Positions 1 through 64,000 of a DNA stretch of 64,000 bases are shown here, one piece after another (the first letter of the stretch is position 1; each line of letters starts with the position of its first letter). The stretch spans positions 1 to 64,000 of IMG/VR virus record IMGVR_UViG_3300020464_000002; one strand, written 5' to 3'. The notes under the pieces were generated by a model. That model saw only the letters and a list, made by a program, of their open reading frames with translations. It had not been told where the DNA came from and did no database searches. Source of the stretch: a virus. The position numbers and the translations under genes were made by a program.

Positions 1-1
1 T

Positions 2-346
2 GACGGCGCTAAGTACGACATATTCCGTATCGATGTTAACGGTAAGATGATCCCGCTATCAGGCGATTTTGATAACAGCTATGACGACTCGTTTAACGCC
101 TCAGTCGATGCACTGGCCACCATGATCAAGACAGGGCAGAAAAAATTTGATGCTAAGCGTGCCAAGATGAAAGTACGCAAGACACCCGCCAGCGGGGGCG
201 GTAGTAAGCGACCAATGAATAAAGCACAGCAGCGTAACGCCTTGCTCGATGAGATCAAGGAGCTTGATGTGATCATTCAAAACAAAGAAACCGAAAAGGC
301 CGAGCTGACAGATCAGTTGGCCAAAATCACAGAATCCAATAAATAA
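2..346 (+). CDS. hypothetical virion-module protein (N-terminus lies upstream of the window)
   Basis: Frame is open from base 2 to TAA 344-346. Track ORF 47-346 is its internal-Met tail. K/E-rich coiled-coil-like C-terminus. Stop overlaps the next start (TAATG). Confidence 0.45.
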   Translation, partial: DGAKYDIFRIDVNGKMIPLSGDFDNSYDDSFNASVDALATMIKTGQKKFDAKRAKMKVRKTPASGGGSKRPMNKAQQRNALLDEIKELDVIIQNKETEKAELTDQLAKITESNK

Positions 347-777
347 TGGGTGAGATCATGCAAAACAGCTACATAGTAGACGCTTTTTTGACTGGCGCAG
401 CGTGGATGATCCTTGCTTTCTTATTTTTTGATTGTAAGGCACGCATTAAGGCGCTAGGTAATATGATGAGCAGCACCACACTTGGCGTGGCGCTATCTAA
501 GTCCGCTAAAGTCGCGACCAGCGTTACCGTGCCGTTTGCCGCGTTCTACTTGTTTTTGTTGTGGCGTTTTTATGCCTTGATGGTAGAAACGCAGACGTGG
601 GGTGCTGGCGGGGTAGGCTTACTGTTGATACTAGGGGTTATGGGCGTGGGGCTGCTATGGCTGCTAATGATGCTTGTTTTTGTGGCACATAGTCCGTTTG
701 TTCAGCTGGCAGCGATTGATGACACAGCACGTAAGCGACCCATCAAAACAAACCAAGATGAGCAGGGCTGGCCATGA
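346..777 (+). CDS. multi-pass membrane protein, unknown function
   Basis: 143-aa ORF with three to four long hydrophobic stretches (AWMILAFLFF, VPFAAFYLFLLW, GLLLILGVMGVGLLWLLMMLVFVA). Tightly packed in the + strand operon. Confidence 0.5.
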   Translation: MGEIMQNSYIVDAFLTGAAWMILAFLFFDCKARIKALGNMMSSTTLGVALSKSAKVATSVTVPFAAFYLFLLWRFYALMVETQTWGAGGVGLLLILGVMGVGLLWLLMMLVFVAHSPFVQLAAIDDTARKRPIKTNQDEQGWP

Positions 778-1103
778 TTGATGCTAAGAATATAAAAGAC
801 ATGATCGATCATTGGTTGGCCACGCCGCCAAACGGCTATTTTGGCCAAAGCTACGGCGCGGACGTGCGCAACATGCTATTGCGTGAGCTTAGCACCGATA
901 ATGCCGATAATTTTTTAGCACATTTGCGCCGTGATATTCCGCTACTAAACCAGCTTAATGATAGCCAGCTTAGTATTGATACGGCCACCGTTGGCTACGA
1001 CCAGCTGTATGTCTATCTAAGAGTTGGCGGTATTGATATCGAGCTTGGCGAGTCAACCACAGAAACGTTAGATCAGGATTACTACAATGTCAGAGCGCAA
1101 TAA
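774..1103 (+). CDS. hypothetical baseplate-module protein
   Basis: 109-aa ORF. ATGA start/stop overlap with the upstream gene. Lies directly before the J-like gene. Confidence 0.45.
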   Translation: MIDAKNIKDMIDHWLATPPNGYFGQSYGADVRNMLLRELSTDNADNFLAHLRRDIPLLNQLNDSQLSIDTATVGYDQLYVYLRVGGIDIELGESTTETLDQDYYNVRAQ

Positions 1104-2550
1104 AATATTAGAAAGCATCAACAGTAATATCAACGACTACCCCGAAGTTGCCGAGCGCTGGCGTGCGGGTGATCCGACCGTCCGCGCTATGCTAACCTCA
1201 ATCGTTGAAGCGGCATTATTTTTAAAGCGTGACAATGATGTGAACGCGATTGAGCCGTTTATTAAGTCAAAAAACCGTACCATCATTGCCGATGCAATCA
1301 ATAAAGGCATACTGCCAACGGCCACACCTTGCCAGCACCTTTTAACCGTTGAAAACAACGCGCAAACCACCTTGACGCTATCGCAAGGCCGACTTATCGA
1401 AGACGGTACAGGGCGACAATGGCGCTTGCTGGCCTCGTTAACACTGAGCGCAGGTGAGGTAAAAACAGTATTGGTTGAGCAGAGCGTGATTAATCGCGTG
1501 AGTATGACTGTGCCAGTCAATGAGCCGTTTTATACCGTGTCGCTATCGACCACTGACGGCGCTTATTTTTCAGGCATTGGCATTACCAACACGACCACTG
1601 GTGAGATCTACCAGCATACGCCTAAATTCATGAACGCCGCCGTAGACGCGCCAGCCTACACCTTACAAAGTGACGATTTGGTCAATATTAATGTCGTTTT
1701 TGGGGCAAGCGATCGCGCCGGCAAGACCGTACAATCGGGTGAAGTGTACGAATTTGCAATCACTCAAAGCTATGGTGAGGTCGATGCGGCAAGCCTAGGC
1801 CAAGCCGCGCTTAGCGAGATCAATACTAGCGATGAAAGCAAGTTAAACCTTTATTTTAAAGCTGGCGATATGATCCGCGCTGGCACTAATCCACTAACGA
1901 TCAATCAACTTAGATTGCTGGCCAGCTTCCCCTCAATGTACGATCGTAACGCGGTATTTATGGGTAATTTTACCTTTTTGGTTATGCAGCACTTTATGAG
2001 CCGTTTTAATTACATGGCAATATGGAATGAAGCCACCAATGAAAAATACTACGGCGCATCATTGGATAGCATCAATCACTTAAACCTTGCAGTCGTGGCC
2101 AAAAGTAATAACGCCAGCGAGAAAGCCCAGCTGATCACCGATATTCAGCAATTAGTAGCACGCGCTGATAGCTTGTTAGAGGGGCGCGTTAGGGTTAGGG
2201 TGGTGGTTGAACGACCATACCGTATTACGATCACAGGGCGCTTGGCAGCGGTGCACGATATAGACTCAGTACGCACACAGATCAAAGAATTGTTGCTGGC
2301 CAGCTATGGCAAGGGATCACTTGCCGCAATCCATCATAACGCCGATGGGTTCAATCAATTAGAGATTGCAACGCGCTTGCGTACCGACATATCAGCCTTT
2401 CAAGATCGTATTAGTGATTTTACCGTGAGCAGTGAGGATGTAGCCGCTAATCCAGTAAAGCCGCATGAGTGGGCTTTTTTGAATAACGACAGCATAACCA
2501 TCAACTTAACCCGAACGGCAGACAGTGGTAACGCGACATGGACAATGTAA
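1087..2550 (+). CDS. baseplate J-like wedge protein (tentative)
   Basis: 487-aa ORF overlapping its neighbours. Size, position next to V/I-like genes and general sequence pattern resemble the gpJ/gp47 family. No search was run. Confidence 0.45.
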   Translation: MSERNKILESINSNINDYPEVAERWRAGDPTVRAMLTSIVEAALFLKRDNDVNAIEPFIKSKNRTIIADAINKGILPTATPCQHLLTVENNAQTTLTLSQGRLIEDGTGRQWRLLASLTLSAGEVKTVLVEQSVINRVSMTVPVNEPFYTVSLSTTDGAYFSGIGITNTTTGEIYQHTPKFMNAAVDAPAYTLQSDDLVNINVVFGASDRAGKTVQSGEVYEFAITQSYGEVDAASLGQAALSEINTSDESKLNLYFKAGDMIRAGTNPLTINQLRLLASFPSMYDRNAVFMGNFTFLVMQHFMSRFNYMAIWNEATNEKYYGASLDSINHLNLAVVAKSNNASEKAQLITDIQQLVARADSLLEGRVRVRVVVERPYRITITGRLAAVHDIDSVRTQIKELLLASYGKGSLAAIHHNADGFNQLEIATRLRTDISAFQDRISDFTVSSEDVAANPVKPHEWAFLNNDSITINLTRTADSGNATWTM

Positions 2551-3167
2551 ACTTAACAGCCAGTGATTTTTTATCACCAATTTTGCACAGTAGCGCCGCC
2601 AATGAATTAGAACGCGCCATGGCTGGCGTGTTTGTCGCTACCATTCAAGATCAAATGATCGACCAGTTAAACGATATTTACAACTACGGCGCGCCTTGGC
2701 AGGGCGGCCGTACCGTTGTTGAGCGCTTTACTAAGCTAAACGGCCTTGCGGTATTGCGGCGAGATGATGACGGCCTGAGCGATAAGCTGATGAGCATTAT
2801 TTATGCAAATTGGGAGGCTATGGCCAGTGAGCGCGGCCTAGGGTTTTTGCAGTTTGTTTTAGACATGCTTTACCCGAACCAAAACGAGATCAAGCAGCTG
2901 TGGCACTCGAAAGCGCTGGCAAGTAGCTATCCAAATCATGTCAGAGAAAAAGGCGGCGCTGGATTGTTTTTAACCAGTCGCGTGCGTATCAAGATCGATG
3001 CGTCCGTAAACATTGCCGAGCTATCAGAGCTTGCGCCAACCATGACCCGCCTTGTGCCTTGGCATATTGTGCCTGAGATCGCCGTTAGCCTGAGCACGGA
3101 TGACACAGGGCTAACCATGGCCGCCGCTGGCACGTTGTATCAAGTGGCCAATTTTTCACCGTACTAA
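2538..3167 (+). CDS. tail/baseplate protein, possibly gpI-like
   Basis: 209-aa ORF translationally coupled to the J-like gene, the position usually held by P2 gpI-type proteins. Confidence 0.3.
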   Translation: MDNVNLTASDFLSPILHSSAANELERAMAGVFVATIQDQMIDQLNDIYNYGAPWQGGRTVVERFTKLNGLAVLRRDDDGLSDKLMSIIYANWEAMASERGLGFLQFVLDMLYPNQNEIKQLWHSKALASSYPNHVREKGGAGLFLTSRVRIKIDASVNIAELSELAPTMTRLVPWHIVPEIAVSLSTDDTGLTMAAAGTLYQVANFSPY

Positions 3168-3189
3168 CCCTTATATCATAGATTGCCAA

Positions 3190-3264
3190 TGGAACACCCC
3201 TAAAAGCCCCGCCTAATAACTTGTCAAAATAGCCTTATCACTCATTCATTGATAAGGCTTTTTT
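3190..3264 (+). promoter_or_regulatory. late-promoter unit A (box, -10, hairpin)
   Basis: Box TGGAACACCCCTAAAAG 3190-3206. TGn plus CAAAAT 3225-3230. IR GCCTTATC/GATAAGGC 3232-3239/3251-3258, then T6. ATG 3265. Confidence 0.6.
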
Positions 3265-3885
3265 ATGAAAACAAACACCCCAAGCCTAGCGGCTTACCGC
3301 AAGCAATACCAAACGATGAAGTCGTTAGGTGCTGCTATGTTGGCGTGTAACGCTGTATTGGTTATTGATGGTTACGAAAACCTATACATGCTGATACAAA
3401 ACTTCCAGCGCCCAATTTGCAGCCACCATGACCCCGCTGATGTGGACTTAGCACGCGGCTTACAGGCGCACGCCGCTGGTACGCGTAAAACCAACTTTGA
3501 GAGCCAATGGACGTTTATTGAAACCGAAAGCGGCGTTATTTCACAGTTTGCAGACGACCTAGTAAACATTCATGACGGCATTATCCCGCTGGCACGCGTT
3601 TATGACGGTTTTGTTGATGACGGCGATAACATCAAAGGCTTGCGTGAATATGAGCTGATCGATTCCGCGATCACGTTTGCTGATGGCGGCGGTGAGATCG
3701 ATTCAGCCAGCCGCAGTCAGATCTTACAAGTACAAGCAAGTTGCCGTTACAACTTCTTTGGTAATGACAGCAAGCTAGGCTCATCAAGCACAGACGTTTT
3801 CGCTAACACCTTAAACAGCGCACTAGGCGCATTTGGCGGCCTAACCGCTACATCCAGTTCAGACAACGTTACCATTTTTGGTTAA
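3265..3885 (+). CDS. late structural protein, function unknown
   Basis: 206-aa ORF directly behind late-promoter unit A, in the baseplate/tail block. Confidence 0.5.
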   Translation: MKTNTPSLAAYRKQYQTMKSLGAAMLACNAVLVIDGYENLYMLIQNFQRPICSHHDPADVDLARGLQAHAAGTRKTNFESQWTFIETESGVISQFADDLVNIHDGIIPLARVYDGFVDDGDNIKGLREYELIDSAITFADGGGEIDSASRSQILQVQASCRYNFFGNDSKLGSSSTDVFANTLNSALGAFGGLTATSSSDNVTIFG

Positions 3886-3894
3886 GGCGGCCTT

Positions 3895-4389
3895 GTGAGC
3901 GTTAATGATACAGACGTGAATCACGTCATTGGCACGATCGAGGATGCAGCCAATGATTTGTATGAGGAGCTTTTAACGACTGGTTATTCTTTATTGCTCA
4001 GCGATGTGGTTAAGGTTTTTATTATCAATACCAAAAAATACGCGGGGTGGTCAGGCGAGTTGCAGCATTGCCCCAAGAGCGATGAATCATGCGTAAAACC
4101 GTTGTTGGAGATCGATCAAAACACGGTTTTGGGGGTGGATGACTGGGTGATTGTTGAGCCAGTTATCCGCGCTCATTGCGATCTCGTTCAGGCGCGGCGT
4201 ATGGAGGGGGCGCAGAATTTAGGCGTTCAACCCGCTGGCATGTCGTCAAGCGAGGCACGCCAGCTATACGATGATGCGGTAAGGACAATGCAAAAAGAGG
4301 CGTTTCAATTCCAGCCGTTTAGTATTGAGATACCTAAAGACGACCCGCGCTACCCTGAGACTAGCCCTTGGCTGGTATGGCAATCATAA
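3895..4389 (+). CDS. hypothetical protein
   Basis: 164-aa ORF with GTG start preceded by AAGGCGG. Followed by GGCCGCC/GGCGGCC hairpin about 4395-4418. Confidence 0.45.
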   Translation: MSVNDTDVNHVIGTIEDAANDLYEELLTTGYSLLLSDVVKVFIINTKKYAGWSGELQHCPKSDESCVKPLLEIDQNTVLGVDDWVIVEPVIRAHCDLVQARRMEGAQNLGVQPAGMSSSEARQLYDDAVRTMQKEAFQFQPFSIEIPKDDPRYPETSPWLVWQS

Positions 4390-4450
4390 GACATGGCCGC
4401 CGATCTACTGGCGGCCACACCCAAATAACCATTACTTTTGAGACAAACGC

Positions 4451-5344
4451 GTGAATATTCAGCTTGAAGATGGTAGTCAAATTGGCGGCGGTAATCTAAT
4501 CAGCGCAATCTATCGAACCGACCTTGTTCCAGTGCCAGTGACATTAGAGCTGGTGGTAAAGGCTGATGATAGATTGCGTGATTTATTTACCATTGGTCGC
4601 AAGATGACCACACCAAAAGGCGTGCCGCTGGTAATTGTTAAGTCGCAAGTGATCAATGAGCAGTCAATCAAGGCTGGCCGCCGTGTTGCGGCTATTCATG
4701 TGATCGCTATTATCGGTGGCTGTGAGGCACTGCTAGGCGTGACCAATAAGGCGGTGCATTTAGAGAACACCAATTTTAATGAAGTTTACCGCGCACTTGG
4801 CGCAAAGGTGAGAATCCAGCGTGACGTTAAACTTGCCAGCTTTACTTGCTTAAAAGGGCAGTTACCAACCGCATCGATTGCATTGGCATTGCAGCGTGAG
4901 GCCGCCGTGGTATGCAACACCGAAAGCGGCTTATCTATCATACGCCTAAATGAGCTGATGGGCGGTGATGCGATCATGTTTGATAAAACCGCCGTCCAGT
5001 GGATCGACAATCCAAACGCCGTCAGGCATAGCAATGTCAACTACTTATCGATCGATGACAATGGATCGGACATTTTAGGCACGGCAAGGGCTGAGCGCTC
5101 AATACAGTATTATCCCCGCGCTGATACCCGCGAATTACAGAACCTACGCCGCATTTTAATCACTAAAGCCACGATCACCCGCCAGCTGGATGAGCGCTTG
5201 GACGCTGGCGCGATCATATCGGTTGATGATCAATCATTAGTCACGCTCACTGGTGTTCACAAGTACGAAACAGGCGCTATGGGTGGTCGCTCAGTGGCCG
5301 CAACTAAGGCATGGCTGGCACAGGTCGAGGACGCTAAACAATGA
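4451..5344 (+). CDS. baseplate hub-like protein (gpD / Mu P-like?), tentative
   Basis: 297-aa ORF immediately upstream of and overlapping the V-like spike gene (ATGA overlap). Call is based on position only. Confidence 0.3.
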   Translation: MNIQLEDGSQIGGGNLISAIYRTDLVPVPVTLELVVKADDRLRDLFTIGRKMTTPKGVPLVIVKSQVINEQSIKAGRRVAAIHVIAIIGGCEALLGVTNKAVHLENTNFNEVYRALGAKVRIQRDVKLASFTCLKGQLPTASIALALQREAAVVCNTESGLSIIRLNELMGGDAIMFDKTAVQWIDNPNAVRHSNVNYLSIDDNGSDILGTARAERSIQYYPRADTRELQNLRRILITKATITRQLDERLDAGAIISVDDQSLVTLTGVHKYETGAMGGRSVAATKAWLAQVEDAKQ

Positions 5345-5997
5345 GCTTTATATCCCCTTATATGCACCCCGCCAAGCTGATGAGCTATGACAAAGTTAAT
5401 CGTACCGCAAAAGTCGCTATTGCTGGCTTAACGGACGGCATAGCAGAGGGTATCACCGCTATGCTGGCGTACCCCATAGGTGATGACGACTTAGACACGG
5501 AGCGCGAATTATTGGCCGGCGCTGACGTATGGGTATTTTTTGAGCAAGGCGATGTATCAATGCCAGTGGTGGCTTTTTACCGCCGTCATGGTCAAGGCCG
5601 CGCAACCGTGGACGTGCGCCGCATACGCCAAGAGAATATCGAGATATTGGCGCGTACCAGCATAACGCTAAGCGCTAAAGACTTTATCGATTTAAAAGCC
5701 AGCAAAATAAACCTTGATGCCGACACTGTGACCATCAACGCCACCGAGCTAAATATCAATGCTGAGACAAACGCAAAAGGCGATATCAACCAAATTGGTG
5801 ATTACTTTATGACAGGCGATCAGCTGATCAATGGCGGCCAAACGATCAACGGCAACAGCGTGTCATACGGCAATCAGACCATTAACGGTAGCGTGCACTC
5901 AACGGTTGATATAACCGCTGGCAATATTTCAGTGAGATACCACTATCACAGCGGCGTAAAAGAAGGCGGTAGTGATACCAGCCAATCCCAAAATTAA
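5341..5997 (+). CDS. baseplate assembly protein V-like spike
   Basis: N-terminal OB-like region ending VWVFFEQGDVSMPVVAFY. C-terminal repetitive beta-helix-like INGGQTINGNSVSYGNQTINGS and an HYHSG motif, typical of gpV/VgrG-type spikes. Confidence 0.55.
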   Translation: MSFISPYMHPAKLMSYDKVNRTAKVAIAGLTDGIAEGITAMLAYPIGDDDLDTERELLAGADVWVFFEQGDVSMPVVAFYRRHGQGRATVDVRRIRQENIEILARTSITLSAKDFIDLKASKINLDADTVTINATELNINAETNAKGDINQIGDYFMTGDQLINGGQTINGNSVSYGNQTINGSVHSTVDITAGNISVRYHYHSGVKEGGSDTSQSQN

Positions 5998-6009
5998 TCA
6001 GGCGGCAAT

Positions 6010-7617
6010 ATGAAACTTTTTGACAGAATGGCAGGTATGCTCATAAGCAACCGCGAAATGAAACAGACGCGCACACCGTCCAGTATTCATGACGCAAACC
6101 ATCAGTATGATGCTATGAACCAGTTTGAGCTTGGCACGTACTACAACAAAGAAAAAATACCGCGCACCCGCCAGCAGATCTACACCATGTGGGAGTTGAT
6201 GCAAAAAGACCCACAGGTTGCAGAAGCGTTGAGCTTGCACGCGACCGCCGCACTAGGTGGCCATGAAACGACAGGGGATATGATCTTTATGACCCCGCAT
6301 GACCGCATTAGAGGCAAAGGCCGCCGCGCAAAAGAGCTACGCGATAAGGTAGAGCGCGAATCACGTCACATGACGACCATTATCAACCGTCACATATTCC
6401 CGCTGGCACGTCAGGCGATCGGTTTTGGCGATAGCTATGCGCGTATCTATACCGACAAACGTGCTGGCGTGGTTGGCTTGATGAATAATAGACACACCGC
6501 GCCGCCGTTGATCATGCCGTTTGAGCAAGCAGGTGATACGATCGGTTTTCATGCGTTAGAAGAAGAAGACTTTGAGCGCTCAATAGCCAAGTTAACACCT
6601 ATGCAAATGTTGCGGGTAAAAATGCCGCGTATCACCAATGTGCCGCAAATGTCGCTACAAGTTTGGCAGGACGAAAAAACGCTTATTTACGACAATCGCT
6701 ATGACAATCCGATTTTACCGAGTGAAGTTGGCGGTTCGTTCCTATACCCGATTGAGGAACCGTGGCAAGACGTGACCATTAGCCGCGCTGGACTCAATAA
6801 CCAGCAGATTGCAGACAGCGTAAAGCAAGCCTTTTTAACGATCAACATGGAGGGGATGCCGCCAGCGCAATCTAAGAAGTATAAAGAGGGACTTACCAAA
6901 ATGCTTGGTAACTATCGCGAACAGATAGAAGAAGCATTTAAAGGCGGCGAGGCGTTGTACGGCACAAGCTACCACGTCATGCCGCAGTGGGGCGATAAGC
7001 AGATCTTACAATCAGTGGGGGATCTAACACAGCGCCAAGCACCACTTAACGAGGGTACGTTAATGGTCAACCTAAGACGCTTAGCGGGTGGCCTTGGTAT
7101 TGATCTCGCACTAATGGGGTGGGCTGATATGCTGGCGGGTGGACTAGGCGATGGGGCGGCGTTCCATACATCAGCACAGATCATGAATAGATCTATGCTT
7201 ATTCGTCAAGCAATCATTGATGCGCTTAATCACTTGATGAGCATTCACTGGGGGATAAAGTACGGTGAGCACTTTGACTCTAAAGAGTACCCTTGGCAGT
7301 TTGATTTTTACAGCGACCAAAACGCGGCGGCCTCACAAGCACTAAACAACAAGCAGAACCGCGCCAATACAACAACCATTCAGGTGCAAGCCATACAGAT
7401 GATCAAGGAGCTGGGCTTAGACAAGGAGACAGCGCAATTAGTCCTAGAAGATGAAATGGGCTATGACATGGCCATGGCTGAGAAAATTGCTATCTCTATT
7501 ACCACGCCACCGCCGGCTGAGGGTGATCAAATGATGATGATGCCTGATGGACAACCAATGAACCCGCCACAAGATGATGAGCTGCCTGACGAATTGGATT
7601 TTGACTATGAGGAATAA
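6010..7617 (+). CDS. putative portal protein
   Basis: 535-aa ORF with a strongly acidic C-terminal tail (DDELPDELDFDYEE). Size and general pattern are portal-like. No other portal candidate is visible in the window. Confidence 0.35.
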   Translation: MKLFDRMAGMLISNREMKQTRTPSSIHDANHQYDAMNQFELGTYYNKEKIPRTRQQIYTMWELMQKDPQVAEALSLHATAALGGHETTGDMIFMTPHDRIRGKGRRAKELRDKVERESRHMTTIINRHIFPLARQAIGFGDSYARIYTDKRAGVVGLMNNRHTAPPLIMPFEQAGDTIGFHALEEEDFERSIAKLTPMQMLRVKMPRITNVPQMSLQVWQDEKTLIYDNRYDNPILPSEVGGSFLYPIEEPWQDVTISRAGLNNQQIADSVKQAFLTINMEGMPPAQSKKYKEGLTKMLGNYREQIEEAFKGGEALYGTSYHVMPQWGDKQILQSVGDLTQRQAPLNEGTLMVNLRRLAGGLGIDLALMGWADMLAGGLGDGAAFHTSAQIMNRSMLIRQAIIDALNHLMSIHWGIKYGEHFDSKEYPWQFDFYSDQNAAASQALNNKQNRANTTTIQVQAIQMIKELGLDKETAQLVLEDEMGYDMAMAEKIAISITTPPPAEGDQMMMMPDGQPMNPPQDDELPDELDFDYEE

Positions 7618-8206
7618 TTTTTTTAATAGTATTGCCGCCGCTGCGACCAACACAGCCAAAAGCTACTTGCCTATGCAGGATCTTAGAAAAATGTATGGCG
7701 AAGTCAGAGCACATGAGATCTTGTTACAGTGCATGTATGTTGTGACGATCGAGGATATTTACGGTATTGGCGCTGGCATACCGTGGTTTACCGACCAGTC
7801 GTTGAGCTATCTTGTGACCGAAACTGATTTATCGCTAGGTAGCGCTGATGCTGAGTCGTTTCATGTTGGCGCATTACCCGCCAGCTATTTAACGCAAAAA
7901 ACCGCTGATGAAATGGACATGACATTCATCGAAACCAGCACAGGCGCAATCTTTAAATCATTTAGGGCTTGCTATGATTTGGCGTTCAACAAAGACGGCA
8001 CGGTAAACGTGCCTAAAGATTATTGTTTTAAGCTAAGCATTGGCTTGATCAACCATAAAAGACCGAACGACCCGCCAGCCGTCACGCGATCTTGGATCGT
8101 GTCGGTCAAAAGTGGCCGAGCCGAGACAAGCGCCGTTGGTAGAAGTGAGGTTGCTAAAGAAGCAATCACCTTTCAGAAGATGAGGCCATTGATCTTCGAG
8201 CGTTAG
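7607..8206 (+). CDS. hypothetical head-associated protein
   Basis: In-frame ATG 7607 overlaps the stop of the upstream gene. The track ORF starts earlier, at 7574. Confidence 0.5.
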   Translation: MRNNFFNSIAAAATNTAKSYLPMQDLRKMYGEVRAHEILLQCMYVVTIEDIYGIGAGIPWFTDQSLSYLVTETDLSLGSADAESFHVGALPASYLTQKTADEMDMTFIETSTGAIFKSFRACYDLAFNKDGTVNVPKDYCFKLSIGLINHKRPNDPPAVTRSWIVSVKSGRAETSAVGRSEVAKEAITFQKMRPLIFER

Positions 8207-8210
8207 GCCA

Positions 8211-8287
8211 CGGAACACCCCTAAACAGCACCCCTTAAAACTTGTCAGAATAACCGTATCTTATTAATTATTCATAGGTACGGCGAA
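8211..8287 (+). promoter_or_regulatory. late-promoter unit B
   Basis: Box CGGAACACCCCTAAAC 8211-8226. TGn plus CAGAAT 8246-8251. IR CCGTATCT/AGGTACGG 8254-8261/8276-8283 (one G-T pair). ATG 8288. Shares AACTTGTCA with units A and J. Confidence 0.6.
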
Positions 8288-11200
8288 ATGGCATACACCA
8301 AACAGAATAAAGCGCACAGCAATCACTATATCACCAAGCCTGACGGCTCAACCGCCAGTCGGTACAGCCGTTATGAGACTGGACGTATCACAGGCCGCTA
8401 TCGTGAAATACCAGCCGTTCTAGCGGACAGCACAGGCTTTGACAGCCTAGGCTTTGATAGCAGCGTTGGCAGCGTTGATGACCGCTGGCACGTTGTTAAC
8501 GTTTTTGACTCAGTAAATACTTATATTGATAGCATTGCCGTTGGCGGCGCGATGGACGGCAACCACGCCTTGCAAATCGCCAAGTCACAGCTAGACAGCT
8601 TGGGCGGCACTACTTGCCAGCTAATCACCAACAACGCCATGCAGTTTGACGGTATGGATCACGACCACGCATGGTCGATTGATGCCATTAATAAGCTGAT
8701 GGATAACCCCTCGCAAAACAAGAGCTACCTACCAGTAATCACCGCGCCTGAATTGGTCGTTGAGGCTGAGCGCGTCACGTTTGATAGCGTGCAGTGGGAT
8801 AGTAACAACAACCTAATCAGCCATGGCGGTAAAGACAGCCGCTTGTATCTTGATCTTACCCGCGCTGATACCCGAAACGAGCTTGTCACTGAGTTTGACT
8901 TGGCAGACGCGTTATTTGACATGGACGCACAGGAAGCGGGTTTTGATGCGTTGATGGACACAAAAAGTCGCTTACCTCTACTAAAAGATCGTTTATTTAA
9001 AGCGCTTAGCCAAGCAGGTGATGAAAGTCTATCTGTAACCAATGTAACGCAAACCAAAGAATTTAAGCGCCAAGGTGTGATTAATATCGCGTTTGTCTTT
9101 GATTTGTCAGACGGCCAAAAGCTGTCTATTTGGTTCCACAAGCCGCTAGAGTCCTCATCCAAACTACTACCAAGCGACTACATGGTGTCGTGGAAGTGGA
9201 TGTTGAATAAGCGCGATGTAACCGCCGCATTATCACCAAAACACGGCGATAACGTGCAGTTGCCAGCGCTGGCACGCCGTATCATGCGTGTGGCCGCTAA
9301 GAACTCTAAACGCTTTAAAGCCGCGCAAGCACGCAAGGCCAAGGTTGAGCAAGAGTTATTGGATGCAGAACAAGCAATCGAAGATAAAAAAGCCACGATC
9401 AGTCAATTAGACGCTGATATTGCTGATATTAACGCTAAAATTGATGCTGCTATGAAAGCGCCCGACTCAGACACAGTTAATGAGTCAGGCTTGCAAGCTG
9501 ACGAGCCAGCGGACGCGCCAGTAAGTACGACAGCGGCGACCGCCATCCCCGTAAGAGAAGCGCTTGAATACGTCAAAGCGAATATCTTTGAAGGCAAAGA
9601 TGATCAAGTCTTAATGTATGTCACCGATAGAAGTACCGGTGAGATCAAAGAAACTAAGCTAGTGAAGGCGTCGAGCAAATCAGCGCAAACGCGATGGTCA
9701 AACAATTTTGTCAATGATGATACGACTGGCTCAGTCTATAACCAGTCAATCCCTAAAACCAATAGCAACGCCGCCACCTTACTTGAAGACCTAGGGTACA
9801 AGATTAATTATGCCGATCCTGAAGGTTTCATTGATGATCAATTCAAAGTTGGTGACGCTTACCGCTTTATTGATCCTAACGACGCTAATGACACGGGCAG
9901 TGTCTTAGAGTTTAAGAGCTGGGAGGGTATCAACAGAGGTAACGACGAGCCGATACTATCATTTTCATCGTTTAGCGGCGCAAGTGGCAAGAGCTTTAAG
10001 CTTAGCGAGATGCAAAAACTTGTTGCTGACGGTGCGGCGGTACTGGTAACAGACTCAGAAGCGCAAGAAGCCAAGGATTTTGAAACCGAGCAGCCGGTAT
10101 CGGTGTATGTGAACAGTAAAGGCCGTGAATTGGTAACAGTGACGTACAGTCATGGTCAATACAATCTTAAAGGCAGTGGCTTTATGAATGGCGCTGACGA
10201 TGAAGCGGGCGTGTTAAAGATTTTGCGATCTATAAGAAAAGACAATAAATCCATGAAGTTGAAAGAGGGTAAAGAATTTTTCCCCGCGGGCGATGACGGT
10301 AAAGAATATCCGCCGCTTGAGTATGACGCCGAAAGCAAAACAGTTACCGCTTACATGAATAGTAAGAAAAAAGATAGCTGGACGGCCATACCTAAAGACG
10401 ATGGCGGCTTTACCGTGTACGCCGATAACGCCCAAACTCGCGCCTACAGAACCAGCGCACCGAAAATGTTTGATAACAGCGAAGATCTCATTGCCACTTA
10501 CCCCGCGTTTAGAGGTATCGACGCATTATTGGCCAAGCATAGCACTAGCAGCGATGACGTAGACTACGCGGAGATCGATGAAAGCGAGTACCCTGAATTA
10601 TTCCTAGATCGCAACAGCGATAAGCTAAATATTTTAGGTATCGGCGATGACAATATTCATGTAGGCAACCAAAACCACGGCGAGGACAGCTATAGCGATC
10701 TATACCATATCGACACCGGTATCTTTAAAGATATGACACTAAACTTTACGGATGCCGTGTGTAAGGTAGTCGATGCTTCCATCGATATAGGTGCTGATGC
10801 GGTTGTCGGTGACTATACAGCAACAGCTTATCAAGATTCAATGTTCGATGACCTTAACAGCAAATCCAACCCCACTTACGGTATCACCGTGCAGATCTCA
10901 AAAGATGGTGCTTACTTGCGCGCCGAAGTCGATGCTTATGGTGAAGCTAAGATCTTAAAAGGCATGAGTGGCCAAGACGTTGTTGCAACCGTAAAACACG
11001 TATTTACCGATAATACCGGCGAATACAAAACAGCGATTGAAAACGCATTAGACGCACAGGCGGATCAAGATATGGACGATAAAAAAGCAGATGACGATAT
11101 GAGTACAACAGACACGCATGATGTACCTAACACAGCTGAGACAGCGCCAGCAGCCAATATTAGCAACTCAGGCATTCCCGACATAACCAATGCAGATAAA

Positions 11201-12472
11201 AGCAATGCCTTGGAATATGGAGAAAAGCTACTTGATTTTGCAAGGGCTAGCTGGGTTCCGTCTAAATCCTATGATGATATTGATGAGTGGACTAGCGAAG
11301 AACAGACGGCGGCGTACAGAAAAGAGAAAGAGTTAGTAGAAGCAGAGTTTAAAGAAGTTATCCGTCTTTTTGGTGTTCTAAAGCAGTACCGAGCCTATAA
11401 AAAGGATCAACAAGAGATTCAAGAAATGGCAAATCTAGCAAACAGAGCTTACCTAAGCGGCTGGCGTGGCAATCCGAGTAAAGGAAGTGAGATGAATCGG
11501 TTTTTCTCAGCTGTTGACAGAAGAAAACAAATGGAAATTTACAACGAAACAAAGGAGTGGAATGCTGTTAGTGAAGATCATGTATTCCCACCAGTCGAAA
11601 AGATAGGCGATGACGAGTACAGAGCTTATCGAGATAGCGATAAAAAAGATCATTGGACAGCCAAACACGTTAGAAGTGGAGATTGGGAGGTTGTTATTGA
11701 TACTGAGCGATCAAGAAATATAAAAGGCGTTAGTACATTAAGACTTTTTAACAGCATTGATGACATTATCAATGAATACCCAGCATTCAAGGGCGTTAAA
11801 GAAATTATTGCAGGCAATGATAAAACTAAAAAAGATGACACGCTGGATGATCCCGATGCGTTATTTGCTGCATTTTTTAATGAGTTTTACGATGAGGTTA
11901 TGAATAGTCAGCGTCCAAAAATACAAGGTCTGCGATTGTCAGCCAATGCGGTAGATGGAACCAATATATCTTTTGAGTCTGGAAATGGTAAGTCTTACAA
12001 AATCTTAGGATCAGAGTACAACCCTTCAGGTAAAAACGTAAACCTTAATTTGATTGAAGTTAAAGCCAACGGCGCAGGTTACACCTCTCAAAACTCTATG
12101 ATATCGATTGTTGCTAGTACCAAAGTGACAAAAAATTCAGACTGGATGGAGTCATTGCGATCTAAGAAAGAGTGGCTCATATCAGAAGTTTTTGACGTAC
12201 TAGACATAGATTACCAAGAAAAAAACAAAGCCGACACAGTAGCGGAGCCAGCCACCAGCGCCGCCGCTAAGCGTATTAACGAGATCGAGCAGCAAATGAG
12301 CGCCGCTGATTTTGACCCGATGACCGTTGATACTGACGAGCTAATCGACTTGGTAGATCAGGTCGAGGGCGATGTGGAGCTTAGCGCCAAGCTAGACTAT
12401 CTCAGCACGACCCTGCAGCAAAAAATAGTTGCCGTCAGCATGAAAGCCCTTACCGATATGGCTGGCGCGTAA
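8288..12472 (+). CDS. giant (1394 aa) putative virion cargo / polyvalent-type protein
   Basis: Uninterrupted 4.2-kb ORF with a coiled-coil segment, acidic low-complexity stretches and an internally duplicated module (KKDxWTA...YPAF(R/K)G). No enzymatic motif recognised. Confidence 0.55.
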   Translation: MAYTKQNKAHSNHYITKPDGSTASRYSRYETGRITGRYREIPAVLADSTGFDSLGFDSSVGSVDDRWHVVNVFDSVNTYIDSIAVGGAMDGNHALQIAKSQLDSLGGTTCQLITNNAMQFDGMDHDHAWSIDAINKLMDNPSQNKSYLPVITAPELVVEAERVTFDSVQWDSNNNLISHGGKDSRLYLDLTRADTRNELVTEFDLADALFDMDAQEAGFDALMDTKSRLPLLKDRLFKALSQAGDESLSVTNVTQTKEFKRQGVINIAFVFDLSDGQKLSIWFHKPLESSSKLLPSDYMVSWKWMLNKRDVTAALSPKHGDNVQLPALARRIMRVAAKNSKRFKAAQARKAKVEQELLDAEQAIEDKKATISQLDADIADINAKIDAAMKAPDSDTVNESGLQADEPADAPVSTTAATAIPVREALEYVKANIFEGKDDQVLMYVTDRSTGEIKETKLVKASSKSAQTRWSNNFVNDDTTGSVYNQSIPKTNSNAATLLEDLGYKINYADPEGFIDDQFKVGDAYRFIDPNDANDTGSVLEFKSWEGINRGNDEPILSFSSFSGASGKSFKLSEMQKLVADGAAVLVTDSEAQEAKDFETEQPVSVYVNSKGRELVTVTYSHGQYNLKGSGFMNGADDEAGVLKILRSIRKDNKSMKLKEGKEFFPAGDDGKEYPPLEYDAESKTVTAYMNSKKKDSWTAIPKDDGGFTVYADNAQTRAYRTSAPKMFDNSEDLIATYPAFRGIDALLAKHSTSSDDVDYAEIDESEYPELFLDRNSDKLNILGIGDDNIHVGNQNHGEDSYSDLYHIDTGIFKDMTLNFTDAVCKVVDASIDIGADAVVGDYTATAYQDSMFDDLNSKSNPTYGITVQISKDGAYLRAEVDAYGEAKILKGMSGQDVVATVKHVFTDNTGEYKTAIENALDAQADQDMDDKKADDDMSTTDTHDVPNTAETAPAANISNSGIPDITNADKSNALEYGEKLLDFARASWVPSKSYDDIDEWTSEEQTAAYRKEKELVEAEFKEVIRLFGVLKQYRAYKKDQQEIQEMANLANRAYLSGWRGNPSKGSEMNRFFSAVDRRKQMEIYNETKEWNAVSEDHVFPPVEKIGDDEYRAYRDSDKKDHWTAKHVRSGDWEVVIDTERSRNIKGVSTLRLFNSIDDIINEYPAFKGVKEIIAGNDKTKKDDTLDDPDALFAAFFNEFYDEVMNSQRPKIQGLRLSANAVDGTNISFESGNGKSYKILGSEYNPSGKNVNLNLIEVKANGAGYTSQNSMISIVASTKVTKNSDWMESLRSKKEWLISEVFDVLDIDYQEKNKADTVAEPATSAAAKRINEIEQQMSAADFDPMTVDTDELIDLVDQVEGDVELSAKLDYLSTTLQQKIVAVSMKALTDMAGA

Positions 12473-13335
12473 TGCTGGACGCACCAGCCAACAACAAAGG
12501 CCAAAAGCCTAGCGGTAAAACGTTAGGCAGCGTTTGGCGCGAAAAAGGCTTAAACAAAAACCTTGTTGTAAAAATTAGACCAGTTGTAGAGGGTAATTTT
12601 GAGGGCGGCCAAGGTCAGCAGACTTATAGTGTTGATACCAGCCAGCCTACGGTTGAATCTATTTTTGAGGAAGCTGATTTTTCCATCGAGAGCCAGTACA
12701 GCACGCCTTTTGAGTCATCAAACCCCGAAGGGCGCTTACCTAACCTGATGGGTATGATCCAGTCAGGCCAAATCAACGCCGCTTACTACAGCTTATTTGC
12801 GGTAACAAATGATCCAACTGGTGTGGGTGCTGGGATTGCCGAACTAGGCGCGGCCGCCGCTGAACTGACAGGCGTTGCTGATGCGTTGAGCGAGTCCGAG
12901 GGTAAATTACAAGGCTTGATGGGGCGCTCAAACTTTACCAAGTTAAACAGCCGTCAGATCTTCACGTCTGCTAGCTCGATCCGTATTACTGGCAGCTTGT
13001 TTTTTGAAGCGTGGGCTAACGCAAAAAGTGAGGTAGAAGACGCTTTACAACAATTACAAATATGGGCATCGGCCGCCGAACTATCCAAGCAATCACTATT
13101 GGTTAGCGGGATAAAAGACGGTTTTTCCGAGGCCATGTTTCCTTCAATCATTCCCCCATTGGTACAACTTCAATACGGCGGCAAAACCTATAGCCCCATG
13201 GTGGTTGAAAGTGTATCAGCACCAATCACAGCACCTATGACCAAAGACGGCGACCGCATTGCCGTTAGGGTGCAGGTTGTCTTCTTATCATTGACCGCAT
13301 GGGATGCACAAAACATTATCAACACGAGGCGCTAA
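12472..13335 (+). CDS. hypothetical protein
   Basis: 287-aa ORF. Start overlaps the stop of the giant ORF (TAATG). Confidence 0.5.
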   Translation: MLDAPANNKGQKPSGKTLGSVWREKGLNKNLVVKIRPVVEGNFEGGQGQQTYSVDTSQPTVESIFEEADFSIESQYSTPFESSNPEGRLPNLMGMIQSGQINAAYYSLFAVTNDPTGVGAGIAELGAAAAELTGVADALSESEGKLQGLMGRSNFTKLNSRQIFTSASSIRITGSLFFEAWANAKSEVEDALQQLQIWASAAELSKQSLLVSGIKDGFSEAMFPSIIPPLVQLQYGGKTYSPMVVESVSAPITAPMTKDGDRIAVRVQVVFLSLTAWDAQNIINTRR

Positions 13336-13337
13336 TC

Positions 13338-14075
13338 ATGACCACAACACTAACCATTCAATTATTAAATGAAAGCCTGAGCTTGCCTGATCTCAGTATT
13401 GGCGATGCCATAGACATTGCACAAATACCGTCAGGCTTTAATGAAAAACGCCTAAGCGCCTTAATTGGCCATTTAAGCGGCGATGCAGCGTTGGCAGGTC
13501 GATTAACCGCGCAAGAGCGCTATTACATACTGCTAAACCATCAAGCAACCACGAGCCACAAGTACAACGCTGATGACGCTGGCGCGAACGATGAATATAT
13601 GATCGAAACTATCCAATCAGACGTACCAAATGAGGTGCAAGTGGGTGAATTGATTATCAACCATTTACGCGGCGCTCACGTTGTTGTTTTAGAGGGGATT
13701 TGTGAAAACGTGGCCGAATGGCTTATGGGGCAAATGGCGTGCCAGCTTAGCGGAAATCTAGCCAGCATTATTGGTGGCGATGACGTTGTATGGGAGCCAG
13801 TACCAGCAACCATGACCGACAGCGAGATCAACGCCGTTATTCAAGAGCGTTTTCGCTTCATTAGCGGCCTATCTGCCACCAGCGCTTTTAACGATCTTGT
13901 CGATGCCTATAGTAACGGCGCACACCAGCTGACGCATTTTGTCAAATTAGGAAGCGACAATAAAGGCTTAACCGTTATTAAGTCAGGAGGTGACGGCAAT
14001 ATGGAGCCGTCACGATTTCACACCCTTGACCATTTATCAGGGGCAGCCGCAAGACTTGCAACATGCCTTGCTTGA
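13338..14075 (+). CDS. hypothetical protein
   Basis: In-frame ATG 13338 lies 2 nt after the upstream stop. The track ORF begins at 13299. Confidence 0.5.
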   Translation: MTTTLTIQLLNESLSLPDLSIGDAIDIAQIPSGFNEKRLSALIGHLSGDAALAGRLTAQERYYILLNHQATTSHKYNADDAGANDEYMIETIQSDVPNEVQVGELIINHLRGAHVVVLEGICENVAEWLMGQMACQLSGNLASIIGGDDVVWEPVPATMTDSEINAVIQERFRFISGLSATSAFNDLVDAYSNGAHQLTHFVKLGSDNKGLTVIKSGGDGNMEPSRFHTLDHLSGAAARLATCLA

Positions 14076-14088
14076 AGACGCATTTACG

Positions 14089-14274
14089 ATGGTGGAACAC
14101 GGCAAAATGAGCTTGCCCGAAGCCCTTAAAATAGGATTGTCTTTTATAAAGCTGTATCGAGACTCACCAAGTTTTGAGCGCGTATCAAAAACCATTGAAA
14201 ACGAGCGTATTTACAAGTCAGGCGTTATAGATCGTTTAAACGCAATCATACAGGTAAGCCAAGCGCGGCGTTAA
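14089..14274 (+). CDS. small hypothetical protein
   Basis: In-frame ATG 14089 lies just after the upstream stop at 14075. The track ORF 13990-14274 would overlap by 86 nt. Confidence 0.35.
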   Translation: MVEHGKMSLPEALKIGLSFIKLYRDSPSFERVSKTIENERIYKSGVIDRLNAIIQVSQARR

Positions 14275-14289
14275 TGGAGAAAGCACAGA

Positions 14290-14811
14290 ATGAATCACCG
14301 CATAGAAACAGCAAGGCTTGCGCTGGCAAATATAAGCGGCGGCAGCGCAACTTATGTGGCAACCGCATCAAGCGCCGCTGGGCTAAGCCAACAACTCAAC
14401 CAAACCCATATGTTCTTATATTTGGATCTACCGATTTGGATATTTTTTACGGCGGCATTTTTACTGGCAATCGTTGGATCGTTGGGATCTTTATATATTG
14501 ATGTGATGAGGGAATCTAACCTTACGCTCGCTCAAAAATTTATCAACTTGTCATTAGGGTTTATAACAGGACTGCTAGGCGCGTTCGTGGTCTTGCCAGC
14601 GTTCACCGCCGCGCCGCCAATGCCAGTCATCCTACTAACGTCATTAGTCACATCGTTTGCAGGTACGGTTGTTATTAGAAACGTGGGTGATCTTATTCGT
14701 AATGAGGAATTGTGGGACGCGGTAAAAACGCTGGTGATAGAACGCCTAAAAATGCTGTCTATCGACCGTGTTAAAGAACTGCTAACACTATTTTTCGGAG
14801 GTCGCAAATGA
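14290..14811 (+). CDS. putative holin (multi-TM)
   Basis: 173-aa ORF with several hydrophobic helices, two genes upstream of the endolysin. Confidence 0.45.
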   Translation: MNHRIETARLALANISGGSATYVATASSAAGLSQQLNQTHMFLYLDLPIWIFFTAAFLLAIVGSLGSLYIDVMRESNLTLAQKFINLSLGFITGLLGAFVVLPAFTAAPPMPVILLTSLVTSFAGTVVIRNVGDLIRNEELWDAVKTLVIERLKMLSIDRVKELLTLFFGGRK

Positions 14812-15209
14812 CCCTTATTAGCTATCTATTCAACTGGCACATAATCAATGGCGCAATGCCGTTTTTTGGGATATTAGCCAGCGCTTATATTCTTTTTAGC
14901 AGGAAGACTTGCACCGCCAACAAAGCCATATCTACAGCGCTATCATTGAGCATTATTCTATGGCTAATGCTGATATGGGCTGACTGGGGGAGCGCTGTTT
15001 TTACGCCGTCTTATCAAAGCATGTGGGCGCGAATACTGTTATTGATCGTGTCCACACTCATCATGTTTGAGTTACGCCGAAATACGATAAACAACCAAAA
15101 ATTAAACCGCGCCAATGCCAGTATTATAAAGGAAAACCAACGCCTCAATACGATCAACCAGCTACTACACCAAAAGATTAACCAACAACAAGGATTAAAC
15201 AATGAGTAA
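14808..15209 (+). CDS. lysis-cassette membrane protein (second holin/antiholin-like)
   Basis: 133-aa ORF with three hydrophobic segments then a polar Q/N-rich tail. Overlaps both neighbours. Confidence 0.4.
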   Translation: MTLISYLFNWHIINGAMPFFGILASAYILFSRKTCTANKAISTALSLSIILWLMLIWADWGSAVFTPSYQSMWARILLLIVSTLIMFELRRNTINNQKLNRANASIIKENQRLNTINQLLHQKINQQQGLNNE

Positions 15210-15783
15210 GTATTTAACCAAACCTCAAATCGTGGCCGCCGCCAATGATCTTGACGTGGAATATGCGGCGCTAAAATCCGTGCTTGAAGTGGAGTGCCGT
15301 AGTAGCGGTTTTTTCAGCACAGGCGAACCCGCGATCTTGTTTGAGCGCCACGTTTATTGGCGGCGTTTAGGTGATATCTACTGGTACACCAAGCGCTTGC
15401 AGATCATGGCCAAACACCCACGCGTCTGTAATAAGTTTAGCGGCGGCTATGGCAAGTTTAGCGAACAGCACGACAAGCTAGCGATTGCAGCCAGTTACAA
15501 CCGTGACGTGGCGTTAGAGTCTGCTAGCTGGGGTATCGGTCAGGTCATGGGCTATCACTGGGAGAAACTGGGCTATCCATCGCTACAGGCGTTTATCAAT
15601 GATATGTATGAAAGCGAAGCCAAGCAGCTAGAAGCCGTGGTTCGTTATATCAAACACTTCAATCTTGATGGGGCTTTACGCCGTAAAGACTGGGCGGCGT
15701 TCGCTTATGGTTATAATGGCAAGGATTACGCCAAAAACAACTATGACGAGAAGCTAAAACAGGCTTACCGCAAGTACGCATAG
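15202..15783 (+). CDS. endolysin, N-acetylmuramidase family (PF11860-like)
   Basis: Motifs ILFERHVYWR, SASWGIGQVMG and FAYGYNGKDYAKNNYDEKL match my memory of the phage muramidase family. Sits after holin-like genes. Confidence 0.65.
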   Translation: MSKYLTKPQIVAAANDLDVEYAALKSVLEVECRSSGFFSTGEPAILFERHVYWRRLGDIYWYTKRLQIMAKHPRVCNKFSGGYGKFSEQHDKLAIAASYNRDVALESASWGIGQVMGYHWEKLGYPSLQAFINDMYESEAKQLEAVVRYIKHFNLDGALRRKDWAAFAYGYNGKDYAKNNYDEKLKQAYRKYA

Positions 15784-15792
15784 GGGCTAACC

Positions 15793-18279
15793 GTGGACAT
15801 TAAAGACAATCTTAGCAAGATCAAGGAGTTGCAGAAAGCCACCGCCGAAGTACAGGCGGCGGCCAATGCTGTGAGTCGTATCAAAGCCAGCCAGCGCCTA
15901 ATTGAGCTTTTAAAGAGTATGGGCGTTTATGATCAAAACCAACATGACATTATAGGCGAAGAAGATGAAGCGGACGACGAATACAGCGACAACACTAATG
16001 ATGAAAATTACCGTTATGCTGATACTGGTTATATCGCTGGGAGTCATAAAGAAAAGGCTGCTAAACGCATTAAAGAGCTAGCCAAAGATGGCCATACCGT
16101 CAAAGATACCGATATCGAATGGGATGAGATCGAAGCGGACGCCTTGTTTGCTGAGGACGTAATCAAAAAGGCTAATATCTTAGGTGATATCGACTATCAA
16201 GCCATGAAAGACGCGGGCGGCGATGCTGGCACGGCGTTTATCATTCAAAAAGTATTTGCTTCTATTGCGCCAAAGCCGCATTGGGATATTCTCGAATTTT
16301 TTGAAAAAAGCAATACAGGTAAACGCATGATACGGCCGGTTAGTCACGGCGATCGTGAGCGTATCTATAAAGACATTGAAAGTAATGTCGCTGAGCGGCA
16401 AAAGCTGGCACGTAAAGCCTATGTTACTGGGATCAATACCCTAAAAGATCGCATTATCGGTATCACTGATATCAAGTCATTGGTGGCCGAGCTAAAAGAG
16501 ATTGCTGAAGAAATGGGCGGCACTAAAGTCAGTGCTGAGGACGCCAAACGTTATAAAGAATTAGATCAAAAACTAGCAGACGCTTTATCTTCCATGAAAG
16601 AGCGATCCGCTAAGTTTGAAGCCGAGTACAAAGCCGCTGAATCTAAAGCGGCGGACGAAATGGATATGCCAAAGAGCACTAAGCGGCGCGGCACGGCCAT
16701 TCCCGATTATTATGACGGCAAGTTTAAGCCATTGGTAACAAAAAGCGCCTATTACCACCGCCGCCAGTCTATGAAAAGGTGGCTTGCTGACAAATACCCC
16801 GATATCGGCTTCTCAGGGTTAGAAAATAGAAACTTCCCCGCCGTAACAACCGTTAAAAGTATTATGGCCTATAAGAATCTATTAGATGAATTTGATCTTA
16901 TGACGTTGCAAGCTGGATTAAGCGGCCTTCGAGATCCAAACGCTAACCTTGCATGGGTGTCACTTGGCGAACGCTTTTGGAATATCATCGAGTTTACGTC
17001 AGGATCTTTTGTTAAACACGCCAACATGGCGCTAAACAAGCGTTATGACGACTGGGCTTTAACCATCAATGAGGGCGGCGCTGGCAAAGGCGGCGCTAAA
17101 AAAGGCAAGACCAAAACCACGTTTGAATTGGTGGTTGCTGACAAGATCGAGAGAAAGGGCGGGCGTGAGGTCAACGTAAGATCGACTGAAGAGTTAAAAG
17201 ATATGTTCGGCTTCCGTGATATCCAGTCCGGTAACTGGGTGCTCAAAGACAAGGCTGTCGCTAAATTTCACGTTGAAAATGCGGCGGCGGCCATGATGGA
17301 TCTATCCGACGTGGTAGGGATTGATGCCAAGTCGCTAGCGTTTGGCGGCCGTTTGGCGCTGGCACTGGGCGCGCGGGGTAAAAAAGGCGCAATGGCTCAT
17401 TATGAACCGGTTGCGCGCGTGATCAACTTGAGCAAGATGAAGGGCGGCGGTGCACTTGGCCATGAGTGGTTTCACGCTATCGACAACATATTGGCCGAGG
17501 TGATGGACGTTGACGGCGGCACTAGCGCTGGCTTGTTTTTAAGTAAGGATTCATCCATTTTAGGCGATAGCCCAATAAATGCCGCGTTCAATAAGCTACG
17601 ATCAGCGATGCTAGAGGGTGATATTCGAGCACCTGAATCGTTTGAGATCACAGAGTCTCTTGTTAGAGCCGCTAAGCTAAACCTACCTGACGGCGATTAT
17701 TTAGGCAAGTTACAAAGAGTCATTAAGGACAACGATGCCACGCAAGCGGTGATCGAGGTTGATAGAATATTGACGCGTAGTAATGGCGGCAAGCGCAGCA
17801 AAAATCACAAAACATGGCGTAGAATAGCCGCTGCCTATCACAACCAAGACAAGATAGGCGAAACAATCACGCTAAACACTGGTGAACCGTCATCTAGTTT
17901 TTATGCTGAGTCAAAACGACTGGACGAGGGTAGATCTAAGCCGTACTGGTCAACCACGCTCGAAATGGCAGCGCGTGCGTTCCAAGCCTTTTTAGAAGAC
18001 AGCTTAAAGGCGCAGGATCGCCAAAACGACTATCTCAGTTACGGTGCTAACAATGCGCTATATAAAAACCATAACGCTTATCCCGATGGGGCGGAGCGTG
18101 AGAATATCAACGCCGTCTTCACTGAATTGTTTAAAGTAATCAAAGACGAACGTATTTTTGAAAACGCCATGGAAGATGAAGCCATGATGGATGCCATTTT
18201 TGGGGCAAAAAGTATCTTTTTTGACGAAGAACAGGCAGCCATTAACACGTTGTTTGGTGACAACGAGTATCACTGGTAA
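15793..18279 (+). CDS. 828-aa zincin-like (HExxH) polyvalent-type virion protein
   Basis: GTG start after AGGGG. HEWFH metallopeptidase-type motif (GGALGHEWFHAIDN). Coiled-coil and K/E-rich regions. Ends at terminator 18322-18346. Confidence 0.5.
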   Translation: MDIKDNLSKIKELQKATAEVQAAANAVSRIKASQRLIELLKSMGVYDQNQHDIIGEEDEADDEYSDNTNDENYRYADTGYIAGSHKEKAAKRIKELAKDGHTVKDTDIEWDEIEADALFAEDVIKKANILGDIDYQAMKDAGGDAGTAFIIQKVFASIAPKPHWDILEFFEKSNTGKRMIRPVSHGDRERIYKDIESNVAERQKLARKAYVTGINTLKDRIIGITDIKSLVAELKEIAEEMGGTKVSAEDAKRYKELDQKLADALSSMKERSAKFEAEYKAAESKAADEMDMPKSTKRRGTAIPDYYDGKFKPLVTKSAYYHRRQSMKRWLADKYPDIGFSGLENRNFPAVTTVKSIMAYKNLLDEFDLMTLQAGLSGLRDPNANLAWVSLGERFWNIIEFTSGSFVKHANMALNKRYDDWALTINEGGAGKGGAKKGKTKTTFELVVADKIERKGGREVNVRSTEELKDMFGFRDIQSGNWVLKDKAVAKFHVENAAAAMMDLSDVVGIDAKSLAFGGRLALALGARGKKGAMAHYEPVARVINLSKMKGGGALGHEWFHAIDNILAEVMDVDGGTSAGLFLSKDSSILGDSPINAAFNKLRSAMLEGDIRAPESFEITESLVRAAKLNLPDGDYLGKLQRVIKDNDATQAVIEVDRILTRSNGGKRSKNHKTWRRIAAAYHNQDKIGETITLNTGEPSSSFYAESKRLDEGRSKPYWSTTLEMAARAFQAFLEDSLKAQDRQNDYLSYGANNALYKNHNAYPDGAERENINAVFTELFKVIKDERIFENAMEDEAMMDAIFGAKSIFFDEEQAAINTLFGDNEYHW

Positions 18280-18321
18280 GTTTAAAAAACGGCAGCCTAG
18301 CCAGCGTTTAGCGCTAACCAA

Positions 18322-18346
18322 CCCCGCCAAAAATGGCGGGGTTTTT
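18322..18346 (+). terminator. intrinsic terminator
   Basis: CCCCGCC aaaaat GGCGGGG followed by TTTTT. Confidence 0.75.
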
Positions 18347-18349
18347 CAT

Positions 18350-18426
18350 TGGAACAGTGTAAAAGTTGCTAGCCGTTTACTTGTCATAATTGGTTATTGC
18401 TTTTTATAACCAATCGGACAGCATTT
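18350..18426 (+). promoter_or_regulatory. late-promoter unit J
   Basis: Box TGGAACAGTGTAAAAG 18350-18365. TGn plus CATAAT 18385-18390. IR ATTGGTTAT/ATAACCAAT 18389-18397/18406-18414. ATG 18427. Confidence 0.6.
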
Positions 18427-21400
18427 ATGAAAACAGATCAAACGCCGTCAGGCACTAAAGCCAAGTTTAAAAACATTGCCGACCTACAAGCCGCGCTTGC
18501 CAAGTTGCAAGGCGCAACCAACACAAAAGACCGACTAGCCGCCACACAAGGCGTTGTCGATGTTTTGAAAAGAATTGGATCGCTGAGATCGATAACCATT
18601 CAAGAGGCCAAAAACGGCAAACTTGATGACGATCATGACACGCCAGCACCAGCCGCCGAAAAAACGCCAACCAGTGATATTGTTGATCGTACTGGCATGG
18701 TTGAGCTGGCGGGAACCAGTAAGCGCCAAGCAGCCAATAATAAAGCGGTCGAACTTTTGGCCAAAATCAAGGCCGAGGGCTTAACCCGCGATGATCTATC
18801 ATCTGAGCAGATCGAAACGCTGGCGGCCTATACTGGCAGCGGCGGCGGCCTGATCTCAAACAAGGGTAAACGCGGTAGCGCTTACGAGTATTACACCCCC
18901 AAAGCCGTTGCCTCAAAAATGTGGGAATTGGCCTCAGAAATGGGCTTTACTGGCGGCAAGGTACTAGATCCGAGCGCTGGTACTGGCGTTTTTGCGGCCA
19001 CCAGCCCTGAAAGTGCCGTTATTGACAGTATCGAGCTTGACGAAGTATCAGGCGGCATTGCCTCGATCTTAAACGATGGGGATCGCAGCAATACGGTTGT
19101 ATCGTCTTTTGAGAAGCGCAACGAGCTGATCGCAGATGATAGTCTCGATATGGTAATGACAAACGTGCCTTTTGGCGACAATAAAACACGCGGCGAGCAC
19201 AAAATGGACGATGACGCGTACCAAAATGAGAGCTTAGAGACTTACTTTATCTTGCGTTCGCTTGAAAAGATTAAGCACGGCGGCCTTGCCGTATTTATCA
19301 CGCCAACGTCTGTGATCTCAGGCAAAAAAGGCGACAAGGAACGCTTGCGCAAATTGACCAGCCTAAAAGCTGAGCTGCTGGGCGCGTACCGCTTACCAAA
19401 CAAAGTATTTGAACAGACAGGCGCGGACGTAATGACGGATATCATTGTTTATCGCAAGCATAGCCGTGAAGCGACCGATCAAATCAACGCGCTGTATGAA
19501 GCTGGCGATATGGACACGTTGGCCAAAACCAAGGTCATGTGGGATGAATATATCAGCGGCGCTTATTTTAAAAACCCAATCCATAAAGCTAAATTCATGT
19601 TGGGTAACGAAGTGCAAGTACCAAGCCGTTTTAACCCCGAAGAAATGGTAACGGCGCTAAGCAACCCCAAACCAACGCCTGAGATCATGAAAGACATTAA
19701 AAAGTTTGGCGGTAGTCGTATTGATTGGGAAGCACTGGGCGCAGCTGAGGCCGCTTATATCGAATACAACAACGGTGACGTGATATTCCAAAACGGCAAG
19801 CAATTAGAGTACCAAGACGGCCGCTGGCACGTTATGGCCGCCGAGCCGACCGACAGTGACCGTGAAATGCAGAAGGCACTTGCTAACATGGGCAGTGCGA
19901 TCGAAATGGTTGTAGCTGGCATGACGTTTGACATGATGGATCGTGTGAACAGCTACACCTTAACGACTGGCCAAGCCGATTTAATCCCGCGTGCTGCTAG
20001 ATCTTTGTTTAATCGAACCCTCGTTGTCGCCCCTAAAATGCGTGCCGCCGCGTGGAATTGCGTTATCGCAGCACAAGCGATAAAAGACGTGATCGCCGAG
20101 CAAGATTATGGCTATGACTTCATGACCAACGAGCCGGCCTTGACCAGCTTTATGAAAACCGCCTTTTTGGACGGCAAAAATACCAAGCTGACCAAAGAAC
20201 CAAAGCAAGACTTTAATTTTGTCAAACTCTACTACGATAATGGCAAGTATAACGCGGTATGGCGCGGCCAAATTGATACCGAGGTCGAAGTTAAGGACGA
20301 GGCGCGATCTTATACAAGCCTTATTGCACGTATGCAGTATGACAATAAGAGCCTATATTTAAGCCGTGAGCAGTTGGCCAAAGTTAACCCCGATACTGAC
20401 CCATTAACCGATAATGAGTGGTTTATCAATCATGACGGCAGCCAAGTTATCGCCGCTAGTGACTTTTTGACTGGCAGCTTATCGAATTGTTTGGCCAAGA
20501 TTGACGAGCAGATCAAACAAGCGACCGACAGCAAGATCATTGCCAAGCTAGAACAGCAAAAACTATTTGCGACTGAAAACGTAACACGTATCAACTTGCA
20601 AAGCGTGGACTTTGACTTGCGCAGCCCACTAATCAGCGCCGAGGACAAAGTACGCTTTTTAAAGCAGTCAGTGCACAAAGACGCGTATATCTCGTTTGAT
20701 GAGTACGGCAAGGGCACGCCTGATATTGACGTAAAAGGCGGCAATCTAAGGGATGAAGAAAAGCTGTATAACCGTATCGGTGACTGGTTGGCTAAGGGAA
20801 CCGTGACCACTGGCGGCGTGACACTTAGCAGAATGACCGAGCGTGAAGCGCTGGACTGGATGAGCGAGCAAATTAACGTTGCTAACGTCAAATTTAGCAG
20901 CTGGGTTAAAGCCAACGACAAGCTAATGGCCAGCCTTGAGCGCACCATAAACCATAACGACAACCTATTTTTTAGCCAAAACAGTGATGAATCACCAGTC
21001 GAAATCGCTGGCATGAACCCTCAACTCAAGTTGCATGGCTATCAAAACGCGTTTGTGCGCAGCCAAGGCCGACATTTTGGCGGGATTAACGGCATGGGCG
21101 TTGGACTTGGTAAGACGTTTTCGTCATTGTCCAGCACGCAACATGCGCATAATATTGGCGCTAAGAAAAAAACTATTTTTGTTGTGCCAAATAGCGTGCT
21201 GTCAAACTGGCGTAAAGAGGTCGATTTTGCCTATACCAGCACTGATGACTGTTTGTTTGTTGGCTTGCGTGAAAAGGGCGACCAATTCCGCGTCTATTCC
21301 AACAAGTATGATGAAGATCTACTAAAAGCGGTCGATAGCAAGTACCGTAAGATTTTTATGACTTATGAAGCGTTTAAGCGTATTAGATTGAAAGATGAGA

Positions 21401-24400
21401 CTATAGCGGACTATGCAAGGTACGTTAAACAAAACGATTCAGCCTACGCTAATAAAGACTTGCAAAAAGCCAATGAAAAAGCCAAGGGCATGATTGCTGA
21501 GTTAATCGATCGCCTATCGATGGACACCAACGCGCCATTTTTAGAAGACATGCGCGTTGATAGCGTGGTGATCGATGAAGCCCATGCGTTCAAAAACTCA
21601 ATCAGTGCGCCCAATACAGACAACCGTATTAAGTACCTATCACAGCCCCAAGAGTCAGCACGCGGTGAGGACGCACAGGCTAAGTTATTTTACATACGCG
21701 GCCTGACCCCAGCCAATGACGGCGTGCAGCTGCTAACAGCAACACCTATCACCAACAGCCCCTTGGAGATCTACTCTATGCTATCGCTGGCTGGCGGTCG
21801 TGACACAGTAAATAAAATGTGTGGCGGTATTGTGGGTGCAGACGACTTTTTGGCCGTTATGTGCCAAATTGAAGAAGAAGTCGTACCAACGATTGACGGC
21901 AAGACGCGCTCACAAAACGTTTTTACTGGCATTAGAAACGCGCAGATCTTGAAAAAAGCGGTACGAGCCAATGCCGTGATCAAGGACGCGCAAGACGTTG
22001 GCATGTCGGTTGTTATTCCCGAACGTGAAGAATTGGCAACCTCGGTCAATTTAGGCAAAGAGATTGACGGCCAGTTAAGAGAATTACAAGATGCGTATGT
22101 GGTAGCGCGTCAGATCGAGGCTGAAAAGCTGGACAATGAATTAAAAGACCCAACCCATCCACAAAGCCCATACAATCCAAAAAGCCCTTATAGCATTGTT
22201 GCTGGCAAGTACGGTGAAACCAACGATCTAATAGCACACCCATTCAACCTGATCCGTAAGATGGACGTAATGATTGCCGATGCTGAGTTTAGCGAGGGTG
22301 TGACGTTTTATGACTTTGACGAAAACCAACAGGCGATCGCTGAAAAGGTAGTGAACCAATTTAGCAACGGTAGAAAAAAACACACTGATGAACGTTCGCG
22401 CCCTAGCGCATACACTGCTGAGGAAGACGCTAAACCGATCTATAAGAAAGAAGACGGCGAACAGGTGCTAAAGGGTTATAAAATCGCTTGCAAGGCTAGA
22501 ATTGTTATCCACAAAGGCCGTTCACGTATTATGATTGACACAATCGAGAGCAAGTTTCAATCCAGTTTTGAGGCTATGGCCGATAAAGCCAAGCTAAATC
22601 TTGATGTTGCCGTGTCTGCTAAAGTTGCGGCCTTGCTTGAAAACTTTAAAAACGAACAGGCCAACCCGCGTGGGATCAGTAACGACAATACAACCAGCAA
22701 GATCGTTAAGCAGATCATCTTCTGTGATCACTTATTTTTGCATAACAAGATCAAGCGTGTTTTAATCAAACGCGCTGGCGTGCCAGCTAACAAGATCGTC
22801 ATCATTACAGGACAGACAAATAACGATCCTGACAAAATGATCGATATTCAAGACGGTTTTAACGCGTTTGGTGCAGATAATCAGTATCAAGTGGTTATTG
22901 CTAACAAGAAAGCTGAGGTCGGTATCAACTTGCAACGTGGTACGCAAGCAATCCATCATTTAACGACTGGCTGGACACCCGACAGCTTAGAGCAGCGCAA
23001 CGGACGCGGCGCACGCCAAGGCAACAAGACAGAGAGGGTTAAGATTTTTCATTATGACGCGGACGGCACGTTTGATGAGTTTAAACGCACCATGATCGAC
23101 AAAAAGGATGAGTGGATCACCAGCGTGTTATCAGATGAAGACACGAACACGATTGAGGTATCAGGCAGTATCACCCGCGCTGAGCAAGACGCGCTTATTC
23201 GTTTGGGTGGTGATCGTGAGGCCATGCGTGCGTATCAAGCCGAGCGTGACGCACAAGAGGCGCAAGCGCGTAAGGAAGCCGCTATCAAGCGTCATAAAGT
23301 CAATATGCAAGTCGTTGATGAGCAAACCAAGATTGTTAAAAAGCTCAAGATAGATGATTTTTATGAGAACGCTGTAAAAGAAGTCGTTAACCTCATTAAA
23401 GATAATAACGTTGTCTATAAGAAAATACACGCTAACAAAAGCAGCGCCAGCACCAAAGCAAACAGCACCAAGCGTTACAATGCCACCAAGTCGGTTATCC
23501 TCGATAAGATCGAAGAAATTTTTGATAACGTGAAATCACAGGCGGTAAATAGTAATTGGGTAGCAATAGAGAGTATCAGTCCTTATCGCGCCACTATTAG
23601 CGCTGAGGATGCCTATGATATCGTGCAAAACAACTTAGGTCGCGGCGAAAATTTTGCTAATGATAATAGTGGATCATGGGCGGTGCATTTTGCTCGTAAG
23701 ATTTTAACCCATGGCGCTAATTTTGATAGATCCAAAACTATTATCAACAGCGATGGTATTTATCAAGCCACGTATGATGAGATCAACACAACGGCTAGAA
23801 ACCTCATTAAGCAAGCGCTACTAGCAGCAAATGAGTTGGCCGATCGTGCTGGCTTGGCTGGCATGACGATACCTGACGATGCAGGTAATTTAATTGCTGA
23901 CGGTAAAGCGGTTATTCATGATGGTTTTTTCTTTATGGCTGGCTCGATTGCAATTAGCGATCAGTGGTCGCCAGTTAGAAAAGAGGACTTTTTATTTGCA
24001 ATTAACGATAAATTGAGAGGCCACGCACTAACAAGCCGCGTAGATACAAGGGGCGTAACCGTTTATCAAAGCCCCGAAAGCTCACCTCAAGGCATAAAAG
24101 CAAAAGCAGTTATTCATCCAAACACGCCTGAATACCTAGAATACGTTAAGGCTATGGCTAAGATTGAAGATGAGCACTACGGCGCAGGGCAGTTAAGCGA
24201 AGCCGTTTACAGTAATATCATTCCTCAAGTTGCCGAATATAGAGATAATAGTATTCAACCGTTGTGGCATTTAAGCCCTAATTTAGCTGGCCGTCAGGTT
24301 GGCTTATCAAATTGCGACTTCTTGGTGATGTTGCCTTATGAGGTTTTGGCCGCTGGCACGCCGTTTGCGAATAAAATGCTAAGCGACTATAGCGCCGCTG

Positions 24401-25113
24401 GCATTAGTATTGATCTTGATAGCAAAACTTATCAAGCGACTAACGACAAAGTGCAAATTAACGCCGATCAATACGATACGCAAATGATCCACGATCTTTA
24501 TTACAGTTATGTTGGTTTAATGATTAAGCATAGCGGCGTTAAGTTAACCGCTGACGATAAAGCGCTAATGGGGCAACCTCAGATTATAGCTGAGCTATTA
24601 AAGGAACCAGCTGATCAGTTGATAACCGCGCTTAGAGCCGCCGCCGACAGCATTACCGAGCGCCAAAGCAATCGAGTGTTAGAAGATATGGTCGTTAAAT
24701 TGTTTGATGATCTTATTTATAGCGATGAATATATGAGCGATGAGCCAACAGCCGATATGAAGATTTATACGCTAGAATATGTTTATGACGAACACTTAAA
24801 CCGTCAAAATGTTTTAGATGCCGTGGACTTCTTACGGACTGAGAGCAGCAAAAACATTGCTGAGGCTAAAGTTAAGGCGATGGGCTTAGAGGCAAGCGCC
24901 GCTGGTATAAAAGACAGCGACACGGTTTACGTTAGCGGTGATACCCAAACGTACTATAAAACTATCAAGGCATACGGCAATAAAAACGGTGAGAAAGCAA
25001 GATATCAAGGCAATAAATACCAGTCGTGGGCGATGAGTTTTAGAGCCTACAAAGAAATGATAACCGCTAGACCTGAATTGGCTAATCTTTTACCTATGAG
25101 CAAAACACGATAA
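18427..25113 (+). CDS. DarB-like giant protein: N6-adenine methyltransferase plus SNF2-type helicase plus long uncharacterised C-terminus
   Basis: MTase motif I VLDPSAGTGVF (about 18967-18993) and motif IV TNVPFG (about 19162-19176). Helicase motifs GMGVGLGKT (about 21101), VIDEAHAFKN (about 21574), LLTATPITNSPLEIYSML and QRNGRGARQGN. ATG 18427 is preferred over the track start 18397, which lies inside the hairpin. Confidence 0.7.
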   Translation: MKTDQTPSGTKAKFKNIADLQAALAKLQGATNTKDRLAATQGVVDVLKRIGSLRSITIQEAKNGKLDDDHDTPAPAAEKTPTSDIVDRTGMVELAGTSKRQAANNKAVELLAKIKAEGLTRDDLSSEQIETLAAYTGSGGGLISNKGKRGSAYEYYTPKAVASKMWELASEMGFTGGKVLDPSAGTGVFAATSPESAVIDSIELDEVSGGIASILNDGDRSNTVVSSFEKRNELIADDSLDMVMTNVPFGDNKTRGEHKMDDDAYQNESLETYFILRSLEKIKHGGLAVFITPTSVISGKKGDKERLRKLTSLKAELLGAYRLPNKVFEQTGADVMTDIIVYRKHSREATDQINALYEAGDMDTLAKTKVMWDEYISGAYFKNPIHKAKFMLGNEVQVPSRFNPEEMVTALSNPKPTPEIMKDIKKFGGSRIDWEALGAAEAAYIEYNNGDVIFQNGKQLEYQDGRWHVMAAEPTDSDREMQKALANMGSAIEMVVAGMTFDMMDRVNSYTLTTGQADLIPRAARSLFNRTLVVAPKMRAAAWNCVIAAQAIKDVIAEQDYGYDFMTNEPALTSFMKTAFLDGKNTKLTKEPKQDFNFVKLYYDNGKYNAVWRGQIDTEVEVKDEARSYTSLIARMQYDNKSLYLSREQLAKVNPDTDPLTDNEWFINHDGSQVIAASDFLTGSLSNCLAKIDEQIKQATDSKIIAKLEQQKLFATENVTRINLQSVDFDLRSPLISAEDKVRFLKQSVHKDAYISFDEYGKGTPDIDVKGGNLRDEEKLYNRIGDWLAKGTVTTGGVTLSRMTEREALDWMSEQINVANVKFSSWVKANDKLMASLERTINHNDNLFFSQNSDESPVEIAGMNPQLKLHGYQNAFVRSQGRHFGGINGMGVGLGKTFSSLSSTQHAHNIGAKKKTIFVVPNSVLSNWRKEVDFAYTSTDDCLFVGLREKGDQFRVYSNKYDEDLLKAVDSKYRKIFMTYEAFKRIRLKDETIADYARYVKQNDSAYANKDLQKANEKAKGMIAELIDRLSMDTNAPFLEDMRVDSVVIDEAHAFKNSISAPNTDNRIKYLSQPQESARGEDAQAKLFYIRGLTPANDGVQLLTATPITNSPLEIYSMLSLAGGRDTVNKMCGGIVGADDFLAVMCQIEEEVVPTIDGKTRSQNVFTGIRNAQILKKAVRANAVIKDAQDVGMSVVIPEREELATSVNLGKEIDGQLRELQDAYVVARQIEAEKLDNELKDPTHPQSPYNPKSPYSIVAGKYGETNDLIAHPFNLIRKMDVMIADAEFSEGVTFYDFDENQQAIAEKVVNQFSNGRKKHTDERSRPSAYTAEEDAKPIYKKEDGEQVLKGYKIACKARIVIHKGRSRIMIDTIESKFQSSFEAMADKAKLNLDVAVSAKVAALLENFKNEQANPRGISNDNTTSKIVKQIIFCDHLFLHNKIKRVLIKRAGVPANKIVIITGQTNNDPDKMIDIQDGFNAFGADNQYQVVIANKKAEVGINLQRGTQAIHHLTTGWTPDSLEQRNGRGARQGNKTERVKIFHYDADGTFDEFKRTMIDKKDEWITSVLSDEDTNTIEVSGSITRAEQDALIRLGGDREAMRAYQAERDAQEAQARKEAAIKRHKVNMQVVDEQTKIVKKLKIDDFYENAVKEVVNLIKDNNVVYKKIHANKSSASTKANSTKRYNATKSVILDKIEEIFDNVKSQAVNSNWVAIESISPYRATISAEDAYDIVQNNLGRGENFANDNSGSWAVHFARKILTHGANFDRSKTIINSDGIYQATYDEINTTARNLIKQALLAANELADRAGLAGMTIPDDAGNLIADGKAVIHDGFFFMAGSIAISDQWSPVRKEDFLFAINDKLRGHALTSRVDTRGVTVYQSPESSPQGIKAKAVIHPNTPEYLEYVKAMAKIEDEHYGAGQLSEAVYSNIIPQVAEYRDNSIQPLWHLSPNLAGRQVGLSNCDFLVMLPYEVLAAGTPFANKMLSDYSAAGISIDLDSKTYQATNDKVQINADQYDTQMIHDLYYSYVGLMIKHSGVKLTADDKALMGQPQIIAELLKEPADQLITALRAAADSITERQSNRVLEDMVVKLFDDLIYSDEYMSDEPTADMKIYTLEYVYDEHLNRQNVLDAVDFLRTESSKNIAEAKVKAMGLEASAAGIKDSDTVYVSGDTQTYYKTIKAYGNKNGEKARYQGNKYQSWAMSFRAYKEMITARPELANLLPMSKTR

Positions 25114-25122
25114 GGAATATTT

Positions 25123-25551
25123 ATGAATTATTTATATGATCCTGATTTTCTATCGAGAAAAACAGCGGCCACCAAAAGATCACTAGCAGAAAACCAGCCA
25201 AATGCAGACTTCGTTGAGTTTGCCGCTGGCGTGATCTATGATCGCCTTAAAAAGAACATACAGCGCTATAGAGTGTATGGGATGTACTGGTGGGCATTAA
25301 AGGACGTTCTAGCGCGTCAGGGCTACGATATGGGCGCAGAAACCGATGATGATATGGCTGCCTTGTATAAGGGCGCTGACGATGCTGAAACATTAGTCGC
25401 AGCCGATCTGTTTTATCTTGATATGAGTAGTCAAAAGCCGGTTGATAATAATCGCTGGACGATCGACAACCGCCGCGATGATTATGTTTTGTATGATGCA
25501 GACATGGAAGAACGCAACAGAATTACCGACAGCTCATTTTTAGTAAAATAA
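25123..25551 (+). CDS. hypothetical protein
   Basis: 142-aa ORF with SD AAGGA, the last gene of the DarB-like operon. Confidence 0.5.
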   Translation: MNYLYDPDFLSRKTAATKRSLAENQPNADFVEFAAGVIYDRLKKNIQRYRVYGMYWWALKDVLARQGYDMGAETDDDMAALYKGADDAETLVAADLFYLDMSSQKPVDNNRWTIDNRRDDYVLYDADMEERNRITDSSFLVK

Positions 25552-25575
25552 GTTGCATAGTCATTTTGGTAGTTT

Positions 25576-25603
25576 TTGCGTAGCGCGAAAAAGGCGCTAT
25601 AAT
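25576..25603 (+). promoter_or_regulatory. sigma70-type promoter
   Basis: TTGCGT (25576-25581), 16-nt spacer, TATAAT (25598-25603). The spacer holds the IR TAGCGC/GCGCTA. Confidence 0.5.
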
Positions 25604-25609
25604 AAATTC

Positions 25610-25694
25610 ATAACGTAGGTTGCGTTATACTCACTCCATAGTATCTATTGTTATTTTACAGTAAGCAAAAGCCCATCCCAGTGATGGGCTTTTT
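25610..25694 (+). ncRNA. candidate small RNA (about 85 nt)
   Basis: Promoter above. 5' stem ATAACG/CGTTAT (25611-25616/25623-25628). U/A-rich single-stranded stretch. Intrinsic terminator GCCCATC ccagt GATGGGC TTTTT (25671-25694). No ORF with an SD inside. Confidence 0.35.
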
Positions 25695-25702
25695 GCTGTC
25701 TA

Positions 25703-25732
25703 ATGAACGCAAATTAACGCAAATGAACGCAA
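25703..25732 (+). repeat. three tandem decamers AT(G/T)AACGCAA (candidate integrase arm-type sites, P arm)
   Basis: ATGAACGCAA ATTAACGCAA ATGAACGCAA with exact 10-bp phasing. Confidence 0.5.
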
Positions 25733-25741
25733 GGACAGATT

Positions 25742-26158
25742 ATGAGTAGTGAAACGATATTAGATCAAGTTAGAGAAATGGTCATAAAAGTAACGGCAGC
25801 AAAAAAGATTGATGACGAGTATGAAGCATACAGGATGCAAGATCAGGGCGATAGTTGGGATCAAGTACGCGAGCAGTTAAGGGCTGGCTATGAAGTATCG
25901 CACCTTGTAATGAGCCACGATATTTATCAAAAAATATCTCAGGAATCGCTAGACAGGGCACTTAGAAACGAACCTAACCCGCATTTCTTTTGGGGCTTGG
26001 CAGTCGAAGTTGATACCAGTCTGCCTGATAGCACTTTTGGCGTAGTGCTCAAAAAAAGCGACATAGTAGAGCCTCGCAAACGGAATATGGTACAACACAT
26101 GATTAACACACATACAGCACACAGAACCATAAGTATGATTGATATGCCTTATATTTAA
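25742..26158 (+). CDS. hypothetical protein (moron inside the att region)
   Basis: 138-aa ORF with SD AAGGA. Bounded by terminator 25671-25694 and the att core and terminator downstream. Confidence 0.5.
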   Translation: MSSETILDQVREMVIKVTAAKKIDDEYEAYRMQDQGDSWDQVREQLRAGYEVSHLVMSHDIYQKISQESLDRALRNEPNPHFFWGLAVEVDTSLPDSTFGVVLKKSDIVEPRKRNMVQHMINTHTAHRTISMIDMPYI

Positions 26159-26180
26159 AGGCTTTGAGGGCAACTATAAG

Positions 26181-26199
26181 ACTCCCGCCATCTCCACCA
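26181..26199 (+). other. attP core: copy of the 3' end of a tmRNA (ssrA)/tRNA-Ala-like gene
   Basis: ACTCCCGCCATCTCCACCA reads as T-loop end, T-stem CCCGC, acceptor strand CATCTCC (compatible with G3-U70), discriminator A and CCA. It closely resembles the E. coli ssrA 3' end as I recall it. No matching 5' half of a T-arm lies upstream, so this is only a fragment. Confidence 0.6.
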
Positions 26200-26220
26200 C
26201 TTATAAACAAGCAACAATAA

Positions 26221-26244
26221 ACATCAACGAACATCAACGAACAT
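26221..26244 (+). repeat. tandem decamers ACATCAACGA x2 (+ACAT), candidate arm-type sites
   Basis: A perfect direct repeat immediately 3' of the att core. Confidence 0.5.
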
Positions 26245-26254
26245 TATTTACCCT

Positions 26255-26290
26255 AAACCCCTTACAGCTTATGGCTTTAAGGGGTTTTTT
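26255..26290 (+). terminator. intrinsic terminator downstream of att core
   Basis: AAACCCCTTA ... TAAGGGGTTT stem followed by T6. It would terminate the reconstituted ssrA-like gene in a lysogen. Confidence 0.65.
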
Positions 26291-26304
26291 AATGCCTAAA
26301 ACAG

Positions 26305-26350
26305 ACATTAACGAACACTAACGAACATTGACAAGCATCAACAAACATCG
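26305..26350 (+). repeat. four to five degenerate tandem decamers (ACATTAACGA ACACTAACGA ACATTGACAA GCATCAACAA ACATCG), candidate arm-type sites (P' arm)
   Basis: 10-bp phasing. Shares ATNAACGNA with the repeats at 25703 and 26221. Lies just upstream of int. Confidence 0.5.
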
Positions 26351-26399
26351 TAATAATGCACACAGAACACACACGGCCTTACACACAGGAATTGCAACT

Positions 26400-27563
26400 A
26401 TGATCACTAAAGACAGTCAGGTTAAGTCTTTAAAACCTAAAGAAAAAAGGTACACTAATGCCGCTGGTGACGGCTTGTTCCTTGATGTTATGCCAACTGG
26501 TAAGAAATCATGGACGGTGGCGTACAGCAAGAACGGTAAACGCACACGAACCAAGATAGGTACTTATCCAGTATTGTCATTAAAGGATGCACGCGTATTA
26601 GCTCAGGATCTACAACGTCAAGCATTGTTAGGTTATAGCGATATACTGATGAAAGATCTTGTTAAGGAATGGTTATCAGTTTATAGCCCTAACTGGACGA
26701 GTAAAAAATATGAAAAAAATGTAATTCATCGACTAGAATTGGTCACAGAGCGCATAGCTGACGTGAAAGCAAACGAGGTGACACGCTCGATGATCTCGGA
26801 TGAGATAGGGCTAATTGTAGGCAGGGGTACGATAGAAACGGCCAATCGTTGCTTGCGGCTTATTAAAACCGTCTTTGATTATGCCGTAGCTAAAGAGTAT
26901 GTTGAGACCAACCCATGCACATTGGTTAGCAAGATGATACCCGCTAGAAAGGTCGTTAATATGGCCTCATTGCCGATCAGCGAAATGCCTAAATTTTGGA
27001 CAGCGCTTAACTATATGGACATGGCTTATGAAACTAAGCAAGCAATAGCGCTTTATAATTATCTTGCTTGCCGACCAAGTGAGCTGGTAAAGGCGCGATG
27101 GGATACTGGTGAGTTTGACTTAGATAAGGGTGTTTGGATTATCCCAAAACACCGTATGAAAATGCGGCTTGAGCACATGATACCGCTAACCGAAAAACCA
27201 TTACAGATACTCAGAGATCTATACGATCGCCGCATTGATGATGAGTTTGTTTTTAAGAAAAAAAATAAGCCTTGGGAACACATGCCAACAGAAACGCCGC
27301 TGGCAGCGGTAAAGCGAGCTGCTGGTAATGGTAAGATGACAACACATGGTTTTAGATCGCTACTATCAACCAATGCGAACGAGGCCAAACTAGCGGACGG
27401 CACGCGCATGTTTCATGAAGACATTATTGAGCGTCATTTAGCACACGTACCGCATAATAAAGGCCGCGCCGCTTATAATCGCGCTAAATACTGGAATGAC
27501 AGGGTAAGGTTGATGGAATGGTGGGCGGCGATTGTTACGCCATGGATTGAACCTGAATCTTGA
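26400..27563 (+). CDS. int: tyrosine integrase, P4-type (DUF4102 N-terminus)
   Basis: N-terminus MITKDSQVKSLKPKEKRYTNAAGDGLFLDVMPTGKKSW. C-terminal HGFRS, HLAH and the catalytic-Tyr region GRAAYNRAKY. ATG 26400 is preferred over the track start 26328, which lies inside the decamer repeats. Confidence 0.85.
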   Translation: MITKDSQVKSLKPKEKRYTNAAGDGLFLDVMPTGKKSWTVAYSKNGKRTRTKIGTYPVLSLKDARVLAQDLQRQALLGYSDILMKDLVKEWLSVYSPNWTSKKYEKNVIHRLELVTERIADVKANEVTRSMISDEIGLIVGRGTIETANRCLRLIKTVFDYAVAKEYVETNPCTLVSKMIPARKVVNMASLPISEMPKFWTALNYMDMAYETKQAIALYNYLACRPSELVKARWDTGEFDLDKGVWIIPKHRMKMRLEHMIPLTEKPLQILRDLYDRRIDDEFVFKKKNKPWEHMPTETPLAAVKRAAGNGKMTTHGFRSLLSTNANEAKLADGTRMFHEDIIERHLAHVPHNKGRAAYNRAKYWNDRVRLMEWWAAIVTPWIEPES

Positions 27564-27570
27564 TCAAAAA

Positions 27571-27600
27571 AAATAGGGTATGCACTGCATACCCCTATTT
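27571..27600. terminator. bidirectional terminator between convergent int and xis-like genes
   Basis: ATAGGGTAT gcactgc ATACCCCTAT stem, flanked by A8 upstream and TTT downstream. Stronger in the leftward direction. Confidence 0.65.
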
Positions 27601-27604
27601 GGTG

Positions 27605-27808
27605 TTAGTTGTTTTCAACCTCAACTTCTTCAACCTCTACACCGAATACCTCTCTTTTAATGCGATTTGCGTCGGCTCGTGTCCAAGATTTGCGGTCAGC
27701 AACCCACCGCTGCGGCGGATTTTCGGCCATATAATTAGCGATAAACGTTCGCTTGTCAATTCCACATTCTTTTGATAGCTGTGTCAGTGATACCCATTCA
27801 ATAGGCAT
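27605..27808 (-). CDS. excisionase/AlpA-like small DNA-binding protein
   Basis: 67-aa ORF with HTH-like LTQLSKECGIDKRTFIANY, a W...RADANRI pattern and an acidic tail. Adjacent to int. Confidence 0.45.
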   Translation of the reverse strand: MPIEWVSLTQLSKECGIDKRTFIANYMAENPPQRWVADRKSWTRADANRIKREVFGVEVEEVEVENN

Positions 27809-27862
27809 GGTAGTCTCCTATGGTTTCAAGATGATTGTTTGAGCAGACGGCGTATTTATCAT

Positions 27863-28384
27863 TCATCGGTTAGCCTCCGTATTAAGTCTTAATAGACAGT
27901 CACATATATTTTCACCCTCTAGCATTGAGAGATAATCCGTAGCGATAATTTTTCTAAATTCATGAATATTATTTTCAATAATACCGCTGGTATTGGCGGG
28001 GTTATTCTCAGAATAAGCGCGGGTATAAATAACCTCATTAGACATCGATATATCTAGTACCTCTATAATTACCTTATGATTAAATCGATCTAACCAGCGC
28101 TGGCCAATACTAAAGCCGCTAGCGTCATATTCCTCTTGTTTTTTGGCGTAGTGGACGTTTAATATCCAATCGTTTGCGTCATCGTGACTGATAAAACCGT
28201 GTCGCTGATCCGACTCATTAGTAATGCGATTAGCCCAACGAACGCTTAAACCATTTTTTTTGTCCACATAGACCGTGTAGAAGTGAGTAGGTGACATAGC
28301 AACGTTGCCTTGTTGCCAGTTAAGCGGGGTTAGTTTGTCTGCGTTATCGATGGTTGATCCTTGTTTGCTTGTGTTATTGCTCAT
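27863..28384 (-). CDS. hypothetical protein (visibly AT-rich orphan)
   Basis: 173-aa ORF with no recognisable motif. Composition looks lower in GC than its neighbours. Confidence 0.45.
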   Translation of the reverse strand: MSNNTSKQGSTIDNADKLTPLNWQQGNVAMSPTHFYTVYVDKKNGLSVRWANRITNESDQRHGFISHDDANDWILNVHYAKKQEEYDASGFSIGQRWLDRFNHKVIIEVLDISMSNEVIYTRAYSENNPANTSGIIENNIHEFRKIIATDYLSMLEGENICDCLLRLNTEANR

Positions 28385-28445
28385 ACTTAAAACCTTTTAA
28401 TTGCTGGCCGTCATCGAGCGTGACGGCTCCTTAAAATTTGATTAA

Positions 28446-29375
28446 TCAGGCTGGCTTGAATAATGCCTCGCCTACATAAGCATCTATAGCCGCTAGATTG
28501 AGATTTTTAGGGCTGGTTATGTTTAGCACGTCTTCCGATAAATCACTTCTTACTACCAGTTGCCTATTGCCGACAAATCGATCAATCTTGTACTTACGTC
28601 CTTTGTCATAGTTTTTATTGCCCTTGGTGCACTCCAATTCAGTGCCAGTAAGCACCGTTTGAAATTCTTTTAATAGGTAAGGATCACTAATATCCTCACT
28701 GATTAGGTAGAAAAAGTAACCGCGACCTGACTTAGTGGCAGCCAAGTCTTTTATTTTTTTACCTTTTTCTTTACCGAACGTCATTACCGTTGGTATGCGT
28801 GTCATTTCGCTAAACTCATAAAGCGACTGCATATCGGTTATACCAGCTTCACGGCAAAATATGCGTAGAAGACGAACACAAAATCTCACGTCATGCGCCG
28901 CACTATGGGCGTTTTGTGCGTGCTGTCTTGCATAGTCATAGTCAAAACGGTACAACAGCGCCGCTAACTTATGATCTGCATCAGGGTAAAGGTGACGTGC
29001 TATTGCTAGCGTGCATATTGACTTGTATTTGCTGGTATCAACGCCTGAATTACGTGCAACTTGCAAATCATAGTCAATGTTATGGCCAATGATATAAGCC
29101 GCGCCGTATGGCATGTGATCTAGTAATACCTTTTCGTGGCTTTCTGCCGCCTCTAAGTCCTCGGGGCATATACCAGTAACCGCCATTGCGCCATAACTGA
29201 TATCACGATCAGGGCGGCAACTCTTGGCGTATGCGTCCGTTGTGGGGTTCAAGATACCCTTATTGCTAAAAGCAATCGAGCAATAACCAATTTGAGTTGC
29301 TTGCGCGTCAGGGCTTGCGTCAGTGGCCTCAAAATCAATAGCCATGGCTGGCAAGTTTGAGTTTGATTGCATCAT
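28446..29375 (-). CDS. DEDDh 3'-5' exonuclease, ExoX-like
   Basis: Exo motifs IDFEATD, IIGHNIDYD and HSAAHDVRF. C-terminal MTFGKEKGKKIKDL...YLL resembles the DUF3820-type tail of ExoX. Confidence 0.65.
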   Translation of the reverse strand: MMQSNSNLPAMAIDFEATDASPDAQATQIGYCSIAFSNKGILNPTTDAYAKSCRPDRDISYGAMAVTGICPEDLEAAESHEKVLLDHMPYGAAYIIGHNIDYDLQVARNSGVDTSKYKSICTLAIARHLYPDADHKLAALLYRFDYDYARQHAQNAHSAAHDVRFCVRLLRIFCREAGITDMQSLYEFSEMTRIPTVMTFGKEKGKKIKDLAATKSGRGYFFYLISEDISDPYLLKEFQTVLTGTELECTKGNKNYDKGRKYKIDRFVGNRQLVVRSDLSEDVLNITSPKNLNLAAIDAYVGEALFKPA

Positions 29376-29390
29376 AAAATTCCTCTCTAT

Positions 29391-29702
29391 TTAGTTGGCA
29401 AGCTGACTGCCAGCGGTTAACTTGATACTACCGCATGAGTCGGTGGCAACGTACTGATTACCCGCGATAGGGTGGCCATTGGTACTGATCGTGATCTCGA
29501 TACTGTCACCATCAATCACTAGGTCTTTTAACGGCACACCCACGACCAATTCCAGCAAGTCTTCTGCGCTCATTGCGCCGAGCGCTTGCGGATCAACGAG
29601 CGTACTTTTAACAGTCTTTCTCGATTTTCTTGCTGACAAAAAGGAAGTCGCCGCAATGATGGTTGCTATGGCTGTGATCAGCGCTAAAAAACTGGTATTC
29701 AT
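29391..29702 (-). CDS. small membrane-anchored protein
   Basis: 103-aa ORF with an N-terminal hydrophobic helix FLALITAIATIIAATSFL. Confidence 0.45.
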   Translation of the reverse strand: MNTSFLALITAIATIIAATSFLSARKSRKTVKSTLVDPQALGAMSAEDLLELVVGVPLKDLVIDGDSIEITISTNGHPIAGNQYVATDSCGSIKLTAGSQLAN

Positions 29703-29754
29703 TATTTAATATCCTTATGCTTAATAAGGCGGCCAAGCGACCGCCTATTTTGGC

Positions 29755-30816
29755 TTACGCCATTTCTTGTTGATTGTTATAGACGTTGTATTGACCACCA
29801 TCATCAGCGATCACCTCTGCATAATCATTCGGATCAACCGATTGTGTGTTTTGCTGCTGAGCATAACTTGCTTGCTCGTCTTTTATCACTTGCGCGTCTA
29901 TTGTTGCCTTTAGTTTGTTTTGATAGTAATCAAAACGACCCGCTGGTATAAGCCTTACGTCAGGTATAGCCTTTTTGATATTGGCAACAGAATTGGGATC
30001 GGTAACGCAAGCAATCATCTTGGTTAAAATATCGACCTGCTCGTCATCGATATATTGAATTTGCGGCTCAGGTTGCGGCTGCTCGCTTGGCTCCTGCTGC
30101 GGGGTTACATCCCGCGCTTGCGTAAAGTCCTCAACCTCGTCTTTAGTGTAAATCCCCATCATGACTTCGGGCGCGTAAAGCCGACCAAAAAAAGCGGCGG
30201 CGCGATACTTCGCCATTTGCTCAGGCATAGTTGGCCATTTGCTGCCCCGCTTAAAGTACCAACCCTCTTTGATAGCTAGCTCCAAGGTAATAGGTGACGA
30301 CTCAACCCTATTACCAGTCTCCTTGTCGATCGCCCACGCCACGCAAGAGAAATCGTTAACATTGGTCGTTTTGGTAAAATATTTCTTGTTTCTGCCATAG
30401 CCGCTAGTCTCTTGGTATTCGATATTGCGATTGCCAAGATCGGTAAATTCAAAATTTAACGTGCCAAACCGAACGCAAGAGTTAATACCCGCAATGATGA
30501 ATGTCGAAGACCAAGCGGGTCGCCCCTCTATGAGATAAAGGTTTTGCATAATCATTAGGGGATCTGCGCCCATGCGATTAGACATATTGAGTGCGACCAA
30601 GCAGTTAGCGACCGCGTTGGGGTTGTTTATGTGTTCCTCTCTATAAGTGTCACCCCAGCCTGATTTTTTCACTATCACAGCGCGGTATGCTTCGGGGACG
30701 ATGTTAGAATTGGCTAGCATGTGGGCGGCCTTAACCACCTCGTTGAAGTTGCTAAAATTAAAAAGCCCAGTGCCAGCGGCTTGCGTTTGGTTGTTGGTTG
30801 TCGTTAACTCACTCAT
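29755..30816 (-). CDS. recT: RecT-family single-strand annealing recombinase
   Basis: Pattern LIEGRPAWSS, WPTMPEQMAKYRAAAFFGRLYAPEVMMG, typical of RecT/Bet-like proteins. Confidence 0.6.
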   Translation of the reverse strand: MSELTTTNNQTQAAGTGLFNFSNFNEVVKAAHMLANSNIVPEAYRAVIVKKSGWGDTYREEHINNPNAVANCLVALNMSNRMGADPLMIMQNLYLIEGRPAWSSTFIIAGINSCVRFGTLNFEFTDLGNRNIEYQETSGYGRNKKYFTKTTNVNDFSCVAWAIDKETGNRVESSPITLELAIKEGWYFKRGSKWPTMPEQMAKYRAAAFFGRLYAPEVMMGIYTKDEVEDFTQARDVTPQQEPSEQPQPEPQIQYIDDEQVDILTKMIACVTDPNSVANIKKAIPDVRLIPAGRFDYYQNKLKATIDAQVIKDEQASYAQQQNTQSVDPNDYAEVIADDGGQYNVYNNQQEMA

Positions 30817-30817
30817 T

Positions 30818-31309
30818 TTATTTATACCCCGCTATCTCACCGTTAAATATCTTGTCCAACTGATCGTCAGTTGGATTAATAAAGATCGTCGCTGGCTGGC
30901 TGTTGCGTTGCCCTTGTGCCAGCCTGATTAGATAGCCTTTATCGACCCCCTTTTTTGCTCGGGCTGGCTTGTCTGCCATGGCTTCAAAATGAGACTTAAT
31001 AGAAGACACGCGTTTTTGCATGACAATAGGGTCAGTTTCACGAATAAATTTAAACGTATCACCCTTGGCGCTTATCAATGATTGAAACTTAGCGGCAATA
31101 GCTTTTTTGTAGCTTGGCTTTAAATGTACTCGCAACCACATACAGTTAACAAACTTAAGGGCGCTATCACCGACATTGCCGTCTTGATCAGCTACGCACG
31201 CATACATAGATGGGTTGCAATTTTTATCGTAAATCATGACTTGACCAGCAAAGCTACCGTCAAAATAACGGCGCACCGTGGTCGTGTTTATCATTGCGCG
31301 TACTTTCAC
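30818..31309 (-). CDS. hypothetical protein
   Basis: 163-aa ORF tightly packed in the leftward operon. Confidence 0.45.
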   Translation of the reverse strand: MKVRAMINTTTVRRYFDGSFAGQVMIYDKNCNPSMYACVADQDGNVGDSALKFVNCMWLRVHLKPSYKKAIAAKFQSLISAKGDTFKFIRETDPIVMQKRVSSIKSHFEAMADKPARAKKGVDKGYLIRLAQGQRNSQPATIFINPTDDQLDKIFNGEIAGYK

Positions 31310-31680
31310 TTGTCACCCCCTAGGCCTAATAGGTAGTCAATTCTTTCATGTGCTTGTTGCATTGCACGCTTAGCCTTTTCAACGCCAAGCGTTAAACGAT
31401 CCAAGTCTAATTCTTCTAACTTTTGCTCCAAGCTGGCAACCTCACCTTCTAAATCCTCTATCTCGGATAGCAAGTCTTCTCTGCTTTTGTCGTCTATTCT
31501 TTTTAAGTCATCAGCACTAAAAAATAAGCCTTTGTTGTTGCCGCTTCGGTAAATAATCCCCAGCTTATCCACTTGATAGGCTAGCTGATAAGCTAGCGTG
31601 TCATCAGGGTTATCAAGTAGTGCATCAACCAACTCAGCATCATTCATTATGCTAATAGGGCGCAGTAATAGATCACTCAT
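31306..31680 (-). CDS. acidic coiled-coil protein
   Basis: 124-aa ORF with an E/D/L-rich heptad-like segment. Overlaps its neighbours by 4 nt. Confidence 0.45.
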   Translation of the reverse strand: MSDLLLRPISIMNDAELVDALLDNPDDTLAYQLAYQVDKLGIIYRSGNNKGLFFSADDLKRIDDKSREDLLSEIEDLEGEVASLEQKLEELDLDRLTLGVEKAKRAMQQAHERIDYLLGLGGDK

Positions 31681-32180
31681 TGAACACCCCCAGTAGAAGC
31701 GTATCGCTTCATTTCTGCCAGCTTTTCGTTAGCGTACTGATTTTGCTTTCTAAACTCGATGAGAGCGGGGCTTTCAAGATCGGTTCGAGCATTTATGGTT
31801 GATGTGGCTATGTCTTTTTCAGCTTGGCTCATCACATAGCTATTGCACCCAGTCACATTGCCAACCGTTGCGATGATCGCGCCAACGGTCAAACCAACGG
31901 CAACGTGCCGAATATATGATTTAAACTGGCTTGCCTTGGCTGGCGTGTCAGTATCGATAAACTGATCATCGGTATCACCTGCCAGCAACTTAGCTGGCGA
32001 ATAACCCATTTCACGTAAACCATCCCAGCCTATATAGCGGATATACGATCCAGTTTCGGCATCGGTTATGTCTGCATACTGGTCTTCCAAGTGAATGTTT
32101 AAGCGCTCATTGCGTCCAAACTTATAAACAGCTGGCGTGTAGCGCTCAGCTTTATTGATTAGCGTTAGAATCTGTGTCAT
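31677..32180 (-). CDS. hypothetical single-pass membrane protein
   Basis: 167-aa ORF with the hydrophobic segment VAVGLTVGAIIATVGNV. Confidence 0.45.
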   Translation of the reverse strand: MTQILTLINKAERYTPAVYKFGRNERLNIHLEDQYADITDAETGSYIRYIGWDGLREMGYSPAKLLAGDTDDQFIDTDTPAKASQFKSYIRHVAVGLTVGAIIATVGNVTGCNSYVMSQAEKDIATSTINARTDLESPALIEFRKQNQYANEKLAEMKRYASTGGVQ

Positions 32181-32253
32181 AATATTTTTTCCGTTGAAAG
32201 TGTTTGACCCCTTTTTTGATTCCAGTCAAAAAAGGGTTTTTTATTGTCTAAAT

Positions 32254-32550
32254 TTAGCTGTGGTGATCGATACACGCTTGCTTAGTATCAAAAACCAACT
32301 CAGCCCCTTTTAACCCCAAGTCATCATTCATTCGCGCTGCGTGCCTGACAAAAGCGTTTTCATGGCCTTTCATCAGCATGTGACCAGCACATTGCTTGCG
32401 ATCTCTTAATGTACCGCCAGTTGTTTTGTGACAGATAAATGAATCAGCGTTTAAAATCTCAGTCATGCGATCTTCACCAAGCCAGCCTTCTAGCGTGTCT
32501 TTTCTAAAAGGACAGTCTTTACAGGGTGTTTTAACTCTAGGTATTTTCAC
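32254..32550 (-). CDS. Cys-rich small protein (DUF6283-like?)
   Basis: 98-aa ORF with a CKDCPFRKD motif and further Cys/His residues. Confidence 0.4.
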   Translation of the reverse strand: MKIPRVKTPCKDCPFRKDTLEGWLGEDRMTEILNADSFICHKTTGGTLRDRKQCAGHMLMKGHENAFVRHAARMNDDLGLKGAELVFDTKQACIDHHS

Positions 32551-32939
32551 TTTTCACCCTCGTTCATTTGCTTTTCGGCCATTGCCGCCATGTCTTTATC
32601 AGATAAAGACTTGCCTTGTTTTTTTGGCTCATTGACTGGCGGGTTAGCTGGTTGCTTGCTAATTTGCTCGCAAAAGTCCATTGCAAGATCAAGCACCATT
32701 TCTGCTATGTCTACCTTAAAGACACCTGACTGCCCCTTTTTCTTATCCGTAACCTGAATGATCAGCCCTAGACCTTCACCCTCAACAGGCATTTCCTTGC
32801 TTACTTCAACTTCTACATGATCTGCTTTGGCTGAAAAAAAACCTTGAGCTAAAAGAAAACCAGTATCAGGCTTGATCGCTTCAACCGTTGTGGTTAAAAC
32901 AGCTATATCGTTTTTAACAGTTACTTTTTTACCAAACAT
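32547..32939 (-). CDS. hypothetical protein, first gene of the leftward early operon
   Basis: 130-aa ORF. The SD region CTTTCAACGGAGAAAAT is shared with gene 31677-32180. Confidence 0.45.
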   Translation of the reverse strand: MFGKKVTVKNDIAVLTTTVEAIKPDTGFLLAQGFFSAKADHVEVEVSKEMPVEGEGLGLIIQVTDKKKGQSGVFKVDIAEMVLDLAMDFCEQISKQPANPPVNEPKKQGKSLSDKDMAAMAEKQMNEGEK

Positions 32940-33048
32940 AAATTTTCTCCGTTGAAAGCCAAAATGGTTTTTTTTGACTTTGTTGTTGCGATTGCAAAAG
33001 AGTTGTTTTTTTAAATAATTTCGGCTGATTCGTCACCATCCGATAGTG

Positions 33049-33106
33049 ATAAGTTTACTAAACGAAACCAAACAAAGCAAGTATAAGTTGCCAAAAAGAA
33101 ACTTAT
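33049..33106. promoter_or_regulatory. candidate left operator region (OL)
   Basis: The 8-mer AAACTTAT or its complement ATAAGTTT occurs at 33049-33056 (-), 33083-33089 (-, 7/8) and 33099-33106 (+). The same 8-mer recurs in the cI-cro intergenic region. Confidence 0.35.
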
Positions 33107-33120
33107 TTTGATCAGGCAAT

Positions 33121-33143
33121 AAAAAACCCGCACAACGGCGGGC
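33121..33143 (-). terminator. terminator after the repressor gene
   Basis: On the - strand: GCCCGC cgttgt GCGGG followed by T6. Confidence 0.5.
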
Positions 33144-33170
33144 TTTACAGCGGTTTACTTTTTTAAATTA

Positions 33171-33869
33171 TTACCATCTTTCCATGTTTGACCATTCCCA
33201 CACCCAGCCTAGTATCTCTATATCATCCATTTGCTCAGGGGGGACTATTTCATCTTCGTACTCAGGATTATGGCTTCTTATAAGCAATCCGCCATCAGGT
33301 CGCCAGTATAAATACTTGGTACGCCTCATAACCCCATGTCTGAAACAATATATCTTACCGTCTTTGATCTCTTTTTTGCTAGCATCTGCGGTGCATCTAG
33401 CGCCGTCCGATATTCGATCGGACATACTGTCACCATCGTTTATATAGCTAAAAGATTGTGTGATGCTTGCACCTGCTTTACGAGCAGATCTTTTGCTCAT
33501 GCGTATTTTTTTATCAGTCATTTCTTGTATTTCGCCCTCTTTGTTACCCGCTGTAACTAATACTTTATCGTAGTGACTGATTTCAAATTCGTCGTCATCT
33601 AATGGGGTGCTGTCATCCCAGCCTAAGACCTCAGAAGTATCATCGCTTGTAGAAGTTTCTTTTTCTTTTTCTATACCAGTCAGCAACCATTCTGAGTCTA
33701 CATCTAAAAATTTAGCAAGTGCTATTAAGTAACTTCCTTTGGGCGTGTTTGTGCCTGACAGCCATTTAGATACCGTGCCCTTGCTGGCTCCCGTAACCCT
33801 AACAATATCCGCTTGCTTGCTATCGCTTGCTGCCAATCTACTTTGAATCCTATCTGCTACCGTCTGCAT
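33171..33869 (-). CDS. cI: CI-like repressor (XRE HTH plus S24 LexA-type autopeptidase)
   Basis: N-terminal HTH QADIVRVTGASKGTVSKWLSG. C-terminal GDSM serine motif and a downstream Lys region. Divergent from the cro-like gene. Confidence 0.8.
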   Translation of the reverse strand: MQTVADRIQSRLAASDSKQADIVRVTGASKGTVSKWLSGTNTPKGSYLIALAKFLDVDSEWLLTGIEKEKETSTSDDTSEVLGWDDSTPLDDDEFEISHYDKVLVTAGNKEGEIQEMTDKKIRMSKRSARKAGASITQSFSYINDGDSMSDRISDGARCTADASKKEIKDGKIYCFRHGVMRRTKYLYWRPDGGLLIRSHNPEYEDEIVPPEQMDDIEILGWVWEWSNMERW

Positions 33870-33916
33870 AATCAGCCCTCCAGCCTATTTATAGTTTCTT
33901 AGAGTAGACCAGACTG

Positions 33917-33984
33917 TTGATTTTTGGCTAAACTTATGGTTTACTATCGGAAACTTTATGTTTATTTAAGGAAACGTTATGGAC
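33917..33984. promoter_or_regulatory. cI-cro switch region with three phased operator-like sites
   Basis: AAACTTATGGTTT 33930-33942, AAACTTTATGTTT 33951-33963 and AAACGTTATGGAC 33972-33984, spaced 21 bp apart. Possible PR is TTGATT (33917-33922), 17 nt, TTTACT. Confidence 0.45.
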
Positions 33985-34308
33985 ATAGACTCGATCCATA
34001 AGTATTGCGGCACAAAAGCTGATGTAGACCTCAAACCTTTCTTGGGTGTGAGTAAGTCAACTATAAGTAAATGGCGTGCCAATGGCATACCCGCTGAGCG
34101 TCAAGCCATATTTGAATTGCTGTCTAATGGTGCGCTTAAAGCTGATCTAAACGAATTTAAGTTAGAACAGCTACAGACCAAAAGTGGCGTACCTATTGAG
34201 CGTCAAGCCATATTTCAAGCGCTATCTAATAGCGCTACGAAAGCCGATCTAGCGAGTTTTAAGTTAGGACAACCTCGATCAAAAAATGTTTCATCTAAGC
34301 GTCTGTAA
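33979..34308 (+). CDS. Cro/YdaS-like HTH protein with an internal 34-aa tandem duplication
   Basis: LGVSKSTISKWRANGIP HTH. GIPAERQAIFELLSNGALKADLNEFKLEQ is repeated as GVPIERQAIFQALSNSATKADLASFKLGQ. Confidence 0.55.
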   Translation: MDIDSIHKYCGTKADVDLKPFLGVSKSTISKWRANGIPAERQAIFELLSNGALKADLNEFKLEQLQTKSGVPIERQAIFQALSNSATKADLASFKLGQPRSKNVSSKRL

Positions 34309-34347
34309 TAAATATTACAACAAACTATCATCAAAAAGAACGTACAA

Positions 34348-34875
34348 ATGCAAGGAAAAAATACGATGCGCAATCCAATGGATATTATTGATGCGGCATA
34401 CAAAACTGTGCACGAATACCCACACGGCGGCAGCGCTGCATTAGCAGCACGCATGGGGTTTAAGTCAGTAGCACTGCTTAATAACAAAGTAAACAAAACC
34501 GCACCCGCGCACCACCTCCGCTTAGATGAGGCGGTAAGCATTATGGAATTAACAGGCGATCATGCCATTGTGCACGCGATCGCTTACCGTTTGGGTGGGG
34601 TGTATTGCGAGATCAATACTGTGGAAACGCAGAAAGAAGATTTGATTATGACGGCGCTGTCTGCATCTGCCAGCTCAGGCGATGTTATCCAAGAGCTTCA
34701 CCACGCGCTTGAAGATGGACAAATAAGTTGCGACCAGCGCATTACGCTACTTGCCAAGATCCAAGACGCGCAAACCGTACTACAGTCATTGGCTCAGAGT
34801 GTCAAAGATAAGCACGCTATAGACAACCCCCATGTGGTTGCGTATCAGCAAGCAAATAGCAAAGCACTGGGCTAA
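34348..34875 (+). CDS. cII: CII-like regulatory protein (Phage_CP76-like)
   Basis: AAYKTVHEYPHGGSAALAARMGFKSVALLNNKVN...HHLRLDEA matches my memory of the CII/CP76 family. Sits after cro. Confidence 0.55.
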   Translation: MQGKNTMRNPMDIIDAAYKTVHEYPHGGSAALAARMGFKSVALLNNKVNKTAPAHHLRLDEAVSIMELTGDHAIVHAIAYRLGGVYCEINTVETQKEDLIMTALSASASSGDVIQELHHALEDGQISCDQRITLLAKIQDAQTVLQSLAQSVKDKHAIDNPHVVAYQQANSKALG

Positions 34876-34903
34876 AAATCACCATTTTAACGGACAAAAA
34901 ACT

Positions 34904-35764
34904 ATGAGTATCGCAACCAAAAAAGCAACCATTATTAAAGAAGATAACAAGCCTTATTCCTCGTTCAACGCGTATCAGCGACCCAAGCGCAAGCACACCA
35001 GCTACCACAAGCCTAAAAACGTCAGAGTTATAAATCTCGACCCTACCGATGATCCCGATCAGGTATGTGAGGCGTATCGCCAAATCAGAATAAAAGAGCA
35101 ATACAAACGCATTGCTAAAAATGAAGCGCGTTTTGCTGAAAAGCGCCGCCTTGCTGAGATAGCAGCTGAAAAAGCTGCCGCTAAAGAAGCAAAAAGGGAA
35201 GAAAAAAGAAGAATGGGGGCTGCTATGGCAGTTAAGAAGCGTAGAGAGTCGAGCAAGTCTGTAGCAGCAAGACAGCGCCAAGCGCTTATCTCAAAAATAT
35301 TAAAAGCTGGCAAGCCCATAAGTTTAAAAGCCAGTGAGATCATAAGCGGCGACCAAAAAAGCACCGTCAAGGATTTTAATATTAAAAAGGAAGTGGAAAA
35401 ACTAAGAGTCCATGGCCACGACATTGTATCGATAGTCTCAGCTGGCAGACAGTGCAACAGAGCTATATCTATTTCTTTATTTGTGATTGATGACTTTGAG
35501 CGACCGACCGAGCGCATAAACGAGATCTACGCAGCCAGCCAAGCCGATGCTAATAAAGTGATTATTGAGGCTTTACAAAAAGGTTTTGTTTTAACCGCTG
35601 ATGACGTAAGAGCGTCCGCATCAGCAGTTAGAAACGCGATCTATCAGCTTAGGCTTGAGGGCTGGCCGATTTGTACCATCAAGAATCGCGCTACTGATGA
35701 TCAGACGCGTGGCTGGATACTGCCTTGTGAGGCAAACGGCTTGCAAGCGTTTGTGGCCGAATGA
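34904..35764 (+). CDS. basic K/R-rich hypothetical protein
   Basis: In-frame ATG 34904 lies after the upstream stop. The track ORF starts at 34832. Confidence 0.45.
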   Translation: MSIATKKATIIKEDNKPYSSFNAYQRPKRKHTSYHKPKNVRVINLDPTDDPDQVCEAYRQIRIKEQYKRIAKNEARFAEKRRLAEIAAEKAAAKEAKREEKRRMGAAMAVKKRRESSKSVAARQRQALISKILKAGKPISLKASEIISGDQKSTVKDFNIKKEVEKLRVHGHDIVSIVSAGRQCNRAISISLFVIDDFERPTERINEIYAASQADANKVIIEALQKGFVLTADDVRASASAVRNAIYQLRLEGWPICTIKNRATDDQTRGWILPCEANGLQAFVAE

Positions 35765-35842
35765 CAGGCAGTAAAAAGCCAGCGTGGGGCGCTGGCTAGT
35801 ATTAAACAACTCGAAAGAAGTTAACAAATAGGATTATATCAC

Positions 35843-36505
35843 ATGCAACAGCTTATGCAACAAAACACAGATAGCATGATGAGCAGCCGAGAGATTGCGC
35901 AATTATGCGGAAAAAATCACTCTCATGTCTTGCGAGATATTAGAGAAATGATTAAGCAAATAGGTAATCCAAGTTTGGATTATAAACAATATCAAACACT
36001 TAGCGATGATATTGGCCGTACCGCATCAATCAATTTAAACAAAGATCTAACCATGACTTTGATCACAGGCTATCGCGCCGACATACGTTATCAGGTGATC
36101 AAACGCTGGCAAGAGTTGGAGCAGTCAGCCGCCGCACCAGTTATGCCAGCGATACCGCAAACATTTTCAGAAGCCTTGCTACTTGCTGGATCACTACAGC
36201 AAAAAATAGAGCAAGACGCGCCCAAAGTTGCTCACTACGACAGTATCGTTGACCGCCATACGCTGCTAACCGCCACACAGGTTGGCCAAAAGGTAGGCGT
36301 GTCAGCTACAAAGCTAAATATCTTTTTGGACACGCTAAATGTTTATAACAAAACCGTTAAGCGTAGCAGAGTGTTTAACACTTGGTTTATATCAAAAGGG
36401 CTTGGTCAGTTAAAGCAGGTCAAAAAGGGCTACGATCAGCCGCTATTCACGCTAAAGGGTGAGGCATGGGTAGTGAGTCAGTATAAGAAAGCGGAGGTGG
36501 CTTAA
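35843..36505 (+). CDS. Rha-family regulator with KilAC/ANT antirepressor-type C-terminal domain
   Basis: SSREIAQLCGKNHSHVLRDIREM (Rha motif). C-terminal DAPKVAHYDSIV...TATQVGQKVGVSATKLN. Confidence 0.65.
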   Translation: MQQLMQQNTDSMMSSREIAQLCGKNHSHVLRDIREMIKQIGNPSLDYKQYQTLSDDIGRTASINLNKDLTMTLITGYRADIRYQVIKRWQELEQSAAAPVMPAIPQTFSEALLLAGSLQQKIEQDAPKVAHYDSIVDRHTLLTATQVGQKVGVSATKLNIFLDTLNVYNKTVKRSRVFNTWFISKGLGQLKQVKKGYDQPLFTLKGEAWVVSQYKKAEVA

Positions 36506-37515
36506 TGAGATATCACGGCCGCATTAACTATGTTAAGTGCTACGAATGGGGTCTAAGCATGGCTCAAGGGGCGTTGTTTGATCTCTTGAATGAGTCAAGC
36601 TCATGGGCGAAAACACACATTATCGGTGACGAGGTTTACTACTGGGTGTCGCGTAACAAGGTGATAGATGAATTACCGGTAGCTTATACCAAGTCGGACA
36701 CTGTTTACAGACACTTAAAGCTACTGGCTAAAAAGGGCTTGATCTTTTATCGCAAAGAGGGTGTTAAAGATTTGGTGATGTTAACCGAAAAGGGCAAGAC
36801 GTGGAACGCTAAAATCAACTCGGATTCAAATCCGAATAGCAACAAAACCTCGGATTCAGATCCGAATAGCTCGGATTCAAATCCGAATAAACTCGGAAAT
36901 AAATCCGAAAATACAGGCAAAAACTCGGATTCAGATCCGACAGATAAGGATACCAGTCTTAATAAGAATACCAATGATAAGAATACTAATGATAAGGGTG
37001 CTGATAAACCTACAAAGAGTAGAAAGAAAAAGTTAACTGAATATCCTGATGACTTTAAACCTACCGACAAGCAAATAGAAAAAATGAATAAGTATGGGAT
37101 CGACATACCTTTATTTTTAGAAACATTTAAAAGCGGAACAAAGGCTAAGGATATTCAGTATAAGTGCTGGACTAGCGCACTTACTACTTGGATAAACAAC
37201 GAGATCAAATTTAATAAGCTCGTTCCAGTATCGGAAAAGCGATTTAGCATTGACGATGAGGATTGGAGTAATCCAAACGCGCCAGCTAGATACCAGCAGC
37301 CTGATACATACCATCCTAGCCACCAATTAGATAAGCCGATGATTGATACTAGGCCAAACCCGCTAGTTGCAGATGACTGGCACTGGAAAGAGCCACTGCC
37401 AAACATGAGCGTTCCTGAGACTTACAAGTATCTCAAGGCCAATCGCAAGGCTGGCGAGACTGAGAAAAAGGCTTATGACCGTTTATACGCTGAAATGCAA
37501 GGTGGGGCATCATGA
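36505..37515 (+). CDS. replication initiator (winged-helix N-terminus) containing the origin iterons
   Basis: N-terminal wHTH-like region. The central SDSNPNS low-complexity segment is encoded by the iterons, an arrangement like lambda O. Confidence 0.45.
   Translation: MRYHGRINYVKCYEWGLSMAQGALFDLLNESSSWAKTHIIGDEVYYWVSRNKVIDELPVAYTKSDTVYRHLKLLAKKGLIFYRKEGVKDLVMLTEKGKTWNAKINSDSNPNSNKTSDSDPNSSDSNPNKLGNKSENTGKNSDSDPTDKDTSLNKNTNDKNTNDKGADKPTKSRKKKLTEYPDDFKPTDKQIEKMNKYGIDIPLFLETFKSGTKAKDIQYKCWTSALTTWINNEIKFNKLVPVSEKRFSIDDEDWSNPNAPARYQQPDTYHPSHQLDKPMIDTRPNPLVADDWHWKEPLPNMSVPETYKYLKANRKAGETEKKAYDRLYAEMQGGAS
36820..36940 (+). repeat. origin iterons: five copies of palindromic TCGGATTCA(A/G)ATCCGA
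   Basis: Copies at 36820-36835, 36850-36865, 36871-36886, 36893-36908 (degenerate) and 36925-36940. An AT-rich repeat (AATAAGAATACCAATGATAAGAATACTAATGATAAG) follows. Confidence 0.6.
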
Positions 37516-37760
37516 ACACAGTAGTAAAAATAACCGCTTACGACCCGCTAGATATGGGGGATGATGATGTTGATGGTCTTGATGCAGGTTGGCACGCGGT
37601 AAGCGCTAATCATGGTGATATGCAAATACTGTGTAGCGGCTTTTTTTTCGGTGATGGTGCAAGCGGTATCGAGTATCAGCTAAAAGAGCGCAAGCGCGGC
37701 GGTATCACATGCTGTGAGTGCTTGCGGTTAATCAAGGCATACAAGGCGGTGAAGCTATGA
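37512..37760 (+). CDS. small hypothetical protein
   Basis: 82-aa ORF with ATGA overlaps on both sides. Confidence 0.45.
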   Translation: MNTVVKITAYDPLDMGDDDVDGLDAGWHAVSANHGDMQILCSGFFFGDGASGIEYQLKERKRGGITCCECLRLIKAYKAVKL

Positions 37761-38623
37761 GTATCAAACCACTAATGAGGTATCACGGAGCCAAGTGGCG
37801 CTTAGCCCCTTGGATTATCAGCCACTTTCCACAGCATCATTGTTATGTCGAGCCTTTTGGTGGTAGTGCGGCGGTACTCATCAGTAAAGAGCCATCGATA
37901 CGTGAAGTCTATAACGATAAAAACGATGAGATTGTGAACCTGTTTAACGTGATTCGATGCAACAACATGCGTCCTGAGCTACTTAGACTGCTACATATGA
38001 CGCCATATAGCCGTACTGAGTTTGAATTTTCAAAAGAGCATAGCGATGCACATCGTGATTCGCGTGGAAACATCATACCGGGCGACTCTGCGGTAATAGA
38101 AGCCCTTAAACTACTGGTACGCGCTCAGATGGGCTTTGGCAGCGCTGGCGCGACACGTGGTAATACTGGCTTTAGATTAGATACAGCACGTGGCGGAACC
38201 TCTTTACAGTCGCTTTGGTCAGAATTGCCGGAAAGGGTTTTAGAAGTCACTGAGCGCTTGCGTAACGTCATCATTGAAAATACCGATGCTTATAACGTTA
38301 TCAAGCAGCACGACCGCAGCGACACACTCTTTTATCTTGATCCTCCGTACACATTGGACACGCGCACTAATACAGACAGCTACGGCAAGTTTGAAATGCG
38401 CGAGTTTGAGCATGAGCGCTTACTCGATCTGACTCTAAAATCAAAAGGCATGTTTGTGATTAGTGGTTATGACAATGAGCTTTACAACGACATGCTGAAC
38501 GGTTGGACTAAATCATCAAGACAGACAGCTATCAGTAGTCGCAATGGTAGTGGTAAGCGCACTGAGGTACTTTGGATATCGCCTAATTGTGAGCAGCAGC
38601 AACCTGACATTTTTGATTTCTAG
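37757..38623 (+). CDS. dam: DNA N6-adenine methyltransferase, Dam (D12-class) family
   Basis: N-terminal MRYHGAKWRLAPWI...EPFGGSAAV and the catalytic FYLDPPYT motif. ATG 37757 overlaps the upstream stop. Confidence 0.75.
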   Translation: MSIKPLMRYHGAKWRLAPWIISHFPQHHCYVEPFGGSAAVLISKEPSIREVYNDKNDEIVNLFNVIRCNNMRPELLRLLHMTPYSRTEFEFSKEHSDAHRDSRGNIIPGDSAVIEALKLLVRAQMGFGSAGATRGNTGFRLDTARGGTSLQSLWSELPERVLEVTERLRNVIIENTDAYNVIKQHDRSDTLFYLDPPYTLDTRTNTDSYGKFEMREFEHERLLDLTLKSKGMFVISGYDNELYNDMLNGWTKSSRQTAISSRNGSGKRTEVLWISPNCEQQQPDIFDF

Positions 38624-38634
38624 GAGGTAAGCGC

Positions 38635-39039
38635 GTGAGTAATCCTAAGCATAAAGTTATTAAGGCGCTTGATCAGCCAAAAATTGAGGTCGATCGCGGC
38701 GCGCATAAGTTGGATAAGTGGCTAGACAGACAGCGCGGGATCATCGAGCAAGCGGGCGTCGATCATAAGGCGGCCAACCCCGACAGATATTTTGTCGCAT
38801 TTGTCAGGCTCGATATGCCGAGATCAACCGCACCTGAGCGCGTATGGCCTAGATCCATCAATGAGACTTTTTTATTTGAGCAGCCTGATATGCCGTCACT
38901 AGACGATGTTGTTGCTACAGCTAAAAAAGCATGGGGTATTGCGGACAGGGTTGAAGTGTTGAATTTTTATGAAATGAATGAGGTGGATTACATGGCGTTT
39001 CTTGGTGACGAGTCGGGCTGGACGGTGATACACGAATGA
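38635..39039 (+). CDS. hypothetical protein
   Basis: 134-aa ORF with a GTG start after GGAGG. Confidence 0.45.
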   Translation: MSNPKHKVIKALDQPKIEVDRGAHKLDKWLDRQRGIIEQAGVDHKAANPDRYFVAFVRLDMPRSTAPERVWPRSINETFLFEQPDMPSLDDVVATAKKAWGIADRVEVLNFYEMNEVDYMAFLGDESGWTVIHE

Positions 39040-39344
39040 AAAAAGATCCAACCGACTATACATCAGGCGAGCGCAAATTTGCTGATTTAGTAGCAGCGCT
39101 CAAAGCTGGCAAGCCGAACGCCTATACGTACCGCGTAAATAGTGCAGTCACCGAGGACGGCGATTTTGTAATAGGGCTGACATACCATAGAGAGCGCCGG
39201 TATTACTCAGCCAGTGCGATTGAAGTTGATGGGGTGCGAGATAACAGCAAGTTATGCAGTTGGGATGCAGAGGGCGGCGCGTTAGAAAGCGATTTAAGCG
39301 ACTTAAATATTAACTCAGTACACGCATCGGTCAGGACGGTTTAA
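39036..39344 (+). CDS. hypothetical protein
   Basis: 102-aa ORF with an ATGA overlap. Confidence 0.45.
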   Translation: MKKDPTDYTSGERKFADLVAALKAGKPNAYTYRVNSAVTEDGDFVIGLTYHRERRYYSASAIEVDGVRDNSKLCSWDAEGGALESDLSDLNINSVHASVRTV

Positions 39345-39364
39345 AGGGCAGGAGGGGCGGCCAC

Positions 39365-39847
39365 ATGGCACGCAAAACAGCAAAGAGAAGCAGGATCACA
39401 TACAAAGACATTGCACACACCAAAGTTGGTATGGCAAATCTTCATAAAGTGGCCGAATTATGGTCAAAAAAACCTAAGAAAAAAGGCAATAAGTTTGGCG
39501 CGATCAAGGTTGTTATTGACGGCATTAAGTTTGACAGCGAGGGCGAGGGCGAACGCTACAAGTTCTTAAAATCCAAACTGGCCGCTGGCGTGATTCGAGA
39601 TCTACGGTTGCAGGTTAAGTATGAGCTGACACCAAAATATGAGGAAAAGGACGGCACAAAGGTTCGCGCCATGAATTACGTTGCCGATTTTGTTTACTTC
39701 AATGTCTTAACCGGCACGGAAGTGGTCGAGGATTTTAAAGGCCGCCGCACTCAGTCGTATAAAGACAAGCGCAAGCAGATGAAAATAATACATGACATAG
39801 AGATCTATGAGACAACCCGAAAAACATTAAAGGATGGGATTTTATGA
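39365..39847 (+). CDS. DUF1064-family protein
   Basis: NKFGAIKVVIDGIKFDSEGEGERY ... YVADFVY ... VEDFKG pattern, typical of DUF1064. Confidence 0.55.
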   Translation: MARKTAKRSRITYKDIAHTKVGMANLHKVAELWSKKPKKKGNKFGAIKVVIDGIKFDSEGEGERYKFLKSKLAAGVIRDLRLQVKYELTPKYEEKDGTKVRAMNYVADFVYFNVLTGTEVVEDFKGRRTQSYKDKRKQMKIIHDIEIYETTRKTLKDGIL

Positions 39848-40086
39848 CCGAGCTTATAGCAAGTTTTGGAAACCAGCAACCAACAAAGAGGCAGCAAGCC
39901 ATGAGTAAAGAAGCCAAGTATTTAGAAGATGATAGCCCAATCGGTAACGTTGTTAACAGCCGCGTCATGTGGTTAAGAAGTCAGTATAACCAAGGCGTGA
40001 GAAACAACCAAACACGCGCCGCCAACACGCTATATGGCCGCGTTCGCCGTGACAAACTTGCTAGCAAAAAGCGAGGTGAGGTATGA
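39844..40086 (+). CDS. small hypothetical protein
   Basis: 80-aa ORF with overlapping starts and stops. Confidence 0.4.
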   Translation: MTELIASFGNQQPTKRQQAMSKEAKYLEDDSPIGNVVNSRVMWLRSQYNQGVRNNQTRAANTLYGRVRRDKLASKKRGEV

Positions 40087-40724
40087 GCTTAGCAGAAGAC
40101 ATGAAAACGCTAGCAAGCGCTGGCGATCAGCGCCGTAAATGCGTTGAATGTAGGAACGCCTATCACGTAAGCACGCCTGATGGGATATGGATTGATGGTT
40201 GTGGGCGATGCGTTAGTTGCCAGCAGTCAAAGCCTCACAACAAAAAATCGGTCGATGTTACCAAGTGCATATCAACGAATATGGCTTACGTCCAAAAGGC
40301 AACAGGGGAGAGGGTTGTTATTGAGTCTGTTTCCTTAGACTACGAGGGTATTTACCAAGTGGTTTTTAGAACAGTCGCCTATAGCAGTACAGTCTCAATG
40401 AGGTTAACCGATTTCTTCTTGCAATATGAATTAGACATAATTACAGAAAATGATCAGAAGTTAGCCGCGCCGCTGGCAGGTAATGAAAAAACTTATTACT
40501 ACGTTACTTATTCGTTTTTGGCTGGCCGTAGAAAAACGCATAAGCGAGGGTTTACGGCAATAAGCATCAAGGGGTTATCGATATTTAATTTATCAGCATT
40601 GCAGAAACAAATAAAAAATGAGGAGCAAAAACAAACAGGGCTAAAAGTGCATAGCGTGTTAATAGAAAACTGGATAAAAATTAATGAAACCAAGTATAAC
40701 GATTTAATGGGTCATGTTTTATGA
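40083..40724 (+). CDS. Cys4 zinc-finger protein (candidate late regulator)
   Basis: CVEC...CGRCVSC near the N-terminus. One of the last sizeable early-right genes before the late block. Confidence 0.35.
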   Translation: MSLAEDMKTLASAGDQRRKCVECRNAYHVSTPDGIWIDGCGRCVSCQQSKPHNKKSVDVTKCISTNMAYVQKATGERVVIESVSLDYEGIYQVVFRTVAYSSTVSMRLTDFFLQYELDIITENDQKLAAPLAGNEKTYYYVTYSFLAGRRKTHKRGFTAISIKGLSIFNLSALQKQIKNEEQKQTGLKVHSVLIENWIKINETKYNDLMGHVL

Positions 40725-40784
40725 GTATTAAAAAGTCACTCAAAACAACGCGATTAATCAGCGTGTCAGGCTTGGGCTAATACG

Positions 40785-40883
40785 ATGTTTGACCTAATTT
40801 TATCAATGGTGGCAGCGCTTGTAATGACAGGCGTTTTTCTAAAAGCAAGTGAGTGGTTTTGGCTAAAAGGTAAGAAAAAATGA
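40785..40883 (+). CDS. 32-aa hydrophobic peptide (not in ORF track)
   Basis: MFDLILSMVAALVMTGVFLKASEWFWLKGKKK. Stop overlaps the next start (ATGA at 40880-40883). Confidence 0.3.
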   Translation: MFDLILSMVAALVMTGVFLKASEWFWLKGKKK

Positions 40884-41146
40884 CGTTAAGAAAAGCGACA
40901 CAGGCAACATTTAAAATCGCCCCGCCTTGGGTTAAATCAATCGCGGTTAATCGTAACGGTGAGTGCTGGGGTTTTGAAGTAGTAGTGGCCGACCTTGAAA
41001 GAAACGATCGCCGTTTTTGGTGTGCACTTATGGATAAGAGAGATGTTCTTTTAGGATCAGGTTTTGATACAACCAAGTGGAAGAATAGCGCTATTAATAG
41101 TTTAGAGGTGAAAGCAAGAATACGTCAGCAAAGAAATAATGTGTAA
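40880..41146 (+). CDS. hypothetical protein
   Basis: 88-aa ORF followed by hairpin 41158-41181. Confidence 0.45.
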   Translation: MTLRKATQATFKIAPPWVKSIAVNRNGECWGFEVVVADLERNDRRFWCALMDKRDVLLGSGFDTTKWKNSAINSLEVKARIRQQRNNV

Positions 41147-41157
41147 GCAATAAAAAA

Positions 41158-41181
41158 GCGCCTATGTTCGAGCATAGGCGC
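41158..41181. terminator. strong hairpin, terminator-like (T-run on the minus side only)
   Basis: GCGCCTATG ttcgag CATAGGCGC, preceded by A6 and followed only by TT. Confidence 0.35.
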
Positions 41182-41281
41182 TTAGATCGTTGCAGGATTT
41201 GAACTGAACAACTGGCATAACAATTATACAATGTTATTTGCTTTTTGCAACAATGGTTGTGGAGAGTGTTCAGGGGGAATA

Positions 41282-41980
41282 ATGGCTAAACGATCAGGAT
41301 ATACAAAACGTGATATTAAAAACATCAATGTTACGGTAGGGCTAAATTTAGCAGCAGCGCGGCGTAATGCTGGCATGTCTCAAACTGATGTGATGAAAGC
41401 TGTATGGGGTGTATCTAATAACCGAAATCGTATTAGTGAGATTGAGAACGGCAAAAAAGACTTAACGCTTATCGATCTTCTTATTTTTCAAGATCTTTAC
41501 GGTCAATCATTGGATTATATATGCGGTCTATCGACAGAACCCGAAGTTGATATGCTGGCGGGAACCGTTAACCATGTGGTTAACCAGTCGCACGCATTGA
41601 TTGAAATGCTGACAGGTAGCATGGCTGACGTGATCGTCAATCATGTTAAATCGATCAGTAAAAATGATCATGAGGCGTTGCTGGACGCGTCAAAGCGTCT
41701 ATGTAATATCGTTAGGAATGATCACAAAGACGACAGTGCCAGCGTTGAAGCTGTGGTGGCCGCCAGTACCGTAATGCGCGTTGTTAGATCGATAGAGGTC
41801 AAGCAAGCAAGGCAAGCACAAGCCATTGATACGCAGATGACACAAATCGCCGAGCGTGTTGATCGTGAAGACCGTCACCGCTTGCTAAAAGATCGTGACC
41901 GTCACTATCAGTACAGCATACCTTTACCCGCGCCAATGATGTTGGACGGCGCAAACGTGGTGGGGGTTAGCTGTGAGTGA
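41282..41980 (+). CDS. XRE-family HTH regulator (candidate late activator)
   Basis: ATG 41282 after GGGGGA. HTH NLAAARRNAGMSQTDVMKAV...ISEIENGKKDLTL. First gene of the second late block. Confidence 0.5.
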   Translation: MAKRSGYTKRDIKNINVTVGLNLAAARRNAGMSQTDVMKAVWGVSNNRNRISEIENGKKDLTLIDLLIFQDLYGQSLDYICGLSTEPEVDMLAGTVNHVVNQSHALIEMLTGSMADVIVNHVKSISKNDHEALLDASKRLCNIVRNDHKDDSASVEAVVAASTVMRVVRSIEVKQARQAQAIDTQMTQIAERVDREDRHRLLKDRDRHYQYSIPLPAPMMLDGANVVGVSCE

Positions 41981-42917
41981 TCAATCCTTAAAAGACGAGA
42001 TATGGGCGGCGGCTAAGTTAATATGGGAGAACACACCCAAAATCACCGACCGAGAATTACTGGATCAACTACAAACGACCTACGGAGAAAGTGCACCAAA
42101 GTCGAGCGGTTCGGTAAGCAAAAGGCGAAAAAAGGAAGCATGGACGAAGCAAAGCCTTGTTAAATCGCCTAAAAATAGCCTAAAAATAGAGGGAGAGGAC
42201 GCAGGAAGCAAGCAACCTAGGAAGCAGGAAGCGCAAAATAATACTTTGATTCCTTCAAAAAATAATAAAGCACAAAACGGCTATTTAGAGAGGGAAGCGG
42301 AAGCAGCAGGAAGCAAGATTGGTGAAATAACCGACAATGTGGTGATCGATGCCAAAGGTCGCGCCGCCATTATTAATAGGACTAGACGAAGGTTTAGTAA
42401 TTTAGGTGAATTGTTTGATCAAGCGCTTGCCATAACGCTAAGTATTCCTGAGCTGGCAGATGAGGTAGAGAGAATAGAGCAAGAGGCGCTGGCAGGTGAA
42501 TACGGCGCTAACTTTGAAATAGGTGAGAACGACAAAAAAGAACCGATAGCCGAGGTCGAGGCCGCCGCGCAACGATTGCAACGAGCCATGGTGTTAAGCA
42601 AGTCTTTAACCGAGACTACAACCAGCTTGTCTATGGCGCTTAAAACCATATCAGAAGTTGAAATGCCGTTATGCGGGATCACAGCGGACGACTTCAAACA
42701 GTCAGACCAAGACCGCCGTTTGGATGCCTTGGCCGCGCTGGGCGATATCAATAAGAAAGAGCGTGAGGCACGCGAACAGTTGCAGCCTGAGTTATATGAG
42801 CGCTTGAACCGCATTAAGGCGGCAGAGGCAAGCGCTGATTTTGGCCTTGATGATGAGGGTAATGAGGGAAACCCCGATGATGATATCGATGATATCGATT
42901 ATACGAGCGTTGACTAG
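41973..42917 (+). CDS. hypothetical protein (possible DNA-binding/packaging accessory)
   Basis: 314-aa ORF with a GTG start, basic middle region and acidic C-terminus. Confidence 0.4.
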   Translation: MSDQSLKDEIWAAAKLIWENTPKITDRELLDQLQTTYGESAPKSSGSVSKRRKKEAWTKQSLVKSPKNSLKIEGEDAGSKQPRKQEAQNNTLIPSKNNKAQNGYLEREAEAAGSKIGEITDNVVIDAKGRAAIINRTRRRFSNLGELFDQALAITLSIPELADEVERIEQEALAGEYGANFEIGENDKKEPIAEVEAAAQRLQRAMVLSKSLTETTTSLSMALKTISEVEMPLCGITADDFKQSDQDRRLDALAALGDINKKEREAREQLQPELYERLNRIKAAEASADFGLDDEGNEGNPDDDIDDIDYTSVD

Positions 42918-42942
42918 GCTGGCAGGTAATAAGGAGGGGGTT

Positions 42943-43086
42943 ATGGGTAAGATCTTAGAGGTAATTGATAAGATTATTGGGGTTGTAATAGAGCAATCCC
43001 CGCGCTGGCTGGCCATTGTTTTTTATATGATGGTTTTATCGATGCTTATAACTTGGGTAGGGTCGATGTTTAGTTACTACTACTGA
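42943..43086 (+). CDS. 47-aa membrane peptide
   Basis: ATG 42943 after a strong AAGGAGG. Hydrophobic segment WLAIVFYMMVLSMLITWVGSMF. Confidence 0.45.
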   Translation: MGKILEVIDKIIGVVIEQSPRWLAIVFYMMVLSMLITWVGSMFSYYY

Positions 43087-43096
43087 GGGAGCGTGT

Positions 43097-43171
43097 AAGG
43101 AACACCAAGGCCGCCGTATCACTTAGCAATGCCATAATCTAATGACTGAATTATCAAATAAGGCATAGATC
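43097..43171 (+). promoter_or_regulatory. late-promoter unit C (degenerate box)
   Basis: AGGAACACCAAGG 43097-43109. TGn plus CATAAT 43132-43137. Weak 5-bp IR ATGCC/GGCAT 43128-43132/43162-43166. ATG 43172. Confidence 0.45.
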
Positions 43172-45535
43172 ATGACATACCTAAACTATGATGCTGGCGG
43201 CTTCATCGTTGGCGTTAATAAAATGAATGATGGTATCGACCGTGTGCACAATGACACGCAAGAGATCATCCAAATACTAAAGAGCCAAAATCAAATTGCT
43301 AATACGCGCATGACTGAGCTAACAAGGGCGGTCAGAAAGGCCACCTATCAAGCCAGTAGTCAGAGCGCCGTTAACAACAACCGAGAACGCGCCGCCAGTG
43401 GCCGCACCTCGTCCACAAGTCGCATTGCCGGTGAACCCGCCAGCATAACCCGACAAGCACCAAGCGCTAGACAGCGCACGCAATCAAACAGCAACACTCA
43501 AAACATTGGTAGTCAGGCACGCGCCGCAAGACGCAACCAAGGCGGTAGTCAGGCGGATGGTGACGCCGTACCGATCAGCCGTGACAGCACCAATGCCAGC
43601 ACGCGAACGCGCAGCCCCAACAGTGACAGCCCCGCCAGTACGGACGCAGCAGGGCGCGAACGTGACGCAAGAGGTCGCTTTACTGGGGGTAGTAGCTCAG
43701 CGTCCGAAAACGAGCGTAGAAAGCTGGGTTTTGGCTCATTAAGTGGCGGCCGCAGTGATACCAGTGGCATTGACCCATTAGTCGATAGCTTTAGAGAGGC
43801 AAAAGATCTTTTATCGCCGATTGGTGGCATTGGTAAGCTGGCAGGTCGCGGCGTTAAATTTAGCGTGTCAAAGCTAAGGGCTATGAAGCGGCGGGAACCA
43901 TTGCCAAACGATCAAGATCGACATAACAATGAGAACGAGAAGCTACTAGATAAGATCTTAAAGGCCATTATAAAGCAAGGCAGTAACGGCGGCGGTGGCG
44001 GCTTGCTGGGCGGCTTACTGGGCGGCGGTCGCGGTGGCCGTGGCGGTGGCCTCAAAAACCTATTTAAGAAAATGGGCGGCCTAAAGGCGCTAGGCGTAAT
44101 TGGGGCGCTGGCTGGTACAGCTGGCCTTGCGATGGACTGGGATAATCTTGATCATCAAGGCAAATCAGAGGGTGTAGGTAGGCTGGCGGGTGCTGGCGCT
44201 GGTGCAATCGCTGGCGCGACCGCTGGATCACTAGTCGTACCAGTGGTCGGTACAGCTATTGGCGCGGTTGTTGGTGGCTGGCTTGGTAGTGAGGGCGGTG
44301 AATGGCTTGGCGGTGTGGCCTCACCATATATTCAGAGTTGGACGAGCGCGATCACAGCCTATAACTTGCCAGCGAAAATGAGCGACACATGGGATGATGG
44401 TATTAAACCGTTTTTTACTCGCATGGACGCGCTGGCAGGTAAGATGAGCGCTTGGGTTGATCGAAAAATGACCGATATTGGCGATGCTGTCTCATCGACT
44501 GGCGCGGGGCTTAGTGAAGCGCTTGGACTGGCAGATCTTGGCTCGGTGGCAGAGAAGTATGAATCCGGTGGGCGCGGCGTTGGTACGATATCAACGGGCA
44601 AAGGTGATCACGGCGGCGTATCGTATGGCACACATCAGTTATCATCAAAAACCGGTACGATGGCCGCGTTTTTAAGAAGTCCTGACGGTAAGAAGTTTGC
44701 CGACGAGTTTGCGGGCATGTCGGCCGGATCAGCGGCGTTTAATGCCAAGTATAAAGACGTGGTTAGCAGACGCGGTGACGAGTTTAAGCAAGCGCAAAAA
44801 GACTACATTACCCGCACGCACTACATGCCGGCTAAAAAGATCGCTGAAGGGTACGGCTTCGACACCTCTAATCGTGGTATTCAGGAAGCTATTTACTCGC
44901 ACTCTACCCAGTACGGGGCTAACCATAAGTCACGGTTTAAGCGGGTGGCAGAGTCAGGCGTTGATATGTCCGACAATGAGGCTGTGTTAAAGGCGTTTTA
45001 TGAAGACAAGGCGCGTTACGTTGATAGCGACTTTAAAAGCAGCTCAGCAAACGTAAGGGCTGGCGTGCGCAAGCGCATCAAGAGTGAGAAAGCGGACGTA
45101 TTGGCCATTTCTAAGGTATCGGACGTTAAAGAGGCGGTTGTAAATGCTGTTGCGCCTGAAACCGCGCCAAAGAGTGAGACTGGTAAATATACTGGCGGTA
45201 TCATGGGGCGTGACGCTAGAGAGCAAATCAAGTCTGTTGCAAATAAAGGATCATTGGATAAGGTTAGCAGCAACTTTAGCGACAACGTGCCAATGATCTT
45301 TAATTCGAGCACGCCAGCTGGCAGGGATCTTGGTTATGCCCCCGCAAACTTCCCTAGTGCACCTATGCTGAATGTGCCTAATATGCCAAAGGTTAAGCAA
45401 CGACTGGATAGCGGCGGGGATAGCAAGCCGATCATGATACAGAGCAGCAATGACAGCATTAACCAAAACGTGTCAGACCGCAGCTTGGCACACGCGATCA
45501 CTGGTGGGTTAGGCCAACAACGCCAGTGGGGTTGA
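43172..45535 (+). CDS. 787-aa glycine-zipper membrane-active virion protein with a putative C-terminal cell-wall hydrolase-like domain
   Basis: S/T/R-rich disordered region, a G-rich run (GGGGGLLGGLLGGGRGGRGGG), glycine-zipper helices (AGAGAGAIAGATAGS...GTAIGAVVGGWLG), then YESGGRGVGTISTGKGDHGGVSYGTHQLSS. Confidence 0.4.
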   Translation: MTYLNYDAGGFIVGVNKMNDGIDRVHNDTQEIIQILKSQNQIANTRMTELTRAVRKATYQASSQSAVNNNRERAASGRTSSTSRIAGEPASITRQAPSARQRTQSNSNTQNIGSQARAARRNQGGSQADGDAVPISRDSTNASTRTRSPNSDSPASTDAAGRERDARGRFTGGSSSASENERRKLGFGSLSGGRSDTSGIDPLVDSFREAKDLLSPIGGIGKLAGRGVKFSVSKLRAMKRREPLPNDQDRHNNENEKLLDKILKAIIKQGSNGGGGGLLGGLLGGGRGGRGGGLKNLFKKMGGLKALGVIGALAGTAGLAMDWDNLDHQGKSEGVGRLAGAGAGAIAGATAGSLVVPVVGTAIGAVVGGWLGSEGGEWLGGVASPYIQSWTSAITAYNLPAKMSDTWDDGIKPFFTRMDALAGKMSAWVDRKMTDIGDAVSSTGAGLSEALGLADLGSVAEKYESGGRGVGTISTGKGDHGGVSYGTHQLSSKTGTMAAFLRSPDGKKFADEFAGMSAGSAAFNAKYKDVVSRRGDEFKQAQKDYITRTHYMPAKKIAEGYGFDTSNRGIQEAIYSHSTQYGANHKSRFKRVAESGVDMSDNEAVLKAFYEDKARYVDSDFKSSSANVRAGVRKRIKSEKADVLAISKVSDVKEAVVNAVAPETAPKSETGKYTGGIMGRDAREQIKSVANKGSLDKVSSNFSDNVPMIFNSSTPAGRDLGYAPANFPSAPMLNVPNMPKVKQRLDSGGDSKPIMIQSSNDSINQNVSDRSLAHAITGGLGQQRQWG

Positions 45536-45542
45536 TCAGGCG

Positions 45543-45571
45543 TGACGCGGCGCGGTTGGCAGTGCTACAAT
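45543..45571 (+). promoter_or_regulatory. sigma70 promoter with extended -10
   Basis: TGACGC (45543-45548), 17 nt, TGc TACAAT (45566-45571). Confidence 0.5.
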
Positions 45572-45599
45572 CATAAACTTCTTACATGAGGGGTTAATT

Positions 45600-46103
45600 A
45601 TGCAGTTACAGACAGTTTTAAAACGTGCCAGTATTGGCTTATTGGCTGGCGTGGCCATGATGAGTCAGGCGCAAGCGGCCAACTCATCAAAAGATGATAA
45701 CTTGATGTGCGCCGCTTACATGGATATTGCAGTGGCAGATCTTTACCCGCTAAAGCTCATACCGTATGCCAAAGCCAAGCAAATGCTAAGTAGCAGATTT
45801 TTACGTTTGGCCACCACGTCCATATCAACCGATGAGTCGATTAGCGCGGTCGTTGATAGTTTCATCAATTCACGGAACCAAGCAAGGGAAGCCTTGCTTA
45901 AAAATAACCAGTTTAACGACTTGCGCTTAAATCCTGAAGGTGATCTTCTCACGTATGCGCAAGCGATCGACAAACAGATGAATCAGTATTGCCCGAAAGG
46001 TAACACCAGCTATGAGGCAATGGCCAACGATTACGATCGTGAGGATATTTTGGCCATGGTGGTTGAGATATCAAAAGAGCTAAAAAAGCACGGCGAAAAA
46101 TAA
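45600..46103 (+). CDS. secreted/periplasmic protein (moron)
   Basis: Signal peptide MQLQTVLKRASIGLLAGVAMMSQAQA. Has its own sigma70-type promoter and sits between late operons. Confidence 0.55.
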   Translation: MQLQTVLKRASIGLLAGVAMMSQAQAANSSKDDNLMCAAYMDIAVADLYPLKLIPYAKAKQMLSSRFLRLATTSISTDESISAVVDSFINSRNQAREALLKNNQFNDLRLNPEGDLLTYAQAIDKQMNQYCPKGNTSYEAMANDYDREDILAMVVEISKELKKHGEK

Positions 46104-46182
46104 CGGCGTGATCAGGCGTTAAACAAGCTCTCGTTAGAAATAGCGGGGGCTTTTTGCTGGCGAGCACTCACTCATAAAGCCT

Positions 46183-46260
46183 AGGAACACCCCACCAGCC
46201 AGCCCCCGCAAGCCCCTTAAACTAGACGTATTCACCACGTTTATTTAAGGGGCATTTTTT
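46183..46260 (+). promoter_or_regulatory. late-promoter unit D
   Basis: AGGAACACCCCACC 46183-46196. TAAACT 46218-46223. IR GCCCCTTAAA/TTTAAGGGGC 46212-46221/46244-46253, then AT6. ATG 46261. Confidence 0.55.
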
Positions 46261-47190
46261 ATGTCAAAAAGAACAGATCCAATCACCTATAACCTAGCAG
46301 ATCGCGGCCGCAAGCATGTTGGCGTTGATCGATCGGACATGAATATTCAATCAATGATTGAGCGTATCAACGCGCCTGATGTTCAAGAGCTGGTGGCCAG
46401 CGGCGATCTATACGGCTATTACGGCCATGAAGTACGCGCACGTTTTGGTATGAACCCGCCTGATGTTTGGTTGAACCCCAAAACTGGCGAAAACATACGC
46501 ATCGAGCCAGCCCTACGCACAATCGAGCTGACCGCCGACAGTGACGGCAATGTCACGTCAAGACATGAGTTTTTAGACACCGATACTGGTAAATACTCAG
46601 AACGTCTTTACACCAACAAGGCTGGCGGGTTTAGCAGTGCTGTTATGCGTAAGCGCGGCGCGTCAGGCAAGTTTGATATCACAGGTTTTTACGGCTTTGA
46701 TTATGTGCGCCAGCCTAATTACAACACCAATCGCGGTAATGGCATGTTCGATAGCTTGTTTTGGCTTGATGAAGAAGAAGCTGAAATGGCGTTTGATAGC
46801 TTGGACAACCTAACCCCGCAGCAAGCCAGCCACAAGGCCGCGCTTGAAGCCGCCATTTTGCACCAGTACGACAGCATTGCCACCGCTAATGAAGCGGACG
46901 TGATGATCGGTCATTACCAAAATGAGTTAATGCGATCGCAAGACGAGCAGATCAGCCGCCAAGAGAAGTTGGAGCGCCTACGCCAGCGCCGCCATGATCG
47001 CAAACTAGAGGTTTTTGACAGTCTGATTTGTCCGTCAGTGCCGTTTGATGAGGCTGTGGCGCAGTGGGATAGTTTCAACGCGCAGGGCACAAGTGATCTT
47101 GACCTACGCACGACAGGCGACACCAAAAAAGCCAAGGCTGATCAAGAGCGCCACCGCCGCGAACGCACCCGCATTTTTAAAGGCCGCTAA
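46261..47190 (+). CDS. possible prohead protease/scaffold-type protein
   Basis: 309-aa ORF. The N-terminal half has YGYYGHEVR, GGFSSAV and FDYVRQPN patterns reminiscent of prohead protease families. C-terminal coiled-coil R/E-rich tail. Confidence 0.3.
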   Translation: MSKRTDPITYNLADRGRKHVGVDRSDMNIQSMIERINAPDVQELVASGDLYGYYGHEVRARFGMNPPDVWLNPKTGENIRIEPALRTIELTADSDGNVTSRHEFLDTDTGKYSERLYTNKAGGFSSAVMRKRGASGKFDITGFYGFDYVRQPNYNTNRGNGMFDSLFWLDEEEAEMAFDSLDNLTPQQASHKAALEAAILHQYDSIATANEADVMIGHYQNELMRSQDEQISRQEKLERLRQRRHDRKLEVFDSLICPSVPFDEAVAQWDSFNAQGTSDLDLRTTGDTKKAKADQERHRRERTRIFKGR

Positions 47191-47199
47191 GGGGTAGGT

Positions 47200-47619
47200 A
47201 TGAGTCAATATCATAAAAATGGGTGTGTGTTTTGTGATCACTCAAAAATACAGGCTGGCGATATAAGAGAGCACCACTTGAGAGGCGTTGATTTTTTGTC
47301 TTTTACGCCGCTTAACCCGATAGCGTTAGGGCACTTGGTGGTGATACCAGTGCCACACGTTGACGATGCCAGCGCCGCGCCTGAAATCACTGGCGCAACG
47401 TTCGAGCTGGCCGCCACGATCGCTAAAGATCTTGGCTTGGATAACTACAACTTAATCGTGAATAAAGGTGCTGACGCAGATCAGACGGTTTTTCATCTTC
47501 ACGTTCACATTGTGCCGCGTTTCAAGGGCGATGAAACCATCACCGTTTGGAATACCAGCGAGGCAGTACAAGCACGCTCAGAATTTACCGACCGACCAAC
47601 CATTTTTAGACGCACTTAG
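47200..47619 (+). CDS. HIT-family (histidine triad) nucleotide hydrolase/transferase
   Basis: Canonical HLHVHIVPR triad (about 47494-47511) and N-terminal CVFC...ALGHLVVIP. Translationally linked within the late operon. Confidence 0.8.
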   Translation: MSQYHKNGCVFCDHSKIQAGDIREHHLRGVDFLSFTPLNPIALGHLVVIPVPHVDDASAAPEITGATFELAATIAKDLGLDNYNLIVNKGADADQTVFHLHVHIVPRFKGDETITVWNTSEAVQARSEFTDRPTIFRRT

Positions 47620-47628
47620 GAGATTATT

Positions 47629-48531
47629 TTGAGTAAAGCTAGCCGTTTGTTATCCCCGCTGGAATCGATACAGAACGCATGGGGATTAAAGCTAAGGGAT
47701 TTTCGCCAGTGGTGCACGCCAGCTGGTCAAAAGTCTATTAGAGACTGGAAAACGCGCCGCATTGAGGGCGCGATCATCGTGGCCAAAGGCAGCATGGTTG
47801 ATGATGTTGAAAGAATGCTAAAGGCCGTCCAGCAGAACGAAAATGCCGAGGCCATGGGTGATACGACCAATTCAGGCACGTCAGTAAATCTACCATTCAT
47901 GGTGACGGCAATCAGCGCCATTGAGTCGCCGCCTGAGCGTGAAGTGGTTATTGGTTCCCCAACATGGCAAAACGTGGTGATCCCGACCGATCCATTGCAA
48001 CGCGTAGTACAGGCAAGAACCGCCGCCGTGTCTTATCGATGCCAAATTGCATTTTTTGCGCCTGATCCTCATGCCGCCTCATCGATTGCCAACCAGTTTG
48101 TTAATTTTTGGAAGCATGAGCGCAAGCGCGGCATTGATGTTTTTTATGAGCTTGGTTTTGCTGGCGAGACAATTATCAAGGATAAGTGGAATTTTAGAGT
48201 CGTAGAAAACACGCTTTACCCTGACAAGGCAGACGTAGGTATTGAGACTGTGCACGCCGTGACGGTTGATTGCATTGTGGTGGGTGCTGAGCCAAACGTA
48301 GTAGGGCTGGGCGGCTATGATGACGATATTACCGATGCTGGCGAACCTGACGGCAGCATACCGCCAACCTTGCCACCAGTGGGCGGCCACCGTGACCCGC
48401 CTGAGAAGCTAAACAGCTTTGTGATTGAAGCGGACGTGATCGAGCGTGAAGCGAATAGACACACCCGCGTAACAGCCGATCCGACCACTGGCGAGGTTAA
48501 CCAATCCGACATTAAGGACGACACACCATGA
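47629..48531 (+). CDS. hypothetical protein
   Basis: 300-aa ORF with a TTG start after AGGAG. Confidence 0.45.
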   Translation: MSKASRLLSPLESIQNAWGLKLRDFRQWCTPAGQKSIRDWKTRRIEGAIIVAKGSMVDDVERMLKAVQQNENAEAMGDTTNSGTSVNLPFMVTAISAIESPPEREVVIGSPTWQNVVIPTDPLQRVVQARTAAVSYRCQIAFFAPDPHAASSIANQFVNFWKHERKRGIDVFYELGFAGETIIKDKWNFRVVENTLYPDKADVGIETVHAVTVDCIVVGAEPNVVGLGGYDDDITDAGEPDGSIPPTLPPVGGHRDPPEKLNSFVIEADVIEREANRHTRVTADPTTGEVNQSDIKDDTP

Positions 48532-49058
48532 GCGATAAAAAGCCAGTAAACCCAAATGCTGTCTATATTGATGCGCGTGCTGCCACCTATGACGGTGAGG
48601 CCGTGCGTATCTTAGCTGTCACCCTTGCTGATACTGGCAAGATCTTGGTCAGTAAGACGGCTGAGTGGCGCGATCAACCAGTGGCCAAAGGCGATACAAT
48701 CGTTGTAACCGATACGCCTAATGTTTTTAATCATTGGAGCCTATCGTTCAATGAAAAAGAGCAAATGCAAGCAGTTATGGCGGCTTATAAGGCCAGCTTA
48801 GCCGCTGGCTTGCTAGTGATCGATAGCTCAGTGCAGCGTTACGACCCTAAACAGGTGATCCAAACGCGCAAGGTCGATGAGCGCGGTAAAGCGCTCGATT
48901 TTGACAGCATGGGGATTAATAACGGCCATATTGCAGTATTGCTTGCAGTGTGGGCGGCAAGATCAGCCCATGGCGGCTATGTTATAACCCGCCAGCCTGA
49001 TCCTGAGCAAAAAGAGGACGAAGCTGACGAGTTCGATATGATGCCATTTAGCATCTAA
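48528..49058 (+). CDS. hypothetical protein (position of a small terminase)
   Basis: 176-aa ORF immediately upstream of the large terminase. No motif recognised. Confidence 0.35.
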   Translation: MSDKKPVNPNAVYIDARAATYDGEAVRILAVTLADTGKILVSKTAEWRDQPVAKGDTIVVTDTPNVFNHWSLSFNEKEQMQAVMAAYKASLAAGLLVIDSSVQRYDPKQVIQTRKVDERGKALDFDSMGINNGHIAVLLAVWAARSAHGGYVITRQPDPEQKEDEADEFDMMPFSI

Positions 49059-49068
49059 GTGAGTTGCA

Positions 49069-50622
49069 ATGATAGAGAGCTTGCTAGAGTTACCTGAATG
49101 GCTTGAGGTATGCGACCGATACCGCTACGACATAACACGTTTTGCGGTTGAAGCACTGGACATGACGGTTGATTCAGGACAGGCCGTAACCCCGCAGCAA
49201 GAATTGCTTTTTCAGTCAATCCAAATTCCAAGTAGTCGCACGTCCGTTGCATCAGGACACGGTACAGGTAAATCTAGGTCGGCTGGCATTATCGCGTTGT
49301 GGCACTTACTGTTTTACCCTGAGTCCGTCATGCTTTTTACCGCGCCGCAAATTGGCCAGTTAAGGACGGTCGTTTGGAAAGAGATCAATATTTGTATTCA
49401 GCGCTTACGCAATAACCCCGCGCTGAGCTGGCTTGCTGATTTTGTCGTGGTGCTGGCAGAAAAGATCTACATTAAGGGCTTTAAAGATACGTGGTTCGTT
49501 TTTGCCAAGACCGCGCCCAAACACCAGCCGACTAACATTGCTGGCCAGCATGGTGATCACTACATGGTATGGGCTGATGAGGCTTGCGGTATCGATGATG
49601 CCGTGATGGAAGTCGCTATCGGTGCATTGACCCATGAAAACAACCGCGCCGTACTGACAAGTCAGCCAGCAACCAACACTGGCTTTTTCTATGACACGCA
49701 CCATAAGCTAAGCCACCATAACGGCGGCGTGTGGATTGCGTTAGAGTTTAACGGCGAGTTATCCCCGCTAGTGAGTGAGTCTAAGCTGATTGAAGCGCTA
49801 TACCAGTATGGCAGCCGCGATCATGCAGGTTATATGATCCGCATACGTGGCAAGTTCCCCGAATTAAAGGGCAAGTTCTTACTGACGCGATCCGAAATAA
49901 CGCAGATGCTCAAGCGTAAACCCGCGATCACTGAGGAAGACGAGTACGGTTACATCATAACCGTGGACGTTGGCGGTGATGTTGGCCGTGATAGCAGCGT
50001 AATCAGTGTATTTAAGGTGGTCGATAAAGACTACCAAGGCCGTATTGAACGCCATGCGCACTTGGTCGATATACCGCTATTTAGCAACCGCGCCAATATT
50101 AATGAGCTAAAAGCCAAGATCTATGCAACGGTAGCTGAATATGCTGGCGCGACCGTTGTTATCGATCCTATGGGCGCTGGTATGGGTTTATGCCAGTCGC
50201 TAAAAGCTGAGGGTTTGTATTTTGAGACTGTCAACTGGGGCGTGCCTTGTTTCAACAACAACCTAAAAACGCTTTACTTCAACAAACGTGCTCACGCTTA
50301 TGTGACCATGGCAAAAACCGTTGAGCGCGGTATATTCAGCATAGCGCCAAAAGTGCGCCGTATGTACCAAGTTGTTACTAACCTTGAAACACAGATGAGC
50401 CGATTACCGTACTTCTTTGACGAAAAATCGCGCTGGGGTATCACTAGCAAAAAAGACATGCTAAAAGACGGTATTACCTCACCTGATATTGCTGATACGT
50501 TCGCGTTCGCGTTCCTTGAAAACATCAATTACACGCCAGCAAACAAGGTCGGATTTAAGGGCAGCGATAAGGACAAACAGCAATGGGAGGACTTGGACGA
50601 ATTGGCCGCGCTTATGGGGTAA
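49069..50622 (+). CDS. terminase large subunit
   Basis: Walker A SGHGTGKS, Walker B MVWADEACG, nuclease-domain acidic motif ITVDVGGDVGRDSSV. Confidence 0.75.
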   Translation: MIESLLELPEWLEVCDRYRYDITRFAVEALDMTVDSGQAVTPQQELLFQSIQIPSSRTSVASGHGTGKSRSAGIIALWHLLFYPESVMLFTAPQIGQLRTVVWKEINICIQRLRNNPALSWLADFVVVLAEKIYIKGFKDTWFVFAKTAPKHQPTNIAGQHGDHYMVWADEACGIDDAVMEVAIGALTHENNRAVLTSQPATNTGFFYDTHHKLSHHNGGVWIALEFNGELSPLVSESKLIEALYQYGSRDHAGYMIRIRGKFPELKGKFLLTRSEITQMLKRKPAITEEDEYGYIITVDVGGDVGRDSSVISVFKVVDKDYQGRIERHAHLVDIPLFSNRANINELKAKIYATVAEYAGATVVIDPMGAGMGLCQSLKAEGLYFETVNWGVPCFNNNLKTLYFNKRAHAYVTMAKTVERGIFSIAPKVRRMYQVVTNLETQMSRLPYFFDEKSRWGITSKKDMLKDGITSPDIADTFAFAFLENINYTPANKVGFKGSDKDKQQWEDLDELAALMG

Positions 50623-50641
50623 GGTGATTAAGTGCTATGTT

Positions 50642-50692
50642 TTGCAACTTGCAATTTGCAATTTGCAAGTTGCAATATCAAGGCGCTTGCAA
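50642..50692. repeat. five tandem TTGCAAN heptads forming a 34-bp palindrome, plus a sixth TTGCAA
   Basis: TTGCAA at 50642, 50649, 50656, 50663, 50670 and 50687. Positions 50642-50675 are self-complementary except for one T-T pair (50655/50662). Confidence 0.85.
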
Positions 50693-50741
50693 ACTAAAAA
50701 GACAACCCGCCGTGACCCTCACATGACCCCGATCAAAGCAA

Positions 50742-50817
50742 TGGAACACGTCTAATCATGCCAGCTGGCACGCGGTAAAATTATCCATACTCATTAATTG
50801 AATAGCGAATAATAATT
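50742..50817 (+). promoter_or_regulatory. late-promoter unit E
   Basis: TGGAACACGTCTAAT 50742-50756. TAAAAT 50776-50781. No clear IR. ATG 50818. Confidence 0.5.
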
Positions 50818-53181
50818 ATGGCGGCTAATACCAAATCTATTATTTTTAAGATCACCGAGGCTGGCAAGCAAGCTGCCCTTGATGCTCAAGAAAATGCAGC
50901 ACAAATAAAAATCAATCTAACACAAGTGGCCGTTGGTACAGGTAAGCGCATTATTACCGGTAATGAAACGGCGTTACTATCCGAAGTTAAGAGATCTGCT
51001 ATTGTCTCAGGCGATATTGAGGTAAACAGTAATACTTTACGCTTTACCAGCCCGATGAATGGCAGCGCTAAAACTGATGTTTACGAGGTGGGGTTGTTCA
51101 CTGATGCCGGCGTATTGTTTGCTGTTGCCTCATCGACTGATAACCCGCTATTTAGCTTGCATCCTGACATTACTTTTGTGATTGGCTTTGGCTTATCTTT
51201 GCAAGACGTGGCAGCCGATAGCGTGACGGTCACAACTGATCCCAATGGGGCGCTGGCAATAGTCATCATGGAGCAGCATTTAGCCGCGCCTGATCCGCAT
51301 CCGCAATATCTTAATAAGGATCGTTTTCAGTTTGCCATGCGTGCCCTATATCCTATCGGTTATCAATATCATTCACACGAAGCGGTAAACCCTAAGCCTA
51401 TCTTTGATGATATTTTAGGAGTCGATACGGCTTGGCGGCGTATCACCGGTAAGATCATAATTGCCTCAGATCCTAACGATCCGTTTATCAATGATCATAG
51501 TATCGTCTTAGGTCAGCGCGGTATGACTGATCTTGCTAGCAGTGGTCAGCGTCCGCATGTCTATCCATTGCAGACAACGCACTTATTTGAGCGTTATGAC
51601 CCTAACTCAAACATCGATACTGTATGGAATGTCAGAGCAGACAAAAACTCTATTGGCGAGGGAGGCAATGTCCGATTTACCGTGACTGCCAATAATCTGC
51701 CGGATGGTCAGTCGCTAGATTGGACGGTTAAAGAGGGGGTGCTCGATAGCGCCAATAATAATATCACCAGTCCTGAGAAAACCGATCAAGGCCAAGTCAC
51801 GTTGACAAATGGTCAAGCGATTATAAATTACACTACCACAGAGGATGATAACGAAGTAGAGCCGCAAAAACACGTCCGCCTAACCGTGGGCGCACCGGCT
51901 AACTTGTCAATCAATGTACCGATCAATGATCTAGGTAACACTGAATCGATTGTCCATATTGCCCAAAGCACAACCAACGGCATACAGCTTGATGAATACT
52001 ACAAACAGCAAAGCGGTAGCTACCCAGCTGCTAGCGATAAGATTCGCTTTATTGTTGATGAAGGCGTGGATATTATCGCACCTGACACGCAAACGCCCGC
52101 ATTGGTAGAGGGCGCGAATTGGCCTACAGGTAATACCCCTATCGTAGAAAATCATGGGCGCATCTTAGGGCGTGGCGGTGACGGTGGACGTAGTGCAGAG
52201 TATCAAGGCGGTCAATTTGTTAATGAATTACCGAAGTCTGAAAATGATGAAAATTGGGTAATGCCGGAGAATGGAAAAAATGGCGGCGTGGCCGTTTATT
52301 CATCAAAACAACCTATCATCATAGAAAACTACAACCTTGTCGCGGGCGGCGGCGGCGGCGGAGCTGGCGGCGGTGCAGTAACCTATAGGATTGACAGTCA
52401 GTACAATGATGCAGGTGCTTATGAAATGGTAGGTGGGAGTGGTTCAGGCGGCGGCGCACCGCTTGGCAAAAGATCGCCTAACGCTAACACTATCGAGAGC
52501 TATTACAAGTATAGTGCAGCAGAGGGTTATACGGTTTTTGATTATGAAAACCTATCATCCCCGATACGCTTCATGATAGTACAGAAAGAAGATGGGAGGT
52601 GCGATTTTTCCCCTTGGTGGAGTGGTGGTGGTGACACTATCAGCAAGATTATCCCCCAAAAAGACCCCACACTTAAAGACTCATTTCCTCGTTTTTTTAC
52701 ACCGTACTACGAAAGCAACGGAGTGGATTATAAGCTCATCTCATACGAGGTAAATGAAGATATCGCAGATCAATCGTTACCTTGGGTACAGGGTAATGGA
52801 GGTAGGGTTTACCATAACCATAGCGTCAAGCTCAGACAATCAACAGACGGCACGATAACTAGCGGCGGTGATTACGGTTATGGGGGTATCGGGATTGTAG
52901 GCGCAAACGTAAGATCAGATCTTGTTATGCCTAATTATTTTGAAGCGTTAGATTTTAGCCAGTATCACGGAGGATCAGGCGGGGATTTAGGTAGCAGTGG
53001 TGGTACAGGCGCAAATATTACTAAGCCAACAATACGAAAATTGTTGGGTGACAGGCTTCTTGGGGATTATGCAAAGGTGCATGAAATAACACCCGCAGCA
53101 AAAGGCGGCTTAGCCGGTTACGTCAAAGAAGGTAATGTCACCATTACAAACTACGGAAGCGGAATAACCAAGGGGCGTTAA
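50818..53181 (+). CDS. tail fibre protein (tail-collar/DUF3751-type N-terminus, glycine-rich distal part)
   Basis: N-terminus FKITEAGKQAALDAQ...TQVAVGTGK...EVGLFTDAGVLFAV matches the P2 gpH-type collar domain. Gly runs GGGGGGAGGG, GGSGSGGG and GGSGGDLGSSGGTG. Confidence 0.65.
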   Translation: MAANTKSIIFKITEAGKQAALDAQENAAQIKINLTQVAVGTGKRIITGNETALLSEVKRSAIVSGDIEVNSNTLRFTSPMNGSAKTDVYEVGLFTDAGVLFAVASSTDNPLFSLHPDITFVIGFGLSLQDVAADSVTVTTDPNGALAIVIMEQHLAAPDPHPQYLNKDRFQFAMRALYPIGYQYHSHEAVNPKPIFDDILGVDTAWRRITGKIIIASDPNDPFINDHSIVLGQRGMTDLASSGQRPHVYPLQTTHLFERYDPNSNIDTVWNVRADKNSIGEGGNVRFTVTANNLPDGQSLDWTVKEGVLDSANNNITSPEKTDQGQVTLTNGQAIINYTTTEDDNEVEPQKHVRLTVGAPANLSINVPINDLGNTESIVHIAQSTTNGIQLDEYYKQQSGSYPAASDKIRFIVDEGVDIIAPDTQTPALVEGANWPTGNTPIVENHGRILGRGGDGGRSAEYQGGQFVNELPKSENDENWVMPENGKNGGVAVYSSKQPIIIENYNLVAGGGGGGAGGGAVTYRIDSQYNDAGAYEMVGGSGSGGGAPLGKRSPNANTIESYYKYSAAEGYTVFDYENLSSPIRFMIVQKEDGRCDFSPWWSGGGDTISKIIPQKDPTLKDSFPRFFTPYYESNGVDYKLISYEVNEDIADQSLPWVQGNGGRVYHNHSVKLRQSTDGTITSGGDYGYGGIGIVGANVRSDLVMPNYFEALDFSQYHGGSGGDLGSSGGTGANITKPTIRKLLGDRLLGDYAKVHEITPAAKGGLAGYVKEGNVTITNYGSGITKGR

Positions 53182-53477
53182 TGCTAACTAATATCTACCT
53201 AAACGCCGTTCGTACCCATGTTGACTTATTGGTACGCCGATCGCGTACCGATAAGCTGATCGTTTGGGATATTGGCACGGATGAAGTGCACGACCCCAGC
53301 TTGGTTGCTTATCGTGCGTATGGGAACCGCGATAATGCAGACGTTGTGATGCTATGCGCTGGCACGAATCGCATTGGCGAGCCGTTGCCGCGCCGTACCA
53401 TCTTCTTACCCTTGCCAGCAAACTTAGCACAGCTTAAACGTGAGCACATGAGCAAGGGGGCTGGTATCGATGGATAA
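53181..53477 (+). CDS. hypothetical protein
   Basis: 98-aa ORF. TAATG overlap with the fibre gene. Confidence 0.45.
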   Translation: MLTNIYLNAVRTHVDLLVRRSRTDKLIVWDIGTDEVHDPSLVAYRAYGNRDNADVVMLCAGTNRIGEPLPRRTIFLPLPANLAQLKREHMSKGAGIDG

Positions 53478-54663
53478 TTACCCCGAAGACTTTTTAAGCC
53501 CTGATCGTGAGGACAGCACCAGTTATCAAGATCGCCAGCTTAACAATATGACGCTCGATGAGCTTAGACGCTGGCGCACGCAAACTGGTAAGACCGTTGG
53601 TCAGCAGCGCAAGCACGCCAGCCGTCAAAAGCGGTATTTTAAGGATGTACTACAAGACATTGAGCACGGCGAACGCCTGACAACCAAAAAATTAGAGTCA
53701 TTGGTTAAGACGGCCAAAAACCGCGCTGGCATTAGTGCTGGCGAGTTATTGGAGTTTACCCTAGGCGATACCAAGCGCAACCGTGAGTTAAAAAAGACGC
53801 TTAACGCCGCGATACTTGATGCCTATCTTGCCAATGTCAAAGCAGCCTCAAACAAGTTTCTAGGCGGTATCACGCCCCAGCAAGTGATCAACCAATCCCG
53901 CGTAGAAGATATCAAGCGTGCCAACACTCAGATTCACCTTGCCAGCGTTTTTAAGCGCAAGGGTAACACGCTTCATTTTGTCACGAACGCAGGTATCGGT
54001 AGTAAGGACACACACCACTATGTCACGGTGCAGCTACTCGACTATCCAAACTTGCTGCTAGGTCGCACTAAAGCGCCAAGCGTGGTGGACGTGAGAGAAG
54101 CAGTTATTGACGGCAAGATTCGCTTCGACTGTGATTGCGGCCGTCATCGCTACTGGTACAGATACGTGGCCACCGTAGGCAAGTATAACTACGGTATCGA
54201 TGAGAACCGCTACCCATCAACGCGCAACCCTAAATTAACTGGCGTGGCTTGTAAGCACGCCTTACGTGTCATGAAGTACGTCACCAGTCCGCACATGATC
54301 GCCAAGATCAGAGATTATGCGCGTGAAGACATAGCCAAGGCCAGCAACCAAGTGAAGTCGCACCGTAGGCCAGCCAGCACGCTAGAACGTGAAGCCATGA
54401 AGCAGACAGAGGCGCTTAATAACTGGAATGGTCGTTTGCATTGGAGCAAAAAGATCAAGCAAGCCGCTACCGCCGCTGAAAAGCAGGTCAAAGCCGAGCA
54501 AAAGCGCCAGCAAGCTAAGTCGCCTCATCAGCCCACGCAAGCCGAACGCGCCAGCTACCAGTACGCCAAAAATCAGCTAGGCAAAAAGAACGTGCCAGCC
54601 AATTTTAAAGAGATCTATCAAACCGAAGTTAATAACTATCAGAAAAAATGGGGCAATAAATGA
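53470..54663 (+). CDS. SWIM-like zinc-finger protein in the head module
   Basis: CDC (about 54130) ... CKH (about 54250) gives a CxC...CxH arrangement. Basic N- and C-terminal regions. Confidence 0.4.
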   Translation: MDNYPEDFLSPDREDSTSYQDRQLNNMTLDELRRWRTQTGKTVGQQRKHASRQKRYFKDVLQDIEHGERLTTKKLESLVKTAKNRAGISAGELLEFTLGDTKRNRELKKTLNAAILDAYLANVKAASNKFLGGITPQQVINQSRVEDIKRANTQIHLASVFKRKGNTLHFVTNAGIGSKDTHHYVTVQLLDYPNLLLGRTKAPSVVDVREAVIDGKIRFDCDCGRHRYWYRYVATVGKYNYGIDENRYPSTRNPKLTGVACKHALRVMKYVTSPHMIAKIRDYAREDIAKASNQVKSHRRPASTLEREAMKQTEALNNWNGRLHWSKKIKQAATAAEKQVKAEQKRQQAKSPHQPTQAERASYQYAKNQLGKKNVPANFKEIYQTEVNNYQKKWGNK

Positions 54664-55226
54664 GCTTACGGATAGAAAATGAGCTGGTGACGAATGGCCA
54701 GCGTTTGGCCAATCGCATTATCACCTTGCGCAGTCAGTCAGTGATCCCTACCTTTGCTTTTAGACGCGTTGTTTTACCAGTCGGTGACAGTACCAACGAC
54801 CGCGACCGTGATACTTGGTCAGGGCTTGGCACGGTAAGCAATAGCGATGAGCACGCGATTGATTACAAGCCGTTAGGTCATGCCATGGTTTTAATGCTCG
54901 ATAGCTTGGGCGGCGCGTTTCATGATACTGGCATGTTTGTTTTGCCCGAAGAAATGTCATCGATCGTACTGGTTGAGCCTTACGATATCAAGTTGCAGGG
55001 CGATGAGCGCTTAAAAAATATGCCAAATTGGGAGCCAAAAAAAGGCGATCTTCTTTGTTTTATGCTAAACGGCCATAAGGAGTACCACGAAGTCACAGGC
55101 ATCATGGCGCAAGCAATGCTTGCCAGCGCTGGCAAGCGATACGCACTGGCGCAGCGCTTCGATCTTGACTACCTCGATGCGTTTGACGAGAGCGACATAA
55201 AGGATGTGGCCACGCCCTATGAGTAA
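54660..55226 (+). CDS. hypothetical head-module protein
   Basis: 188-aa ORF with an ATGA overlap. Followed by terminator 55252-55274. Confidence 0.45.
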   Translation: MSLRIENELVTNGQRLANRIITLRSQSVIPTFAFRRVVLPVGDSTNDRDRDTWSGLGTVSNSDEHAIDYKPLGHAMVLMLDSLGGAFHDTGMFVLPEEMSSIVLVEPYDIKLQGDERLKNMPNWEPKKGDLLCFMLNGHKEYHEVTGIMAQAMLASAGKRYALAQRFDLDYLDAFDESDIKDVATPYE

Positions 55227-55251
55227 AAATCAATATACCAATCACTAAATA

Positions 55252-55274
55252 AGCCGCCTAATAAGCGGCTTTTT
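55252..55274 (+). terminator. intrinsic terminator
   Basis: AGCCGC ctaataa GCGGCT followed by TTTT. Confidence 0.65.
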
Positions 55275-55279
55275 GCGTT

Positions 55280-55378
55280 TGGAACACCCCTAAAACGCCC
55301 ATTTGAAACGCTATTAACATTAATCCTATCAGTTTAGATGTTCTATCACTATCCAACCGACCATATAGGATTAACCCC
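55280..55378 (+). promoter_or_regulatory. late-promoter unit F (capsid gene)
   Basis: TGGAACACCCCTAAAACG 55280-55297. TAACAT 55315-55320. IR AATCCTAT/ATAGGATT 55322-55329/55365-55372. ATG 55379. Confidence 0.6.
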
Positions 55379-57193
55379 ATGGATAAGAAGCAAGCAGCAG
55401 TATTTGACGCAGCAGCACATAAAGAAGTACAGGCAGTACGCCGCCTGATGCGTTCTTTAGAAAACAAGGGCAATAGCAGCGATCAAGTCGCCGCGTTTGA
55501 CTCGATGCTGGCAAGCAACCCCCAAGGCCGTGAGGCAGCAATGAGCGAGCTACCCGAGTCGCTACAGCGTATCTTAAACAGTAAATACATGGCAGAAGAC
55601 AAGCAAGCCGTTTTTGATGGTTTAGAAGACGGTATTATTGAATTTAAACGCCGTAATGGTGGTGAAATGCCGTCAGAGTACGCGATTGCCGCCGCATTGA
55701 CCACAGCCGCCGCGCCGTTTGGTGGTGCTGAAAAATACGATAGCAACTCAGAGCCTACGTTTGATAGCCTATCACTAGGTCATCATGAAGCGTTGTCAGT
55801 CGTGCCAGCCGCAACTCAAGTCATTATCGCGTACGGTATCTCTAACTCACTACCACTGCTATCGATGTTACCTAACCCAATGGGTAGCAACGAATTGCCG
55901 ATCGTTTATGGTACAGCTGTTGCCGGCTTAGACATGGGCGTTATGCGCCGTGGTGAATTGATGGACGGCGACAAAGCGGGTATGCCATACCTAGAAAACC
56001 GTCATACATTGACCATGGAAAAGACCGCCGCTGGCACGTTCACGCTAGAATCTCATGTCGCTTATACCGCTGAAAAGCGCGGCGATAAAACTGTTAAATT
56101 TACCGTTGATAAAACCTCGTCACTTGCGCCGTTCTTAGGCGGCCGTGTTGTCGTTATGATCAAGGGCATTGAGATCGCCAACGACAAGCACCGTGATCAC
56201 CCGACTAAGGGTGGCCGTAGTGTTCTACAGCCGCTAGATCCAGTTGATATCGGTACAGATACTTATATCGTAACAACCGCTGTGGCTGATCTTGACACGT
56301 ACACTATCGAAGTGAATTTTGATACGACAAACGGCGTTGATCCTGAGCCTGATGACGTGAGCATTGAGCTTATCTTTGACTACGAGCGTAAAGACAGCAA
56401 CGGCAACAATATTTTGCGTGAACCATCGGTAGATATGGAGTTTTTACACCGTTCTATCTATGCAGCCCCTCATCGTTCGCGTTCTACCGCAACAATCGAT
56501 GCGATCACTCAGCTATCGAATGAGCTTGGTATCAACTGGTACGGAGCCGCGCAGACAATCGCTATGCAGCGTTACTACTTTGAGCAGACAGGCCGCTTAT
56601 TGCGCACCGCGTTTAATATGTGTCTATCGGATCAAAACCCAAAAACTGGCCGCGTGGTGACGTTTGACTTTAACAAGACTGGTGTGTCACCGACCAACCT
56701 AGCGGATGCGTTTTCTAACGTCAATATTACGTTAGGGCTGGCGCGTACTCGCTTGTCTCGCGCTATTAACACAGCGATTGCAGGTTACGATCTGTATGTA
56801 TCAGATCGCGGCGCGGCGTTCTTCTCAGGCATGGGCGGCCAAAACTACGAATCAACAGGCGTACCGTTTGGTGATCAGTATTCCGTCTACCGTATTGGCC
56901 GTCTTAAAAACAACGGTGCAAACGTCTATTACGTTCCATCAAGCATGGGCGTATTTGATGAAGAAACGGACACCACCACAGCACACGCATTGTTAGTGCC
57001 ACGCGCTATCACGCCAGCACAAGCGCCGTTTGTTGGCTTTACCGCAGTACCGCCAATGGTGCTAACGTCAAATGCCACCGCGTTTGAAAAAGACGTGGCG
57101 ATCTACAGCCGTATGGCTGGCGAGGTTAACCCGCTACCTCGTTATCGCAATCAGTGCATGTTGATTGAAATGATCAACTTGCCAGCGCTTTAA
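55379..57193 (+). CDS. putative major capsid protein (604 aa, possibly with a cleavable N-terminal domain)
   Basis: Has its own box promoter and is followed by a strong terminator. Size and position are capsid-like. No motif-level proof. Confidence 0.45.
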   Translation: MDKKQAAVFDAAAHKEVQAVRRLMRSLENKGNSSDQVAAFDSMLASNPQGREAAMSELPESLQRILNSKYMAEDKQAVFDGLEDGIIEFKRRNGGEMPSEYAIAAALTTAAAPFGGAEKYDSNSEPTFDSLSLGHHEALSVVPAATQVIIAYGISNSLPLLSMLPNPMGSNELPIVYGTAVAGLDMGVMRRGELMDGDKAGMPYLENRHTLTMEKTAAGTFTLESHVAYTAEKRGDKTVKFTVDKTSSLAPFLGGRVVVMIKGIEIANDKHRDHPTKGGRSVLQPLDPVDIGTDTYIVTTAVADLDTYTIEVNFDTTNGVDPEPDDVSIELIFDYERKDSNGNNILREPSVDMEFLHRSIYAAPHRSRSTATIDAITQLSNELGINWYGAAQTIAMQRYYFEQTGRLLRTAFNMCLSDQNPKTGRVVTFDFNKTGVSPTNLADAFSNVNITLGLARTRLSRAINTAIAGYDLYVSDRGAAFFSGMGGQNYESTGVPFGDQYSVYRIGRLKNNGANVYYVPSSMGVFDEETDTTTAHALLVPRAITPAQAPFVGFTAVPPMVLTSNATAFEKDVAIYSRMAGEVNPLPRYRNQCMLIEMINLPAL

Positions 57194-57220
57194 TCATCAA
57201 GCAAAGGCTTAGCCACTAAA

Positions 57221-57256
57221 AGCCTTGCTGTCATGAGTGGCAGCAGGGCTTTTTTT
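57221..57256 (+). terminator. strong intrinsic terminator after the capsid gene
   Basis: AGCCTTGCTG tcatgagtgg CAGCAGGGCT (one G-U pair) followed by T7. Competes with upstream hairpin 57204-57226. Confidence 0.75.
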
Positions 57257-57292
57257 AAATCTATTTTTAACCAATACCCAAGGATTACCGAT

Positions 57293-57988
57293 ATGACAGA
57301 CGTTAAGCAATTACCTGAAAATCTTGATCAACTAGAGCAGCTGACAGAGTTCAAACGCGTGTATAAAAAATACACCGCTGATCAGCTGGAAGATCTATTG
57401 ACCGAAGCTGAGGTGGATTACCTAAGCGCTGACAACAAGTCAGAGCTAACATGGCGCTTACTGGATCATCAGGGCTTTGATTTTGAAGCCGCGCTTGCCG
57501 AAGAAAACAGCGATCAATCAGCACCGCAAGATGAGCCAGTACCAGCGGATGATAAGAATGATGCCAATGAAGACGTACAGACGGTTCAAGATGATGCTGA
57601 TAGCGAGCAAGGCGATCAGATCGATAGCGAAGCAAACGCCGATCTTGGTTCAGGTGGTGAAAGCACTGACGACAGCGAAAAATCTAGTCAAATGGATAAC
57701 GTTACCAACGATTATGCGCCGTCAGATATTAGTAACGGCAATGACGCTAACGCAAACGAAGTTGAGCAACCAGCAGAAGCGGCAGATCAGCCAGTGAAAG
57801 AGAAAGATCATGTGGCCGTTTTTAATACTGGTGCGTGGCCTTTTTTCGAGACAGCGACCAGCACGCTAGTTCCCGCTAAGAAGACAACTAAGATCTATCC
57901 TACGGCCTCAGTCGATAAAGATCGGATTTTGCGTAATGTGGAGCAGTACAACCACACACGCGGTAATAAATTGCGCGTTATTAATTAA
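57293..57988 (+). CDS. highly acidic protein with a SAP/Rho-N-like N-terminal helix pair
   Basis: ATG 57293 after AAGGA. The track start 57233 overlaps the terminator. Long D/E/Q/N-rich central region. Confidence 0.5.
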   Translation: MTDVKQLPENLDQLEQLTEFKRVYKKYTADQLEDLLTEAEVDYLSADNKSELTWRLLDHQGFDFEAALAEENSDQSAPQDEPVPADDKNDANEDVQTVQDDADSEQGDQIDSEANADLGSGGESTDDSEKSSQMDNVTNDYAPSDISNGNDANANEVEQPAEAADQPVKEKDHVAVFNTGAWPFFETATSTLVPAKKTTKIYPTASVDKDRILRNVEQYNHTRGNKLRVIN

Positions 57989-58005
57989 GCGAGTGGTGAT
58001 TTATT

Positions 58006-58036
58006 GGCGGCCATGCTGACGTTGTGGCCGTCTTTT
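58006..58036 (+). terminator. intrinsic terminator
   Basis: GGCGGCCA tgctgacgttg TGGCCGTC followed by TTTT. Confidence 0.6.
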
Positions 58037-58059
58037 CTACCTAACACAAGGGATTTGCT

Positions 58060-59148
58060 ATGATCAACAGCAAAACACTAGGATCAGCCGCCGGTATTCA
58101 ATACCAAGGCGTGATCGACAACTCAGAGGGTACGAATCTACCATCACTGGCTAATGGCGTGGTCATTGGCAAGTTTAAGCGCGGGCGCATGGATAAGCCG
58201 TTTAAGGTGACTGCTAGCAACTACAAGGCATTGCTTGGCCGCGATCCATCTAACCCTAGCTACTTAGCCGTAGAGGACGCCTTTAAGCGCGGCGTTAGCG
58301 AGGTTAGTATTTTGCGCATTGGTGGCACTGGCGGCGCAGCAAAGCCCATCCCAGTTAACACAGGAACCGTTATTTTTAGCGTTGAGAGCTACGAGAACCC
58401 ATCTAGTGAATATCCAGTATATATTTATATTGAAAATCCAGTTGGCGACTGGACGCTAACCGAGGCGGGCGAGTTAATCGCTGATTCAACAGGGTTTGCC
58501 GCTGACGGCGTGGATTTGGATATCTATGACGGCGGCGCTGATATTCTCTTTACGGTTGTTACGCCCGACAAGCGATCTTTTGAGCTTGATGTAACCGCCG
58601 AATATGCCGATATTTCTTATGATGGACAGCATAACTTTCATAGCCCAAACAGCGATGTGGCTACCTTAGATCCGCTAGGCGAGGTTGTTATCAGTCAATT
58701 TTCGTCAAAGATACCTAGTTTTTCAACAGCATTTTTCAACACGCTTTTAACCGTGCCTGAACATATACCGCCTGAATTGGTCGATATCAGTTATTTATTT
58801 TTCGAAGCCTCGCGTTTTAACCAAAACATAAGTATGTGGGATGTAAGTCACGTACTCAATATGAATAGCACTTTTTATAACGCTAAGATTTTTAACCAAG
58901 ATCTATCTAATTGGTGTACGCCTAATCTACCGTTCGGTGGTGTAGATTTTGATACTGGCGCCGATGCGTGGTTATTGCCTAGACCAGTTTGGGGTACTTG
59001 TCCACGCAGAGAGGGCGGCGCGACTGATTATGTTTTTGATCCATTGCTACCAAGCCAGCCGCCGAGCACAGATAGCAGTTATATCCGCATAGCACCAGTA
59101 ACGCCGATAGACGGCTGGCATGATGCGTCAAATAACATGACAACATAA
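58060..59148 (+). CDS. anchor-domain paralogue 1 with C-terminal DUF285/BspA-type repeats
   Basis: Conserved 88-aa N-terminus shared with 60407 and 61656. C-terminal FNQNISMWDVSHVLNMNSTFYNAKIFNQDLSNW. Confidence 0.6.
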   Translation: MINSKTLGSAAGIQYQGVIDNSEGTNLPSLANGVVIGKFKRGRMDKPFKVTASNYKALLGRDPSNPSYLAVEDAFKRGVSEVSILRIGGTGGAAKPIPVNTGTVIFSVESYENPSSEYPVYIYIENPVGDWTLTEAGELIADSTGFAADGVDLDIYDGGADILFTVVTPDKRSFELDVTAEYADISYDGQHNFHSPNSDVATLDPLGEVVISQFSSKIPSFSTAFFNTLLTVPEHIPPELVDISYLFFEASRFNQNISMWDVSHVLNMNSTFYNAKIFNQDLSNWCTPNLPFGGVDFDTGADAWLLPRPVWGTCPRREGGATDYVFDPLLPSQPPSTDSSYIRIAPVTPIDGWHDASNNMTT

Positions 59149-59157
59149 GGGTGATTC

Positions 59158-60294
59158 ATGACTACTATAGCAGCTTGTTTAAAAGTAAAAATAAACAATC
59201 AGGAGGCAAAGCTAAATAGTTTTGTTGATCTAAATTTTAATAACTTGTCAGACATTAGCACTGAACAGCTAGCGGTCGTTAGATTGCTTAAAAACTATCT
59301 TGGTGGGTTTTTTAGATGGTCGCAACTATTGCCTGATAGAGAGCTTGGTATCATGGATGGTGTTGGCGGTATGGGTGGCGAGCCAGCAGATAAAAGCGGG
59401 TTTTACATAGGCACTATCAATATGCGCGAATATCCGTTCTCATTCGCCGCTTTCGATGAGCAGCAATTTAGATCAGCGATTAGTGAGGTTGAAGATGTAT
59501 TGAAACTCTTTAATTTTGACGAGCTTGTCAATGCCGCCAGCCTTGAGGATTTGCAGCAGTTGATCGATAATGAGATCAATAGTAGCAACCCAAAATATAC
59601 GGTTACGGCTCACACAGAGCCAGTCACCTTGCGTATATTGCGTTGCACACAGAGCGATATTAACTCTATCGCCGTAGACGGTGCGCCGCCTCATGTGGAT
59701 ATGTTCGATTCATTAGTGCAGATGCTACCGCACCACTCACCAACACTGGACAAGGCCGATTATGCGCCAGCTTATTATGACGCTGGATTTGATCAGATTA
59801 TTTTTAAATCTAAGTTTGGCTTGCATCAAAAGCTGGCGGGTTCTAATGATGACTTTGTTACTAGCGTTACAGTCAGTAAAGACCTGATTAATGACACTGT
59901 GACAAATTATCTTTTTTCATATCAGATTAACGATAGACCTATTGTTAGAGCTAGTTTTGACGGCAGTAGCTTTATGCCAACCTCGCTTGCGGACTATATC
60001 GTATGGCACATGCCTGATGATCATATATTCAAGTTTGATTTTGACCGACACCCTAGCGATAACGAGATTTTACAGCCGTTTTGGATCAACAACGAAAGCG
60101 ATGCTAACGGTAATTATGTTTTCTCAGGCTTAGACGGTACGGAGAATATACCCAATGTAACGCTATTTGAGCAGCAAAACACTCTTAAATTCTTATTAAC
60201 GCCTGATGCGACTAATGATAATGACTTAGTACGCATACTATTCGGTGGTGATATTGAAATCAGATCGTCTTTTGCCTCAAGTGGATCTCAATAA
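59158..60294 (+). CDS. companion protein 1 (paralogue of 60805-61527)
   Basis: 378-aa ORF. Shares TLRI.xC, VD(M/I)F and FDEL segments with companion 2. Confidence 0.5.
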   Translation: MTTIAACLKVKINNQEAKLNSFVDLNFNNLSDISTEQLAVVRLLKNYLGGFFRWSQLLPDRELGIMDGVGGMGGEPADKSGFYIGTINMREYPFSFAAFDEQQFRSAISEVEDVLKLFNFDELVNAASLEDLQQLIDNEINSSNPKYTVTAHTEPVTLRILRCTQSDINSIAVDGAPPHVDMFDSLVQMLPHHSPTLDKADYAPAYYDAGFDQIIFKSKFGLHQKLAGSNDDFVTSVTVSKDLINDTVTNYLFSYQINDRPIVRASFDGSSFMPTSLADYIVWHMPDDHIFKFDFDRHPSDNEILQPFWINNESDANGNYVFSGLDGTENIPNVTLFEQQNTLKFLLTPDATNDNDLVRILFGGDIEIRSSFASSGSQ

Positions 60295-60333
60295 TTTTTT
60301 TAAAGTTATCGTCAGGCATCCAAGCCTAGCCTT

Positions 60334-60406
60334 TGGAACACCCTAAAACCCTAACCTCGACAAAGCCTATACTGAGTCATAAACCACTCAGTATAGGCAT
60401 TTTATT
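60334..60406 (+). promoter_or_regulatory. late-promoter unit G
   Basis: TGGAACACCCTAAAAC 60334-60349. TATACT 60368-60373 lies inside IR GCCTATACTGAGT/ACTCAGTATAGGC 60365-60377/60386-60398, then ATTTTATT. ATG 60407. Confidence 0.6.
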
Positions 60407-60754
60407 ATGATCGAGAGTAAAACACTAGGTAGCGCCGCTGGCGTGCAGTATCAGGGCGTTATCGACAAGACAGAAACAAACAGCTTGCCGTCATTGGCCA
60501 ATGGCGTGGTCATTGGCAAGTTTAAGCGCGGCCGTATGGACAAGCCGTTTAAGGTGACTGCCGTCAATTATCAGGCATTGCTAGGGCGTGATCCGATGAA
60601 TCCAAGCTACTTAGCAGTAGAGGATGCCTTTAGGCGCGGTATTAGCGAGGTGAGCGTATTGCGCGTTGGCCAAACGGGCGGCGCGTCAGTTGTGGAGGTC
60701 GAAAAATACAGCTATCTTGATTTATCGCTACCCTTGCCGCCAGCCGTCGCTTAA
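60407..60754 (+). CDS. anchor-domain paralogue 2 (short, 115 aa; anchor module only)
   Basis: Same N-terminal module, then 25 unrelated residues and a stop. May be a truncated copy. Confidence 0.45.
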   Translation: MIESKTLGSAAGVQYQGVIDKTETNSLPSLANGVVIGKFKRGRMDKPFKVTAVNYQALLGRDPMNPSYLAVEDAFRRGISEVSVLRVGQTGGASVVEVEKYSYLDLSLPLPPAVA

Positions 60755-60804
60755 ACCTACCGCAATAATAAACATGAATTTTTAATAAATATAAGGATTT
60801 TCTT

Positions 60805-61527
60805 ATGGCTAACGAATGGTTTTATGCAGCATGTGCAAAAATGCAGGTTAATAACAGTGAGCCTTTCATACTATCTTTTGAAGATACTGCTTTTAGAGAT
60901 ATGGCTGAACAAATACCCAACGTAGATTTTAACGATTTATGTATTTTTGCTTTAATTTCGCCATTTTTCACCCCCAATGTAACAAATATGGATCAAAATT
61001 GGTCGGCACGCTTGCCGCGCTTAAATTTCACTGCCATTCCTGAAGATATGGTCATGTTAGGCCGGCAGGTTAATAGCCTATCTAACCCTTATCCCGAAAA
61101 CCGCACTGGTCTTGTTTGTTTTACTAAAGAATCGTTTAAGGCGCTCATGATGCAAGAGCCGCCCACTACGGACATGACGCCACAGGAGTGGCAAGACTTG
61201 GTAATTAGCACACCATTTGATGAGCTACAATCTCTACTAGAAACGTTTGGATCATCACCTTTCAAGATTAATGGTACGAGATCAACGCTCAGAATAATGC
61301 CATGTAGTCGAGAAGAAATAAAGAGCCTTGATCCGTACGGCGGGCTTGATGCGCCGCGTGTAGATATTTTTAACCTTGTTAAAGAGCGTTTAACCAATAC
61401 GGTTAAACAGCTTGACGATAAGGGTTTAGAGCCAGCCAAATACTATGCAGGCGGCAATTATATCGAGTTTGTTGCGGAGTGTTCGATAAGTATTTCTGAG
61501 ACTATGCCTACTAACCCACAGTTATGA
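60805..61527 (+). CDS. companion protein 2
   Basis: 240-aa ORF, paralogous to 59158-60294. Confidence 0.5.
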   Translation: MANEWFYAACAKMQVNNSEPFILSFEDTAFRDMAEQIPNVDFNDLCIFALISPFFTPNVTNMDQNWSARLPRLNFTAIPEDMVMLGRQVNSLSNPYPENRTGLVCFTKESFKALMMQEPPTTDMTPQEWQDLVISTPFDELQSLLETFGSSPFKINGTRSTLRIMPCSREEIKSLDPYGGLDAPRVDIFNLVKERLTNTVKQLDDKGLEPAKYYAGGNYIEFVAECSISISETMPTNPQL

Positions 61528-61582
61528 TAAGGATTAGCTTGACAGGTGAGTAGCTGGTGTCGAGCGAACCCGATTCAAGCTA

Positions 61583-61655
61583 TGGAACACTGCTAAAGCC
61601 ACAAGCCAAGCCAAGCCTATACTGAGCTATTACTACTCAGTATAGGCTTTTTATT
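61583..61655 (+). promoter_or_regulatory. late-promoter unit H
   Basis: TGGAACACTGCTAAAG 61583-61598. TATACT 61618-61623 lies inside IR GCCTATACTGAG/CTCAGTATAGGC 61615-61626/61636-61647, then a T-run. ATG 61656. Confidence 0.6.
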
Positions 61656-62468
61656 ATGATCAACAGCAAAACACTAGGATCGGCCGCCGGTATTCAATAC
61701 CAAGGCGTTATCGATAAGACAGAAACAAACAGCTTACCGTTATTGGCCAATGGTGTGATCATTGGCCGGTTTAAGCGTGGGCGTATGGATAAACCATTTA
61801 AAGTGACTGCTAATAACTACCAATCGTTGCTAGGCCGCGATCCGTCTAATCCTAGCTACTTAGCGGTTGAGGACGCGTTTAAGCGTGGTATCAGCGAGGT
61901 TAGTATTTTGCGCGTTGGCGGGCGGGCAGCTGGCGATGGTTTAGGCGATGGTTTAGGCGATGGAGGATTGGGCGGCGGCAGTGGTTGGAGTGATATTGAT
62001 TTCGTTGGATCGGTGGGCGGTATGTCGATTGGGTACGAGATGGGTTATCTTTATATATTTCAATACCAAATTAATGATGAAACGCCGGTTATTGTAGAAG
62101 TACCCGCCAACCGGACTGAATTGGTGGGTACTAACCTTGGGATGCTTGTCGTTGACTTCACCCCCAATGTTTTTAAAGATTCAGCAAGCGGTGATCCGTA
62201 TGAGTATTGGATGGAATGGGAGGTTCAAGAAAACTCTAATTGGATTACTCTAAAAGGTCTAAGATCCGGATATACCGCGCCGCAAATGGATTCAATGCTG
62301 GAAAATAATATACTTAGAATAACAGAGGTTTCGGAAGAGGAGCGCTACTCTATATCCATTAACAATCCTAATCTAACAACCTATGATATAGGGCTAAATA
62401 ATAACACTGCTGAAATGGGTGTGAGGTCAGAAATTAGGGTTGTAGCGCCGGATCTAGGTGCTGTGTAA
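61656..62468 (+). CDS. anchor-domain paralogue 3 with GDGLG linker and an unrelated C-terminal domain
   Basis: Same N-terminal module, then GDGLGDGLGDGGLGGGSG, then a domain of about 170 aa. Confidence 0.55.
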   Translation: MINSKTLGSAAGIQYQGVIDKTETNSLPLLANGVIIGRFKRGRMDKPFKVTANNYQSLLGRDPSNPSYLAVEDAFKRGISEVSILRVGGRAAGDGLGDGLGDGGLGGGSGWSDIDFVGSVGGMSIGYEMGYLYIFQYQINDETPVIVEVPANRTELVGTNLGMLVVDFTPNVFKDSASGDPYEYWMEWEVQENSNWITLKGLRSGYTAPQMDSMLENNILRITEVSEEERYSISINNPNLTTYDIGLNNNTAEMGVRSEIRVVAPDLGAV

Positions 62469-62477
62469 ATAAGGCAT

Positions 62478-62551
62478 TGGAACACCCCTAAAGGCCTAAA
62501 GCAAACCTTGCCTATACTGAGTTGATACCAACACAGTATAGGCATTTTATT
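62478..62551 (+). promoter_or_regulatory. late-promoter unit I
   Basis: TGGAACACCCCTAAAG 62478-62493. TATACT 62513-62518 lies inside IR GCCTATACTG/CAGTATAGGC 62510-62519/62534-62543, then ATTTTATT. ATG 62552. Confidence 0.6.
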
Positions 62552-63940
62552 ATGAGCGCTCAGATCCTTTATTTAAGTATTCTAGCGTCTTCCATGGCAC
62601 TGACGGAATCGCCCGATCCCGCAGCGCTGGCAAGCGTAGAGCTTGTCACGGAATACGCTTTTGATTCAAACGTTGTGGCAAAAGTCATGGTGGTTGATCA
62701 AAAAACCTTTACCACTGCCGCCGACCCCTTAAACAACCTTGTTTTTAAGATCAGCTTTAACGACAAGATCGATGGCAGTACGCTAACAGAATTACAAGGC
62801 CGTTTATACACTGGCGGCGGCGTTGAGGCGCTAGAAGAAAACCATGCCGATGACTTTAGTTACGTCACAGGTAAGCTAGACTTTCACGGCGCATTAGATA
62901 GCCAGTATGACTTTTTCGAGTCCGTCACGACCAGTTATAGCGCAAGCAGTGCAGCAGCGATCAAAACAGCGCTTGAAACCGTGGGCGCATTAAACGAGCT
63001 TGGCGCTTATCGCACCAAACAAGTTGAATTGGCCGTACCAGCTAGCACCGTAACCGACCTGACACCAAAAGAGCTTAAAAACGCGTTGTTAGACATGCGC
63101 GATCGTCCACGCTACCTAGTCACTTGTGACGTGGCCAGCTTACCCCATATTGAAGCGCTGGCAGAGGTGATGGGTAAGATCAACTGTCACGTATTGCTTG
63201 ATATTGGCAATATCACCGACTGGCAATCAGCCGTAGCGTTAACTGAGACATTGAGCATTAACGATCACCGTTTTTGGGTGTTTTGGAACCCTAATAAGTC
63301 ACGTCCAAGCAATGCAACAACCGTGCTGGCGCGTAAAAAATGGCGACCGTGTGTTGGTGATTACCTCGCTCAATTATTGTTGCGCAACGCGGCCACCAAT
63401 GCCGCTGGCATCCCGCCAATCTATCGACCAATCGCAGGTTACGACTTCCCAGTGGCGTTCCGCGATATGGAAAAAATAGGCGGTTTAACGCTGGATGAAG
63501 AAGCACAAAACGCGCTTGCCAGTGCTGGCGTGAACGTGGTTATTAATGAGCGTTTTGAGGGCGGCGATCGCTGGATCTATGGCGATGCGTTGACCCAGTA
63601 TGACAGCAAGACCAGCGCCTTGCGCCTGATCAACTCATCCGAGATTGAGACTTATACCGCCAATGTTGTGATCGGCATTGCTAAAAAGCACTTGCTAAAA
63701 GGTATGAGTAGTTATGTCAAAGATGCGACCAATGAGTGTGAGCGCTTTTTGGATTCATGCGTTGTTGATGATAGTGGTAAGGGCTTGTTGGTGCAGTCGT
63801 CAGAGCTTGGCGGTCGTTATTATGCGCTAAGTATTACGCCACGCGCTGACGATCCATTCAGTAAAGTAGATATCAAGTTTAGCCGCCGTCCGCAAGGTTG
63901 TGCACGCCAAGCATTTTTAGAAACCACAGTAACGAAGTAA
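62552..63940 (+). CDS. contractile tail sheath protein
   Basis: C-terminal pattern ALASAGVNVVINERFEGGDRWIYGDALTQ ... RYYALSITPRADDPFSKVDIKF resembles the sheath C-terminal domain. ATG 62552 fits the box spacing. The track start 62522 lies inside the hairpin. Confidence 0.55.
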   Translation: MSAQILYLSILASSMALTESPDPAALASVELVTEYAFDSNVVAKVMVVDQKTFTTAADPLNNLVFKISFNDKIDGSTLTELQGRLYTGGGVEALEENHADDFSYVTGKLDFHGALDSQYDFFESVTTSYSASSAAAIKTALETVGALNELGAYRTKQVELAVPASTVTDLTPKELKNALLDMRDRPRYLVTCDVASLPHIEALAEVMGKINCHVLLDIGNITDWQSAVALTETLSINDHRFWVFWNPNKSRPSNATTVLARKKWRPCVGDYLAQLLLRNAATNAAGIPPIYRPIAGYDFPVAFRDMEKIGGLTLDEEAQNALASAGVNVVINERFEGGDRWIYGDALTQYDSKTSALRLINSSEIETYTANVVIGIAKKHLLKGMSSYVKDATNECERFLDSCVVDDSGKGLLVQSSELGGRYYALSITPRADDPFSKVDIKFSRRPQGCARQAFLETTVTK

Positions 63941-64000
63941 TAACCCCACTGATCGCTATCACGCCAGCGTTAGCGATCAGCACCAACCACAGTGTAAATA

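Follow-up and report, generated by a model that had tools for sequence, protein, structure and literature searches.

A putative two-chain tail sheath with three small-subunit isoforms in a Psychrobacter myovirus or prophage

We identified a contractile tail sheath whose protomer appears to be split into two polypeptides on a 64,000-nt stretch of viral DNA (IMG/VR record IMGVR_UViG_3300020464_000002, positions 1 to 64,000; hereafter the window). A two-chain protomer is proposed because five lines of evidence agree: PHROG profiles, PDB sequence comparison, colinearity with single-chain relatives, an AlphaFold2 model, and the position of the chain break. We consider it fairly probable that the window derives from a Psychrobacter myovirus or prophage with such a sheath, in which three small-subunit isoforms, encoded by reshuffled cassettes, are most likely co-assembled as a mosaic heteropolymer.

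The putative small subunits are encoded on the plus strand at 58,060–59,148 (copy 1, 362 aa), 60,407–60,754 (copy 2, 115 aa), and 61,656–62,468 (copy 3, 270 aa). As described in the initial annotation, the three ORFs open with one module and diverge completely past it: residues 1–88 are 84–87% identical, the sequences beyond are unrelated, and a direct repeat of 288 nt in three copies underlies the module at the DNA level. The module of copy 1 (58,060–58,323) is followed by a DUF285/BspA-type C-terminal domain. The DUF285 assignment of the initial annotation is upheld by Pfam (residues 241–288, E = 2.6e-14), but as a single stretch and not as repeats. Copy 2 consists of the module (60,407–60,670) and a 27-aa tail, and corresponds colinearly to the first third, from the N-terminus, of the natural fusions P0016, P0017, and P0034. 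In copy 3, the module (61,656–61,919) is followed by a Gly/Asp-rich linker, present as previously noted (GDGLGDGLGDGGLGGGSG), and a beta-rich domain that is also borne by companion protein C1 (BLASTP, E = 4e-5).

All three copies match positions 6–91 of the PHROG tail sheath profile phrog_1036 (E about 1e-9; 2.5e-9 for copy 1) and, weakly, Pfam Gp18_domIII_N. The adjoining sheath gene (62,552–63,940, plus strand, 462 aa) matches the same PHROG profile at positions 105–531 only (E = 6e-60) and would thus encode a sheath body lacking both N-terminal arm and first core segment. Its start was corrected to the ATG at 62,552, directly 3' of a conserved leader; the TTG at 62,522 lies inside the leader hairpin. 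Nearly all of 108 body homologues are 456–462 aa long. Searched against 177,635 PDB sequences, a profile of the module matched only P1 gp22 (residues 7–67, E = 0.012) and the Halogeometricum borinquense sheath (residues 6–88, E = 0.14), while the body had no sequence-level match to any PDB entry. Module and body together are colinear with the single-chain relatives P0174 (544 aa), P0298 (557 aa), and P0232 (657 aa), the large subunit corresponding to residues ~100–544 of P0174, and P0232, P0310, and P0313 carry an insertion of ~110 aa exactly at the module/body junction.

An AlphaFold2 model of an artificial fusion of copy 2 and body, guided by the natural fusions in the alignment, reached a pLDDT of 83.8 and a pTM of 0.82, with module residues 30–90 above 90 and residues 1–25 (the arm) and the junction disordered. 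All 45 significant PDB fold matches of this model were contractile sheaths (45/45). The best was P1 gp22 (E = 3e-19, TM 0.59–0.65, ~580–608 aligned columns), with about 14–16% sequence identity in the structural alignment. P1 gp22 consists of an N-terminus (3–34, handshake), domain II (35–99 plus 243–425), and domain III (100–242), which "extends outside the sheath" (PMC10304247). The module/body break coincides with the domain II/III boundary, the point of the chain's outward turn. By these comparisons, the module represents the front of a contractile tail-sheath protein (the N-terminal handshake arm plus the first segment of the core), and the sheath gene appears to lack exactly the part that the module supplies. 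The loose likeness to a sheath N-terminal arm suspected in the initial annotation is therefore real, as seen in the phrog_1036 and P1 gp22 matches, the colinear single chains, and the model. Since the module is predicted to be part of the sheath protomer and adjoins a sheath gene without it, the module proteins would serve as alternative versions of the small subunit in a split sheath.

Copies 1 and 2 are each followed by a paralogous companion gene, as first noted from the sequence: C1 (59,158–60,294, plus strand, 378 aa) has an adaptor domain at ~aa 1–230 and a C-terminal beta-rich domain homologous to that of copy 3, and C2 (60,805–61,527, plus strand, 240 aa) has the adaptor domain; the two share 28% identity across the first ~230 aa. 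In some Psychrobacter phages the adaptor domain is fused to the module (P0016, P0017, and P0034; HMM E = 2e-40 to 2e-34), in others it is encoded by a separate companion gene. Because such fusions occur, the companions do not appear to be a separate system, and copy 2 together with C2 is, judged by homology, a two-gene counterpart of the ~350-aa protein in which other phages fuse module and adaptor. Modelling the copy 2 tail with C2 gave no rise in confidence (pLDDT below 50).

The comparison of cassette content among related phages, proposed in the initial annotation along with exchangeable distal domains, revealed a variable locus with 1–4 module copies, C-termini ranging from 91 to over 1,100 aa (longest fusion, 1,106 aa), and DUF285, PKD, Ig, and Laminin_G_3 domains on the long fusions. 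Fusions of the greatest length are implausible on every protomer. No complete related locus is without a module gene. In distant relatives, the module gene (98–100 aa) directly adjoins or runs into the 5' end of the body gene (434–444 aa). Many of the relatives are prophages. Acinetobacter phage vB_AbaM_ABMM1, a myovirus with a contractile tail by TEM, shares this split as no other isolate in the phage collection does; its gp11 and gp13 (Gp12 and Gp14 in the numbering of the paper), a body of 431 aa and a free-standing module of 92 aa, are both annotated "tail sheath protein". It differs from the window in having a single module copy without C-terminal extension, located downstream of the body past one intervening gene. 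The searched text of the ABMM1 paper does not discuss the split or state whether the small protein was detected.

A leader consisting of a promoter box, a hairpin, and a short motif (TGGAACAC..CTAAA, hairpin, (A/T)TTTTATTATG) is found ahead of copies 2 and 3 and of the sheath body, in agreement with the common box promoter and hairpin reported earlier. All features lie on the plus strand. The copy 2 unit (60,334–60,406) comprises box TGGAACACCCTAAAA (60,334–60,348), a hairpin (60,365–60,398), and ATTTTATT, then ATG; the copy 3 unit (61,583–61,655) comprises box TGGAACACTGCTAAA (61,583–61,597), a hairpin (61,615–61,647), and TTTTTATT, then ATG; and the body unit (62,478–62,551) comprises box TGGAACACCCCTAAA (62,478–62,492), a hairpin (62,510–62,543), and ATTTTATT, then ATG. 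The hairpin (GCCTATACTGAG/CTCAGTATAGGC) has 13–14 bp, a dG of about -21 to -22 kcal/mol, and z of -5 to -7. The body leader is kept at -73 of the body gene in Psychrobacter loci L002–L006, L009, L010, L013, and L016, and at -74 with a variant GGAACAG box in L008. The major capsid gene has the same promoter box without the hairpin leader. Copy 1 lacks both box and leader hairpin and has its own Shine-Dalgarno sequence AAGGGA; a terminator-like hairpin (GGCGGCCA...TGGCCGTC followed by TTTT; 58,006–58,036) lies 5' of it and 3' of an acidic 251-aa gene. This arrangement, a terminator-like hairpin and a Shine-Dalgarno sequence without box, is found 5' of the first module gene in all related loci.

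The nucleotide differences among the copies are patchy, as had been observed, with AAGACAGAAACAAACAGCTT occurring only in copies 2 and 3 (60,467 and 61,716) and GGCGTGGTCATTGGCAAGTTTAAGCGCGG only in copies 1 and 2 (58,156 and 60,503). Informative sites cluster so that copies 1 and 3 agree at nt 1–48, copies 2 and 3 at nt 54–93, and copies 1 and 2 at nt 99–147, and none of 20,000 permutations had as few runs (runs test). This non-random mosaic is consistent with gene conversion, as first suggested, or recombination, although the copies are old paralogues that were not recently homogenised (dS 0.8–1.2). Purifying selection acts on all three (dN/dS about 0.1; range 0.075–0.10).

Among the closest analogues is TssB/TssC (VipA/VipB), in which the protomer is likewise made up of two polypeptides, one small and one large, whose genes are neighbours with that of the small one in front, and the chain break is at the equivalent place in the fold. 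In the type VI secretion system, TssB makes the handshake with its N-terminal strand, interlaces strands with TssC within the middle domain, and has its C-terminus in the outer layer (PMC5807055). However, the window proteins lack Pfam TssB/TssC matches, and the relatives of the window sheath are phage sheaths of the P1 gp22/phrog_1036 type; the fission therefore probably arose independently of TssB/TssC. The window sheath also lacks a ClpV-recycling domain, belongs to a virion and not to a cytoplasmic organelle, and has a small subunit that is multiplied and fused to variable surface domains, neither of which, to our knowledge, is known for TssB. P1 gp22 (PDB 8jaj/8jan/9ay3), together with the PHROG 1036 tail sheaths another close counterpart, is the best structural match of the module-plus-body model and the module's only significant match among PDB sequences. 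It is built in the same order (arm, first part of domain II, outward domain III, rest of domain II, domain I, C-arm), but is a single chain of 529 aa, whereas in the window the chain is broken between domains II and III, with the first piece triplicated. The extracellular contractile injection systems (Afp2/3/4, Pvc2/3/4) likewise use more than one sheath-related gene product per sheath, with paralogues differing in surface-exposed parts; those are full-length sheath paralogues, whereas here the N-terminal ~90 residues are multiplied beside one body gene. In T4 gp18, variable exposed domains join where the conserved core is interrupted, and Pfam Gp18_domIII_N covers the module; the sheath core has an N-terminal and a C-terminal part, between which insertions lie (PMC9230969). 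The T4 insertions are covalent in one sheath chain and uniform per subunit, in contrast to the alternative, separately expressed small chains of the window. The Ig, PKD, and lectin domains in the fusions of relatives recall Hoc-type Ig-like/lectin virion decorations. Such domains are typical of surface adhesion.

In the proposed model, the large subunit (62,552–63,940) would supply the outward and tube-facing domains, the second core-domain part, and the C-terminal arm. By homology, the 88-aa module would supply the beta-strand arm that interlocks neighbouring protomers (handshake) and the first core-domain segment, the equivalent of P1 gp22 residues 3–99, in a TssB-like role. All three isoforms, i.e., the 115-aa protein with its separate adaptor C2, the 362-aa protein with the DUF285/BspA-type domain, and the 270-aa protein with the Gly-rich linker and beta-rich domain, most likely pair with the single large subunit; we infer that all three co-assemble, the short one serving to fill the lattice and the long ones to display adhesin- or lectin-like domains. 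Because the break sits where single-chain sheaths turn outward, fusions to the small-subunit C-terminus would lie on the outer tail surface, an orientation based on homology to P1 gp22, T4 gp18, and TssB.

A distinctly less probable alternative, yet one to be taken seriously, accepts the split sheath but has only one isoform as stoichiometric partner, probably short copy 2 or body-proximal copy 3, with the long isoforms minor or position-specific, placed, for instance, in a ring by the baseplate or neck (where Afp4/Pvc4 are confined in extracellular contractile injection systems) or used as attachment points for a few side fibres. In its favour, module proteins of 300 aa or more are always accompanied by one of 135 aa or less (7/7 loci), copy 1 lacks the promoter and leader of copies 2, 3, and the body, the largest fusions would crowd the lattice if present on every protomer, and PVC and AFP sheaths use several proteins (PMC10304247). 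However, the only module protein of locus L009 has 287 aa, with no short one beside it, so the large subunit can have an extended isoform as its only partner; the promoter and leader units of copies 2 and 3 are identical; and the modules are equally constrained, a cursory comparison revealing no isoform-specific changes that hint at lattice positions.

Very improbable is a non-structural role of the extra module proteins, whether to chaperone assembly or, as dominant-negative "sheath poisons" or decoys, to counter related phages that superinfect. The prophage state of many relatives would suit it, and a module with a bulky domain could conceivably block lattice growth of a competitor's split sheath. 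Yet the phage's own sheath would be poisoned, the domains fused to the module have adhesion or lectin folds of extracellular type, and because copies 2 and 3 use the capsid-gene box and the sheath-gene box and hairpin leader, their expression should be late and high in the producing cell and not stem from the lysogen. Slightly less credible still is the generic virion anchor, outside the sheath protomer, that would attach adhesins or decorations to a head or tail complete in itself. A conserved N-terminus with a variable C-terminus does recall fibre and decoration anchors, and the module genes are located between capsid and sheath genes; but the sheath body misses precisely the module segment, natural single-chain fusions are known, and the free-standing module of minimal relatives (91–100 aa) has nothing to anchor. 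Of the virion-anchoring module with exchangeable ends put forward initially, the exchangeable ends thus stand, the add-on anchor gives way to a part of the sheath protomer, and display on the head found no support. That copies 1 and 2 are decaying, functionless partial duplications of the sheath operon 5' end is barely credible: the region is a recombination hot spot of variable content with mosaic module sequences, but the ORFs are intact and constrained despite near-saturated synonymous divergence, the leaders are conserved, and positional orthologues of the window copies are retained in related phage L016.

We thus favour a split sheath with co-assembled isoforms, whose cassettes would be gained, lost, and reshuffled through recombination between the repeated leader and module sequences. 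Psychrobacter phages carry arrays of 1–4 small-subunit genes, whose different versions probably display different domains outside the tail, where these may serve in adhesion.

We found three ORFs upstream of the tail sheath gene that share their N-terminal segment, namely copy 1 (58060–59148, 362 aa), copy 2 (60407–60754, 115 aa), and copy 3 (61656–62468, 270 aa), in agreement with the initial annotation. Residues 1–88, here termed the module, are 84–87% identical among the copies and are followed by unrelated sequence; at the DNA level, the copies form a three-copy direct repeat of 288 nt. Where DUF285 repeats had been proposed for copy 1, a single PF03382 match was recovered (E=2.6e-14, residues 241–288; 53.4 bits, gathering score cut-off 25), placing its C-terminus among BspA-type leucine-rich repeats, and the related proteins P0011 and P0048 carry the NCBI name “BspA family leucine-rich repeat surface protein”. 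Copy 3 contains the anticipated linker, which is of Gly/Asp type. The patchy nucleotide mosaic described earlier is non-random (runs test; a run count this low arose in 0 of 20,000 permutations): one diagnostic string is confined to copies 2 and 3 and another to copies 1 and 2, as originally claimed, and informative sites fall into blocks in which copies 1 and 3 (nt 1–48), copies 2 and 3 (nt 54–93), and copies 1 and 2 (nt 99–147) are alike.

All three copies matched the PHROG tail-sheath family phrog_1036 at profile positions 6–91 (E about 1e-9), and the downstream sheath gene (62552–63940, 462 aa; hereafter the body) matched the same family only at positions 105–531 (E=6e-60). Because the profile positions divide in this way, the body is without the N-terminal ~100 sheath residues and the module is that piece; judged by sequence, it is the N-terminal arm plus the first core-domain segment that is absent from the body. 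Pfam Gp18_domIII_N matched all three copies weakly. A search of all PDB sequences with a profile built from 26 modules retrieved two chains only, both sheaths and both at their N-terminus, namely P1 gp22 (residues 7–67, E=0.012) and the H. borinquense sheath (residues 6–88, E=0.14), and short structural matches linked the module to T4, pyocin, and CIS sheaths. Neither the body sequence nor the body-dominated profile A6 had a match among PDB sequences. In the relatives P0174 (544 aa), P0298 (557 aa), and P0232 (657 aa), one chain is colinear with the module and the body together, and three single-chain relatives (P0232, P0310, P0313) carry an insertion of ~110 aa exactly at the module/body junction. 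This insertion (residues ~99–203) matches Pfam DUF3383 (profile positions 88–192 of 493, E=2e-11), which ties DUF3383 to sheath surface insertions. The window further holds tube (3265–3885), baseplate (1087–2550), tail, and fibre genes, as in a myovirus tail module; a contractile tail was seen by TEM in the relative Acinetobacter phage ABMM1.

An artificial fusion of copy 2 and the body was modelled with AlphaFold2 from an input alignment that included natural fusions, giving a mean pLDDT of 83.8 and a pTM of 0.82, with module residues 30–90 above 90. Residues 1–25 and the junction were disordered, as would be expected for an inter-subunit arm and a linker. All 45 significant fold matches of this model in the PDB (45/45) were contractile sheath proteins, and the best was P1 gp22 (E=3e-19, TM 0.59–0.65, approximately full-length alignment). 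In P1 gp22, residues 3–34 form the handshake N-terminus and residues 35–99 and 243–425 form domain II (PMC10304247). The module corresponds to the sheath arm and the first part of this domain II, and a beta-rich region at the front of the body (strands at model residues 119–199) takes the domain III position; the cut thus lies where the chain exits the conserved core and turns outward. Between them, the two proteins comprise the parts of a phage tail sheath, with the N-terminal arm and first core segment in the module and the core, the tube-facing domains, and the C-terminal arm in the body.

The sheath is not encoded as a single polypeptide, as the module and body ORFs are in different frames and 83 nt apart, with a promoter box and a hairpin between copy 3 and the body. 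Fusion of copy 3 and the body by read-through, frameshifting, or bypass was rejected in view of the different frames, the conserved box and hairpin between them, and the free-standing modules of 91–100 aa in minimal relatives. The fission is conserved. Body homologues (n = 108) from Psychrobacter, Faucicola, Moraxella, and Acinetobacter are nearly all 456–462 aa long and without the module. A profile search of 1.84 billion representatives yielded about 300 module clusters at 50% identity; among the sequences retrieved, the module nearly always occupies residues 1–89 of proteins of 91–1,106 aa, and it was fused to a body in only two of the ~200 sequences examined. In two distant metagenomic lineages, a module gene of 98–100 aa adjoins or overlaps the start of a gene of 434–444 aa that matches the body HMM (E=1e-126 to 1e-138). 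ABMM1 is the only isolate with a split system (431-aa body, free-standing 92-aa module); it was also the only hit of tblastn searches with two different module sequences against the phage collection, in which megablast of positions 57000–64000 gave no match. The text of the ABMM1 paper names two “tail sheath proteins” with no comment on them and does not specify which sheath proteins were detected by LC-MS/MS. We found no report in the open-access literature of a phage sheath that is split or encoded by two genes.

Phage, pyocin, and eCIS sheaths known so far have single-chain protomers, and the two-chain TssB/TssC sheath has been regarded as peculiar to T6SS; a review covering 112 modelled sheaths refers to sheaths of two proteins for T6SS alone (PMC9230969). 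The N-terminus of TssB supplies the handshake strand, another two TssB strands are interleaved with five of TssC in the middle domain, and the TssB C-terminus is in the outer layer of the sheath (PMC5807055). The phage split follows the same logic of chain break, the small and large sheath genes likewise adjoin in the window and in the distant loci, and module and body may fold jointly, as the natural fusions and the model of the artificial one suggest. In contrast to TssB/TssC, the nearest relatives of module and body are phage sheaths, and none of the proteins had a Pfam match to the TssB (VipA) or TssC (VipB) families at E≤0.1. The window has neither a ClpV-recognised outer domain 3, the recycling feature of T6SS, nor a T6SS neighbourhood; the ORF scan revealed no T6SS component, and the neighbours are phage capsid and tail genes. 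Unlike the eCIS clusters Afp2–4 and Pvc2–4, which consist of several full-length sheath paralogues, each locus here has one body gene and only the module is repeated. By analogy, the split system would function like TssB/TssC without belonging to that family, and it falls within the phage sheath superfamily in all but its division into two chains.

Expression signals are shared among the sheath genes. Copy 2, copy 3, and the body are each preceded by a box TGGAACAC..CTAAA at about −73, a hairpin of 13–14 bp (dG about −21.5 kcal/mol, z −5 to −7), and the leader (A/T)TTTTATT directly before the ATG; the hairpin leaders span 60365–60406, 61615–61655, and 62510–62551. The sheath gene therefore has the box and hairpin attributed to it initially, and its start is the ATG at 62552 rather than the mechanically called TTG at 62522, which is inside the hairpin. 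Copy 1 has neither element and is preceded by a terminator-like hairpin and an ordinary ribosome-binding site. The unit stands 5' of the body in the Psychrobacter loci examined (with a variant box in L008) and before most non-first module copies, the box being absent at the second copy of L013 and the internal copies of L010. The hairpin leader is restricted to sheath-related genes, and the capsid gene has the box without a hairpin. Across phages (L002–L016), the stem is conserved and the loop variable, and the sole Shine-Dalgarno-like AGG of the leader is within the 3' arm of the stem, 11–13 nt from the ATG. This layout points to control of translation, to stabilisation of the 5' end, or to an element of the antitermination type. 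The box TGGAACACCCCTAAA (0–1 mismatch) has eight matches in the window versus 1.3 expected, including plus-strand sites upstream of the tube gene (3190–3204; gene at 3265), a 1,394-aa ORF (8211–8225; ORF at 8288), the ORF at 14290 (14093–14107), a fibre gene (50742–50756; gene at 50818), and the capsid gene (55280–55294; gene at 55379). It is probably the late promoter motif of this phage and fits neither the sigma-70 nor a clean sigma-54 consensus.

We compared the array, from the acidic gene downstream of the capsid gene to the body, in 13 related Psychrobacter loci, and cassette content varied as predicted, with 1–4 module genes per interval and at least one in every complete locus. The module proteins measure 91 aa in L006, 287 aa in L009, 120 aa in L002, 117 and 303 aa in L016, 397 and 127 aa in L004, 92 and 614 aa in L013, and 408, 821, 415, and 120 aa in L005, compared with 362, 115, and 270 aa in the window. 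The long fusions carry DUF285, PKD, Ig, and Laminin_G_3 domains. Leader repeats of ~75 nt and module repeats of 264 nt flank each internal cassette and are an obvious substrate for cassette gain, loss, and exchange. The window modules have dN/dS of 0.075–0.10 at dS of 0.8–1.2 and are old paralogues maintained by selection; recent duplication as the source of their similarity was rejected on the same dS values. Between positional orthologues of the window and L016 (7776–9897), dS is 0.72–0.93 for the modules versus 0.24–0.25 for the flanking body and capsid genes, so the recombination history of the array differs from that of its flanks. The array has been exchanged or is on a different evolutionary schedule from the rest of the structural operon.

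The genes following copies 1 and 2, C1 (59158–60294) and C2 (60805–61527), are indeed paralogous (28% identity over ~230 aa). They had no match in Pfam or PHROG, and no relatives emerged when viral contigs were scanned. With an HMM, the companion domain was detected as part of module fusion proteins, namely P0016 (349 aa), P0017 (351 aa), and P0034 (360 aa; E=2e-40 to 2e-34), which align as a short module protein plus a companion with the break directly before a conserved AAC-K motif. Short-module and companion ORFs overlap by 4 nt (ATGA) in several phages, and C1 ends in an extension homologous to the C-terminal domain of copy 3 (E=4e-5). The fusions and this homology indicate that the companions are part of the same C-terminal repertoire, split off once more. 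An AlphaFold model of copy 2 with C2 was poor (pLDDT 61; tail residues 90–118 below 50, disordered) and had no significant fold match besides the module itself.

The capsid gene and copy 1 are separated by the gene for a 251-aa, very acidic, low-complexity protein (57233–57988); it had no family match, occupies this position in all relatives (147–300 aa) with conserved ends and a highly variable middle, and is possibly a scaffold or decoration protein. In a more distant Psychrobacter lineage (L010 4521–5881, L011 5404–9915, L012 5272–9930), the hot spot additionally encodes proteins of 164, 269, and 1,211–1,262 aa that have a different, fibre-like N-terminal module in common (..SKHEDV.ELA.RIGKDIGS.D.LTT.DK.S.V.AINE..). 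The DUF285-type C-terminus of copy 1 (..PVWGTCPRGE) also ends the 269-aa protein and proteins of 286–288 aa, which have MKKLVSHDEMVKF... and not the fibre-like module; this looks like a second anchor-plus-variable-domain system at the same site. Accessory genes are inserted around the capsid-sheath-tube block in relatives, namely antirepressor genes plus a toxin-antitoxin pair of RelE type, situated between module and tube genes in ABMM1 (L001 8083–10487), a GmrSD-type nuclease (L021 88–1956), and an AbiJ/Abi_C gene directly upstream of the capsid gene in L023 (3414–4328) and L024. Elsewhere in the window, two giant ORFs (18397–25113, 2,238 aa; 8288–12472, 1,394 aa) are possible ejection or tape-measure-type proteins, and residues 273–386 of the latter match phrog_1926 (“released from the phage upon host infection”). 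The sole long block of minus-strand ORFs (27863–33869) coincides with an inversion of GC and AT skew and probably represents the region for lysogeny or early regulation in a temperate, circularly permuted genome of ~65 kb. No tRNA genes were found within the 64-kb window.

We propose that each sheath protomer would pair the large subunit with a single small subunit as a heterodimer, in which the small subunit's arm would link protomers and its core strands would complete domain II. The three isoforms would compete for one large-subunit partner, giving a mosaic sheath exterior with the DUF285 domain, that of copy 3, and possibly C2 and C1 via copy 2. The analysis establishes the sheath homology, the fission and its conservation, the selection, the variable cassettes, and the common expression signals; that the isoforms assemble together, face outward, and act in adhesion is inferred. 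All seven loci with a module protein of at least 300 aa (7/7) also have one of at most 135 aa, as would suit a sheath in which a short “filler” subunit accompanies bulky ones for display. In the main rival reading, only one isoform is the stoichiometric partner, the others being minor or confined to particular positions. A generic anchor is unlikely, and with it the virion-anchor role first suggested for the module, as the module is the very sheath piece that the body lacks (phrog_1036 6–91 versus 105–531). A non-structural role is improbable, given that copies 2 and 3 have the box of the capsid gene and the leader of the sheath gene, that the fused domains are of extracellular adhesion or lectin type, and that such proteins would poison the phage's own sheath, and decaying duplicates are hardly to be expected of modules under selection. 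It is plausible, if not quite probable, that this temperate myovirus lineage has a two-chain sheath with the small chain as a plug-in display scaffold, that co-expressed isoforms and one large subunit co-polymerise into virions with a mosaic adhesin, lectin, and Ig-like sheath, and that cassettes are swapped between phages via the leader/module repeats.

The identity of the module explains the PHROG “unknown function” families 14345, 5283, and 24956 and many “hypothetical” or “BspA family” proteins of Moraxellaceae prophages. Fusion to this 90-residue piece would be a natural and genetically simple route to the display of foreign domains on a tail, and could serve the engineering of phages or contractile injection systems. 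For specialists in tail structure and T6SS evolution, an independently split phage sheath means that the fold tolerates fission at the TssB/TssC point, which bears on the origin of TssB/TssC. If true, this would be the first viral sheath to be split and the first of any kind with a combinatorially variable surface, and it suggests that the sheath, beyond fibres and capsid, can act as a variable adhesive surface.

Follow-up and report, generated by a model that had tools for sequence, protein, structure and literature searches.

Late promoters set inside leader hairpins, with a predicted role in gating read-through expression, in a temperate Psychrobacter phage

Late transcription units of the temperate Psychrobacter phage described here share one arrangement, in which an inverted repeat specific to each unit overlies both the predicted promoter and the short leader that follows it. 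RNA started at the unit's own promoter would lack the 5′ arm and leave the ribosome-binding site open; RNA arriving from upstream would contain both arms, and the hairpin it formed would hide that site. Such upstream RNA may come from the co-directional early operon, from the preceding late units or from host transcription into the prophage. At about half of the units a U-tract follows the GC-rich stem, and the same hairpin would there terminate read-through at the start codon. The outcome would be that the first gene of each late unit is expressed only from its own activator-dependent promoter. Phage T4 gates its genes e, soc, 49 and I-TevI in this way, by an inhibitory hairpin that encloses the promoter, and we think it probable that such gating operates here at nearly all late units, often fused to a terminator. 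An earlier note on this DNA had described the hairpins and proposed that they make each late unit self-insulating; the hairpin observation is confirmed by our analysis, and the gating interpretation is supported computationally. Our analysis shows the geometry of the hairpins, their excess over chance, their conservation as the sequence changes and the predicted accessibility of the SD; from these we infer the start sites, the occurrence of read-through and the effects on translation and termination.

The 64,000-nucleotide stretch analysed here (the window) encodes structural, immunity and replication genes by ORF annotation. Its end is joined to its start across about 1.2 kb in the related locus L085, and the window is therefore the nearly whole, circularly permuted genome of a ~65 kb temperate Psychrobacter myovirus. 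Besides the genes located in Table 1, PHROG and Pfam scans of about 40 ORFs identified Cro-, CII- and Ant-like proteins, an O-like replication protein and a RusA-like resolvase. All genes from 33979 via 64000 round to about 25551 lie on the plus strand, the early genes first and the late genes after them. The sheath protein is 87-96% identical to prophages of Psychrobacter piscatorii, P. aquimaris and Psychrobacter sp. FME13, and there are many related IMG/VR contigs of 64-76 kb. Against isolated phages, megablast of positions 55000-63000 gave no match and tblastn of the sheath gave matches of about 28% identity only; the phage therefore belongs to a family without a characterised isolate. The DarB N-terminus, used as a query for related loci, found none, and an Rfam scan of the window at gathering thresholds returned no family.

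Table 1 Late units, their hairpins and leaders, and other features located in the window. Units are named by the first position of their box and listed in box order; z is the leader folding score.
Feature	Position	Strand	Details
Unit 3191, before tail tube gene	3191..3267	+	box 3191-3204; −10 CAAAAT 3225-3230; predicted +1 A3237
Unit 3191 hairpin	arms 3232-3239/3251-3258; MFE stem 3231-3240/3250-3259	+	z −6.0
Unit 3191 leader	SD AAGG 3254-3257 in 3′ arm; T6 3259-3264; ATG 3265	+	
Unit 8212, before DarA_N-containing 1394-aa gene	8212..8290	+	box 8212-8225; −10 CAGAAT 8246-8251; predicted +1 A8258
Unit 8212 hairpin	arms 8254-8261/8276-8283, one G.U	+	z −2.1, marginal
Unit 8212 leader	SD AGG 8276-8278 in 3′ arm; no T-run; ATG 8288	+	
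Unit 18351, before DarB-like 2225-aa gene	18351..18429	+	box GGAACAGTGTAAAA 18351-18364; −10 CATAAT 18385-18390
Unit 18351 hairpin	arms 18389-18397/18406-18414	+	z −3.8
Unit 18351 leader	SD-like GGA 18416-18418 just past 3′ arm; ATG 18427	+	
Canonical terminator ahead of unit 18351 box	18320-18343		
Unit 43099, first late unit past early rightward operon	43099..43174	+	box 43099-43112; −10 CATAAT 43133-43138; predicted +1 A43145
Unit 43099 pairing	43133-43141 (−10) with 43166-43174 including ATG 43172	+	weak, 8/9 paired; z −0.4
Unit 43099 SD	AAGG 43160-43163	+	
Unit 46184, before 309-aa tail/baseplate-region gene	46184..46263	+	box GGAACACCCCACCA 46184-46197; −10 TAAACT 46218-46223 inside stem; predicted +1 A46230
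Unit 46184 hairpin	outer arms 46212-46221/46244-46253 plus inner stem	+	z −7.7, −22.5 kcal/mol
Unit 46184 leader	SD AAGG 46247-46250 in 3′ arm; T6 46255-46260; ATG 46261	+	
Unit 50743, before tail fibre gene	50743..50820	+	box 50743-50756; −10 AAAATT 50777-50782; predicted +1 A50789; ATG 50818; z +0.4
Unit 55281, before 604-aa gene without assigned function	55281..55381	+	box 55281-55294; −10 TAACAT 55315-55320
Unit 55281 hairpin	arms 55322-55329/55365-55372, 35-nt loop	+	z −2.2, marginal
Unit 55281 leader	SD AGGA 55367-55370 in 3′ arm; no T-run; ATG 55379	+	
Canonical terminator ahead of unit 55281 box	55251-55271		
Unit 60335, before 115-aa sheath-N-domain paralogue	60335..60409	+	box GGAACACCCTAAAA 60335-60348; −10 TATACT 60368-60373 inside 5′ arm
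Unit 60335 hairpin	arms 60365-60377/60386-60398, 13 bp; predicted +1 about 60380, in loop	+	z −8.4, −21.7 kcal/mol
Unit 60335 leader	SD AGG 60395-60397; T-rich 60399-60406; ATG 60407	+	
Unit 61584, before 270-aa sheath-N-domain paralogue	61584..61658	+	box GGAACACTGCTAAA 61584-61597; −10 TATACT 61618-61623 inside 5′ arm
Unit 61584 hairpin	arms 61615-61626/61636-61647	+	z −6.3
Unit 61584 leader	SD AGG 61644-61646; T-rich tail; ATG 61656	+	
Unit 62479, before tail sheath gene	62479..62554	+	box 62479-62492; −10 TATACT 62513-62518 inside 5′ arm; predicted +1 A62525
Unit 62479 hairpin	arms 62510-62519/62534-62543 plus inner 4-bp stem	+	z −7.3
Unit 62479 leader	SD AGG 62540-62542; T-rich tail; ATG 62552	+	
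Tail tube gene	3265	+	
DarA_N-containing 1394-aa protein	8288	+	
DarB-like 2225-aa protein	18427	+	
Ulx-like protein	25123	+	
Integrase	26328		
CI-like repressor	33171-33869	−	
Tail fibre gene	50818	+	
Tail sheath gene	62552	+	

Judged by their conserved sequence elements, the late units start at activator-type promoters that consist of a box and a −10, with no −35 hexamer and an A at the predicted +1. All ten units in the window carry an xAxxxT hexamer exactly 28 nt 3′ of GGAACA, and the ATG follows 26-31 nt past the position that lies 7 nt downstream of the hexamer (52 nt in one unit). We built a promoter logo from 88 units of the window and its relatives, aligned on the hexamer with two hexamer positions preselected. 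The conserved elements were a T-GGAACACCCC-AAA box at about −47 to −33, the −10 and the A at the predicted +1. The box consensus, TGGAACACCCC.AAA, is asymmetric rather than palindromic, and the −10 consensus is yAwAAT; beyond the preselected positions, the −10 was conserved as A at −9 (84%) and A at −8 (68%). We predicted +1 from the −10 and the conserved A that follows it by 7 nt in 74% of the 88 units, the next base being T in 61%. Between −32 and −13 the logo held no conserved position, and the promoters therefore have neither a −35 hexamer nor an ECF-like −10. Reading GGAAC as the −35 of an ECF sigma factor was rejected, as it stands 28 nt from the −10 and nothing is conserved 16-17 nt downstream of it.

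Class II activators and sigma-appropriating factors act at the position that the box occupies. No sigma factor, Q, Ogr, Lpa or Com came up when about 40 ORFs were scanned against PHROG and Pfam, and neither these scans nor homology and profile searches found an activator that would recognise the box. By position only, a 213-aa zinc-ribbon protein encoded at 40083-40724 is a candidate: it belongs to no known family and is encoded where lambdoid phages place Q. Its homologues are found in Psychrobacter only, its AlphaFold model is poor (pLDDT 52), and an exhaustive profile search returned matches that share its C-terminal 80 residues, none of them with a family assignment.

The hairpins themselves were assessed by z-scores of leader folding against 200 dinucleotide shuffles. 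Six of the ten window units were strongly structured (z −3.8 to −8.4), two were marginal (about −2.1) and two, 43099 and 50743, were not significant. As a control, 56 other gene starts in the window gave a mean z of 0.04 (sd 1.0), with 4% below −2, so that hairpins are in clear excess at the late units (P = 3 × 10−7, Fisher's test; 1 × 10−5 with the three units that share an arm counted as one). We used z-scores instead of raw MFE in a fixed 48-nt window, a measure that was weak (P = 0.02), cuts two hairpins short and varies with GC content as a confounder. The eight arm pairs listed in the earlier note are present in the sequence, seven as perfect reverse complements and that of unit 8212 with a single G.U pair. 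As described there, the 3′ arm holds the SD in seven of these eight units and T-runs follow five of the hairpins. A spacing of 7-9 nt between the 3′ arm and the ATG, which the same note had given, applies to six units, the distances being 5 nt in unit 8212 (8283/8288) and 13 nt in unit 18351 (18414/18427). Each of the ten window units has its −10 within the 5′ arm or next to it. An inverted repeat around the box of unit 46184 (46143-46150/46202-46209) was dropped, as it is not conserved in relatives.

The hairpins recur across the family with a constant geometry. From the window and 45 related loci we collected 89 distinct units, grouped by downstream protein; z was below −2 in 66% and below −3 in 52% of them, and orthologue groups 0, 2, 4 and 5 were structured only in part. 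The 59 strong hairpins all start their 5′ arm upstream of the predicted +1, at a point from 11 nt before to 3 nt after the last −10 base; the predicted +1 is 7 nt past that base. Their 3′ arm extends at most 3 nt into the ATG, stops no more than 9 nt short of it and carries the SD AGG or the AUG, the leader being short (26-31 nt). Orthologues of the sheath unit 62479 were strongly structured in ten of ten cases, a GC-rich stem with a T-tract was found in seven of seven orthologues of unit 46184, and some orthologues of unit 8212 form far stronger stems (z −5.5 to −6.2) than the marginal one in the window. Two units had been set apart as lacking a hairpin. This stands for unit 50743, which in the window has neither a significant hairpin nor a clear SD, and three of its eight orthologues have a hairpin spanning the −10 to the ATG (z −2.5 to −2.8). 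It needs amending for unit 43099, followed by the gene for a 787-aa tail protein with a VgrG3-like C-terminal domain: weak pairing of the −10 with the start codon is present in the window, and the same pairing occurs in four of six orthologues at z −2.6 to −6.8, with quite different arms.

Pairing is kept in these hairpins as the arms change. Orthologues of the tube unit 3191 retain the hairpin through compensatory changes, for example GC:6/AU:4 and CG:5/UA:4, with arms such as GCCTTATC/GATAAGGC, ACCCTATCA/TGATTAGGGT, GCCTTATT/AATAAGGC and GCCCTAT/ATAGGGC. In MAFFT alignments the formal covariation of this unit was modest, with double changes in three of eight pairs and 13 of 500 shuffles reaching the observed score, because bulges shift the alignment register. 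The arms of the DarB unit 18351 are ATTGGTTAT/ATAACCAAT, and the orthologue in locus L114 has TTGATC/GATCAA instead. Within the 43099 group the arms of relatives are wholly different (CATAATCTA/TAGATCATG, ATAATTTAG/CTAAATTAT and ATAATTGAGTG/CACTCAGTTAT). A clearer, alignment-free comparison of mean duplex energies gave −13.0 kcal/mol for cognate 5′ and 3′ halves versus −6.6 kcal/mol for halves combined across gene groups. The proposal that arm sequences differ between genes thus holds in that cognate halves pair best, with the exception that the arms starting at 60365, 61615 and 62510 share GCCTATACTG and are not independent. Likewise, the proposal that pairing is preserved and sequence is not holds among orthologues, with the qualification that a CCTAT/ATAGG core is common to several unrelated units. 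This core is SD/anti-SD pairing together with the T(−1)A(+1) start context.

We next modelled how the 5′ arm affects the SD by folding two RNAs per unit that both end at ATG+30: one starts at the box and represents read-through, the other starts at the predicted +1. The SD had a median unpaired probability of 0.01 on the long RNA and 0.46 on the short RNA, compared with 0.45 and 0.53 for control genes cut at equivalent positions (P = 8 × 10−11, Mann-Whitney test). Taking an unpaired probability under 0.3 as buried, the SD was buried on the long RNA in 77% of 87 units versus 25% of controls. Two expectations of the earlier note are borne out at the level of prediction: the putative start falls inside the hairpin, given a −10 in or just before the 5′ arm and the conserved A beyond it, and in the folding model the SD is masked on RNA that has the 5′ arm and accessible on RNA that lacks it. 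As to transcription that may enter from upstream, the early genes at 33979-43086 are co-directional with all late units, and the terminator scan found no plus-strand terminator between the early genes and the late units. The hairpin masks the first gene of a unit only; in the absence of termination, read-through RNA would still allow translation of the genes further downstream.

The closest competitor to gating concerns termination. The hairpins could be plain terminators of the preceding operon, their overlap with promoter and SD following from very short intergenic regions and SD masking being a by-product. Five of the ten window units (3191, 46184, 60335, 61584 and 62479) combine a stable GC-containing stem with a T-rich tract, and the hairpin of unit 60335 scored as terminator-like in the terminator scan. 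With a T-tract defined as at least five T in the eight bases after the hairpin, groups 3, 6 and 7 (sheath, 46184 and the sheath-N-domain paralogues) keep stem and T-tract in every relative. Furthermore, among the 89 units a T-rich tract precedes the ATG in 31 and a separate terminator precedes the box in 16, and no unit has both (P = 8 × 10−4, Fisher's test); the two alternate within orthologue groups 0, 1 and 4. Such exclusivity would be expected if the hairpins with T-tracts were working terminators, interchangeable with a conventional one ahead of the promoter, and it argues that the T-tract is functional. A terminator role does not, however, account for the set as a whole: the T-tract follows 44% of the strong family hairpins and is absent from 56%, and most orthologues of unit 3191 have lost the T-run but keep the hairpin and the SD pairing. 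Units 18351 and 55281 carry a hairpin although a canonical terminator already stands ahead of the box in each, and T-tracts are missing altogether from the 43099 group, in which the −10 pairs with the AUG. We consider it unlikely that termination of the preceding operon is the whole explanation. The earlier note's view that read-through is terminated thus fits the T-tract units, with their avoidance of upstream terminators, and does not extend to the roughly half of units that lack a T-tract. Where it acts, a terminator placed downstream of the −10 cannot shield the promoter from occlusion by incoming polymerase and would block only the coding region.

A second possibility is that the repeats act as DNA, either as operators for a dimeric protein or as cruciforms or single-strand hairpins that tune promoter opening in the manner of N4 or ssDNA promoters. 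The stems cover part of the −10 and of the initially transcribed region, and as near-perfect Watson-Crick palindromes they fold alike on both strands (median z −3.05 sense versus −3.06 antisense); we found no G.U signature that would mark sense RNA. Pairing alone therefore cannot tell a sense-RNA role from a DNA role. The CCTAT/ATAGG core shared by several units also speaks for a DNA role. The geometry argues for sense RNA, because the SD or AUG lies in the 3′ arm, the T-tract is on the sense side and the 5′ arm precedes +1, and because the spacing between arms varies from 4 to 35 nt. Such spacing is unfit for a single DNA-binding protein or for easy cruciform extrusion, the arms are unit-specific with halves that do not pair across units, the 3′ arm follows the SD and ATG rather than keeping a fixed distance from the promoter, and the shared core is accounted for by SD/anti-SD pairing. 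An N4-type promoter, with a short stem and a 3-nt loop upstream of the start that is used by a virion RNA polymerase, was rejected given loops of 4-35 nt and stems that span the start; we saw no virion RNA polymerase, the giant 2225-aa ORF being DarB-like. Taken together, a DNA-level role is quite improbable.

Least probable, by a little, is that the true starts lie upstream of the hairpin, which would then be either a stabilising 5′ stem-loop whose SD is opened by a factor or by ribosome standby (Com-like) or a promoter-proximal terminator overridden by Q: 5′ stem-loops are known to stabilise mRNA, with T4 gene 32 named as an example (PMC8948821), and the zinc-ribbon protein is encoded at the lambdoid Q position, but the only conserved elements are the box, a −10 in or adjoining the 5′ arm and the A 7 nt on, so that a start before the stem would have no −10, the early-region ORFs scanned matched no Q or Com family in Pfam or PHROG, and there are at least ten promoters rather than a single PR′-like one.

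Q-type antitermination and a Com-like activator had been offered as alternatives in the earlier note. Lambda PR′-tR′-Q and Mu Com/mom do resemble the present case in combining positive control of late genes with a hairpin close to where the late transcript begins. They differ in that Q and Com need the hairpin in the promoter's own transcript, whereas here the 5′ arm lies upstream of the predicted +1, and lambda has one late promoter where this phage has at least ten. We found no Q family match in the ORFs at 25-43 kb, and the transcript started at the unit's own promoter could not form the terminator. For activation of the Com/mom type, the scanned early-region ORFs held no Com homologue, the only plausible CxxC-rich ORF is the 213-aa protein, and the hairpin would be absent from promoter-started RNA. 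Since both alternatives need the hairpin in the promoter's own transcript, they are excluded if the −10 assignment is right.

Gating by a hairpin that contains the promoter has its precedent in T4. In e, soc, 49 and I-TevI, early or middle read-through RNA folds into a hairpin that sequesters the ribosome-binding site, and translatable transcripts arise from a late promoter located in the DNA that specifies the hairpin's 5′ strand; the same gating occurs in I-TevII/III, segB and Aeh1 mobE, and its effect in gene e is roughly 100-fold (PMC3014915, PMC2988022). As in those cases, the −10 in this phage lies in or adjoins the 5′ arm and the SD or AUG lies in the 3′ arm. T4 confines the arrangement to a handful of genes, which use the gp55 late promoter TATAAATA, whereas this phage has it at nearly every late unit, with an unrelated promoter, TGGAACACCCC.AAA plus yAwAAT, and the hairpin, unlike that of T4, is frequently merged with a U-tract and so would be an intrinsic terminator too. 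Gating is experimentally shown in T4 and predicted in this temperate phage. Promoter type, phage lineage and host all differ and the sequences are not homologous, and we therefore read the likeness as functional analogy, not homology. New relative to T4 are the scale, the temperate phage and the frequent fusion to an intrinsic terminator; the gating logic itself is already known.

Phage P1 offers a parallel for the promoters, with 11 dispersed Lpa-dependent late promoters in which a conserved upstream element replaces the −35 and accompanies a −10 (PMC10695390). This phage likewise has many dispersed late promoters of activator type, and it also carries DarA-, DarB- and Ulx-like genes. However, the P1 promoter joins its −10 to a 9-bp inverted repeat that binds Lpa, whereas the box here, at −47 to −33, is non-palindromic. 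We recognised no Lpa homologue, and an integrase and a lambdoid immunity and replication region are present. Leader hairpins are not known as a feature of P1 late promoters. With canonical intrinsic terminators, half of the window units share a stable stem and T-rich tract, but here the stem holds the −10 and start of the next promoter and ends at the start codon of the next gene, half of the hairpins have no U-tract, and loops are often longer.

A wider reading, to which we give a little less than an even chance, is that these elements form an insulation grammar for the whole genome. Every activator-dependent late promoter would sit in its own silencer or terminator hairpin, and only RNA started at that promoter could be translated or run on into the unit, giving about eleven modules independent of early, neighbouring and host read-through, and in evolution the terminator could be swapped between a place in front of the promoter and one fused to promoter and leader.

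If the proposed gating is confirmed, the trick of T4 gene e and I-TevI would be a general and independently evolved rule able to organise an entire late regulon in an unrelated temperate phage. Each unit would hold a composite element of ~75 bp that unites activator box, −10, terminator and translational mask, with a promoter immune to its own terminator. Such an element would bear on how prophages keep structural and lysis genes silent and may serve as an insulating part for synthetic biology, and the uncharacterised group of ~65 kb Psychrobacter prophages would gain a defined late-promoter motif.

Besides the ten late units of the window, each made up of an activator-type box, −10 hexamer, the ATG of the first late gene and, in most cases, a leader hairpin, an eleventh unit is present in relatives (L085 at 3307, L138 at 12425 and others), directly 5′ of the ORF found here at 47-346 (MKLSDIT...). 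It falls in the ~1.2 kb absent from the window, between 64000 and 1; among 16 orthologues, half carry a strong hairpin and some a T-tract. A further box-like sequence, GGAACACGGCAAAA, lies within coding sequence at 14094-14107, 196 nt 5′ of an ATG at 14290. A TAAAAT/AAAATA hexamer stands at the correct distance from it, and it is kept in the related locus L114. The site may be a late promoter within the coding region, or it may be conserved for the protein sequence that it encodes.

Additional repeats accompany two of the late units. At the 46184 unit, which precedes a 309-aa tail/baseplate-region gene, a GC-rich inverted repeat of 8-9 bp (GCGGGGGC / GCCCCCGC, 46143-46150 / 46202-46209) flanks the box on both sides, and a read-through RNA would form two neighbouring hairpins (−52 kcal/mol, z −5.7); the six relatives examined do not conserve the box-enclosing repeat. 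In the 120-nt spacer directly 5′ of the tail-fibre unit (box 50743), five palindromic TTGCAA hexamers with a 7-nt period (TTGCAACTTGCAATTTGCAATTTGCAAGTTGCAA) and a sixth copy at 50687-50692 together span 50642-50692, in what looks like a protein-binding array.

Within the early region, an 18-nt palindromic unit (TTCGGATCTGAATCCGAG and similar sequences) occurs four times at 36818-36940, inside the O-like replication initiator gene (36505-37515), the same layout as lambda-type origin iterons. Between two plus-strand early ORFs, a strong 11-bp hairpin (AAGCGCCTATG...CATAGGCGCTT) at 41156-41183 has its T-tract solely on the minus strand and would therefore be predicted to stop antisense, not sense, transcription.

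Coding features of the early region and the tail sheath region
Feature	Product length	Window position	Remark
Zinc-ribbon ORF	213 aa	40083-40724	N-terminal CxxC...CxxCxxC motif
ORF	362 aa	58060-59148	sheath-N-domain paralogue
ORF	115 aa	60407-60754	sheath-N-domain paralogue
ORF	270 aa	61656-62468	sheath-N-domain paralogue
Tail sheath gene		62552-63940	match to phrog_1036

The zinc-ribbon ORF lies after a RusA-like resolvase gene, the position at which lambdoid phages encode Q, and it is this location alone that makes its product a candidate late regulator. All homologues found are from Psychrobacter, and no Pfam or PHROG family was matched; the conserved C-terminal domain of ~80 aa also occurs in other unannotated proteins. 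The AlphaFold model of the product is of low confidence.

The three paralogues share an N-terminal domain of ~95 aa, with overall identities to the 362-aa ORF of 71% (115-aa ORF) and 48% (270-aa ORF). Relatives, L130 among them, carry three copies, each with a box-hairpin unit of its own, a late promoter box whose unit-specific inverted repeat spans the −10, predicted +1 and leader. Since the shared domain corresponds to residues 6-90 of the tail-sheath profile phrog_1036 and the match of the sheath gene is confined to profile positions 105-531, the sheath N-domain seems to be encoded apart from the sheath gene, in several paralogues that differ in their C-termini.
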